Assembly: GCA_002269645.1 (NCBI GenBank)
Contig: NIVC01001095.1
Coordinates: forward strand, 248,001 to 312,000
Origin: Macrostomum lignano
Lineage: Eukaryota
DNA length: 64,000 nt
Direction of reading: 5' to 3'
Part shown: piece by piece, positions 1-64,000 of the stretch
Position numbering within the stretch: the first letter of the stretch is position 1
Layout of the letters: each line of letters begins with the position of its first letter
The notes under the pieces: generated by a model
Databases searched by the model: none
What the model saw: only the letters and a program-made list of their open reading frames with translations
Told to the model about the DNA's origin: nothing
Program-made: the position numbers and the translations under genes

Positions 1-672
1 GTCTGGTCGCTGCTGAGCAGCCTGGATCCCGGCTATGCTCGGGTCAGCCTGATCTTCGTGTACCGCGACAGGAACTGCTCGTCTAAATCCGGCCCGGTGA
101 TCGGCGCGTACACCTGCCTGCTGGCCAGCCCGGCGCTACTGCTGTACGCCCTGCACCTGTGGCCGCTGCTGCAGCTCAGTCGAATAGTCGACTCAATGGT
201 TGAAGAGCGTCGACTGTCGAATCGAACCCGGGCCTCAATTAATAGTTTTCTACTGTTGAGCAAATTCGCCGTCTCAAGCGGAATTGTATGGCTGAGCGCT
301 CTGCTGGGCCTGCTGCTCAACCCCGCCTGCGACGGGCTCAGCCTGTGGTACGCGCACTACATGCTGCACGCGCTGCAGTCGATCTTCCTCTGCATCAGCT
401 GCCTGTTCGCCAGGGCGCCAATCGAGATTCTGATGCGCCGGTTTGCTAGAAAGCGCGACGAAGCCAAGCTGGAGTCGGGCCTGAGCCTGCTGGCCGCCGT
501 GATGCACTCGAAGCGGAAGAACAAGTCCATAAGGCGGGGCGGCGGGTCTGCTTCTAGCCGGTGGCAGTCGCAGCAGCAGCGGCGACAGACCGATGAGTCA
601 CCGGGGGCGGGGGCAGCAGGGGATGATGCTTCGATGGCTGAGATCGACGAAAACTTGACCTCAGCGGTTTAA
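1..672 (+). CDS. 3' terminal exon of a 7TM receptor (secretin/adhesion/Methuselah-like GPCR, about TM5-TM7 plus tail); 5' part lies outside the window
   Basis: Frame is open from base 1 to TAA at 670-672. Three hydrophobic segments are present. FAVSSGIVWLSALLGLLL and WYAHYMLHALQSIFLCISCLF resemble the family-B TM6 (..G.tW) and TM7 (nslQGffi) patterns. A polar, low-complexity C-tail follows. Confidence 0.6.
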   Translation, partial: VWSLLSSLDPGYARVSLIFVYRDRNCSSKSGPVIGAYTCLLASPALLLYALHLWPLLQLSRIVDSMVEERRLSNRTRASINSFLLLSKFAVSSGIVWLSALLGLLLNPACDGLSLWYAHYMLHALQSIFLCISCLFARAPIEILMRRFARKRDEAKLESGLSLLAAVMHSKRKNKSIRRGGGSASSRWQSQQQRRQTDESPGAGAAGDDASMAEIDENLTSAV

Positions 673-1270
673 AAGGAGTTTTTGACTACAAATCTTTACC
701 CAAAACAGTCAACCCGGGAAAAATGTACATTTATTGGAGTTCCAGCTTGTAAGGTTGTTAGACTGCAAGAAAGCTCCAGATAACCAACCCATGTTGTGTA
801 CACAGTAGAATTCCAGGAAAATGTTCATTAAAAATGTAAGAAGAGGTTGGCTTATTATTCTACTTCTCAAAGGTATTTTCACAAAGATCGATTGTTTCAC
901 TTCCACAGCTTGTCATAAAGCTTGTCCGGTCATTTCTCTGGGAGAACCCAGTTTCTAATTATAGATACATGTACACAGTGGTATTTCCGGCCAATGTACA
1001 TAGAGGGAGAGAAGTTTAACTAAAGAAAACCCTCCTTGATTTTTAGTTTTCTAATTATAGACTCATGTACACACGGGGAATCTGGTCAATGTACACTGAA
1101 GGAAGAGGATTTAGAATCAAAACAAGGAAAAACAACTTTTTTCATCACACGATCATTGCTCGTAGTAGACTACTGATATAAATCGATAAGCACATTAGTA
1201 GCAGTAAAAAGGCTGAATAGCTAGCTAATAGCACAATTTATTCTCATTCGCGTGCCAACAGATATGAATG

Positions 1271-1485
<215 letters not shown>

Positions 1486-2127
1486 TTAACTATGTAATAT
1501 CTTCAAGCACCAGTGCTCTGCCCCGTACTTACATAATACTAATTTTGTCTCCCGGCATTGCCCATCCCGGATGTATGAAGCCACTACTCTTTCCTCATCT
1601 CCTCCCACCCCGGCCTCAGTGGCAGTGCCAGCCCCCAGCGCTCAGGTGCACGGAACCCAGCAGTGCTGTCTCTGTCTCACCCAGTTACTTCCGCGTCTTT
1701 TCTCTCTTCGCGTCTCAAGCGGCAGGCGGAGTCACTCAGCCGGGAGAATGGATGATGCGGGAAAGTTACAGACGGAGGTAAAACATGCCTAGCTGTATCT
1801 TGGCTTCAGTGTCTTCTATAGTAGCAGCAACTGAGCCCGAGGCCCTCACTAGTTTTCATCTCTATTCAGCGCTGCAGCTAAGAGCTTCTCAAGTCCAGAG
1901 CAGAGCGTTCTTTGAGAATCATTTTCTGTCCTTAAAAAGTATTCGTTCGAGTAGACTCAGAATTGCATTAGCTGACGAAAAAAAAACTGCTCAAGGTGTC
2001 GGGGCTGTCGGTTCTTTGCTGGCGGGAGGCAGACAGACAGACAGACAGACTTGATTGGCACAAACTATTAGGAACAATATGTGCTAATTGTGGGATTTTG
2101 TGTCATCACGGGGAGAGGTGGTTAACA

Positions 2128-3000
2128 GGGGGTGACAGGACTGGCAGGTAGAGGGTGACAGGACTGGCAGATAGAGGCTGACAGGACTGGCAGATAGAGG
2201 CTGACAGGACTGGCAGATAGAGGCTGACAGAAATGGCAGATAGAGGCTGACAGGACTGGAAGATAGAGGCTGACAGGACTGGCAGATAGAGGCTGACAGG
2301 ACTGGCAGATTGAGGCTGACAGAAATGGCAGATAGAGGGTGACAGGACTGGCAGATAGAGGCTGACAGGACTAGCAGATAGAGGCTGACAGGACTGGCAG
2401 ATAGAGGGTGATAGGACTGGCAGATAGAGGCTGACAGAAATGGCAGATAAAGGGTGACAGAAATGGCAGATAGAGGGTGACAGGACTGGCAGATAGAGGG
2501 TGATAGGACTGGCAGATAGAGGGTGACAGGACTGGCAGATAGAGGCTGACAGAAATGGCAGATAGAGGGTGACAGGACTAGCAGATAGAGGCTGACAGGA
2601 CTGGCAGATAGAGGGTGATAGGACTGGCAGATAGAGGCTGACAGAAATGGCAGATAAAGGGTGACAGAAATGGCAGATAGAGGGTGATAGGACTGGCAGA
2701 TAGAGGCTGACAGAAATGGCAGATAAAGGGTGACAGAAATGGCAGATAGAGGGTGACAGGACTGGCAGATAGAGGGTGACAGGACTGGCAGATAGAGGGT
2801 GACAGGACTAGCAGATAGAGGGTGACAGAAATGGCAGATAGAGGGTGATAGGACTGGCAGATAGAGGGTGACAGGACTAGCAGATAGAGGGTGACAGAAA
2901 TGGCAGATAGAGGGTGATAGGACTGGCAGATAGAGGCTGACAGGACTGGCAGATAGAGGGCGACAGTACTGGCAGATAGAGGCTGACAGGGCTGGCAGAT
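2128..3000. repeat. 21-bp minisatellite (GGCTGACAGGACTGGCAGATAGA-like variants)
   Basis: About 40 tandem units; this explains the spurious 388-aa ORF. Confidence 0.95.
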
Positions 3001-3438
3001 AACAGCATAAAAGCCGTCTTAAAAAGGGAGTTTTTGACGCTAGAAGTAGCATTGGCAGATTGCAAAGAGAAAGAAAAAAGCATGAGCAAAGTCTGTTCAG
3101 AGTTCGGAACTGTCTACAACACGCACTCACAAAACACATTAACAGTCGGAAAGTGAATTGCATCGAATGCGATGACGGAGGATTATTAATTAGAGTGGTT
3201 AGCCTGGAAGCTACCAGGAAGGTCCTACCGTTCACCCTGGGGAATACCACCTTTTTGCGCAGGAATACATAATTCTAAGCTTGTGAATATTTAATCGATT
3301 GGTATGTTTACTGAAGGCAGATATTGTACTCAGCAGTCACATCCAGGCACTGAGCTGTCTGCACGAGTGGAGCAGATAAGTGCGTGATCGACATGTGATC
3401 GCCTGGTTGTCACCGTGAACAAGTATAAATGCGGTTTG

Positions 3439-4312
3439 ATCTACAGACCCCAAATATCAATCGATATTGATCTACAGACTCCAACTGTCAATCGATATTG
3501 ATCTACAGACCCCAAATATCAATCGATATTGATCTACAGACTCCAACTGTCAGTCGATATTGATCTACAGACTCCAACTGTCAATCGATATTGATCTACA
3601 GACCCCAAATATCAATCGATATTGATCTACAGACTCCAACTGTCAATCGATATTGATCTACAGACCCCAAATATCAATCGATATTGATCTACAGACTCCA
3701 ACTGTCAATCGATATTGATCTACAGACCCCAAATATCAATCGATATTGATCTACAGACCCCAACTGTCAATCGATATTGATCTACAGACCCCAACTGTCA
3801 ATCGATATTGATCTACAGACTCCAACTGTTAATCGATATTGATCTACAGACCCCAACTGTCAATCGATATTGATCTACAGACTCCAACTGTCAATCGATA
3901 TTGATCTACAGACCCCAACTGTCAATCGATATTGATCTACAGACTCCAACTGTCAATCGATATTGATCTACAGACCCCAACTGTCAGTCGATATTGATCT
4001 ACAGACCCCAACCGTCAATCGATATTGATCTACAGACCCCAAATATCAATCGATATTGATCTACAGACCCCAACTGTCAATCGATATTGATCTACAGACT
4101 CCAACTGTCAATCGATATTGATCTACAGACCCCAACCGTCAATCGATATTGATCTACAGACCCCAAATATCAATCGATATTGATCTACAGACTCCAACTG
4201 TCAATCGATATTGATCTACAGACCCCAACCGTCAATCGATATTGATCTACAGACCCCAAATATCAATCGATATTGATCTACAGACCCCAACTGTTAATCG
4301 ATATTGATTTAC
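3439..4312. repeat. 31-bp minisatellite (GATCTACAGACCCCAACTGTCAATCGATATT)
   Basis: Unit starts at 3500 and 3531 give a 31-bp period; about 28 contiguous copies with no spacers. Confidence 0.97.
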
Positions 4313-4879
4313 AGAGCCGCGAAATCCTTACTTTCTTATGCCTGGCTCATTATTTTCATACCCCTCGAGGCTAGAAAGTACTACTATTCCCATCACACTA
4401 ATAGACCCAACTAATCCTGAAAAAGACAAACGACCAATCAATAATCCCTCAGGCCGGGCGAAAAACCAAGGATAATAAAAAGTACGCCTAGGGCCGAAAC
4501 TATTTCTATTCGTCAGACAGAAGCCACTGCAGCCACAGCCAGTTTTCATCCGTGTTATTACAGCAACAGCACTGGGGCACCAGAAAATTGGACAGAACAG
4601 GTCCTGTCTGCGCGATCAGAGGAGAGAGTGGGCGGGCTGAAACATGCCAAAAGCAAAGCCTCCAAGTTGCTAAATGAATAAGTGGGAAGCGGCCGCAGTC
4701 GATTCTCAAGTGCGCCCCTCTTCAAGTAGTTGCTCCTTTAATCCTTATCCAAGGACAAGCTTTAGAACCAGAGCCACTGGAGTGAGTTTATCAGAACTTC
4801 GCGATTTCTCTTAGTTTTTAACTGAAAAAAATTCTTCGAATTAAATGTCGTTGCTGTCTGAGTAGTAGATATAAATTAG

Positions 4880-5775
4880 TGCAGTTTGCGGCGCCAAAAT
4901 GAGTTCAGTCTGCGGCGCCAAAATGAAAGCAGTCTGTGGCACCAAAGTTCAGTCTGCGGCGCCAAAATGAGTGCATGTGGTGCAAAAATGAGTGCCTGTG
5001 GTGCCAAAATGAGTGCATGTGGTGCCAAAATGAGTGCATGTGGTGCAAAAATGAGTGCCTGTGGTGCCAAAATGAGTGCATGTGGTGCCAAAATGAGTGC
5101 ATGTGGCGCCAAAGTGAGTGCATGTGGTGCCAAAAATGAGTGCATGTGGTGCCAAAATGAGTGCATGTGGCGCCAAAGTGAGTGCATGTGGTGCCAAAAA
5201 TGAGTGCATGTGGTGCCAAAATGAGTGAATGTGGTGCCAAAATGAGTGCATGTGGTGCCAAAATGAGTGCATGTGGCGCCAAAGTGAGTGCATGTGGTGC
5301 CAAAAATGAGTGCATGTGGTGCCAAAATGAGTGCATGTGGCGCCAAAGTGAGTGCATGTGGTGCCAAAAATGAGTGCATGTGGTGCCAAAATGAGTGCCT
5401 GTGGTGCCAAAATGAGTGAATGTGGTGCCAAAAATGAGTGCCTGTGGTGCCAAAATGAGTGCCTGTGGTGCCAAAATGAGTGCCTGTGGTGCCAAAATGA
5501 GTGCATGTGGTGCCAAAATAAGTGCCTGTGGTGCCAAAATGAGTGAATGTGGTGCCAAAATGAGTGCATGTGGCGCCAAAATGAGTGAATGTGGTGCCAA
5601 AATGAGTGCATGTGGCGCCAAAATGAGTGAATGTGGTGCCAAAATGAGTGCATGTGGTGCCAAAATGAGTGCATGTGGTGCCAAAAATGAGTGCATGTGG
5701 TGCCAAAAATGAGTGCATGTGGTGCCAAAAATGAGTGCATGTGGTGCCAAAATGAGTGTCTGCGGCGCCAAAAAT
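4880..5775. repeat. 21/22-bp minisatellite (CCAAAATGAGTGCATGTGGTG)
   Basis: About 42 tandem units; source of several overlapping repetitive ORFs. Confidence 0.97.
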
Positions 5776-6795
5776 AGTGCCAAAACAGTAGTAAGAACAA
5801 ATTATAGGAACTTTTCGCTTACATTTCCTGGTCGAGTCCCCTTCCCCCATCATAAAACTCATGGAGGACACCCCTGGAACTACTCTAAAAATTTTGCCTC
5901 TTCTATAGAATAGAACAAAACTCTACCGATCAGTTACTGGACTACAGACCCTACAGACCACAGACCTGTTTAGGCAAAAGAAATGTAATGTGACCCCCCC
6001 CCCCAAGAAAAAGCAGTCAGGAGCACAGAGATCAGCAGCACAGGGATCAACTGAGAAGTGGGCGGCACTGCAGAACCAAGCACTCTGCAAGGGTGTTGAC
6101 AAGCCAATCGCAAAGCTGATGCAGAACGGGCACAACCTCATCAGCCGAGGAAAATCTAACTAACACAGCACAATCATATCGCTGCAGGCGCATCTCAGAG
6201 GTGATACGTGTAGACAAGCAGTGCATTAGTGATCAAGCTGCATGCTCTGTGCCAATATTATTCCAGTATTGCAGCAGCAGATAAAAGACCAATATGACTG
6301 ATGCAGAATCCCCAAACCAAAACCTCAGAGAGTCCACACACACGCAGGGTTGTCTGTCCACCCCCCGCTCTTGCGCTCAAACTTTTTTGCACGATCCAGC
6401 TGAAGCCATCCTTCATCTCTCTTCTTCCGATTCATTCACTCTGGCTCAGACCGGGCGCGTCCATTAGAGAGTGAAAGAAGAGAAAGAGGCGACCCCCAGA
6501 GGCTATAGGGTTGGGGCAGGAGTGAGAGATTAGAAAGCGTCGCTGAGAGCTTTCAAACTTCGATGAACTTATTTTTGTTCCTCACCAAAATAGTGGGAGT
6601 TGTTGGAAGAAAGTTCAGGGTGGGCATAGCTTGTACTTTCTACTATCAGCCAGCTCTCTATAGGCAGTTTTAGGAATCCAGATTGATGAAACAGAACGCT
6701 CGATAGATCGCGTTTTGGCTGTCAAGAGATTCATAAAAGTCGCTAAGTTGCTAAGAGGCGAGCCACTCGGCATCAACAGTTTATTAGTACTAGAT

Positions 6796-7105
6796 TGTGA
6801 GACTGACTGACTCATCTCTGAGCACATTGAGACTGACTCATCTCTGAGCACATTGAGACTGACTGACTCATCTCTGAGCACATTGAGACTGACTCATCTC
6901 TGAGCACATTGAGACTGACTGACTCATCTCTGAGCACATTGAGACTGACTCATCTCTGAGCACATTGAGACTGACTGACTCATCTCTGAGCACATTGAGA
7001 CTGACTCATCTCTGAGCACATTGAGACTGACTGACTCATCTCTGAGCACATTGAGACTGACTCATCTCTGAGCACATTGAGACTGACTGACTCATCTCTG
7101 AGCAG
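6796..7105. repeat. 26/30-bp alternating minisatellite (GAGACTGACT[GACT]CATCTCTGAGCACATT)
   Basis: Tandem units differing by one GACT. Confidence 0.93.
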
Positions 7106-7814
7106 ATCGAGGCGACTCATCTCTAAAGCAGGTCATTAGAGTTATGTGCAGTAAATCGTCTGGTGGAAAAAAGCAAGGGATGCCAGCAACAGCAGCTTTT
7201 CGGCAGCTCAGGATATCAATAAACCCCTAACGAGCGAACTGGGAAAAGTTCTCCCAAAGTCTCTCTTCCCATATCCCCCAAGGGAAAGCTCGACTTTCTT
7301 CTCGACCTTAGCAACAAAAAGGTCCTAAACTATTCGAACTCGAGGTCAGGCTCTCCCTCGCGAGCTGTTGAAACCATGCAGATGATGGATGGATCAATTA
7401 GCTGGCGCGAGTCAATTGCGATTTCAGTTTAGTTGGCGACACCAGCCAAAATAATCCCAGCAGGGGAACGCGAGTTCGATCAATCATTTTCGCTCAGCTA
7501 AGTAGTTGTAAATGTACTTAACTAGAGCAAACCTGAGTGAGTTTTGATTTTCAGATCAATACAGAGCAGTCTGCACTTTTCTTCAGACCAATGCAGTCAC
7601 TGTTGACAACAACAGCCACAGTTTTAATACAGGAGACCGAGTGTAGCTGTGGCGCCGTGTACCCCAAAATCAACTGCAATTGTTAATGCGCACATCTGCT
7701 CAAGGATGCCAACCATAAAAACGTGATAAAACGGTCGTAATGTTATACACTGTTGTCTACTCAGATAATTAATGCGCGATAACAAAGCGACAAACAATTA
7801 GCTAGAAGGTAATT

Positions 7815-8240
7815 GCTCAGATCACTACAGGGGAATTGCTGGAATTAATGGTTACACGGGAATTGCTCAGACAGCTACAGGGGAATTGCTGTAATGGTTA
7901 CACGGGAATTGCTCAGACAGCTACAGGGGAATTGCTGTAATGGTTACACGGGAATTGCTCAGACAGCTACAGGGGAATTGCTGTAATGGTTACACGGGAA
8001 TTGCTCAGACAGCTACAGGGGAATTGCTGAGACAGCTATAGGGGAATTGTTGTAATGGTTACACGGGAATTGCTCAGACAGCTACAGGGGAATTGCTGTA
8101 ATGGTTACACGGGAATTGCTCAGACAGCTACAGGGGAATTGCTGTAATGGTTACACGGGAATTGCTGTAATGGCTACAAGGGAATTGCTGTAATGGCTAC
8201 AGGGGAATTTCTCAGATAGCTACAGGGGAATTGCTCAGAT
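7815..8240. repeat. Composite minisatellite (GGGAATTGCTCAGACAGCTACAG / GGGAATTGCTGTAATGGTTACAC)
   Basis: Two related subunits alternate. Confidence 0.9.
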
Positions 8241-8992
8241 ATCTCTGATATAGGAGCTAGTTCTCTCCTCAACATACTCAAAGACATTTTTGAAGAAAAC
8301 CAAGGGCTTAATGATTAATCGTTTTCAGCTTGCTAAGCTTATTTGGGAAGGGGCTTATGTATATGAAATTTGATTTGCAATTTCTTCAATTTTTACTCCC
8401 TAGAGAGAGGTGTTTACGCTCAAATTCAGTAAAATCGACCCATTTTGCGTAAACGCACTTCTATCCAAGCAGAAAGTACCTGACTTATTCATTTAAACCT
8501 ATTGAAATCAATTAAACCCTTGACATCCAGGGTTTAATTGCGGCCGAGAAACCCGATCTTATACAGTCAGTTCTATTGGGATGAATTTTCCTTGGGAAGT
8601 TAAACTTCCATCCTTATCGATCCGGTTCTTACTGCAGTAATTGGCGATTTCCAAACGTTGCTCAATTTACATTTCAGGCCTTTGCAATACTGTGCGCAAA
8701 ATTTGACACTAAGCGACATTAGAACTGTACAGATTAGCAGCAGGGGCACAGCATCAATAGTTAATCAAATCATTGAATGCAACTGCGGATGGTCACTGCA
8801 CTGTCATGCTTAATCTCTTCGCAATCCTGCCCTGTCCTCCTGCCATCGGAATCTGCGCTTGTACTTAAGCCGAAAATCCTCACGAAATTATATACATAAG
8901 AGCCTTTCGATTCTAAATCAATGTATTTTCTCTTTTATCTTCGCTGTTTGTCTCAGGAGTCTTGGTTGACTGTGTCTGCCCGTCTGTACATA

Positions 8993-9037
<45 letters not shown>

Positions 9038-9076
9038 GTTAGTCTGTCTTCCCGTCTATTTATCTATCTGCCTGCC

Positions 9077-9155
<79 letters not shown>

Positions 9156-9194
9156 GTTAGTCTGTCTTCCCGTCTATTTATCTATCTGCCTGCC

Positions 9195-9257
<63 letters not shown>

Positions 9258-9296
9258 GTTAGTCTGTCTTCCCGTCTATTTATCTATCTGCCTGCC

Positions 9297-9371
<75 letters not shown>

Positions 9372-9406
9372 GTTAGTCTGTCTTCCCGTCTATTTATCTA
9401 TCTGCC

Positions 9407-9481
<75 letters not shown>

Positions 9482-9516
9482 GTTAGTCTGTCTTCCCGTC
9501 TATTTATCTATCTGCC

Positions 9517-9595
<79 letters not shown>

Positions 9596-9630
9596 GTTAG
9601 TCTGTCTTCCCGTCTATTTATCTATCTGCC

Positions 9631-9669
<39 letters not shown>

Positions 9670-9756
9670 GTTAGTCTGTCTGTCTGTCTGTCTGTCTGTC
9701 TGTGTTAGTCTGTCTTCCCGTCCATCTATCTATCTGCCTGTCTGTCTGCATGTCTG

Positions 9757-9787
<31 letters not shown>

Positions 9788-9800
9788 CTGTCCGTCTGTG
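8993..9800. repeat. (GTCT)n microsatellite with a higher-order interrupting unit (GTGTTAGTCTGTCTTCCCGTCTATTTATCTATCTGCCT)
   Basis: The same interrupting block recurs about 7 times between GTCT runs of variable length. Confidence 0.95.
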
Positions 9801-9973
9801 TGCCATCCTGCCTGCTCGTCAGCATTTCAAGTCCCTTAGACAGGCGCCCCAACACCGGGCCAGCGCCACTCAGCCAGAGCACAAAGTGCAAAGCATACAG
9901 AAAAGGGACATAAAATAGCAGAGATTGGGTAGAGGTGGAGGAAATTAGAAATTCAAATCGCATCGAGAAAGGT

Positions 9974-10011
<38 letters not shown>

Positions 10012-10457
10012 CAAGGCTCCAAAGTTCAGATCGTCACGCAGGGAGAAAAATCGCCAGAGGATAAAAAGAAGACACGATCCCGTCTTTTAATCCTAATAAG
10101 AAAATTTACGACTTTTTGTCAGTTTTATGAGCCCGCTCCGAGTGCCAGTGGGTGCTCAATCAATTCCTGACATTCGCGGCATCATAAAAACTCACGCAAA
10201 TATCTCAAACTTGAAACAAAGTCGTAACTTTACTATCTCGCGTAAATTAATTATTAGGATGGCGTGGCCTTTCTAAGAAACCGCTGAGCATAAAAGCGTC
10301 CAGGGGGGATATTGGGGGACGGGGGTGAAACGACCCCCCAAGGAGCTCTCAAATTCAGCCAGGAATGTTTTATGAAGCATCTTAAAGTGCTTTTTAGCTG
10401 ACAAAAAGGAATCTTAGTCATTGACTTTACCAGGGTACCTTCGGAAATCAACAAATC

Positions 10458-11030
10458 GAATGTAGCCACCAGAATACCCCTAGACATGAATGTAGCCACC
10501 AGAATACCCCTAGACATGAATGTAGCCACCAGAATACCCCTAGACATGAATGTAGCCACCAGAATACCCCTAGACATGAATGTAGCCACCAGAATACCCC
10601 TAGACATGAATGTAGCCACCAGAATACCCCTAGACATAAATGTAGCCACCAGAATACCCCTAGACATGAATGTACTCACCAGAATACCCCTAGACATAAA
10701 TTTGCCCACCAGAATACCCCTAGACATAAATGTAGCCACCAGAATACCCCTAGACATGAATGTACTCACCAGAATACCCCTAGACATGAATGTAGCCACC
10801 AGAATACCCCTAGACATAAATGTAGCCACCAGAATACCCCTAGACATGAATGTAGCCACCAGAATACCCCTAGACATGAATGTAGCCACCAGAATACATA
10901 CCCCTAGACATGAATGTAGCCACCAGAATACCCCTAGACATGAATGTAGCCACCAGAATACCCCTAGACATAAATGTACCCACCAGAATACCCCTAGACA
11001 TAAATTTACCCACCAGAATACCCCTAAAAA
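10458..11030. repeat. 30-bp minisatellite (GAATGTAGCCACCAGAATACCCCTAGACAT)
   Basis: 10-aa periodicity in the ORF track (MNVATRIPLD); the unit shortens to about 28 bp near 10900. Confidence 0.96.
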
Positions 11031-11509
11031 TAGTACCCTAAGCATCGTAATTATGATACAAAGACTGCTGTAAGAACAGCCCTTCACCGAAGAAAAACTA
11101 CACAAATAAGAATTGCAAGTCGCATTGTATCAATGCAAAGCTACTTATGTTATTAACCCAAGTACAAAAATAAGTAAACATCTATAAAAATGCAAGGGCT
11201 TTTTGAATGCCAAACATTCGGTTTGAAATAATTTCTTTAACCAACTTTACAATATATATTTTATAAATCATTAAGACAAAATAAGAAATACAAATGCCAA
11301 GCTTCAGATACTACTCATGCATAAATTAGCAAGCTTAATGCCAAATAAAATTACAGACAAAGATTTCAGTGGATAAGGGAAGTTTAATGAGTCGGGGTTC
11401 GATGAGGGTAGAGACTGGAGTTTGTATTGGGTCAGGATGCCTTTTTGCCTTGTTAAGTTTAAAATGCTTATGAAATTATATATCAATATATCAATGAGCA
11501 TTAAGTCCA

Positions 11510-12135
11510 ATTGGGTTCAGTGGGTCAACTTTTATTGGGTCAGAGGACCATACCAATGAGTCAATGTATCACTGAGTCATGGATCAGTGGGTTAAAGGTT
11601 CACCGGGTCAATGGACCAACGGGTCAAAGGTCACTGGGCAAGGGTGCAATGGGTCAAGGGTCACTGGGTCAAAAGTGCAATGGATCCAGGGTTCAATGGG
11701 TCAAGGGTCATTAGGTCAAGGGTCATTGGGTCAAAAGTACAATGGGTAAAGGGTGCAACGGATCAAGGGTGTAATGGGTCAAGGGTCACTGGGTCAAGGG
11801 ATAACTGGGTCGAGGGTGCAAAAGGTCAAGGGTTCAATGGATCAAGGGTCACTGGGTCAAGGTTGCAATGGGTCAAAGGTAGTAGGTCAAGGGTCACTGT
11901 GTCAAAGGTAATAGGTCAAGGGTCACTGGGTCAAGGGTGCAATGGGTCAAAGATATAATGGGTCACTGGGTCAAGGGTGCAATGGGTCAAAGGTGTAATG
12001 GGTCAAGGGTCACTGGGTCAAGGGTGCAATGGGTCAAAGGTGTAATGGGTCAAGGGTCACTGGGTCAAGGGTGCAATGGGTCAAAGGTGTGATGGGTCAA
12101 GGGTCACTGGGTCAAGGGTGCAACGGGTCAAGAGA
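11510..12135. repeat. Degenerate GGGTCAAGGGT-rich tandem repeat
   Basis: Recurrent GGGTCA motifs in irregular units that become more regular after about 11900. Confidence 0.85.
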
Positions 12136-12247
12136 CCAAAGGTTCAAGGTTTAATGAAACATGCAACAGATAAGTTTTATCAACAACTTTGATCCACGAA
12201 TCAATCAACCAGTGAATCAGAAACAGGTTAATAAGCGGCACCAGCGG

Positions 12248-15200
12248 CTACTCAGCCCGTTGAAAAGCGAACACCATGTACAGAGTGGCCGCTTCCCACT
12301 CTTCCATGCTGAGGGTGCCAACCGGTCCGTTCCGGTCGCGCTCGTCTTCCTCTGTGTCGCACCGGCCATCGCCGTTAAGGTAGGCCTGAGCGGCCCGGTA
12401 ATCGCCTTCAACTTGACTTTTCAGTTCCACGCCATCGGCATTGGGGTAGGGCTCCAGGCTCTGCATCACGCCTAGCAGGCTGCGCCACTCCGGCTGGGTC
12501 ACGTGATCGCGATAGAACTTGGCGAAGTTCTGGCGTAGAGTGCAACGAAGGCCGTACTCGGAGCAGAGCTGTTCTAGAACTGGGAAGTACACGAGGTACT
12601 CTGGGCAGTCTTGAACCTGTCTGAGCATGAGATCAATGGCGGGACAATGACTTTATTAGGGTCGATAAAATAATACCCAGGGACTAAAAATTTACATTGC
12701 AAAGTCGAAAGGTTAGACCGGAAGTCGAATATTTCTAAGATAGGTGCAACGGGCAGAAACGGGGAGTTGAGGATTTGCATGAAATCAAACTGGTCCAGAT
12801 GTTGAGAATTTCCAGGAAAGGCTAGAAAAGAATTCAAGGATTTCTAAGAGACTCTAGGCCAAATTTGAGGATTTCCAGGAAAGGCCAGCTAACTGGAAAT
12901 CGAAGATTCCTAAGAATTTAAAGCAAATCGAGAATTACTAGAAAAGCGGAACCGGAAGTCGAGGATTTCCAGGAAACGCAGGACCGGAAGTCGATGATTT
13001 CACAGAAAAGCCTCACTGGAAGTCGATAATTTCTAAAAAGGCCTGACCGGAAGTCGACGATTTCTAAGAAAAGCCTGACTGGAAGTCGATGATTTCTAAG
13101 AAAGTCCTGACCGGAAGTCGATGTTTTCTAAGAAAGGCTAGACCGGAAATAGATTATTTATTAAGGAAAGGCTAGACCGGATGTAGATTATTTATTTAAG
13201 AAAGGCTAGACCGGAAGTCGATCATTTATTAAGGAAAGGCTAGACCGGAAGTCGATTATTTTTTGAAGGCTAGACCAGAAGTAGATTATTTATTTAAGGC
13301 TAGACCGGAAGTAGATTATTTATTTAAGAAAGGCTAGACTGAAAGTAGATTATTTATTTAAGGCTAGATCGGAAGTAGATTATTTATTTAAGAAAGGCTA
13401 GACTGAAAGTAGATTATTTATTTAAGGCTAGATCGGAAGTAGATTATTTATTTAAGAAAGGCTAGACTGAAAGTAGATTATTTATTTAAGGCTAGATCGG
13501 AAGTAGATTATTTATTTAAGGCTAGACCGGAAGTAGATTATTTATTTAAGAAAGGCTAGACTGAAAGTAGATTATTTATTTAAGGCTAGATCGGAAGTAG
13601 ATTATTTATTTAAGGCTAGACCGGAAGTAGATTATTTATTTAAGGCTAGACCAGAAGTAGATTATTTATTTAAGGCTAGACCGGAAGTAGATTATTTATT
13701 TAAGGCTAGACTGGAAGTAGATTATTTATTTAAGGCTAGATCGGAAGTAGATTATTTATTTAAGGCTAGACCGGAAGTAGATTATTTATTTAAGGCTAGA
13801 CCGGAAGTAGATTATTTATTTAAGAAATGCTAGACCGGAAGTCGAACATTTCCAGGAAAGACTAGAATAGTTAGAAATCTCTTAAAAAATGTGGAGGCCA
13901 GCGTCAGCAAAATAAAGCGCTCACTTCTCCAGACTGAAATGATACTTGCAGCCGAACAGCGGCACCTGCTGAGTCTTGACAGCCGACGAGCTGAATGTCA
14001 CATTGTAGACGCCGTTGCCAAAAGCGGCCTCAGAGCCGGGCTTTCGACGCAGCCGTCTGACAATCTCGTTGGCGTCTGGCAGGGTGCCAATAAAATAGCC
14101 GCCAGGCAGCAGTGATTCGCAGGCGTTCCGGACAAACTGCCTGGCCGCTTGGTAGCTTTGAAAGCAATAGTGCAGCGAGAACTGGCAACTGACCAGGTGG
14201 AACTGCGGCCATGCCGGCTGTAGTGTTGGAACCATTTATAGTTGATATGTTAGTTTTAGCAGAAAATCAAGTAACAGTAGCTATCAATTTCTGTTACACT
14301 ACGACCAACTGTTGACTCAATTATCGATTTCTGTTACACAAAAATTAACCGTTAAGCAAATTATCTATTTCTGTCACACTACGCCTAACTAGTGACTTAA
14401 TCATAGATTTTTGTTGCATTGAAATTAACCCCGCCTGGACTTTGGTCCGATGCAGAAGCGGACGAAATTCACCCGTTTTTAGTCCGATTTTTACATCGGA
14501 CTAAGCTGCGGACCAAATGTCGGGTGAATCGTCCGATTACTTTAGACTGTTCGTCCAAATTTCAACCGATTTCTCGTCCGCTTCCAATCCGGGCCATAAG
14601 CCATGAACTTTTCAAATGCTTTCAATTTTGTTTGCTCTTCAGGGCAGGTAGTCTCTCTGTTAGCGTTTGCATAAGGCACTGTTTCTTAACTTTGATGCTA
14701 ATTATATTCAAGAATAAACTGAGCCAATCTTTCAATACGCAGCTTCCAGCGTCTGTCTTTCTGGCCTTACTTTAACCGGTACAATTTTTTAATCTAGCAG
14801 AAACAACCGTACAGCTAACACAGCTATTTAAATAATTATAGGAACCCATACTAGGGATCCTTTAGTTTGGAAATAGTCTGGCCCGCTACAAAATATGGCT
14901 GTTTCTTTGGCTGATTCCATGCGGAAACACCGATGTAATTAGACGATTCTAGGCGCAAGAAACTGCCAAAAAGCCGCAATAATTCGGCGTGATTTAGTCA
15001 TCAGTTTTCAAGCGAGTTTTGTAAGTCGATTGCGTTATACTACAAGTAATTGCAAAATGGACTATTCACCTCCATTTTATGGTTATTATCACGCTCTACT
15101 TTTAATCCATCGACTTTTTTTCCAGAAATATGTCCGACCAAGCTCAGGACACATGGCAATTTTCCCGGTATCCTTCCAGGGTAGCCGCTATAGCTGATAC

Positions 15201-18200
15201 GCGATCGAGCATGTTACGCCATATCAGCGATCTGCGCTCCCCCTTGACGGAAGCCAGAAGGCGTGGCGTCACGTTTTTTCAGCGTAGAGACAAAAGTTAT
15301 CCTATTTGTTGAGGAATTGGTAGCAATCGACAGACTGTCCGATCCGTCGGCGTCGACGCAGGCTTCAGTAAACATTAATACGCCCAAATCGCATCCCGAC
15401 GTACAGGAAGGTGCCACCATCCTTGTGTCATGCCCAACTTTCTTCCGGCTGGTATCAAAACAGATGGAATTTTCTATGTCGAGTCGCTCACGACAAGCCA
15501 AGTTCTGTGTATTTACCCTCGACCTGTAGTATGCATGCACTCGCTAGTCAATTATTATGCATTGCAGCATTTTACTGCCAATCCGTACACGTATAACAGT
15601 ATTATCCTTTAAATGTCTAACATTTAAATTCAGGCTGCAACTTACTTGGTCGACACGGCAGCTGCTGACCAGAGCAAGTACTACGAATACGCCGTCGTAT
15701 CCACTTCACCTACGCCGGCCGTATCTCGCTGTAGACAGCTCAGTGACCAGAACAACCCAATACTTGCTACTCTTATATGGTAACGCTTAAGCTACTCAAA
15801 TGCTTACATACTTATCTTTTGTACAGCTCGATGCATACTTGTTGCTGCTGTTGGCTCTCTGGCTAATACAATGGATTTGTAGGTCTTGTCACGTCATAAA
15901 ATCTATACCAATTAAATATTCGCACTAATTCTACCGTCACCGATCTTCAGCCCACTGCATGGCGAAGCATGATCCGAGACCTGCTGCATTGTCAGAAAAG
16001 GAGAATACAGGAAAACGAAAGCTGGCGAGAAGTCACAAGTCTGACAAGAAGTCAAAGAAAAGTAAGTCGTATAAGCCTCCGACTGCTGCCGCGGCGGCGG
16101 CCCCTCAAACTGCTGCCGAAATGGCGCCCCCGACTGCTGCCGAATCAGAAGACGGGATGAAAACCAGCAAATTGAGGATCCGCAGCAAGAAATGCAGGGC
16201 TATAAGATTGAGAATAAGGAGCGATTTTTCGTATTCGAATACAAAAAACTTTCACATGCGTAGGGAGGTCGTGTCCACATCAAGCACTACTGCGTCGCTC
16301 ATTGTATCTCATCAGCGTGGAGCGGTCGGGCAAGTAGCTATTGGCGAGGAGGCACAGATTATTACCGCGAAGACAAATCGCCGGAAGGCCAAGCGCTGGC
16401 TTGGCACCTTGATCAAGAGGCCATTCCAGAGGAAGGCCGAGGCTACTGGCGAGGTGGCCATGACAAATGAGCATGCCGCACCAGTTGACCTTCCTAGAGC
16501 TTGCTCGTCATGCCACAGCCTCCTCATAGAGCTTCAACGCTCCATGAGCCTAGTGCGTAAGTACTGTACCGGTGTACCAGTGCGGTATAACATATTGTAT
16601 TATGTTATATTACATATGTTACATTATTCAGTACTGATGCGAACGCGCTCTTTCACAATTATTCGATAGGTGCTGAACTCCGCAAGAAAGCGTCAACGGA
16701 GCAGGTCTTCAAAGGCCAGCTACGAGCGTAGATGCGCTTAAGGAACAAAACAATGTACTAAGGAGAATGGAGTCGTCACTTCTCCGCGGACTCCAAACAG
16801 AACAGCGGAGCATGCCACACTAGAGCACAGAGCGGCGCAGTGCAACGCCTTACTAACGCAAGCGTCGACCATGCTCTGTAGCAACGTATCGGCAGCCGCC
16901 GCTGCTGCGACCGTCGACCTGTTTGACGAAGATCGACAAGAAGCCGTCCACGCCCAAGAGCGTGAGGAGAACGACGCAGACCAGGGCTTTGCCGTACAAG
17001 CCGACAACGCCTTGTCCGCGGCACAGACGCGTGCCTTGCTTAATGCATGTGCAGCAAAAGGCTCCACAGCCGATGAAGCCTCTTTGTCTGCCTCAGTGTC
17101 AAAAGTGCCGTTTTCTGAACGCAGCCTGCTGCGGTGTCTATTTAGCGATGCGGAGTTCAGTAACAGCAGGATCTCCAGTCGCAAGTCGCAGGGCCACGTC
17201 TGCCTGGCAGCCAATCCCGCAAAGGTTGCCACCACAGAACTGTGGCTATCAACTGAAGGAGTCGATTACTCTCCACGCGACCTCAAGCGCTCGTTCCTTA
17301 TTATTTCTATTAGTTTTAAAATCTCATTCTAGGTGTACTGAGACGGCTCGAAAGCGCTCTGGACAATCGGTTTGCACCGGAGGAAGAAGTGGTGCTGACT
17401 CGGCACCTGAATCTGTTGTGATCCGTATTATAACGGAAGGCAACACGGAAGGCAATCAACAGACAAACGAGGCGGAGGAGCATGCCGTGCCTACTCATTT
17501 TCCTACGAATTCTGCAACGACATCGACTGCACTACGCTTCAGACGTTACTGAGCTTGAGGGTAAGGGCCAAATGCGGGACATGTTGCACGAACTGATCAA
17601 GTTGATTGGTGTCCCGGTGATTTCTCATATTAAATATTTACATTTACGGGTAAGTATAAGTATGTAAGTATGCGGTGTATTTAAAATTTTTTTATCTCCT
17701 GATTTGATGCGTCTAGCTATAGTCTCTGAAACCCCTATAATTACTATTCTAATATACCTACTAGAATATTAGACTACTTTTCCGTCCGCATTTCACCCGC
17801 TTTTAATCCGCCTGCTCGTTCGATTTTTCCTTATGGAAAAAATGCATTATCAATTGGACGAACTATCGAATAAGTAAGCGGACAAAAGAACCGGACCAAA
17901 GTCTAGGCGGGACTGTTAGGTCAATTATCGATTACTGTTACACTAAAATTACCGTTACGTTAGTTATGGATTTCTATGTTAAGCTAAGTTAACTCGTTGA
18001 CATAATTATTAATTTCTATCAAATTACGTCTAACTGCTGACATAGCTATTGATTCTTGTTACACTACTACTAACTATTGACTGAATTATCGATTTTTGTT
18101 ACCCTACTACTAACTATTGACTGAAATATCGATTTTTGTTACCCTACTACAAACTATTGACTGAAATATCGATTTTTGTTACCCTACTACTAACTATTGA

Positions 18201-18936
18201 CTGAATTATCGATTTTTGCTACCCTACTACTAACTATTGACTGAATTATCGATTTTTGCTACCCTACTACTAAATATTGACTGAATTATCGATTTTTGTT
18301 ACCCTACTACTAACTATTGACTGAAATATCGATTTTTGTTACCCTACTACAAACTATTGACTGAAATATCGATTTTTGTTACCCTACTACTAACTATTGA
18401 CTGAAATATCGATTTTTGTTAAACTTCGACAAACTGTTGACTGAATTATCTATTTTTGTTACACTACATGTACTAATAACTATTGATTAACTATCGATGT
18501 CTGTTACACCACAATTGACAACTACATTAATATTATAGCTCACCTGCAGATCCCGCAGCCGTACAGCAGTAGCGTCGGCCACGTGAAACTCCGCCCTAGG
18601 CAGGCGACCCCTGCCGTCTCGCTGCTGCTGTTCGGCCATCTCGCCGTACCTCCTACGGCACTGCTCCACCGACACGTCGGCAATGTCAACAAACACAATC
18701 TTAGCGACGCCGCCTTTTCGCCATTTGAGCAGGTCGCCGCCTTTCCCTGAGCACAGGTCCAATACGCGAATGTCGCTATTGATAAACTGGCGTTCGATAA
18801 TACGCAGGTGAGAGCCAATCAGGACGCTCTTCACCCAGTTGTTGAAGTTGCGCAAATAGAAGGCCCGGCTTTCCGCTCGGGACGCGATGCTCGACTGCAG
18901 CACCTGGTTGTAGTGCTGGGCGACCTCCTGGCCAGC
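12248..18936 (-). CDS. RNMT: mRNA cap guanine-N7 methyltransferase, three conserved exons; the start codon is not inside them
   Basis: Exons 18544-18936 (phase 0/0), 13925-14217 (0/2) and 12248-12620 (2/stop), all GT-AG with matching phases. Motifs: VAQHYN, LRNFNNWVKSVLI, VLDLCSGKGGDLLKW, FHLVSCQFSLHY, LLPGGYFIGTLPD, CPEYLVYFP, LYMVFAF. About 353 aa with an added Met. Confidence 0.95.
12880..13850. repeat. About 30-bp intronic minisatellite (AAGGCTAGACCGGAAGTAGATTATTTATTT) in the last RNMT intron
   Basis: Homogeneous core at 13250-13830 with degenerate flanks. Confidence 0.92.
14430..17911. mobile_element. Non-autonomous CACTA/CMC-like DNA transposon (3.48 kb) carrying degraded cargo exons
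   Basis: TIRs CCCGCCTGGACTTTGGTCCG (from 14430) and CGGACCAAAGTCTAGGCGGG (to 17911), 19/20 match. 2-bp TSD AC at 14428-14429 and 17912-17913. Many subterminal GTCCG/CGGAC motifs. The interrupted intronic repeat resumes on both sides. No transposase recognised. Confidence 0.75.
15130..17560 (+). pseudogene. Multi-exon cargo gene(s) of unknown function with several frameshifts (Lys-rich N-terminal segment, coiled-coil segment)
   Basis: Exon-like blocks at about 15130-15525, 15634-15779, 15959-16556, 16670-17260 and 17332-17560, several with canonical splice sites (e.g. GTAAGT at 16557, TAG|G at 16669/16670). Continuous reading needs single-base shifts near 15290, 16725, 16805 and 17415. Confidence 0.55.
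17912..18480. repeat. 40-bp minisatellite (CTGAAATATCGATTTTTGTTACCCTACTACTAACTATTGA); related degenerate copies at 14280-14429
   Basis: Period of 40 between 18121 and 18161. Confidence 0.9.
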
Positions 18937-19079
18937 CTGGGGGAAGGGGAAAAATGGGGCGACTCTCGCATGATAGGGGCGAAACTTTTAATGTCGGGGA
19001 AATACTTAAACGAGGGCCATTGTAAACTGATACCGGCTTATTCCTAATTTCAAGGGCGATTTTTCTATGATAGAAACGA

Positions 19080-19770
19080 TTTTCTAATTAGAGGGGATAT
19101 TCTAATTAGAGAGGCCATTTTCTGATTAGAGAGGCCATTTTCTGATTAGAGAGGCGATTTTCTGATTAGAGAGGCGATTTTCTGATTAGAGGCGATTTTC
19201 TGATTAGAGAGGCGATTTTCTGATTAGAGAGGCGATTTTCTGATTAGAGAGGCGATTTTCTGATTAGAGGGAATTTTCTAACAAGAGAGGCAGGCGATTT
19301 TCTGATTAGAGAGGCGATTTCTAACTAGTGAGGCGATTTTCTAACTATTAAGGCGATTTTATAAATAGAGAGGCGATATTCTGATTAGAGGCGATTTCTA
19401 ACTAGTGAGGCGATTTTCTAACTATTAAGGCGATTTTATAAATAGAGAGGCGATATTCTGATTAAAGGCGATTTCTAACTAGTGAGGCGATTTTATAAAT
19501 AGAGAGGCGATATTCCAATTAGAGGCGATTTCTAACTAGTGAGGCGATTTCCCATTTATTGAGGCGATTTTATAAATAGAGAGGCGATATTCTAACTAGA
19601 GAGGCGATTTCTAACTAGTGAGGCGATTTTCTAACAATTGAGGGGATTTTTTAACTATTGAGGGGATTTTCTAACTATTGAGGGGATTTTCTAACTATTG
19701 AGGGGATTTTCTAACTATTGAGGCGATTTTTTAACTATTGAGGCGATTTTCTAACTATTGAGGCGATTTT
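19080..19770. repeat. About 20-bp degenerate minisatellite (GAGGCGATTTTCTGATTAGA / GAGGCGATTTTCTAACTATT)
   Basis: Tandem variants located between ALG14 and RNMT. Confidence 0.88.
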
Positions 19771-21040
19771 CTATTCTACGTGACAAAACATTTTCTACGA
19801 CACAAAGACTAGGCCATGTAAAAAGAGAAAGTATTTATTTTGCTTTGAAAAATTGAAAAAATCAAAAAAACAACAAGCGAGGATTCAAATACTTAGAAAG
19901 AGGAAATTTTAAGTGCATGTACAATATATATTTTACTCTAAGAAAATCAGTTAGAGTTGACTAATTTACTCACTAGAAAAAGGTATAATTAATTAAGTAT
20001 TAATCAATATCAATAGCCATGTGAGACTTTATTGTTAATCTCCAATTAGAAGATCAAAAAATCTGATTTAGTAGCAGTACACTACTGTAAGCAGTGTAAA
20101 ATATTCTTCGAGACAATTTAGAGGAAAGTAGTTGAGTATAAATATATGCATACATAATGATGATAACATGATAATGACACACGACTTATTTATAACGATT
20201 TAATAATGAGAATAGGCAAAGTTTCAATGGCACAGCAAGGTGATCGGATTTCATATAAAGACTGGTCACTCAAACCATAATATGTGTTATTGAGCAATGT
20301 AACTACTCATAAATGGTTTTAAAAAAAATTGCAAATATTTATTAATGCATATGATACTGTACATAAATATGGTTTCACAAAAAGAAAAAATGTTTTCAAG
20401 TTCAATGCAAATAAACTAGGAATGCCGGAAAATAACTTTGTAGTCGAATATACTGTAATTTAAAGTACACATGATTGAATGTTTCTTACATAACCGCTAC
20501 TTGAATGCCGCTAAACCCCACACTTGATCATTCAGTTAGACCGCTAAATACCACACCTGATAATTTAGCTAGTTTAAGCCTGAATCAAGTACTCACGCCC
20601 CATATTATGTGGTGGAATAAAAATAATTAATTAATTTTGTAATAAAAAATAAATAAACTAAATACACAGCTTATCAACAACAGTAGTAAGCGTTAGCAGT
20701 AGTAGAACGCGCGCATTAAAAATAAAATTAGACTACTAAATTATGCTTTATTTTGTAAATAAGAGAAATATTATATTTATATTTGATCATTTTGCTTTAC
20801 TTGCTACTCAAGGCAAATAAGTAGTGCAGTTAGAATATCAAGAGGAAATTGAAAACAAAGTCAATACATAACTACTGTATCTAGACTTACACTGCATAGT
20901 ACGAGTTATTCATCTAAACTAAACAAGCAAGCAAGGCACACTAGACAAGCCACAGATTAAGACAGAATGAACCCAATATAGCTCAATGCGAGGTCAGTAA
21001 AGGTCAGATTCTAAGGTCAGAAAAAGCCATTTAGCTGCTA

Positions 21041-23915
21041 CTAAACAATCCGACCCAAATAGCGAGCCCTGGGGAACTGGTCCAGCAGCTCGGGCCACTG
21101 CACGATCACGTGATCAGCCAAGTAGTACAGGATGCGACCGCTCAGCGATAGGGAGTTAACCCGACAAATGCTCTCCACGAATACGATCCGGCAGTCTTTT
21201 AGTAGCAGAAGACGGTAGAGAAATGCCGCGAAACAGACTGGGATGCAGGTGCCCGGCCCGTTGCAGAGCACCTGTGGTTTCGGAGATTAATTTCTAATGT
21301 AAGCATAAATCCAACATCTTTATTCTTATAAATCTCACACCTTGATCCCATAAATCCTACAACTGAACTCCCACAAATCCCACACTCTTATCCCCAAAAA
21401 TCCCACACCTTGATTCCCATAAATCCCAACCTTGATTCCTATAAACCCCACACCTTGATTTCCATAAATCCCACACTCTTATCCCCAAAATTCCCACACC
21501 TTGATTCCCATAAATCCCAACCTTGATTCCTATAAACCCCACACCTTGATTCCCATAAATCCCACACTCTTATCCCCAAAATTCCCACACCTTGATTCCC
21601 ATAAATCCCACACCTTGATTCCTATAAACCCCACACCTTGATTCCCATAAATCCCACACCTTGATTCCTATAAACCCCACATCTTGATTCCCATAAATCC
21701 CACACCTTGATTCCTATAAACCCCACACCTTGATTCCCATAAATCCCACACCTTGATTCCCATAAATCCCACACCTTGATTCCTATAAATCCCACACCTT
21801 GATTCCTATAAATCCCACACCTTGATTCCTATAAATCCCACACCTTGATTCCCATAAATCCCACACCTTGATTCCCATAAATCCCACACATTAAATACCA
21901 CAAATCCCACACTTCAATTCCATAGTTGCAAACCTGCATTTCAAACTTCAGACCCACTGACTCACCAAGTCAGGCTTCTCCCAAGCCACCAAAGGGAAGC
22001 AGTAGGCAGCAGATCGAACAGTAGTCAGCACCGAGGTCAGGTAAGATTGCAGCACCTCTCGACTGCGCGGAATCGAGTGAATGGAGAACTGGGGAGAACA
22101 AACATGGGCGATGAAAGTTGAAAGCTAACTGCATTAATATCTGTAGGATTTGAAATTTATTATTTTGATTCTAGAATTATGGGGCATTCTCCGTCAGGGC
22201 TAAGCAGTTCAGAGCCATAGGGATTTGCCTTCCCCGCGTTTGAAAAATTCTTCAGAGGGAATTCTTCTCCAGGGACGGGGGATTCTCCTCCAAAATGAGA
22301 GATTCTTTAGGGGAATTCTTCTTCAGAGTGAGGAAACTCTTTAGGGAGCTTCTCCTCTAAGGACGGAAAATGCTCCTTCAGAAACAGGGGATTCTTTGTA
22401 CGAAGACTTCTCCAGAGAAGAGGGGATTCTTCAGGAGAATTTTCCAGAGAATCCTCCAGAGATGGAGATTTTCTAGGGGAATTCTCCTTCAAAGACAGGG
22501 GATTTTCTAGGAGAATTCTCCTACAGAGATGGGAGAGTATCTTAAGAAATTCCCTTCATGGAAAGAATAAATTTTCGTTATTTGAATTGTTAATGAATTA
22601 TTTATCACACGGGCTGGGCGATTGGCTAATGGGCTTGTCATTCCCATAGTTCAAAATGACAATCAACTCACATCATTGCTATTTAACTCGCTGATTTTGA
22701 TTTTCTCCGGACTCATAGCATCCGAGCTGGCAATCACGTAGAGTCGGGGAGAGTAGTGCTTGCTCAGGCTATTAACTAGTCGCAGAATTTCAGTGGTGTG
22801 ACCGCCTGTTTTTTATTTTAACAAAAGTTATGTTCTTCCGTAATTATGGCTGTGGATTACTACGGCAACTATGGCAAAATAGGTACTTATAATGGCGATG
22901 GAATCACCCACAAGATTAATAAATAAAATAATAAAATAGTTGAATATACCTGCCCCAATTAGGCTAGATAAGCAACTGACAGCTCAGCCGCAGCTATTGC
23001 GCGGCGCATCTGAAGGCTGCGTACGGCTGTTCAGTCCAAGGATTGGGAGGTCGCCACACACACCCTCAATTACACCAGCTAATGCTGGCACCCATTTTAC
23101 AGCTGGGTGAACTGAAGCAATGCAGAGTTAAGTGTTTTTCTCAAAGACACAAATTGTTTGGACAAGAGGCTACACCTTTAGATCATGGCAAGGTAAACTA
23201 AGTATTGTAGTAATGATAATAAGTGTAAAACTTATTGCTATAACTCTGAAAACTACAGTACTTGTAGTATGCCTTACAACAGGGGACCAGCAAACAGTTC
23301 ATCTCAAGGGCCAGATAGAAAATACAGCCCATGGCTGCGGGCCATGAAAAGGATGAGAGTGGAAAGTAGAGAGGATAAAAGATGAGAATTTAAATGAGAG
23401 TAAATGGGAGAGTAAAAAGGGGATAGAGGTGAGAGAAGAGGAGAGAGAGAGGAGAGAGGAGACAGAGGAGAAAGGAGAGAGAAGACAACAAACCTTGGAG
23501 TAGGCCAGATTGCTATTGCGAAGTTTCAAAGGACCCGAGGACCAGATAGAGGCCCACAGGCCAGAGTTTGCCAAGCCCTGCCTTACTATTTGTATAATCT
23601 TTTATTGAGAATGAAATAAGAAATTAACAAAGCCAATCTCCAAATCAAGTAAAACATTAGTAAGCTAATAAAATTGCTCACCATCTTGTTGAAGATATTC
23701 TTGATGACTAACTCAACAAATTACATTATATAAGTTTTGCAATGAATGATTTATTAAATTAAAATAGCCTCACCTGATCCTGCCACAATCATAGTTCTCA
23801 ACTGAGCACACTTGGGAAACACATTGTTAATATATCCAAAAATTTGCAACTCTACTATGAGTAGTCGCAGTAGTAGAAATCCAATTATAGCAATTGTTAG
23901 CAATGATAACAGCAT
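21041..23915 (-). CDS. ALG14: UDP-N-acetylglucosamine transferase subunit ALG14 (209 aa, N-terminal membrane anchor)
   Basis: Exons 23774-23915, 22672-22805, 21966-22088 and 21041-21271 total 630 nt with consistent phases. Motifs: IVAGSGGHTTEILRL, IPRSREVLQSY, VLCNGPGTCIPVC, VFVESICRV, VQWPEL, YLGRIV*. Confidence 0.96.
21340..21900. repeat. About 23-bp minisatellite (CCTTGATTCCCATAAATCCCACA) in ALG14 intron 3
   Basis: Tandem array. Confidence 0.92.
22970..23157 (-). mobile_element. CORE-type SINE, 5'-truncated copy
   Basis: Closely matches the copies at about 34700, 51680 and 61320. Contains CCCATTTTACAGCTGGGTGAACTGAAGCAATGCAGAGTTAAGTGT, which resembles the MIR/CORE domain. Confidence 0.75.
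23280..23580. mobile_element. hAT-type MITE with an internal GA-rich tract
   Basis: Termini CAGGGGACCAGCAAAC and GTTTGCCAAGCCCTG; 8-bp TSD CCTTACAA/CCTTACTA. Related copies at about 32317-32556 and 51940-52415. Confidence 0.7.
23682..23707 (-). other. Candidate 26-nt micro-exon in ALG14 intron 1, ending in ATG|GTGAGC
   Basis: Minus strand reads ttgagttag|TCATCAAGAATATCTTCAACAAGATG|gtgagc. It enters in phase 1 (matching ALG14 exon 1) and exits in phase 0 (matching the RNMT exon starting at 18936). Confidence 0.4.
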
Positions 23916-25299
23916 CTGAAATTATATTAGAACACTAACTTGAAATTTTAAAATACCACTCAATACATAATCAATAACTAACTTAATAAACTCCAAAAAG
24001 AATATAATTTTATAGTATTAAAATAAAGTAGTGGGGTTTCAAAAATATTTTATTTATTCATATGAAAATCCCTAGGCAATGTCTTATAAACAAAAAGCCA
24101 ATAGCCTATATACTATTTCCTAGAAGTTGTTATTGTTATGATGACTGACACTATATAAACAGGCCTAGCAAAATGGTTATTTTTATGGTCACCATATGTA
24201 GAGGCATAATTCTAATTTTCCACGTTAAATTATTTTGAGTTAAAAAATTGACTCAATAAGTTAAAACAAGTTAGTCCATAGCAGTCAATAGTCTACTGAG
24301 TTCACTAAATGGCATAATAATGAGCAACCCAGAACTAGTTGGAATACAAACTAGGAACTTTGCATATGAATACCATTGAAGGGACTTGGGTACATGTCAA
24401 GGCAAAGTTCCAGAACATAAATGGCACCAGCGATAGTGTAAGACCAAGATAGCCACATATCAAGATGGCCACAACATTGAATTTCTTTGGCTCTGCTCTC
24501 TTTTTATCATTAATTAGCAATATAGTAGCTATGCCTATTGTTATATTAATTATTATGTTTAATCAATCATATTCATAAATACTAATGCAATATGCCTAAT
24601 AGTTTGAAACTAATTACCTATAATATAAAAACTTTAATCTTTTTCTGTGTTTATACCAATTTATTCCCTATCATTATATCTATCAAATCTATCACTATAA
24701 GTTTATTAAGAAACCATTGCTACTAGTAATGCTACACAAAAATTAAGATAAATATGCAACAGGGCAAGGTATTTATTTTGTGTTAGTAGGGGTCGGACAA
24801 TATTGAATTTTCAAGATTTTTGAGATTGGCCTCTTTGAGATATTTGAGATTCAATCGAGATTTGAGACATATGGTGGAACAACAAAAAATATTTAATATC
24901 TGAAATAAGGCCAAACACTAAAATAAAGTACATATTAAAATAGAAACCTTGATTTATTGATGACAACTGGCCGATTATTGGACTATTTGTATTTTTTCTC
25001 TCAAACATGGTTGGCAGTAGTATAATATTTGCTTACAACTGATAGCAAAGTAATGGATCAGGTGAGGTGGCTTTGGATTTTGGAAGATATGATCTTGTGA
25101 GAAAACATGGTACTTAGGCTAAATGCAGTTCAAGATCTGGCGGGAAGCATTCTTTAATAGCTTGTAAAAATGAACTTGCAAGCAGTAGGTCTATTAGACA
25201 AGCTCCCAAGAACCATCTCCTGAAGCTATAGAATTAAAAATGTTAAATAAAGTATTGCCAACCCAGTAAAACAAAGTATTGCCAACCATTGTCAACAAA

Positions 25300-25620
25300 T
25301 GTGCCAGCGACCCAGGTTCACTTCCAAGTGCAGTCACATTAATTTGGGGCTGAATTGGAATCTCGACTTGGCTCTGCTCGTGCAATTAATGGCCTTGAGA
25401 GCCAACTGCCCAAGGCGCAGTGAAGTGTACATGCCTAACAATAATATAAAGTTAGGGCCGCTATACACTCCTGTGTGTATGCCTGCATATATATCTGCGC
25501 ACTTGTATGCCTGCTCAGGGAAGTCAGTGGAATGGGTAGTAATGCCTCTCACCATTTGTATGCCTATGTCGCTTAAAGTGTGCCAGGGTACACACAACCC
25601 CCTTGCCTCTAATAAAAAAT
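25300..25620 (+). mobile_element. tRNA-derived SINE family 2 (5'-truncated) with A-rich tail
   Basis: Homologous to 51218-51572 (-) and 41745-42080 (+, older); ends in TAATAAAAAA. Confidence 0.72.
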
Positions 25621-25907
25621 TGTCAGCAAAAAAATACAACTCATTGAAATAACCAGATTATACATTAAATATTCCCAGCAGATATAAGCTACCAACCAAC
25701 AAACTGGCAAGACAAAAGAAACCGTCAATGTCATATGTTGAGTGTTGATCTTGGACTGTCAGCTTCAAGTAGCCAATGAATTGCTGGAACATTAATTGTT
25801 TCAAGCAGAAATGCAGTTATATTACCAATAAATTTATAATAGTAAATATACTATTCAAAACAAGCATGCATTCTCTAATGGAAGCTAACCATCTTTATGC
25901 TATAAAC

Positions 25908-26311
25908 CAAGGGTCCCCAACCTGCAGCCTGTGGGCCGCAATGGCCCGCGGCACCTTCTAGTAGTTTGCATTATATGCGGCCTGCCAAGTCTATCACTAG
26001 ATTTCACTGCGGCCCCCGAAAATGTTAAAATTTTCCTAGCTATATTGAAAATATTCCCAGAAATCTCTTACCCTCCCCACTGCTAGAAGCGATGCTTCAA
26101 TTCATTTGGATTGCTATTTTAGCTACTCCTAGTGCACAAATGTACACGCAGTCAAGATTTGAAATGAAAAGTAGGAAAGAATGCTAGCTAATATCAATAT
26201 GGTTCAAGGCAAAGGAGGTGGGCCGTTATGTTTGTGTATTAGCATGCGGCCTGCACACCCTAAGCCAGTTGTCAATGCGGCCCGCCGCCTGTAGAAGGTT
26301 GGAGACCCCTG
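25908..26311. mobile_element. hAT-type MITE
   Basis: TIRs CAAGGGTCCCCAACCT and AGGTTGGAGACCCCTG; perfect 8-bp TSD CTATAAAC at 25900-25907 and 26312-26319. Confidence 0.88.
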
Positions 26312-26613
26312 CTATAAACTATACATTCTTTGTAACATACAAAATTTAAACAAAGTATTGAAGTTGACACCATTAGGCTCTATGATATGATGCTACATGC
26401 TTCTTATAGATCGAAATGTTTTTACAAACATTTGTTTTTTATCTCAAATCTCAACATTTTTTGAGATCATGAAGTCAAGATTGAGATTTGAGAAAACCCC
26501 CAAGATCTCAGATCTCGAGATCAAGATTGAGATCTCGTCTAACCTAATGTGTTAGGTAGAGTTGCTCGCTTAATTAATAGCAAATAAATAAAGCTTAAGA
26601 TCAACATTTATGG

Positions 26614-26662
26614 CGAAAACCAACGCGTTTCAACCCATTAGGGCCGTCGTCAGGGTATATTT
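26614..26662 (-). ncRNA. Second, inverted copy of the putative hammerhead ribozyme
   Basis: Reverse complement of the 28420 copy, differing in the stem II loop (TAAT versus TAGT). Confidence 0.6.
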
Positions 26663-28419
26663 TATCACTGAACGAAACACTCAATATAAATAAGCTCTCA
26701 AGCTTCTTTTTCAACAAGATAGACGGGATACCATAGAACGGCAAGATCATCACGGGGTCATCCGGCTTTTTACTATGATTCTGTTGCAGTCTGCCAGTAA
26801 CCTTATCAGTGACAAACTTGAAAATCAACCGACTAATGAGATTTTTTGGGTATCCGTTCATACTGAAAATCCTAGTCAAATTTTTCACCTCCTCATCAAA
26901 CGCAGCCCAGAAACTACACAGAGAGTAAGCTCTGTGCAGCATACAATGGATCAGGCCAATATTCCACTGTTTCGGACAGAGGGCATTGAAATTCAACAGT
27001 AAACCAGTAAACGTGGGCTTGCGATAAACCCGAGTAGAGACTTGGCCACTGCTCAGATCAACCTCAACATCGAGAAACGGAAGTTTTTTACCTCCCATCT
27101 CAACGGTGAATTGGATGTTGCTGTGGGTTGAATTCAGAGCCCGAAAAAACTCTTGGTACTTAGCCCGGTCATCAAAAATGACAAAAGTGTCATCAACATA
27201 GCGCTTGTAGAAAGTTGGCGCACACTCAAGCGACATCCACTCCGTTTCCCAGTGCGCCATGCAAACATTGGCCAGAGTAGGAGCAAGCGGGCTTCCCATG
27301 GCACAACCATCAATCTGGCGATAATATTTGTCATCAAACATGAAGATGCCAGAGGTAGCAAAGCCTAACAACTTTTTGAACACAGTCTTTGGTAACCCAG
27401 GCGGATTCATATTGTACACATGATCAGTGGCGAGATCAATAGCCAGCTTCAAAGGGACATTGGTAAAAAGCGAAGTCACGTCAAAACTGCAGAGAAAATC
27501 CTCACTTTTCGGACTGATTTGACTTAAGGCTTGAATGAACTGGCAATTAGAGTTGACGGAGAATTCCTTTGGTATGCATGGTTTGATCAGAGAATCCAAG
27601 TATCTGGCCAGTTCATTAACACTGTTTCATTAACACTGTAACACTGTAACGTGATTAACACTGCTGAGTATGAAGAGCAGTGTTAAGAGAAGGTTACTGG
27701 CAGACTGCAACAGAATCATAGTAAAAAGCCGGATGACCCCGTGATGATCTTGCCGTTCTATGGTATCCCGTCTATCTTGTTGAAAAAGAAGCTTGAGAGA
27801 TCTTTTCGGAAATGGTACAACACTCCGATTAGGATTGTCTTTCGCACTGCCAAGGTGGGTCAATTTGTCAGCAATCTCAAGTCCCGTGTTCCTCGTGCTC
27901 TAGTTGCAGGTGTCGTCTATAAATTTTGTTGTTCTGAAGATCAGAATATCTCTTACGTGGGAAAAACCAAAAGACACCTGCACACCAGAGTTAGGGAGCA
28001 TTGGCTGAAAAAATCTGCTATCTAGGACCACCTTCTGGAATGCAAGGGCTGCTGTGACAGAGAACAGATTGAATTGTTTAAAATTATCGACCGTGCTAAC
28101 TCTGAATTCAAGCTTAGCATTCTTGAAGCGCTGCACATCAAAGCTCAAAATCCCAGTCTCAATGTGCAATTGCTACATAGTGGTGCGGGCCACCTTCTTA
28201 GGGTGTTTTGAGTTTGACTATTTTTTGTTGCGCGTACATTTTGTTTTTTTACATCTGTTTGCCTTCTCTCTCTCTCTCTCTCTCTCTCATTATTCTCGCT
28301 TAACTCCAACCCCTAGTTTTTTTATGTTTTTCGTACATTGGTTACCCTCCCGTTTTCAATTTGACACTTGAGATAGTACAATCGTTTGCTTATTTATATT
28401 GAGTGTTTCGTTCAGTGAT

Positions 28420-28468
28420 AAAATATACCCTGACGACGGCCCTAGTGGGTTGAAACGCGTTGGTTTTC
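28420..28468 (+). ncRNA. Putative minimal type-I hammerhead ribozyme in the PLE terminal repeat
   Basis: ACC-CTGACGA-C-GGCCC(TAGT)GGGTT-GAAAC-GC-GTT-GGT: CUGANGA and GAAA cores, stem II, palindromic short stem III (ACGCGT), GUU cleavage triplet. Confidence 0.6.
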
Positions 28469-28838
28469 GCCATAAATGTTGATCTTAAGCTTTATTTAAT
28501 GTGTTAGGCTACATGCTTAATATAGTAAATAAATATCTATTAGTGAAGCTATAATAAAAGCTAAAGCCAAAGGAATGATTATAATATAGGGACCTAAAAT
28601 AATACAACTCCAATATAGTATATTTTAGCATATATTTCTCTAATTATTACTCATAGGAAATAAGTGAATTATAAAGACCTAGGCTTGCCGCTTATTATTA
28701 TCTATTTAGACACTTAGTCTGAGATGTCTTTCATTCATTAATATCCACTTGATTTTTCTCTTACCACTTAATAGTGCCAACTCATACATGTGCAACAGGG
28801 CGCATTGCACAAGAATAGGCCTATTCCAATTTAAAAAA

Positions 28839-29905
28839 GGCAGTGCTTATTTAGCCGGCACCGGTCGAATAAGTTCGCTACTATTTAGCCGGCAGTCCTA
28901 CCCCACTGCCGGTCAAATAAGCTCGTCACTATTTAGCCGGCAGTCCTGCCCCACTGCCGGTCAAATAAGCTCGTCACTATTTAGCCGGCAGTCCTGCCCC
29001 ACTGCCGGTCAAATAAGCTCGTCACTATTTAGCCGGCAGTCCTGCCCCACTGCCGGTCAAATAAGCTCGTCACTATTTAGCCGGCAGTCCTGCCCCACTG
29101 CCGGTCAAATAAGCTCGTCACTATTTAGCCGGCAGTCCTGCCCCACTGCCGGTCAAATAAGCTCGTCACTATTTAGCCGGCAGTCCTGCCCCACTGCCGG
29201 TCAAATAAGCTCGTCACTATTTAGCTGGCAGTCCTGCCCCACTGCCGGTCAAATAAGCTTGTCACTATTTAGCCGGCAGTCCTGCCCCACTGCCGGTCAA
29301 AAAAGCTCGTCACCATTTAGCCGGCAATCCTGGCCCCCAATGGCCACGCTGGTCAAAATACATTTATATATTTTATAACTGCGCACTGCTCGTCATGACC
29401 TTGAATTAATAATTTAACATACTAAAAGCTAATTACTTATACTACAATTTTGGAGTTTTTCGATAAAGGTGTTTGCAGTGGTTTTTTGGCTTTAATGAGT
29501 GGTTTTGATTCAGAGATTAAAGTGAAAGTAAAACATGCATAATTAATTTTTTATTTGTTTATGTGTCTTCTGCTGCTACAAATAATTTCCGGAATTTTGT
29601 TGTTGCCCTGCCCCACTGTTTAGCATCTCTGAGATCGGTGAGATGCAAGACTTTCAGAAACAATTAAACAAACTTGAAGGCAAGTAATAAATTGTACTGA
29701 ATCTGCATTGATCTATATTCGCTGTACCTACTTTTGTATTGCCCAAAGTTTAAATATCTCGAATAAATATATATAATCGCGTGGCCATTGGGGGCCAGGA
29801 TTGCCGGCTAAATAATGACGAGCTTATTTGACCGGCAGTGGAGCAGGACTGCCGGCTAAATAGCAGCGAACTTATTCGGCCGGTGCCGGCTAAATAAGCA
29901 CTGCC
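28839..29905. mobile_element. Mutator-like/foldback non-autonomous element with a 48-bp tandem array inside the left TIR
   Basis: Termini GGCAGTGCTTATTTAGCCGGCA and TGCCGGCTAAATAAGCACTGCC; 9-bp TSD TTTAAAAAA at 28830-28838 and 29906-29914. The 48-bp unit is present about 10 times on the left and about once on the right. Confidence 0.85.
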
Positions 29906-30142
29906 TTTAAAAAATTAGTATAAAACAATAGGGCCCGGCCTACATAATATATTTTAATAATTCGGCGATTTCTTAGTTTCCCGCGTTTAATTATAACCCC
30001 CACCCCCCCCCCAACCACCCTTGAATAGAGGGCGAAATAATTCCGTAAAATAATTAAACGCGGGAATCTTCAGGGTCGCCAATAATTCTTCTTTCATCTT
30101 TCCTACATTTGTAGATTTAGTTTCAAGTTTTGCTCGTGTTAG

Positions 30143-30421
30143 TATATACTCAGCAACATCGAAAAGTCGCCCTCACAGAAGATTTCATCTGTGGTCGCCA
30201 CTATTGAGAGTGCAGGTAAAGTCTCTGAATCTTTGCAAGTGACGCAACTTCGCTACTTGGGTAATGGGTTGAGGAATGAAGTTGGGCGGGGTGCGGTGTG
30301 CCAGGGTTGAACTGATAAAAGCTACCCCGATCAGTTTTCTCGTATCTTTAAGTTCAAAAAAGTCAAAGAGAAATTGCTCACTGGCGCATAGAGTGGCAAC
30401 TTTTCAATGGTGCCGAGTATA
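30143..30421. mobile_element. MITE with TATACTCAGCAACAT termini (probably Tc1/mariner-derived)
   Basis: Imperfect TIRs; a related copy lies at 34253-34511. Confidence 0.55.
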
Positions 30422-32316
30422 TGGATGTGGTGTTCTTTAAAGTTTATGTCTTCACTTGAACTGTTGTCATAGAAAACCGCTCGTTGATATTTCCGGGAAA
30501 CAATTAGAAAAAAGCTTGTAAAAAAACAAAATAGGTTTTAATTTTTAATTTTGGTAGTTTTTTTAGATTTTTGTCTGGATTACCTAACAAAATAAAAAGT
30601 ACAACCCTTTTTAGCAAATAAACAAAAACCAGACGCTTTTCCTCCCAACTTTTTTAAAAGAAACTACTAGGCCACCTACTTTTCTAATGGGAGGAGAATG
30701 ACTGACGTATAGGCTACTTAAGTTAAGTTAAGTAGTACATAAGTCTTCATGTTTTAACGACATTGCGTGGTTGAAGCAAATCAGATGATTGTTGTTGCAA
30801 CTAACCCAGCCACAACGGACCGACCCATTTCAATTGCTCACTTGCGTTGCGGCACCATACGGTTGCCATATGACATACTCGACTAGTAGTACTTTGGTAT
30901 TTTATTGAAAAATTTAATAAGCTTATACTTTTTTAATTGTTCGTTTCCCATCTAGATACCGCAACAAGGCCGCAAATAAGTTTAGCCAAAATAGCAGCAG
31001 TATATTTTCAGTTTTGGTACCTTAATAACGAAGTAAATTAAAACAAAGTGCACTTATATTGCCATGCAATTAGCATAGCTGAACAAAAGTTGCAGCACAA
31101 AGTTGTAAAAGAATGATCGAAATTGAAACACTGAAGGGAACGCACTGTTGCAATAAGAACATAAGCTACAGGTTACAATTTGGAGCTACGAGTAATTGTA
31201 TTGGAGATGTGAGCGAACAACAAAGACAAAGAAGGAAAAAAATATAATCAAACAAACAAGGAACGCCAATGCTTGGTAATTTGCAAATCAATTCATTACA
31301 AAAACAATAATTTCATGTACAGGCAAAAATGAAATTGCAGAAGCCAGAAGTTGAAAGCGAGGAAAATTCGATAGTTACAGACGGTGGCCTATTATTATTA
31401 TTATACATTAAACATTAGTAAACTGGCTAATTTGTTCAACTTTCTTCAAATCAAACACAAAACCAGCGGGATTTAGAAAAAGAATATGGCCAGACAAAAA
31501 AATTTAAATAATAAAATATCAATTTTAACAAAGCGCATAGCCGCCGGAAGGAATGCCTTATGTAAAACTATAAGCCAGCCTTGAGGCAAGACTCGCAAAA
31601 GCAGAACATATTTTATAATTATACAATATAAATCAAACGCGAGTCCCTTAATAAAAATAATCAAATTTACTTAATAGATCTACACGAATCATACATAACT
31701 ATATTATTAACTAAAGGCAACGAAGCTTTAGGAATTCAACCGATTGAAACTGTTAGCTGCGATAACATCTTGGCTACCTAGAAAAGGTTACGCAAAAGTC
31801 GAACTCGAATCCAACTCGAACCGCCACTATTGATCAAACTATCAAACAAATCAAATATGAAATAAAGAAAATAATCAAACAATAATGCTAGGCTAGCAGT
31901 ACTTGTACGAACGGTAGAATGGAATTAAAGTACACACAGTGCTTTAGGACGGGACGGCTAGGTGTCGTAAAAATGATCATAATATTAGTAATAATAGTAA
32001 TAGTATTCAAGTCAGCGGTCTAGGGACAGAAACAAAGGAAAGAGATTTAATTACGGTATATAAAATAAAATGCCAAGAACAGAAAATCTGTTCTGTATTT
32101 TTTCAACAAAAAAACTGTTTTGTGCGAGCAGAGAGTCAAATTGGCTACATATCTGCAATTCAGGTATGATGTCACAGCAGGGTGGCAGCTACGTACAGTA
32201 GGAAGTCTATGTACATCTATTCTACTTACATGTACAGCAGAAAGGCTAGTAAGGAAAACCGTACACAAATATATTAAATATTATATACATAACGAGGTTT
32301 CATTAATTCCTTACAA

Positions 32317-32556
32317 TAGGGGTCAGAAAACGTTTTTTCCTTAGAATGGCCAGGTAGAGAACCTAGCGCAGGACTGCGAGCTAGAGGAGGGGAGAGATCA
32401 GGAGAAAGAATAGAGAAGAGAGAAGAGGGAAGAGAGAGGAGATTAGAGAGAAGGGAGCTGAGAAGAGACATGGACCTTGATCAGGTTGGATTGCTATTGT
32501 GAAGTTTCAAAGAACCCGAGGGAGAGGCTTTGCGGGCCGGAGTTTGCCGAGCCCTG
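32317..32556. mobile_element. hAT-type MITE with GA tract (copy 2)
   Basis: Shares GGATTGCTATTGTGAAGTTTCAAA..CCCGAGG and GAGTTTGCCGAGCCCTG with the 23280 copy; left flank is CCTTACAA. Confidence 0.6.
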
Positions 32557-32699
32557 CGGCTTACGAAGTGTTGTGAATATCCAAGGACATGTTGAAGATT
32601 AGAAAAAATTACCGATAATTTGTAGGAACAAAGAAAACTTCAAACAGACGCCTATTGTAGAAGGTAGCTAGTTGATTAATTGAAAAATTGACCCATACT

Positions 32700-33126
32700 C
32701 GTATACAACTTTTTGCGTTCTATTTCGATAAAACTGCTTTCAATTTCGGCAGCGCCAATCCAAAAGGGGAATAAAGACAGAAAAGAGGGATTTCTTAGAG
32801 TCTGCACAGGTAATTTAATTAGTACATACTATGCAATTGTTTCTGGCTATGCGATTTGTTTTCCTTCGCGCGCTATTGGTTGCTGATGAGTGCACAGGTA
32901 CACCTAATTACACCAATTCAATTACACCTTAACTGTACTCCAAATCCCTCTTTTCTGTCTTTATTCCCCTTTTAGATTGGCGCTGCCGAAATTGGGTGCA
33001 GTTTGCCGAAATTGAAAATCAGTTATGGCTTTAGATGCGTCTATTTTCATAGACAGTCTGTGGCACGAGGCGCTGACTGCCGAAATTGAATGCAGTTTTA
33101 TCGAAATAGAACGCAAAAAGGTGTAG
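32700..33126. mobile_element. Foldback MITE (about 95-bp inverted arms)
   Basis: TTTTTGCGTTCTATTTCGATAAAACTGC..AAAAGAGGGATTT is mirrored by AAATCCCTCTTTT..GCAGTTTTATCGAAATAGAACGCAAAAA. Confidence 0.75.
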
Positions 33127-33373
33127 TGTATCTTTCTAAAAGCATATCTCTAGGATATAACAAACTGATTTAGTGACTTTTATCTGCACTTGGTTGCGGT
33201 ATTGGTCCTTGTTCTGATGATATTATTTACATAATAAACTCTTGGTACTTGCTTCAAAAAGGTTACAGCAGTTTCCTTAAAACACAAGTACCAATTCAAG
33301 TCCAATCCATCAACCCAGTGCAGAGAAAACTCTGCTATTAATATCAATATTAATAAACAATAACAGGTAAAAC

Positions 33374-36300
33374 TTATTCAAGTTTTAGTCGCTTAACCGC
33401 GCTATTATCTGATTGATGTTGCTGCTGCTGCTGCATCTGATGCTGCTGGTCGGCTGGGATGGCAATGGCCTGGTGCTGCTGGTGCTGCTGATGCGTAGCG
33501 GGCACGGGCGGGCCAAGCCTAGTAGCAATGCCAGGCTGCAGCGACACGGTCACTTGGAATGGAGCAGCAGCAGCAGCAGCAGCACCGGCAGCCAGCTGTT
33601 GAGTAGGAATAGCAATCGGCGCTACTGTAGAAGTAGAAGCAACAGACGTTGAAGTTGCTGCACTAGAAGCAGACGCTCCTGCGGCAGCGGCGGCGGCGGC
33701 AGCTGCGCCTTGAATTGGCGGCGGGCTGCCGGCAGATTCGGCGGTTAAATTGAGCATCGAGGAGGTGAAACTGCCAGACAGATGCGGCTTCGGCGGTACG
33801 CGAATCGATGGCGGCTCGGAGGCGGCAGCGGCAGAGGCTGCACCAGCGGCACCGGCATCTTTACCGCCGCCAACTGGACTGGGCAATGAAGATGAGGAGC
33901 CGCCGCCTCCGCCCATGCCGCTACCAGGCTGATAGGCGCGAGTGTCCGGCAGCTCCGACGGATCGGGCTGTCTGCCCAGCTCGGCCATCACGGCCACCGG
34001 GCTCAATGCCAAATAGTCGGACACTTTGTGCTCAACTAAGTAAAACATATACTCGTCGAATAGTAGGCGGATTAGATGGAAACTGCCGAAACTGGCCGCC
34101 GAGCGCAATGTCAGATCTCGAATCACTAGGGAAGCGTAGAAGCTCCATTTTAGCAGGAAGTGGCGAGCCGCTCGAACCTGGGCATTATGTTAATTGCGGC
34201 CGATCAATTATCGATTCCCTATTGATCTTGCATTAGAACTGAATGAAATACATATACTCAACAACATTAAAAAGTCGCCACCTTTGAGAGTGCGCAGTAA
34301 ATTCCAGCTCAGTATGAACTTTTGGGTGTCAGTGACGCTAACTTGCGCCACGCGATGCGAGGGCGAAGATTGGATGGATTGAAGCTTCTGCCCGGTTTTC
34401 ATTGTTTTTCAAGCATTTTTTAATATCAAAATGGTTCGCCAGGTGATAGACGCTGATCGAAAGACACTGCTCACTGGGGCAAAGGCTGGCGACTCAATGT
34501 TGCTGAGTATACATGGCCCCAGATACAAAGTAAAAAGGTTCTTGATAGTAAAAACTCAGGATACCATTGACACACTTTGTAGATTGAATTGAACTAACTA
34601 CTGCGACTAATGCGTGGTGTGATAAATTTGATAAAAGTAAATAATCGCAGGAGGGCTGTGGGGCATCCTGATGCAACGCATTAAGCGACATCGTCCCTAT
34701 TGCGCGGCACATCTGAAGGCTGCGTACGGCTGTTCAGTCCAAGGACTGGGAGGTTGCCACACACACCCTCAATTACTACAGATAATGCTGGCACCCATTT
34801 TACAGCTGGGTGAACTGAAGCAATGCAGAGTTAAGCAGTCTTGCTCAAGGACACAAATTGTTCCAGTGGGATTGGGAATCGAACCCACGACATTCCAGTC
34901 GTGAGTCCGACGCTCTAACCACTAGGCTACAACCCCCGCCCAATAACCCCTAGGCTACAACCCCCGCCCACTAACCCCTAGGCTACAACCCCCGCCCACT
35001 AACCCCTAGGCTAAAACCCCCGCCCACTAACCCCTAGGCTAAAACCCCCGCCCACTAACCCCTAGGCTACAACCCCCGCCCACTAACCCCTAGGCTACAA
35101 CCCCCGCCCACTAACCCCTAGGCTACAACCCCCGCCCACTAACCCCTAGGCTACAACCCCCGCCCACTAACCCCTAGGCTACAACCCCCGCCCACCAACC
35201 CCTAGGCTACAACCCCCGCCCACCAACCCCTAGGCTACAACCCCCGCCCACCAACCCCTAGGCTACAACCCCCGCCCACTAACCCCTAGGCTACAAACCC
35301 CGCCCACTAACCCCTAGGCTACAACCCCCGCCCACTAACCCCTAGGCTACAAACCCGCAACCTAACCCCTAGGCTAAAACCCCCGCCCACTAACCCCTAG
35401 GCTAAAACCCCCGCCCACTAACCCCTAGGCTACAACCCCCGCCCACTAACCCCTAGGCTACAACCCCCGCCCACTAACCCCTAGGCTACAACCCCCGCCC
35501 ACTAACCCCTAGGCTACAAACCCCGCCCACTAACCCCTAGGCTACAACCCCCGCCCACCAACCCCTAGGCTACAACCCCCGCCCACCAACCCCTAGGCTA
35601 CAACCCCCGCCCACCAACCCCTAGGCTACAACCCCCGCCCACCAACCCCTAGGCTACAACCCCCGCCCACCAACCCCTAGGCTACAAACCCCGCCCACTA
35701 ACCCCTAGGCTACAACCCCCGCCCACTAACCCCTAGGCTACAAACCCGCAACCTAAACCCCTAAGCTACATCCAGAATTTGTCCTGCATGGCCAATTTTT
35801 TAAAACCAAAAATGAGTATCAAAAAGGTAAATAACATTTTCATATAAATACTTCTTAGGGACACATGAAGGCTTATGACTTAGTTCATAAGTTTAGATTA
35901 CCGGCCCTAAGTCAGTAAGCAGAGCACAACACTCACCAGTAAATCAGAATCCTCGTGCTCTCCTAGCACAGAAGTGACCACAGATTCAAGCCAATCGGCC
36001 CATTGTTCAAGCGAGCTGCCCTCCTGGAGAATCTTTTTAAAATCGGCCTCAACCTGGGCTACAACAGCCTGGCTGCAGTGGCACACCCAGCTGGCCTGTT
36101 CCTGCACATTGGCAAAGTCTACGCGATTTAAATCCGTCAACATTTGAGCAATCTGGGCGGCGTTGCCGAGGACAGCTCGGGCAGCCTAAAACAAATGGGA
36201 GTAATCAATAGGAGTAACTATAACAGAAATGCCTCGCCAGCTAATCAGTACAAAGACCTACCTGAGCCAGATGATTCAGACTGGTGTAACGTCGAAGAGT

Positions 36301-39300
36301 CTGCGCAAACGCATTCAGAGCAATTAGTTTTAACTCGGCCATTGGTTCGCACACGCCTTCAAGTGCTCGACGTAGCCAGGCGTCTAACGATTTAGCGAAA
36401 TTTCTTATCGCTTGAGTCAGAGTACTGGGAATAGGCCGCAATACGTTGGGTATGAGCACCTCTACTAAGCTCTGATAGAAGGCGTAGTCTGATTCACGGA
36501 CGAAATTTTGTACGCAATCCAACTCGCACAGTGCTAGCAGCTTCTGATGCGGCAGTTTAGATTCGTACGCACTGGAAAAAAATTAAATACAAGAAATTTG
36601 GTCTGTTCGGTACAGACTACTGACAAATTAATCAAGATGAGTAGTATAATGAGTAACAGATACTGGCAAATAGATTAGATTACTTTCCGGGTTTGCATGA
36701 CTCACTTGTAATCAACTTTCCGCCAGAACTGCAGCCAGACTTTCTCAACCATTTGGAATTGCAAATTAACTACGGTATCTAATATGCCTTCGCAATGTTC
36801 AACGTAGAGCTCTTGAAATGCGGACACATCCCGGTGACTGATGCCGTCTGGCAGGCGGGTGTGACTAACCAATATCTGATTAAATACGGGCAGAGCCGAA
36901 CTGGCGTCGCCAAGGAATTGCGCGTGCTGAGACGGGTCGTCTATTAAGGAGGCCGATTGGCTGCCGCCGCCGCCTGAGTGCCCGTAATCTGTGCCCGGCT
37001 CCATTTTGGAGGGGCCTTTGAATCTGTAAGGATAATACGATATCTTCTCCATTGGTTCCAGGAATCTACGACGACTTTTTCAGTATTGATTCCTAATCCT
37101 TACTATGCTCAGATGCCCTTTTCATACTCAGATGACCTCTATCCTCATAACTCCCTGTTATCCTTAGATGACCCCTGCTATCCTCAGATGACCCCCTGCC
37201 CTGCTATCCTTAGATGACCTTTTCATCCTCCAGTGACCTCTTTGGGAGCACAAGAATTTCCCGCAGGAAGTTTTCCCGCCGAGCTTTTCTCGCGTTCGAG
37301 GTTTTCTTGCAGGGTTTTTCCTGTCGGAATTTCAAGTCAAATCCAATCGGATTTGAAATCTAGTCTAGTTCTAGTTCTAATCTAGTATAGTTTTTAATCT
37401 AGTCTAGTTTATGTCTAGTCTAGCCTAGCCTAGTCTAGTCTAGCCTAGTTCTAATCTAGTCCAGCATTGTCTTCAGACTGGATTTGACTTGAAATTTCGA
37501 CTGTAAAACTCTGCAGGAAAACCTCGCCGCGGAAAAAGCTCGCGCGGGCAACCTTCGGCGGGAAAACTTCCGAAAATTTTTCATAGACCCACCTCTTTAT
37601 CCCCAAATGACCCCTCACCACAGCTATCCCCAGGTGACCTCTTTATCCCCAGATGACCCCAGCTATCCCCAGGTGACCTCTTTATCCCCAGATGACCCCA
37701 GCTATCCCCAGATGACCCCAGCTATCCCCAGGTGACCTCTTTATCCCCAGATGACCCCAGCTATCCCCAGGTGACCTCTTTATCCCCAGATGACCCCAGC
37801 TATCCCCAGGTGACCTCTTTATCCCCAGATGACCCCAGCTATACTCAGGTGACCTCTTAATCCTCGGATGACCTCCTACTATCCTTAAATGACTTCTGCT
37901 TTCCTCAGGTGGTCTATAGAATCCTCAATTGCCCCTTTGAATCCTTATTAATCGACTTCTGCTATCTTCCACAGGCGATGGTAGAATCATCTTGTTAAAT
38001 CATTGCCAAGGCGAAAAACCATCGCGAAACAGAAAAAAACTCACCTAGCCATAGCATCCGGCCTATACCGACGAAACATGCTGTTATCCTCAGTGATTTG
38101 ATTCAACGTCGATTCCGGCTTAATCCTAATGCCATAGTAGTGATACTTGGAGTTGCCGCTGGAACAAAAAATTGGTAATAAAAACAATATAGTTACTATC
38201 TTAAAACCGATTGCCACTGGCTGTTGGTAACTGGCCGGTTGCTTACCGAGTACCCAGTCGCCTAGTGCGCAATCCGACAAACACGGATCGGATTAACTTG
38301 CCAAAGCTGGCCGGATTCATGGGATCGATTTTCTGCTCCTGACAATGGCGCAGGTAATGATTGTAGAGAGTAGATCTCGGCAAGGAGACGCCTTCGGCTG
38401 TTTCGTAGTTATCACGCAGCCATTCGACCTTGGTAAAGAGAGCAGATTACAACTTTTTTTATGACAAAGGGAAGCAAAATCTACTCGTGGAATATTTCTG
38501 ACTTTACTTATAGATATCTACTTAGATATCCAAGTAGACTCTACAGATATCCAAGTAGACCCTACAGCTATCCAAGTAGATTCTACAGCTATCCAAGTAG
38601 ATTCTACAGCTATCCAAGTAGATTCTACAGATATCCAAGTAGATTCTACAGCTATCCAAGTAGATTCTACAGCTATCCAAGTAGATTCTACAGCTATCCA
38701 AGTAGATTCTACAGCTATCCAAGTAGATTCTACAGATATCCAAGTAGATTCTACAGCTATCCAAGTAGATTCTACAGATATGCAAGTAGATTCTACAGCT
38801 ATCCAAGTAGATTCTACAGCTATCCAAGTAGATTCTACAGCTATCCAAGTAGATTCTACAGATATCCAAGTAGATTCTACAGACATCCAAGTAGATTCTA
38901 CAGCTATCCAAGTAGATTCTACAGCTATCCAAGTAGATTCTACAGATATGCAAGTAGATTCTACAGCTATCTAAGTAGATTCTACAGATATCCAAGTAGA
39001 TTCTACAGCTATCCAAGTAGATTCTACAGCTATCCAAGTAGATTCTACAGATATCCAAGTAGATTCTACAGCTATCCAAGTAGATTCTACAGCTATCCAA
39101 GTAGATTCTACAGCTATCTAAGTAGATTCTACAGATATCCAAGTAGATTCTACAGCTATCCAAGTAGATTCTACAGATATACAAGTAGATTCTACAGCTA
39201 TCCAAGTAGATTCTACAGATATCCAAGTAGATTCTACAGCTATCCAAGTAGATTCTACAGATATACAAGTAGATTCTACAGCTATCCAAGTAGATTCTAC

Positions 39301-42300
39301 AGATATCCAAGTAGATTCTACAGACATCCAAGTAGATTCTACAGCTATCCAAGTAGATTCTACAGCTATCCAAGTAGATTCTACAGATATCCATGTAGAT
39401 TCTACAGATATCCAAGTAGATTCTACAGATATCCAAGTAGATTCTACAGATATCCAAGTAGATTCTACAGCTATCCAAGTAGATTCTACAGCTATCCAAG
39501 TAGATTCTACAGCTATCTAAGTAGATTCTACAGATATCCAAGTAGATTCTACAGCTATCCAAGTAGATTCTACAGCTATCCAAGTAGATTCTACAGATAT
39601 ACAAGTAGATTCTACAGACATCCAAGTAGATTCTACAGCTATCCAAGTAGATTCTACAGCTATTCAAGTAGATTCTACAGATATCCATGTAGATTCTACA
39701 GATATGCAAGTAGATTCTACAGATATCCAAGTAGATTCTACAGATATCCAAGTAGATTCTACAGATTCCAAGTAGATTCTACAGATATCCAAGTTGACTC
39801 TACAGATATCCAAGTAGATTCTACAGCTATCCAAGTAGATTCTACAGATATCCAAGTTGACTACTACAGATATCCAAGTAGATCTACAGTTATTTTAATC
39901 CAAGAGGTTTAGCAGTTTATCTATCTGAGTAGATTGGCAGTTATCCAATCCTAAAGTAACACGAAGAATACTAATTAGTCACAAAAATCTTACAGTGGCC
40001 GGACTAGCCCTGGTTGTATGCGCGATACCACCGGCGCCATCGTCCATGCCTTGCACCACTATAGCGCCGTGGGGTGTAACAAATTGAGCCGGCAGCTGCA
40101 GATGATGCGATGAGGGAACCACTTGGCGAATCTGAATTTCATTATAATTAAAATACACGCCTCATATTTAGCGCCGCAGATGACACCCAAAGTCAGGGGT
40201 ATCTGTCTATATCACAAAAACCCAGATCTAACATATTTAACTGTGCTCACCTGACCAGCCCCAGTCTGAGTATAGTAAGCAGGCCCGCCACCAACAGGTG
40301 TCGTGTACATCGATGCGTAGTCTTGATATTGCCTGAAATATAGTTAATTCAGTATTATACGCAACGAGGACTACTGATAAACTCATTAATTTATTAACTG
40401 AAATGATTTAACGTATATAGGGAAGATACTTACCCAGATTTAATAGAGCTTTGTACAGGTTTTGTGATTGATTTTCCATTGCTGATCTCGATGTATTCTC
40501 TGAAATAATTATCCAATGAGATTTCACCTAAAGTATGTCTCATCTCCACTTCTTCTCTTATCTAATATCTCTCTCAGGTTCCTAATTTCCCTCTCATAGT
40601 ATTCCCCCCTCTCCGTCTTCCCCTCCCTCTCCGTCTTCCCCTCCCTCTCCGTCTTCCCCTCCCTCTCCGTCTTTCCCTCCCTCTCCGTCTTCCTCTCCCT
40701 CTCTGTCTCCCACTCACTCTCCGTCTTGCCCTCCCTCTGTCTCCCCCTCCCTCTCTGTCTCCCCCTCCCTCTCCGTCTTCCCCTCTCTCTGTCTCCCCCT
40801 CCCTCTTCCCCTCTCTCTGTCTCCCACTCACTCTCCGTCTTCCCCTCTCTCTGTCTCCCACTCCCTCTCCGTCTTCCGCTCTCTCTGTCTCCCCCTCCCT
40901 CTTCCCCTCTCTCTGTCTCCCACTCCCTCTCCGTCTTCCGCTCTCTCTGTCTCCACCTCCCTCTCCGTCTTCCCCTCTCTCTGTCTCCCACTCCCTCTCT
41001 CCGTCTCCCCTTCACTCTCCGTCTTCCCCTTACTCTCCATCTTCCCCTCACTTTCCTTCTTCCCCTCCCTCTCCGTCTCCCTTTTTCCTCTTTCCCTCGC
41101 CTCTTAAAATAATAAACTAGACGATAAGACACAAAGGATTATATTGACAACAAAAGACTTACATCTGAGTGTTAGCGCCCGGGCCAAACACTTGCTGCTC
41201 ATTAGCTTCAATATACTGCACCGGATAGATAGTTTGCACAGTAGCCGAAGCCTGACTACTGCTAGCATGCTGATTTCCAGACGGCAGTGCGATTGTGTCT
41301 GTGCTTGATTGAGCAGATGACTGATGCTCTGTGGTGACTGTGGGTGAGCATATCAGACAGCAGATTAGTTTTTCAACTATTCATGTTAGTAGACAAAGAT
41401 AAATGATTAACTCACTGATTTTATTAACTCCACTTGTTGTTATAATGAACTGACCATTCTGATTGGAGATAATGTGCTGACCTGGTGTATTTGCCATCAC
41501 CCTGGAGCCAACCTGCACAGTAGTTAGAAATGTTTCTTCTAAATTAATTATATATTCTATATGAATTTTTATCTTCAATATAAAGCTTTACTAATTTAAA
41601 CTAATTAAAAAACTTGCTTCAATCTAATAACTCATATTTCAGATTCTAATCTATCATTTTGAATTATAGATTATCTTCCTTATAACATATGACTTTGTTT
41701 TATGAGTAAAAATATGGGTCATGCGTGGAATTGCATCCTGATGTTCTAGCAGCCCTGGCTCAATTCCAAGTGCAGTCACATTTAATTTGGGGCTAGATTA
41801 AAATCTTAGCTTGGCTCTGTTTGTGCAATTAATGGCCTTGCCTTGAGGGCCAACTCCATAAAAACACAGTGCAGTGTACATGCTTAATGACAATCAAGTT
41901 AGAGCTACTGTACACTCCTTTGTAAGTGTGCTTGTGCATATGACTGCATACATATATATATATGCTTGTGTGCCTCCTTAGAAAAGTTGGTGAAATGGGC
42001 AGTAATGCCTTGTACTAGTTGTGCAACAATGACATTTAAGTGTGCCAGGGTATATACAGCCACCTGCCTTTATTAAAAAATAAGTAAAAGTACTAGTTAA
42101 CTTTGCTCTAAGCTTACCTCATATAAATGACATATCACTTAAGCCATAGTTCTAGCCATGACTCAAAAACAATGGACAAATAAACAAAAAACTAGCCTTA
42201 ACTTAATTCTAGTCCAATAGATCAAATATTACTGACCTGGATAATAGTGGCTGCTGTAGGATTAGTCTGCAAAGCTGCAAGACTAGAAGCAGTCTGTTGT

Positions 42301-42356
42301 TGACTACCACCTGGGTTGGCCAGACTATTAGACGATGGTACAATTGTGCTTTGCAT
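33374..42356 (-). CDS. RFX: RFX1/2/3 (DAF-19-like) winged-helix transcription factor, about 884 aa
   Basis: Twelve phase-consistent GT-AG exons: 42237-42356, 41416-41512, 41163-41337, 40434-40499, 40251-40332, 39994-40131, 38247-38428, 38045-38158, 36706-37023, 36262-36571, 35937-36185, 33374-34177. DNA-binding domain [49 protein letters not shown]; dimerisation region [16 protein letters not shown] and [26 protein letters not shown]. Confidence 0.97.
34253..34511. mobile_element. MITE with TATACTCAACAACATT / AATGTTGCTGAGTATA termini
   Basis: Near-perfect 16-bp TIR; same family as 30143. Confidence 0.65.
34695..34940 (-). mobile_element. CORE-type SINE with an intact tRNA-like head
   Basis: Minus strand shows A box TAGCCTAGTGGTT and B box GGTTCGATTCC, followed by CCTTGAGCAAGACTGCTTAACTCTGCATTGCTTCAGTTCACCCAGCTGTAAAATGGG (CORE-like). 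Confidence 0.82.
34915..35765. repeat. 28-bp minisatellite (AACCCCTAGGCTACAACCCCCGCCCACT) derived from the SINE 5' end
   Basis: About 30 units contiguous with the SINE head; strong C/G strand skew. Confidence 0.93.
37255..37575. mobile_element. Foldback MITE with a central (TCTAG)n tract
   Basis: About 90-bp imperfect inverted arms (GGAAGTTTTCCCGCCGA..TTTCAAGTCAAATCC / GGATTTGACTTGAAA..TCGGCGGGAAAACTTCC). Confidence 0.65.
37590..37860. repeat. Composite minisatellite (TATCCCCAGGTGACCTCTT / TATCCCCAGATGACCCCAGC)
   Basis: Tandem array in an RFX intron. Confidence 0.88.
38520..39870. repeat. 21-bp minisatellite (ATCCAAGTAGATTCTACAGCT), about 64 copies, in an RFX intron
   Basis: 7-aa periodic pseudo-ORFs on both strands. 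Confidence 0.98.
40600..41090. repeat. CT-rich (polypurine/polypyrimidine) degenerate repeat
   Basis: Almost exclusively C/T on the plus strand. Confidence 0.92.
41745..42080 (+). mobile_element. Diverged copy of SINE family 2
   Basis: TTCCAAGTGCAGTCACATT..TTGGCTCTG..GTGCAATTAATGGCCTTG..AAAGTGTGCCAGGGTA-like segments are shared with the 25300 copy. Confidence 0.65.
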
Positions 42357-45300
42357 GCAGAATCAGGCAGAATTGACCAAATTGAATTATTGACACTAAA
42401 TAGCCATGAAAGCCAGTTAATGGCTATTGATTGAGTAGATAATAGCTGAGCCTAGAAATGGTTAAGAAAATGATTTTATTTAGTATTTATTTGATAATAT
42501 ATTCTAATGATTAAAATACAGACTATACTTAGGTGATTTTAAACAAATAATAAATGGTTTTTATAAAAAAATACACTAAAAATATATGAATATTGCAATA
42601 GAAAGTGCATATGTTGAATTGTAACTTTAAAATTATATGGTTATCACAATATCCAATATGTAGAGTGTTCTACCTCCCGTTAAAAAAAGGTTAAAAGAAG
42701 ATAATTGTATAATGCTACTACAAGTAAGTAAGTACACACATGTGCGCCTAAGCTTTGAATGAATCACGCTACCAGGAAAAGATGTTACCAAAATGATACG
42801 CCATGAGCCATTTTCCCCTTTTAGTGCAACACGTGGATTGTAATGATGCTATTTTGGATCAAAAAGTTGCCTATAAATACAAGCTGTCCGAAGCGGACCA
42901 GGAGCCAACTCCCGACGAGAGGAGAAGCTCCGAAGAGGAAGCCTTAGGAGGACTTCCTGATCACCAAGTCAATCGAGACTTGGTCGAGTTGTTGCGGTAA
43001 GCCTTCTTGATTTGCGCCTGTTGTGTTAGAAACGTCTCGTTCAAGTCTATTGAAACTTGAGTCTATTTGAGTCTGTTGAGACTCTTGAGTCTGTTTAGAC
43101 TCCATTGGTTGCAGTCTCCAGAAGGACTGCCCCTGATAGATCTTAGAGGACTATCAGTGGTTTCCGGAGCCATACCTAGAGTGCAGAGAGGCACTACTAG
43201 AAGAAGAAGGCTTAACTCAGACCGCAGTTTGGCGCAGGGATCCCATTGTTAATTCGGAAGCTTCCCATTGGTTTGAGCGACAGAATCCGGCCGGAACTAT
43301 TTGAAGAAGAAAGAAGAATCGGACCTGATCTACAAACGAAAGTCAGAAGTGACTACGAGATCAACTGAAACTAATCGAGAGCTACTCCGAGAGATCTCCA
43401 AAGGACTCAAGGTAATTGAATACCTTCTGTTGACTTACTGGGTTGCCTAGCTACTGAGCTAGAAGTGATTGTTCCTTGATTATCGAAAGCTGGGTAATAA
43501 GGAACACATCAAATATACTAGTATTTCTCTTTAGTTTTAACAATTTTATTTAGTGTAATTTGCATTAGTACACTAAATCTGCATCATCTGCATCATCTTG
43601 CTTACACAACTGTATATTTTGTGTAAGCAAGTAATAACTTCACTTTGTATATTAAAATACATTTAAGAACATTATATATAGATGAGTAAAAATTAGAAAA
43701 ATATATTATCTTTGTAGTACTTACTAATAAATTTCTAATAGGGGGCCTATTAATAAAAATAAAATTAACTTCCTTAAAGCTTTTGGAATATTTATTTGTC
43801 AGAATTTTTTGCTATATACTATACCTTTTACAGTATGGAGTAAGAAGCTCTATATATTAAAAATTAAAGATACAAGATATATTTACTTAGTCTTAGATTA
43901 TAAATATTCTTAGACTCAAGTCTTCCTAAAATGTGTGATTTTTTCACTAAATCCTCCATAGCACTACTCCAGTTTTACAAATTGTCTTCAAATTTGACAC
44001 AATCAATCTTCAACTATTTTGACACAACTGTGTAAAATTTGGAGTCTTAAAGTTAATCCTGAATGGTGCTGTGCACTTTTAAAGTTAGGCTATTTTTGCC
44101 AACAAAATAGCTATGCCAACCTCCACTTGCCTCTTTATTGATCTAAGCATAGAGATGGTTAATGGTTTAAAAATAGACTATATGCTCCATAGGCCTACAG
44201 TTAGTTGGAGGCTGAAACCAAAAGTGGGAGAGCTATATAATATATTCATATTTTAAGTAAACTATTAGTTTTTTTAAATTAAAAGCTTAATATAATTAAA
44301 TTTAATATAACTTATGTTATAGAAGTATAAACATAGGCCTATATGTATATACATATATATCTATATGTATAATAAATTCATAGGCTATCCATTTGTTTGA
44401 TGGCATATAGTAGACATTATCCATTGCCCTAGTTCAAAATAGCTCTAGTAATGCACACCATTAGGCCTACTTCTGAATCTCTTATGATAATCTTAATCTT
44501 TTAATAGAATCTAAGGACGAAGTCAAACATCTTAAAGATTCTTAGACTTAGGCCTAATCAATGATTCGATAATAAAATACAACTCCGCCTGTAAATATAA
44601 TTCAAACTGTCTAGTTAAACCTTAGAGTTAAAAACCATAACCTGGACTAGTAAAATACACAGTAAAGCAACTTTCGTCTGTTAAGTCTTTCTTGTAGATC
44701 GGTTATAAATAAAGCCAACCTACTTTACTCGATATCTTACATATGCAGCTATAGCATAATACACAAATGGACAATATAAGCACTGTCCGAGTACAATCCC
44801 ACATACATTTTATTGGATGCATTGATAAAAAACATAAAATTGGTAAAAAAAAATCAAAATTAAATTCAAATGTAGTTTACCTTGATCACTATAGTGTCGG
44901 TTGGGAAACAGTCGCTAGAGGAAACGGTGTCTATGACGTTTGCTATGGAATTTGGTTTCTTCGGCAACTGTTGCCGAGTTTCAAGCTTTTAGCGTGGTAG
45001 TATTCTTGCGTTAGATTTCTGACATTTTTTATGTGACGAAAAGTACTTAAAATTGAATCTAGGATAAATTTTACATTAGAAAATATTTTTAGAGCTTGTT
45101 TACGTAGTCTTTTCTCTAATAGTTGTGGTGTAGTTGTCATGTTAATTTACTAGATCTACTTTGTCTCCAGGTGTGTTGAGCTGGGGCAAGAAATAAATTA
45201 TTATCAATGAATGTATCTGCATTTTTCTACTTAAAGTAAAAATACAAGCATTTTTATGTAAATTATAAATTAATTGTGAAATGCCATGTTATCAACTGCA

Positions 45301-46229
45301 GATATCCATCGATGATAAAAAAAGTGCCAACTGTTTCGATGGTAAAGATTGTAACAAGCATAACTGCTTTAAACTGCTTTAACTGCGACTCTTAGATGCT
45401 TATTGTCTCATTATGTTATATTTCACTTAGTATTATCTATCGCCAGGAAAAATTCATTATAATCAGCATATAATTGCGCCGTTAGCCCGCCATGCACGCC
45501 TTAGTCTTCACTTTGCCGTTTGTGAATGACGGGCTATAGTGCACTTAAAATAAATTGTTAAAAATAACTATTTTTAAAATAGTTGCCAAAGACGATATAA
45601 GATACCAGGTAACTATTTTTCATCCTCATTCAAAACACTGGAGGCAATTTAAAGTTGAGGCTGTTGAGGTTGAGATAAAAATTTTACAATTTGAGCTAGC
45701 TACATATGTAATTGGAAGGGGTTATAATGCATATTAGGCTCATCATACACGAGTCAGATCGTTAGATAAGATCAGTCAGATCAGTAACAGCATGTACTCG
45801 TATACGTCTACTAAATGTATCACTATCGGGTCCAGGAAGATCTTAAGGGGTCGGCTGACCCCGCCTGGGGAAAAATCCTGGATCTGCCACCGCCAAATAT
45901 TGCATGTACACACGCAACTTTCTCATACATACATTTACATGCGTCAAGGACTTCTGGACTACTACTACTGCTACTACAGTGGTCCTTGGTAATGTGCACA
46001 CTAATTAAAGTTGATTGGGGGTCTGTAGTCCAGTATTCTTTCAGAGCATTTCTCTTGAACGTTAAAAAAAGGAAAGAGGAGAGAAAAGGAGACGCAGGAT
46101 CGAGAAGCAGGAGAGTAGGGGAAAGAGGAAAGAGAATGCCTTTAAAATAGTGCAGATGTTGTATATTCCTGCTTCCACCTGATTGTGCAGTATAGACAGA
46201 AAGGACTTCATTAAAGCTTAGAGCAGCCA

Positions 46230-47045
46230 ATCTCCCTATACTCTGCTATTAGGAAGCAGTTTTTTTGGGAAGAGGAGAGAAGAGAAATGACTGACAAAGG
46301 CACGTGCTCAGAGTTTTTTCCTGGGCAATATACGCTTATACCTTTAGGATCTTTCATCCCTCCAGGCTATCAGCAGCTGCCGAGAGTAATTCTCTTCCTT
46401 GTTCTCACCGTTCACTCCCCAGAGCAGCAGCCCATCAGCTTTGCGATTGGTCAAGATGGAGAAAACTGCGTTCACTGCTATGCAGCGCGTTTAACAGAGA
46501 TAGAAAAAATCTGGGATAGGAATTGACTCCCAGATGAGGTGGCTGGCTGTCTGGGAGACGGGAGCAAGCAATGTGAGTACGGTTCATTTCATAGGTCGCT
46601 CAAGCAACAGCGCATCCACCTCATCATCAGCCTCCAACTACTCTACCCTGCTCTGCTCCTATTCATTTCCTTGGCGAAAATTGAAGGCTCTCATCAAGAA
46701 AGAAGGCGCAGCTGACTGCCAAGTGATTCGCTCTCCGCTCCGCTCTCCATCGTCTCGAACAAATAAGACTCTCTCAGCTCTTTTCTGTCCTGGCTTATTT
46801 GCTCCAGCGCCCTCCCCAAGCTAAATTGTTCTTGTCTCTCGGTGCTAAAGCAGCAGAACTGGCCGCAGCTGCCGCACAGACAATGAAAGTGGGCATCATC
46901 ACCGGACGACGTTCTGCTCGGAATTGCACAAAACTTACACCGCATTGGCTGCTCAAGTGAGCCGATTCTCTATTTCCTTTCTCGCCCTTAGGCTTGCATA
47001 CAGCTAAGCTAGTAGATACTCCCGTCTCGTGCTGTCTTTTCATTC
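46230..47045 (-). pseudogene. Possible decayed gene: Cys-rich segment followed by an AlbA_2/Schlafen-like segment
   Basis: Protein-like reading with several stops and at least one frameshift: RCKFC..FHCLCGSCG..CF, then CIAVNAVFSILTNRKADGLLLWGVNGE. The family resemblance is by eye only. Confidence 0.3.
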
Positions 47046-47343
47046 AGCACTCTTGCCTTTTTCTTCTGTTCATATTGGTTCGAGATTCAGCCAAGAGCAG
47101 CCAACTCTCTATATTGTCGGTCCTCCTTAACGACTTGTGAATGCCATTTCTCACTCTTCTTCGTAGAAAATGAAATTCAGTATTGCCAACAGAGAGAGAA
47201 AAGCATAGTGAACTCGTACTCCTCAGCTGCTGTCATCATTACAAAGTACTGAATCGAACGAGAGCCCACTCTGCAAAACGAGCTATACGGTGGTTTCGTG
47301 GCATTCTGTCTCTGATATTTCATAGCATCACTGCTCCAAGGCA

Positions 47344-52857
<5,514 letters not shown>

Positions 52858-53784
52858 TCAGCGTGTATAACTCGCGTGCACTCTTTATAATCCTGGTTAA
52901 TTAGCAGAAATTTCAACTTGTAATCAAAAGCGAACGGCAATGTAAGAATTGACATATTTTGGGTCAGCTGGTGCATGCTGGGTTCATGCATAAGATTGCT
53001 ACCGTTAATAGGAGACGCAATCAAGATATAAGTTGGTCTCTGCTTCAGGGAACATCATCTTTATAACTACGAGCTCGATATCACTTATACTTACTCAGGT
53101 ATTCGAGTCGAGCCTTTTTATTACGATAAATCAACGATGCAGAATTAGGTATCTGTTGGTGAACTTCACGGAGATTGCTTTTTGTTGCATATCTTAAAAC
53201 AAAACCCTTAACTTTATCATCTGCGATAGAATGTCAATCACTTTTTTTGTACTTTCGCCGGAAGTTGAATCGAATTATATTTATTTTTGTAATCAAAACA
53301 TTATTTGCGTCGTGATTAAGTTTTAATGGCACATTTAACAGCTGTTACACCTATATAAATACATGCTATTATACTTCTGCAGTAGTTTCTGACTTATACT
53401 GATTTCTATATAAGCTTTATTTTACAAATAAGGCGCGCGTTATATTTCATTTTCACCTGCTTATGTAGAACAATATTTAAAGAATAATTAGCAAGCAAAC
53501 ACGTAACAGAAGATAATATTGTAATTGTCTATGGCTGGCCAAAACGTTCAAAGCATATGGCAACACCACAGATAACCTCTCTTGCTATATAGGCTCACAC
53601 ATGAATTTCGGCTGGCGTCTGTTATATAGTGGTCAGGTGACTTTTTAAGTGCATTTAAGCCCAGTGCATTTATATACAACGTCGAACGCTAAATTTGCTA
53701 CGATCACCTCGCAGTGAGCAGCGCTTCGATGTCAGCCACTTGCACAGATTAATTTCAGTTTTAAAAAATCGTCAAACAACTGAA

Positions 53785-56700
53785 ATGAGTACAGATAGCC
53801 AGCAGCAGAAGGCGATCATCGTCAAGACAGCGTTGGTCCCACGTAGGTCTGTCAGCTGCAGCGATCAGACTAAGCAGAAACCGGCAGTGTTGGCTCACGA
53901 TTCAAGTCAGAAGCGTCAGCATAGACAAACAAAGCAAAGCTCAAAAAAATTACCGTTGAAAACTTCAAAGGTGGTACCGACTAACAGCAATTCTGAGGTC
54001 GCGTCTTGCGCAAAGGAAGCTTCTGCATCGCTCACCGACAAGTCCAAACGTGGCGCCGCCGAGAAGACCACCAAAGAGCGGCTAAAGGTGCTGGCTCTGC
54101 TAGAACCAGACGACGATTCGAACCGCCTAGTTCGAGAATATCCATTCAAGGCCAAGTCGTTGGAGTTTCGGATTAACTACGATAGCCTGTTGGCCAAGTC
54201 CTACGTTTGGGTGCCGCGTTCGCCGGACACTTTTCACGAACTGCTTGGCGTGTAAGGATTCCAGTCTAATGTCTTGCTATGATGTCTTGTGGTTATAATA
54301 TGCAGTAATATTTTATGTAGGAAGACTTAGACTATTTTTTACCTTGGTCTTGGAGTTACTTTGAACAGGATATTGAATTCCCTGTGCAAATATTTCGGGT
54401 CAAAATTTTCATCCTCAGCGACTCTTTGTCAGCTAGCGCCGAAGTAGCACCCAGGAGCTTATTTGCGATGAAAAAAGTATTTTGGACGAATGAAAGTTTA
54501 TTTTAGTCTTCGAATTTCAGAAATTCAGGCACTGCAAAATTTCAGGAAAACCTCTTTTAGTTGATAGTTAAGCAATAAACAGACAAACAGCAGCTGATAA
54601 AGAATCAGCCTGGCTAGCGGATATAAAAACTGTTACATGCACAAATTCGCACCACGATACAGTATTAGCCAAGCTGTGACTTTCCTTGGCTTCGACGAGG
54701 TTTCGATCGAATCTTCTCACAAGGCGACGTACTCGACTATTACCTGCAATGCGAAGCTATCAGAGACTGGCCTAGATCTGGAAGAAACTCGACTGTCACT
54801 GCTGTGGATACGACCCCCGGAGTACGCATGGAGTCAGCTCCGTGAGTGAGGTTTTGTTTCATTAAAATCATTACTCAATAGTTCGATTTAGAAACGGCTT
54901 ATCAGAACGGTGATGTCTCTGTTGGATCCGTCCTATTATTGGACCTGAAATGAGAGTGGCTCAGGAGTTCGATGTACATCCATTCCAGATTCAATAAACC
55001 CAAGAGAGAAGCCGTAGCTCTGCTAAATCACTTAAATTTTTGACAAACATATATACGTTAACACCTTCTGTGCTTTACTCGCAGGTCATTGTTAACTTAA
55101 TGGCATCAAAGTACTCATAGATAGTGGGGTGGCAGGTTCTATTTTATTTAACCCAAAATATTTTAGTTTGCTAGTAAGTTTAGCAAGATGCTATGTGTTG
55201 GGCACTAATTAGCAACACATCTAAAATTCACAAACGATAGGAAACTACATAGTCTATCGCCAAGTTGATTCATTGCACGACGGCATCATCAACAAGTGGC
55301 TGCTTATAGCCAACCTGCAAAACACGGACAAACGTACTCGGTTTAAGACCGCCGACGGTATCCTTTTCTCGTCAAAGTACTTCCTGCCTGAGACTATCAA
55401 TCTGGGTCACATGCCGATGGACGAACTGATTAGCCTATTGGGTAAGCAAAAAAACGTTTTTTGGAGGCTTAGTGTTCAGAGACGCATCGGTGTTTTCCTT
55501 CAAAATTGGCTATGAGATCTTAGAAAAAAAATTGGATCAAATTTCGACTAATTCGACTGTCTGCTCCACGCCGCCAAAGATGACTAGTCTCTTTGCTACC
55601 GTATTTCTATTTGAGAGTATTATGCGCTCAAAAATCGGCCATGGGAGTGTTGACGGACTCGCTGGAACATAATGTTGATGAGAGAAGCACTCTCGAGTCT
55701 TGATGACCACAATCGCTGAAATGCTGGGGGCTCTTGGGGGAAGTGCTGCGATGTCAATCCGCATGAGGGGATTGCTGAGATGCCGACGGTCAATTGGAAG
55801 AAGTTTACGTACGCCAAGCCAAAGTCAGATCAAAGGGAGAGTTAAGGTTAAGCAATGGCTTAAAGGGATGCTTTGATGCCAAAGCTCAAAGGGGATCTTA
55901 GGCTAGATAGCTGGCTTTTAGGGCTGATGCAATTGTTTGCTTAAAACAGAATTTTTCTTAGGATACAAAAAATAACGACTGTACAAGGTCATAACCTACA
56001 TGTAGTTTATTCAAACATTTTTATTCGATACTTTGTTGCCTCCCCAATGGGGGCACAGATGGCTAGTTTGCGTTGAATCGGACTGAACTGTCCAAAGACG
56101 GCATAGGGAGTACTGGCTGCTCAAGCTTCGTACACCCTCAGAGGCACAAACTTAGTGTTTAGTAGAGTTGTGACGACGCTGTGCCTGCAGTCTTGAAAGA
56201 TTATTTGTAAGGACGAAGGTAAGGATTGAGATAAAATAAAAATGCACGTTGGAATTAATACGTGTATGAAGATTGTCATGCATATTGTTGAGCGTAGATT
56301 TTGGTTTAGGAATTGTGAATGAAGAAATAACGTATCTTAAAAATAGCTCGTATTTGTTTAGTTGATGATACTCCGACAGACAAATAAGCAGACGTTGACC
56401 TTGTTCAATGTATTCATTGTATTACGTCATCGGATATGTAAGCACCTATGATAGCATGTTTTTCTTTCACTTACTGCAGATAGATAATGATTAGACAATT
56501 TTTTAAATGTCTCAATTTTTAATTTATTTTAGCCGCTTCTGAAGGCACATACATCGTCAAGGAAGTACGGTACGTTAGCATTGATTTTGTCACAACTACT
56601 TTTGAAGAAATGTTGCATACTTAATTTTAATCTGCTTGCCTCATTCAGTGGCACAAAAGGTCGGAATATGCGGCTGCTACGCCTCGGTGGTGGCAGCACC

Positions 56701-58760
56701 GGCGGGCATCGCGACCTTCTCGAGATGCTGAAAGGTTCCGGTCTGCTGGAGCACCGGCTATCCGATGTGATCCTACAAAAGTACATCGAGCGACCGTTGC
56801 TAGTTGACAAGCGCAAGTTCGATTTTCGCGTCTACATGCTCATGGTGAACGCTTGTCGTCGGGAGAAATCTGGCTCCAGATCGAAGGCTTTCTACGTCTA
56901 CTGGCACCCCGGCTTTCTAAGACTGTGCATCATGGCCTACCAGCGCGACAGTGGAGACCTGCTGTGCCACCTCACCAACCAGCACATACAGATGAACAGC
57001 GTCTTGTACGATCGGGTCAAGGAGACCACAGTGTGGGAACCGGACGAGCTCAATCAATATTTTAACAGTCGGGGCAACCTGCCGGCTAAGAACTACGTTC
57101 GTGACATTATCTATCCGAAGATTGGCGCCATTATTGGCTATCTGGGCGCCGCGTTCGCCGAGAGTCTCAACGACAATGCTATTAAAGCTAACACATTTAA
57201 GGTTGGTGTGTTTAACCAATTTATAATTATGCATGCATCTTGGTTAACACAAAGTTTACTTCAGTTTTTTCTCTTCGAAGGATATGAGTGCTGACATGAC
57301 TACAGACCAAGCGAGCAGCATTTAGTGACGAGCATATCCCCGAAACTTCATTCCTCCGAAACGTCACATCTCCGAAACTTCATATCCCCGAAATTTCATA
57401 TCGCTGAAACTTCATATCCCCGAAACTTCATATCCCCGAAACTTCATATCCCCGAAACTTCATATCCCCGAAACTTCATATCCCCGAAACTTCATATCCC
57501 CGAAACTTCATATCCCCGAAACTTCATATCCCCGAAACTTCATATCCCCGAAACTTCATATCCCCGAAACTTCATATCTCCGAAACTTTATATCCTCGAA
57601 TATTCATATATCTGCAAAACTGCATATCCCCGATACTTCATACCCCCGAAAATAAATATCTCCGAAACTTCATATCCCCGAAACTTCATATCCCCAAAAC
57701 TTCATATCCCCGAAACTTCATATCCCCGAAACTTCATATCTCCGAAACTTTATATCCTCGAATATTCATATATCTGCAAAACTGCATATCCCCGATACTT
57801 CATACCCCCGAAAAGAAATATCTCCGAAACTTCATATCCCCGAAACTTCATATCCCCAAAACTTCATATCCCCGAAACTTCATATCCCCGAAACTTCATA
57901 TCCCCGAAACTTCATATCCCCGAAACTTCATATCGCCGAAACTTCATATCCCCGAAACTTCATATCGCCGAAACTTCATATCCCGAAACTTCATATCCCC
58001 GAAACTTCATATCCCTGAAACTTCATATCGCCGAAACTTCATATCCCCAAAACTTCATATCCCCGAAACTTCATATCCCCGAAACTTCATATCCCCGAAA
58101 CTTCATATCCCTGAAACTTCATATCGCCGAAACTTCATATCCCCGAAACTTCATATACTGATACTTCATATCTCCGAAACTTCATATCCCCGAAACTTCA
58201 TATCCCCGAAACTTTATATCCCCGAAACTTCATATCCCCGAAACTTCATATACTGATACTTCATATCTCCGAAACTTCATATCCCCGAAACTTCATATAC
58301 TGATACTTCATATCTCCGAAACTTCATATCCCCGAAACTTCATATACTGATACTTCATATCTCCGAAACTTCATATCCCCAAAACTTCATATCCCCAAAG
58401 CAACAACCTCACTCTTTGAGGCCACTTTAGACCGCCCAGTTTTATTTTCCAACGTTTTAAATTCAACTTCTCCTCCCCACCTCGCAGTTGTTCGGTGTTG
58501 ACTTCATGGTTGACAGTCGTCTATCAGTGCAACTACTAGAGGTCAACGATCTGCCGTCTTGGCGCCGTCAGACTCGCATTCTGGCCAAATTAAAGACCGA
58601 CCTATGGCGGGAAGCCGTTGCCCTGACAGTGGAAACTGTGGCCAAATTTCGGCAGAAACAAACGCTGGAGCCTCTAGTTAGCCGGTGCAACTTTCGGCTG
58701 GCGCACTCTTCAGAGGATCCTACGCTGCTAGCGAACGCTATTGCCACATTGTTCCATTAA
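53785..58760 (+). CDS. Tubulin-tyrosine-ligase-like (TTLL) glutamylase/glycylase family protein, divergent; central exons unresolved
   Basis: Phase-consistent exons 53785-54251, 54663-54841 and 55241-55441, then 56649-57201 and 58488-58760. Motifs: ILQKYIERPLLVDKRKFDFRVYML, CHLTNQHIQ, LFGVDFMVD..LLEVNDLPS. The link across 55442-56648 could not be resolved. Confidence 0.8.
57330..58400. repeat. 16-bp minisatellite (CCCCGAAACTTCATAT) filling the last TTLL intron
   Basis: More than 55 units, with a duplicated higher-order block. Confidence 0.97.
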
Positions 58761-59981
58761 GTTTGCACATGGTACTAAAATCTTGGTAACAACCAATTGC
58801 ATTGGCTCAATGAGCTGTCCTAAAAATCTGATATAGCATCACTGTTCACTTCACGAAGTTTGGTTTCTTGAGAAATGATGCGATAGTAATAAGAAAGCTC
58901 TTGTCGAAACGACAATGAAGAAATCGCCAACCAATTCTTGTATTCTGTTTGTGGCTTTGAAAACGCCTTCACGATGTATCATTAGTAATGGTCTTGAAAA
59001 TAGGTCAGCTTAAACTTAAGCACCCGAAGAAAAGATCCCGACCAAACCGACTGCAATAGACAGCATGCCGAACCAATCGACTGGAGACATCGCGCATCCA
59101 AGCCCCTGGGCTCCCAGGAGATTAATGGGATAAAATGAGGATTTTATTAGTGTTTACTGCAGTCGATGTGATCCCCTTTAAAGGTAGTGCTGTCTAGCTG
59201 CATGAACATATATGAGGGTTGAATAAGCGCGCACCAAGGCAAGGGCGCATGAAAAACGTCGGATGCGTTGGAAAAGTGCGCATTGGAAAGCGCACAGTCC
59301 GGGGTTTAAGCATTTGCCGGCAGTGACAGAAGCGCGCATGCAAACTGGCGGGCAATGACATAAAAAACCCTAATTCCACCCGCAATGATATAAGAGGGCT
59401 ATGCTATGAAACTGTGGCCTGCTCACATGAGCAGCCAGTCTTTGTGCCGCCCGCCTACATGCATGAGCAGCCGCTTAAATGTGGCTCCAATGCTGGAGTT
59501 TTATTGTCCAGTACCGGGTTTCGGTTTCGGCACCGAAAAAGTGCAAATAACTCTATTGGACGACTTTCTGGCCCTCTGGGACCGGCGAAAATCCACCCAG
59601 GGTAACGAAATCTGCGTTTTAAAAGCTCACCAATAAGTCAAGGACCACTTTAGTATAGCAAAGATCGTGTAAATTACTTCACGAGACCGATTTCATGGAA
59701 AAATATACTGGGGACATAGGAAAAGCTCTTTTCTTGTATCACATAATCAATTATCATATTACTACGAGCGTATTATTTTAATTTAGCATGGACATTGAAC
59801 AGCATGATACTCTATTATATTTGATATTTTATATAGCTGTGTACATAGTGAAGTTGTATGCACTAACTATGTATGCATTGAAATGGAATTATACCTATAA
59901 CAATGGCTGAAGAATATCTACATGCAAAATTTTTATTAAAAATATACTTGATTAGGAAGAAAAAACAAAAAAGTTACACTA

Positions 59982-60855
59982 TAGCATTTTGCAGTCAAGT
60001 TTGAACTGCGGGCATTCAAATTAGACGCTTGACCAGATCTCACTGCTGGCACAAATGCTATCTATGGCCTAGACAAAATCACACTGGTGGGCACTCAATT
60101 TAGACAAGGGGCATTCAAATTAGACAAGTTCTCAGGCGCATTGGCTGGGCAATTCAAGATCGTGTTGCGTCTGTTGTCAGACAATCATTCTGTGAACCCT
60201 GAACTATGAAGATAAGAACAAGTTATAACAAAGTAAGCATGTGTGAACAAACAAAACAGGGTGCTCAGCACATCAATGAACAAGAGTCTCACAAGAGTCT
60301 CATCTGATAGAGAATTCAAACGATGTCTTCATTTGCCAGACAGCGTGGGATGAAGCGGAGCGTGTGCTGATACCAGTGAACGCACTTCAGTGGAGTCACG
60401 TCATCCATCGCGATTTCCCCGCACCTCTGCAGCACCATCAGTCTCCATTGAACGGCAGTCATGTCAGGAGGCGGAACAGCCAATTCTCTCTGAACTTCAG
60501 GATTGGACAGCTGCCTCTTGACTGCTGATTTAAAGGCACTGTGAGCCAGTTCAACTGGGTTCAGGAAAGGAGAGTAAGGTGGTAAGATCTTCAGTTCAAT
60601 TCGACCAACCCACTCCTCCGGGATTTGCAATCGTCCGTCGTGGATTGTCCATGGTCTTTCTCTCTGGCACACATAGACTTTCCGCTGCTTGTCTAATTTG
60701 AATGCCCGTTGTCTAAATTGAGTGCCCGTCAGTGTGTTTCAGTTTGTGCCACAGACATAAAGTTCTGCTTGACTTGGGGACGGATTCTGAAATTTGGCTC
60801 TTCCCTTCTTGTCTAATTTGAATGCCCGCAGTTCAAACTTGACTGCAAAATGCTA
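59982..60855 (-). mobile_element. IS630/Tc1/mariner-superfamily transposon, internal-deletion derivative
   Basis: About 45-bp TIRs (TAGCATTTTGCAGTCAAGTTTGAACTGCGGGCATTCAAATTAGAC and its reverse complement), TA TSDs at 59980-59981 and 60856-60857. Only the transposase C-terminus remains (60316-60672, ILPPYSPFLNPVELAHSAFK). Confidence 0.9.
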
Positions 60856-61319
60856 TAATCCAATGAGTATCTAAAACTTCAGGCTTATGAAATCCAAAGA
60901 AAACAATATGAAAATGAAACTCACGACACAGCTACACAAGATCCGATCTTGATCTTTCCTGTTTCCACAGTGTATGGTATTTTTTCATGAAATTGATGGC
61001 TTTCAAAAAAGTACACATCTTTCAGTTTTACATCCTGTTATACTACAGTGGTCCTTGCAATAAATGCGACAGGAACGCCAAGTCGGTAGTGCTCGGGGCG
61101 CCAAAGTTATGTCTGTTTGTGCAAGCACAGACGCTTCTACTTAAATGCGATCATTATAGTAGAAAAAATACGAAGCATTTCATTATTGACCTTTGCTGAA
61201 AAATGAACTGGTGTCTGCAATATTTTAACCCAATGAGTCCTCCAGAGACTGGTCCAATATCGCGCCTCAAGAGGGCATGTTAGAGTTTGTATGGATCGAG
61301 TTGTTGTGGTGCAGAATTA

Positions 61320-61525
61320 CACCGGAAAAATTTGTGTTCTTGAGCAAGACACTTCACTCTGCATTGCTTCAGTTCACCCAGCTGTAAAATGGGTGCCAGC
61401 ATTAGCTGGGGTAATTGAGGGTGTTTGTGGCGACCTCCCAATCCTTGGACTGAACAGCCGTACGCAGCCTTCAGATGCGCCGCGCAATAGCTGCGGCTGA
61501 GCTGTCGGTTGCACATCTGGTCCAA
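61320..61525 (+). mobile_element. CORE-type SINE, headless copy
   Basis: Reverse-complement orientation relative to the 22970, 34695 and 51674 copies. Confidence 0.78.
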
Positions 61526-62078
61526 TTGGGGCAGGTGTAATAATAAAAAGGGACAGAAACCGGCACTGGTAGTGTCCACACTACTCCCCAATTTCTCTAA
61601 ATAACTTTAAAAGGCCACAACTGAGTATAAAATGTACATTTTCACTTTGATTTTTAGTCCAGGCATAGAGGACTTCTTGTTGAACCGGAATGAGAAAACA
61701 AGACATTAACAGTTCACTCTGCATTGGGTCAACTTAGAGTTGACTTAAGAGACTATTATTTAGAATTTTTTGGGCATGTTTGCTATTTGAACTGAGGAGA
61801 ATTGGCTCAATAAAGGGTACCGCGCTCTCAAGTGACGCTGTACATTGAATAAAATAAAAGTATGAATACAATTACTTAAATACAAATTCTCAAAGGAACG
61901 AGGACATGTACATTATTTTTTTTAAACTCTGACCATGAATAGCTCTGATTTCTACTTGTTAGTAGGCTGTTCTGTTGAATACCTTATAATATGTTTTCTA
62001 CTCCACCAGTTCCAGAAAGAACTTGAATCAGTGCGTTTTACAAGCTAATAATTGGTTTTGACAGGTGCTTCAGTCAGA

Positions 62079-62174
62079 CCGGCGATAGCTCAGTTGGTAG
62101 AGCGGAGGACTGTAGAGTGCAAATGTCGATCAGCAGCGATCCTTAGGTCGGTGGTTCAAATCCGCCTCGCCGGA
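62079..62174 (+). tRNA. tRNA-Tyr (GTA) with a 23-nt intron (62116-62138)
   Basis: Acceptor stem CCGGCGA/TCGCCGG plus discriminator A; D arm TAGCTCAGTTGGTAGAGCG; anticodon arm GAGGA-CTGTAG[intron]A-TCCTT; T arm GGTTCAAATCC; oligo-T Pol III terminator a few bases downstream. Confidence 0.95.
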
Positions 62175-62289
62175 GAACTTTTTTTCTGAGAATTTGAAAT
62201 AGTATACTGCGTTTCAACTTGCAATACTGTCATTGTTAAGCAGTTTTTTAGGGGCTTTATTCAATTAAAACTACCAGTCAGTTTTTTAC

Positions 62290-62670
62290 GTCCAGTGTGT
62301 CCAGTGATGGACTCTGACGTCTCTGAGCGAGTATTGGTGTCCAGTGATGGACTCTGAGTGAGTATTGATGCCAAGTGATGGACTCTGAGTGACTATTGGT
62401 GCCAAGTGATGGACTCTGAGTGACTATTGGTGCCAAATGATGGACTCTGAGTGACTATTGGTGCCAAGTGATGGACTCTGAGTGAGTATTAGTGTCCTGT
62501 GATGGACTCTGAGTGAGTATTGGTGTCCAGTGATGGATTCTGAGTGAGTATTGGTGCCAAGTGACGGACTCTGAGTGAGTATTGGTGCCAATCGATGGAG
62601 TCTGAGTGAGTTGGGTTACAATCGATAGATTCTGAATGACTATTGGTGCCAAGTGACGGACTCTGAGTAA
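62290..62670. repeat. 31-bp minisatellite (GTGATGGACTCTGAGTGAGTATTGGTGCCAA)
   Basis: Period of 31 between 62344 and 62375; about 11 units. Confidence 0.92.
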
Positions 62671-62938
62671 GTAGGTTTTTGCCTTATTTATTTAGTGCTC
62701 AAATAAATAATCAAGGAAGACGGTTTATGTAATTATCTAGTCCTCGACAGATGTCATCATGGTGTTTGTTGAATAATTTATTACGTTTCGCTACGAGTGT
62801 TTTGCTTAATTCTTGCCAGATCACAGCTTCTGATTGAGGTTTTATTGAGTATTGTTTTACTTTTTCCGTCAAACCGGAATTTTGTGCGTCTGCAGTGGCC
62901 ATGCACACCAAAGCGTTGCAGTGTCCCCAGTTCGCAGC

Positions 62939-64000
62939 CTAGATGCACGGACAGTACGTTGCCATGACGCGCAGATCGCAGTTTCTGACGCAACAGGTGC
63001 AGTACAAACCTTCACGTCTGCGCCAGTAGGAATAGCTTTTGCGAACTGCAAGTAAAGTACAGGGAACGGCCGGGAAGATTCTATTTTTTGTTTGACCGCA
63101 CCGTGGGACAAATTGTAGCCAAATCGAGGCCCTGTCACCAAAACAAAAATTGCGTCCCATCTCTGGCTCAAAAAAACTACTCTTCTTCTTATAGTCTGTG
63201 TTCATTTTTATGCGTGAAAATTTTTGGGATTTTATTTTGAGAAGATGTAGTCAGGAGGCTAGGCTTTCGAGCGACTGTCCGAGATCGCTGCCCTCTCCTT
63301 ATGTCAATACTGGTGTGAGGTATGCAGCATCCCCTAGGCTGTCTCCTAAGCTGATCCGTGGTTACTCGTCCCAGAAATTGTTCAAGACCCATGCAGGCCT
63401 GTTGGATCCGTCCAGGGCTTTGGTCGAATTTAGATGCTTGACAGATTTAGGTACCGGATCCAATGCTTAAATTCTATTTTGATGGGCTGAGAGGCTACAA
63501 AATAGCCTGGTTGCTAGCGTTCTCCTTGCTTGTTGGGTGTCGGGCCAGACTTGAGGATTAATTTTATCATACCGCTTCCTTTTTAAGTAGTCTTACCGGA
63601 CATGTATAAAGGGCCACTCGTCTACAGAGACGCTCAGGGATTAGCCTTCTCGCTCCGCTTTCCCCTCTTGCACCACCCAGCAGAAAAGCCAAGGCAAAGC
63701 AAAAACCAATACTAGCAAAAATCACCTCTGGTGCTTCGACTCGCACTCTCTTGTCTTAAAGCATGGCAGTACCGTTCGCAGAAGTTGGTAAACATATCAG
63801 TCAGCGCAGTACCGCAGATGCCGTCAGTGCGCCTCACTGGTCCGAATGAGCAGGGATGGTAGGACACCTGCTCTTGAAGAGCAGCAGGGTCGTAGTACTG
63901 TTGGGCATCCGTGCCAGGGAGCATCAGGGCCGACGCAGACAACAAAGCCAGCAGCAAAACAAGCTTCTTCGACTGTGGTCCATGGATAGTTCTTGGCCTT
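62939..64000 (-). CDS. Insulin-like peptide precursor (MIP-type); start lies beyond the window edge
   Basis: Exon 63726 to beyond 64000 encodes a signal peptide (KKLVLLLALLSASALMLPGTDA) and the B chain CGTALTDMFTNFC (C-x11-C). A phase-1 intron in the C-peptide leads to exon 62939-63045, encoding RRR-EGLYCTCCVRNCDLRVMATYCPCI* (CC-x3-C-x8-C). Confidence 0.88.

What the first reader, a model, noticed from the sequence alone, without database searches (positions are those of the whole stretch)
18936..23915. RNMT has no start codon of its own and sits behind ALG14: candidate ALG14-RNMT operon with a spliced-leader-donated AUG
Seen: the first conserved RNMT exon begins at a strong acceptor (polypyrimidine-CCCCAG|GCT GGC CAG GAG GTC GCC CAG CAC TAC AAC) in phase 0. 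It has no Met before the conserved VAxHYN motif. It lies 2.1 kb downstream of the ALG14 stop on the same strand, and about 0.7 kb of that gap is minisatellite. I found no phase-0 ATG-bearing donor in the gap; the ATG-containing candidates near 20590 and 20885 are phase 1. ALG14's own ATG directly follows an AG acceptor (23916). Known: flatworm spliced leaders end in AUG that can serve as the initiator, and SL trans-splicing resolves operons. Inference: SL-AUG plus this exon gives M-A-G-Q-E-V-A-Q-H-Y-N, which would make the cap methyltransferase dependent on trans-splicing for its own translation.
Basis: partly seen in the sequence, partly recalled or inferred. Interest (0 to 1): 0.8.

Follow-up and report, generated by a model that had tools for sequence, protein, structure and literature searches.

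The report
Flatworm RNMT borrows its start codon
In the flatworm Macrostomum lignano, the gene for the mRNA cap methyltransferase (RNMT) has no start codon in the genome and almost certainly gets its AUG from the spliced leader; this mechanism is already known in flatworms, so this is one more example of it.

Summary
The window is Macrostomum lignano (assembly Mlig_3_7, scaffold NIVC01001095.1, 0 mismatches over 26.7 kb). On the minus strand, ALG14 (23915..21041) is followed 2,104 nt later by RNMT. The first RNMT exon starts at a CCCCAG| acceptor (18936) in phase 0. No in-frame ATG precedes the SAM-binding motif.

The published M. lignano spliced leader (SL) ends in ATG. Joined at 18936 it reads M-AGQEVAQHYN, an almost complete PF03291 domain. 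GenBank CDSs at three paralogous loci, and an older UniProt model, all begin exactly at this acceptor and carry no Met; the GenBank CDSs are flagged 5'-partial. That fits gene boundaries set at mapped SL sites. The gap has no credible in-phase cis exon and diverges between homeologs as introns do.

The SL-donated AUG is therefore strongly, though indirectly, supported (about 0.85). I saw no SL-containing read myself.

The operon is plausible but unproven (about 0.5). One ALG14 copy and RNMT share the transcriptional-unit prefix Mlig024127. However, the repeat-adjusted spacing (about 1.0-1.3 kb) sits at the published 1 kb cut-off.

SL AUG initiation has been known in flatworms since 2006 and has been noted for Macrostomum. 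This is a new member of a known kind, of low to moderate interest.

The parts
23916..23921 (-). 3' splice acceptor tttcag immediately before the ALG14 ATG. It matches the published trans-splice acceptor motif [T/C]TNCAG.
   Evidence: motif from PMC8629364. In homeolog L001 the GenBank ALG14 CDS is 5'-partial and starts 3 nt after this ATG.
23774..23915 (-). ALG14 exon 1 (ATG...GGATCAG|gtgagg, ends in phase 1)
   Evidence: The spliced product equals GenBank PAA63541.1/PAA72408.1, 209 aa. PF08660, E=6.6e-63.
22672..22805 (-). ALG14 exon 2
21966..22088 (-). ALG14 exon 3
21041..21271 (-). ALG14 exon 4, with stop codon TAG at 21043..21041
18937..21040 (-). Gap between the ALG14 stop and the RNMT acceptor. 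It holds the ALG14 3' UTR plus an intercistronic spacer or RNMT outron. GC is 33%.
   Evidence: It is 94% identical to homeolog L001, the same as most introns (93-96%; 86-89% for the two ALG14 introns with the lowest identity, one carrying a minisatellite), while CDS is 99% identical. There is no conserved island and no credible phase-0 ATG...GT[AG]AG exon.
20747..20752 (-). First AATAAA after the ALG14 stop; candidate poly(A) signal, implying a 3' UTR of about 300 nt
   Evidence: This is inference only; no poly(A) data were seen.
19077..19773 (-). 20-nt minisatellite (35.5 copies) that inflates the gap
   Evidence: Copy number differs in L001.
18937..18960 (-). Polypyrimidine tract plus AG (ccccatttttccccttcccccag): the proposed SL trans-splice acceptor of RNMT
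   Evidence: It is conserved in L001 apart from a 1-nt length change in the T/C run.
18969..18971 (-). ATG in the outron. It is out of frame here and in frame in homeolog L001, so it is not a conserved start.
18544..18936 (-). RNMT exon 1. It starts GCT GGC CAG GAG GTC GCC CAG CAC TAC AAC in phase 0 and has no ATG before the SAM-binding motif.
   Evidence: The GenBank 5'-partial CDS starts at this base.
13925..14217 (-). RNMT exon 2
12248..12620 (-). RNMT exon 3, with stop codon TAG at 12250..12248

Best explanation
RNMT pre-mRNA of Macrostomum lignano is SL trans-spliced at the CCCCAG| acceptor at window 18936 (minus strand). The 35-nt spliced leader ends in AUG, and this AUG lands in frame directly before GCU GGC CAG. 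It is the only AUG upstream of the catalytic motifs, so it serves as the initiator. The product is a 353-aa cap guanine-N7 methyltransferase, M-AGQEVAQHYN..., with no N-terminal extension.

The acceptor probably lies on a precursor RNA that starts upstream of ALG14, making a two-gene operon, with ALG14 itself trans-spliced at tttcag|ATG. An outron driven by a separate promoter in the gap is not excluded.

**Shown:** species identity; the SL sequence (published); the in-frame junction; the absence of any genomic start codon; public gene models that start at the acceptor.

**Inferred:** that SL reads join at this base; that ribosomes start at the SL AUG; that ALG14 and RNMT are co-transcribed.
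For: 1. **Species.** The window equals GCA_002269645.1 NIVC01001095.1 with 0 mismatches over 26,689 bp. The proteins are named Macrostomum lignano.
2. **Spliced leader.** The published SL is CGGTCTCTTACTGCGAAGACTCAATTTATTGCATG. About 30% of genes are trans-spliced (PMC8629364).
3. **Junction.** SL plus exon 1 has its first ATG at the SL 3' end and reads MAGQEVAQHYNQVLQ. The next ATG is 215 nt further on, past the SAM-binding motif.
4. **No genomic start.** There is a stop 15 codons upstream in frame and no ATG between.
5. **Public models.** The GenBank RNMT CDSs are BOX15_Mlig024127g2 (PAA63542.1/PAA72407.1) and g3 (PAA66152.1), on three scaffolds between them. UniProt A0A1I8I107 and A0A1I8HK30 come from an older annotation. 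All begin at AGQEVAQHYN, and the GenBank ones are flagged partial. The Mlig_3_7 annotation set mRNA 5' ends by cutting at peaks of SL-trimmed reads (TBONE pipeline, PMC5730564).
6. **Homeolog L001.** An in-frame ATG lies only 13 codons upstream of the acceptor there, yet the CDS is still 5'-partial from the acceptor. The transcript model must therefore start at the acceptor.
7. **No hidden cis exon.** The gap evolves like most introns (94% versus 93-96%; CDS 99%), and no phase-0 ATG is followed by a good donor.
8. **The product is complete.** PF03291 covers residues 4-351, profile positions 12-314 of 315. Gastropod RNMTs have only about 10 residues before VAxHYN.
9. **The gene is under purifying selection.** There are 6 synonymous and 2 non-synonymous differences between homeologs.
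10. **Operon.** The same-strand ALG14-to-RNMT arrangement is kept at all loci seen: L001, L002 and the duplicate scaffold implied by consecutive accessions. ALG14 (Mlig024127.g1) and RNMT (Mlig024127.g2) share a transcriptional-unit prefix at a duplicate locus. Two unrelated sequences can share a prefix only if an assembled transcript spanned both (naming rule in PMC5730564).
Against: - I saw no SL-containing read or cDNA for this gene. The supplements of four M. lignano papers hold no entry for Mlig024127.
- Exact look-ups of Met-prefixed or SL-peptide-prefixed RNMT found nothing in the protein collection.
- The acceptor CCCCAG does not fit the enriched trans-splice motif [T/C]TNCAG at its second position. 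That motif covers only about 44% of sites.
- For the operon, the stop-to-acceptor distance is 2,104 nt against a published modal spacing of about 100 nt. Subtracting tandem repeats (762 nt) and a presumed 3' UTR of about 300 nt leaves about 1.0 kb, which is at the published cut-off.
- By my inference from accession order, ALG14 at the window's own locus carries a different unit name (Mlig016892.g2).
Confidence: 0.85

Rival explanations
1. RNMT is SL trans-spliced and uses the SL AUG, but it is not in an operon. It has its own promoter in the 2.1 kb gap, and trans-splicing only removes a private outron.
For: About 60% of SL trans-spliced M. lignano genes are not in operons (PMC8629364). The repeat-adjusted spacing here (about 1.0-1.3 kb) sits at or above the 1 kb operon threshold and far from the 100-nt mode. 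At two of the three loci ALG14 has a separate transcriptional-unit name, Mlig016892.
Against: ALG14 g1 and RNMT g2 share the prefix Mlig024127 at a duplicate locus, which implies an assembled RNA spanning both genes. The authors report that repeats inflate operon spacers in this genome and that assembled units tend to break in repeat-rich spacers. The linkage is kept in the diverged homeolog.
Confidence: 0.4
2. RNMT has a conventional cis-spliced 5' exon with its own ATG that annotators missed. It could lie in the gap, in an ALG14 intron (for example caagATG|gtgagc at 23684..23682), or upstream of ALG14. On this reading the 'partial' CDS is only an incomplete model.
For: The GenBank CDS is flagged partial. 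An ATG|GTGAGC string in phase 0 exists in ALG14 intron 1 and is conserved in L001.
Against: Four models, the GenBank ones covering three loci, come from two annotation efforts and all stop at exactly the AG| boundary. They do not stop at ragged coverage ends. Splice-aware assembly would have followed a cis junction. The gap has no good in-phase donor and no CDS-like conserved block. ATG|GT strings are common by chance: similar ones occur at 25555 and 25892. The intron-1 string would need an intron that swallows ALG14 exons 2-4.
Confidence: 0.08
3. The locus makes no SL-initiated protein. Either translation starts at a non-AUG codon or at the internal Met, or this copy is a decaying duplicate.
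For: M. lignano carries many redundant gene copies (PMC8629364). No genomic AUG exists.
Against: The ORF is intact in all copies, with 6 synonymous against 2 non-synonymous differences. The internal Met lies after the SAM-binding motif, so the product would be inactive. All paralogs share the same Met-less start, and BUSCO-level completeness of the species implies a working RNMT.
Confidence: 0.03

Closest known systems
Flatworm SL 3'-terminal AUG used as initiator methionine (Cheng, Cohen, Ndegwa & Davis 2006, J Biol Chem 281:733; Schistosoma mansoni)
   Same: The SL ends in AUG. The AUG is in frame with the recipient ORF. The recipient exon has no start codon of its own. According to PMC9851317, the SL AUG is in frame in 28% of S. 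mansoni trans-spliced mRNAs, and more than 40 cDNAs need it.
   Different: The species is a free-living macrostomorph and the gene is RNMT. Use of the AUG is inferred here from the sequence and from public gene models, not shown by translation assays.
SL trans-splicing and operons in Macrostomum lignano (Wudarski et al. 2017, PMC5730564; Ustyantsev & Berezikov 2021, PMC8629364)
   Same: Same species, same 35-nt SL and the same annotation that fixed this gene's 5' end. Two-gene operons are the commonest class (75%), and trans-spliced genes are enriched for conserved genes.
   Different: Those papers do not discuss SL-donated start codons or this gene pair. The spacing here is at the upper limit of their operon definition.
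Macrostomum cliftonense / M. hystrix genome annotation (Wiberg et al. 2023, PMC10468722)
   Same: The paper states that the Macrostomum SL likely includes the final ATG as a translation start codon, and that trimming it causes annotation problems. That is the artefact seen here as a '5'-partial' RNMT.
   Different: It makes a general remark and names no specific gene.
slORFs (ORFs created by SL addition; slORFfinder, PMC9851317)
   Same: It describes the same concept: an SL supplying the start codon.
   Different: That study covers nematodes, Oikopleura and trypanosomes, mostly with non-AUG NUG codons. Here a canonical AUG starts the main, conserved ORF.

Membership tests
SL trans-spliced mRNA with SL-donated initiator AUG (flatworm type) | The organism performs SL trans-splicing with an SL whose last three bases are AUG | tested here: met
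   The window is M. lignano. The published SL ends ...TTGCATG (PMC8629364).
SL trans-spliced mRNA with SL-donated initiator AUG (flatworm type) | [quoted passage not shown] | tested here: met
   Polypyrimidine-CCCCAG| lies at 18937-18960. No in-phase ATG with a GT[AG]AG donor exists in the gap.
SL trans-spliced mRNA with SL-donated initiator AUG (flatworm type) | SL-containing cDNA or reads joined at that acceptor | not testable with these tools
   The evidence is indirect only. Three GenBank accessions covering three loci, plus two UniProt models, start at this base and lack Met. The annotation pipeline cut 5' ends at SL-read peaks.
SL trans-spliced mRNA with SL-donated initiator AUG (flatworm type) | The SL AUG is in frame with the conserved ORF, no stop lies between them, and no other AUG can yield a functional protein | tested here: met
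   SL plus exon 1 reads MAGQEVAQHYN. The next ATG is 215 nt downstream, past the SAM-binding motif.
SL trans-spliced mRNA with SL-donated initiator AUG (flatworm type) | Translation actually initiates at the SL AUG | not testable with these tools
   This needs N-terminal proteomics, ribosome profiling or a reporter.
M. lignano operon (criteria of Ustyantsev & Berezikov 2021) | Adjacent genes on the same strand with no opposite-strand gene between them | tested here: met
   ALG14 and RNMT are the only annotated genes in window 2248-28936, and both are on the minus strand.
M. lignano operon (criteria of Ustyantsev & Berezikov 2021) | Repeat-adjusted distance between transcripts below 1 kb | tested here: inconclusive
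   The stop-to-acceptor distance is 2,104 nt. Tandem repeats take 697 + 65 nt. With a 3' UTR ending near the AATAAA at 20752, the remainder is about 1.03 kb. The poly(A) site and RepeatMasker content are unknown.
M. lignano operon (criteria of Ustyantsev & Berezikov 2021) | A polycistronic precursor RNA spanning both genes | not testable with these tools
   The evidence is indirect. ALG14 (Mlig024127.g1) and RNMT (Mlig024127.g2) share a transcriptional-unit prefix (naming rule).
mRNA cap guanine-N7 methyltransferase (RNMT/Abd1, PF03291) | A full-length match to the family profile and to solved RNMT structures, with the SAM-binding motif | tested here: met
   PF03291 E=1.7e-101, residues 4-351. 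Human RNMT 3BGV E=1.1e-83 and Ecm1 1RI1 E=3e-29. VLDLCSGKGGDL, HYN and the NFNNW motif are invariant in the alignment.
ALG14 (PF08660) | A profile match across the domain, plus an N-terminal hydrophobic anchor | tested here: met
   PF08660 E=6.6e-63, residues 42-208. The N-terminus is MLLSLLTIAIIGFLLLRLLIV.

The most novel reading that the evidence does not exclude
RNMT's dependence on the SL AUG may be an evolved coupling and not an accident of gene structure. In Lingula and Priapulus RNMT sits head-to-head with FAM210; the same holds in human by my recollection, not checked here. That arrangement implies a shared promoter region in the ancestor. In the Macrostomum lineage RNMT lost this partner and was captured behind ALG14. 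It now needs the TMG-capped SL both to be resolved from the precursor and to be translated. Output of the cap methyltransferase would then track trans-splicing capacity, a feedback between the two cap-related pathways, conserved across Macrostomum or flatworms.
Probability: 0.1. Interest if true: 0.5.

Novelty: new member of a known kind. Interest (0 to 1): 0.25.

Why it matters
**Annotation.** The GenBank and UniProt RNMT entries of M. lignano are labelled partial or fragment, but they are most likely complete proteins lacking only the SL-encoded Met. The same artefact will affect every M. lignano gene whose AUG comes from the SL, so proteome sets and orthology tables undercount complete proteins.

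**Biology.** An essential, conserved enzyme here relies wholly on trans-splicing for its start codon. That makes a clean test case for SL AUG initiation in the one flatworm with stable transgenesis.

**Limits.** The apparent circularity, in which the cap methyltransferase needs the capped SL, is not a paradox. Every RNMT mRNA needs a cap, and the embryo can start from maternal enzyme. The finding does not reveal a new mechanism.

Tried and rejected
- **Homologue search with exon 1 alone.** It returned only hits of 59% identity or less and missed the species' own protein. The full-length query found it.
- **Exact look-up of the 489-aa ORF at 47344-48813 to identify the source.** Not on record.
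- **Rfam and ARAGORN scans.** No SL RNA in the window, only tRNAs. A search for the published SL with up to 3 mismatches gave 0 hits.
- **Exact look-ups of M+RNMT, M+ALG14 and ten SL-peptide (VSYCEDSIYCM...) + RNMT variants, seeking transcript-derived proteins that carry the junction.** None is in the collection.
- **Supplement searches of Wudarski 2017, Grudniewska 2018, Grudniewska 2016 and Mouton 2018 for Mlig024127, Mlig016892, RNMT and ALG14, seeking a 'TRANSSPLICED' flag.** No entry, only RNMTL1. A full-text search for the gene IDs found 0 papers.
- **Hidden cis exon.** Rejected after the donor scan and the homeolog conservation profile.
- **The mini-exon caagATG|gtgagc in ALG14 intron 1 as an SL-like gene or RNMT first exon.** Rejected. 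The real SL is a different sequence, and such strings recur by chance.
- **ALG14-RNMT linkage outside Macrostomum.** Not found. Lingula and Priapulus have FAM210 upstream instead, and no FAM210 is in the window.
- **Interspersed repeats in the gap.** A BLAST of the gap against the rest of the window found none.


Full report
**1. What is in the sequence**

Both genes lie on the minus strand. ALG14 has four exons: 23915..23774, 22805..22672, 22088..21966 and 21271..21041. All have canonical AG|...|GTGAG borders. Its ATG sits directly after tttcag|. The 209-aa product matches PF08660 at E=6.6e-63.

RNMT has three coding exons: 18936..18544, 14217..13925 and 12620..12248. The first is preceded by ccccatttttccccttcccccag| and begins GCT GGC CAG GAG GTC GCC CAG CAC TAC AAC. 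Reading upstream in the same frame gives a stop 15 codons up, with no ATG between. The first in-frame ATG inside the exon lies after the VLDLCSGKGGDL SAM-binding motif, so it cannot give an active enzyme.

The distance from the ALG14 stop to the RNMT acceptor is 2,104 nt. A 20-nt minisatellite takes up 697 nt of it, at 19077-19773. My scan found no phase-0 ATG followed by a GT[AG]AG donor anywhere in the gap.

**2. Where the window comes from**

A homologue search with the spliced 352-aa RNMT returned 'hypothetical protein BOX15_Mlig024127g3, partial [Macrostomum lignano]'. It has 99% identity, full coverage and the same length. Exact look-ups showed that the window's own RNMT and ALG14 proteins are GenBank PAA63542.1/PAA72407.1 and PAA63541.1/PAA72408.1.

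The fetched locus from GCA_002269645.1 scaffold NIVC01001095.1 is identical to window 28936..2248 over 26,689 bp. The organism is thus the free-living flatworm M. lignano, assembly Mlig_3_7.

**3. The spliced leader**

Ustyantsev & Berezikov (PMC8629364) give the single 35-nt SL as CGGTCTCTTACTGCGAAGACTCAATTTATTGCATG, followed in the SL RNA gene by GTAAG. [quoted passage not shown]

Joining this SL to exon 1 gives ...UUGC AUG GCU GGC CAG..., which reads M-A-G-Q-E-V-A-Q-H-Y-N. The SL AUG is the first AUG of the mRNA, and the next one is 215 nt downstream. The SL sequence itself is not in the window.

**4. Evidence that this acceptor is the mRNA 5' end**

I could not look at reads, but the public gene models are informative. 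The Mlig_3_7 annotation assembled 'transcriptional units' from RNA-seq. Its TBONE pipeline then cut them at peaks of SL-trimmed reads and at poly(A) sites to set mRNA boundaries (PMC5730564).

The GenBank RNMT CDSs, which between them cover three scaffolds, are 5'-partial and begin at exactly the first base after the AG. So do two UniProt models from the older ML2 annotation, A0A1I8I107 and A0A1I8HK30. An assembly truncated by low coverage would not stop at the same splice boundary every time. A cis junction would have been followed upstream.

The homeolog L001 (scaffold NIVC01001585.1) gives a further test. It is about 94% identical in non-coding DNA. There, a 1-nt length change in the pyrimidine tract puts an outron ATG in frame only 13 codons upstream (MRKSPHFFPFPQ|AGQEV). 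Even so, the CDS is still called partial from the acceptor, so the transcript model cannot extend upstream of it. In the window the same ATG (18971..18969) is out of frame, so it is not a conserved start.

**5. No hidden exon**

I aligned the window against L001 region by region:

| Region | Identity to L001 |
|---|---|
| CDS | 99% |
| Introns | 86-96% (lowest in the two ALG14 introns, one of which carries a minisatellite) |
| Non-repeat part of the gap | 94% |
| Last 140 nt before the acceptor | 94% |

A 50-nt sliding profile shows no CDS-like island beyond what 5% divergence predicts. The donor at 20897 is not conserved in L001. The string caagATG|gtgagc in ALG14 intron 1 is a chance-level motif; similar ones occur at 25555 and 25892. 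Using it would require an intron that swallows three ALG14 exons.

**6. Is M-AGQEV... a plausible complete protein?**

Yes, on four grounds.
- PF03291 aligns residues 4-351 to profile positions 12-314 of 315, at E=1.7e-101.
- Crystal structures of human RNMT start at the equivalent of residue 22, at E=1e-83.
- Annotated full-length RNMTs of gastropods (Nucella, Babylonia, Littorina) have only about 10 residues before VAxHYN.
- The two homeologs differ by 6 synonymous and 2 non-synonymous codons, so the gene is under purifying selection.

**7. The operon question**

*For.* The genes are on the same strand with nothing annotated between them, and the arrangement is kept in the diverged homeolog. 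One ALG14 copy is named Mlig024127.g1 and the RNMT next to it Mlig024127.g2 (consecutive accessions PAA63541/PAA63542). Prefixes were assigned to clusters of assembled transcriptional units. Two unrelated genes can share a prefix only if an assembled RNA spanned both. ALG14 itself starts at a tttcag| acceptor. In L001 its CDS is 5'-partial, beginning 3 nt after the ATG, which suggests an SL site there too. SL+ALG14 would read AUG AUG CUG.

*Against.* The published operon rule is a repeat-adjusted distance below 1 kb, with a mode near 100 nt. Here 2,104 nt, less 762 nt of tandem repeat, less a presumed 3' UTR of about 300 nt (AATAAA at 20752), leaves about 1.0 kb. That is right at the trough between the two modes. 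At the other two loci ALG14 carries a separate unit name, Mlig016892. From accession order I infer that this includes the window's own locus.

I put co-transcription at about 0.5. The authors themselves note that assembled units tend to break in repeat-rich spacers.

**8. Comparison with what is known**

The flatworm SL AUG was shown to act as an initiator methionine in Schistosoma mansoni in 2006. [quoted passage not shown] All reported parasitic flatworm SLs end in ATG (PMC12582326). For Macrostomum, Wiberg et al. note that the SL likely contains the final ATG start codon, and they deliberately did not trim it, to avoid annotation problems (PMC10468722).

The mechanism is therefore known, and this locus is a further instance. 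The 'partial' flag in GenBank is the annotation artefact it produces. I found no paper that mentions RNMT or this gene pair.

**9. Context noticed on the way**

In Lingula and Priapulus the gene upstream of RNMT is a divergently transcribed FAM210 family gene, not ALG14. No FAM210 is in this window. The ALG14-RNMT linkage is therefore derived in the Macrostomum lineage. This fits capture of RNMT into a trans-splicing-dependent arrangement, but it does not prove an operon.

**10. Verdict**

- The SL-donated AUG reading is supported at about 0.85. It rests on sequence, the published SL and public gene models. Direct junction reads were not seen.
- The operon is plausible, at about 0.5.
- Novelty: a new member of a known kind.
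- Interest: 0.25. The 'cap methyltransferase depends on the capped leader' twist is appealing but not paradoxical.

Noticed in passing
L001:9955-10000 versus window 18937-18971: A 1-nt length difference in the pyrimidine tract puts the outron ATG in frame in homeolog L001 (MRKSPHFFPFPQ|AGQEV). The same ATG is out of frame in the window copy. GenBank still calls the L001 CDS partial from the acceptor.
   Followed up: yes
L001:3620-3625 (equivalent to window 23915-23910): The GenBank ALG14 CDS in the homeolog (BOX15_Mlig016892g1, 208 aa) is 5'-partial and starts at CTG, 3 nt after the genomic ATG that follows tttcag|. This may be a side effect of trimming the SL's terminal ATG twice from SL-ATG+ATG reads. 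I have not explained it.
   Followed up: partly
L003 (Priapulus) 1-9490 and L004 (Lingula) 7345-9618: In both outgroups RNMT lies head-to-head with a FAM210A/B-domain gene. This looks like an ancient arrangement with a shared promoter region. It is absent from the M. lignano window.
   Followed up: partly
window 18047-18467, 19077-19773, 21304-21912, about 12950-13870: Introns and the spacer hold long minisatellites with periods of 40, 20, 23 and about 60 nt. Their copy number differs between the two homeologs. Elsewhere in the window, repeat arrays give long spurious ORFs (for example 2084-3250, 4876-5871, 38461-39912, 49823-50823).
   Followed up: partly
window 22962-23158, 34697-34862, 51672-51876, 61326-61518: A SINE-like repeat of about 195 bp occurs four times (88-94% identical), once inside ALG14 intron 1. 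The copy at 34697-34862 abuts a weak Rfam tRNA hit (34867-34936), which suggests a tRNA-derived SINE.
   Followed up: partly
window 26601-28025: Two Penelope-like retroelement fragments lie in inverted orientation: an RT ORF (PF00078) on the minus strand and a GIY-YIG ORF (PF01541) on the plus strand. Both carry the peptide MILPFYGIPSILLKKKLE.
   Followed up: partly
window 62079-62174 (+): A tRNA-Tyr(GTA)-like gene with an intron. Rfam finds it (59.6 bits) but ARAGORN misses it.
   Followed up: no
window 15959-17552: A GC-rich stretch inside RNMT intron 1 holds ORFs of 150-236 aa on both strands with no Pfam match. It is not annotated in GenBank. It could be a nested or antisense transcript, or only a composition effect.
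   Followed up: no
window 33374-37052 (-), 47344-48813 (+), 56581-58760 (+): Other genes in the window: an RFX-family transcription factor (BCD_RFX domain), a 489-aa single-exon coiled-coil ORF with no family match, and a tubulin-tyrosine-ligase-family gene.
   Followed up: no
The word-indexed homologue search with the 131-aa exon missed the 99-100% identical M. lignano proteins that the 352-aa query found. A negative result from that tool with a short query is therefore not evidence of absence.
   Followed up: yes
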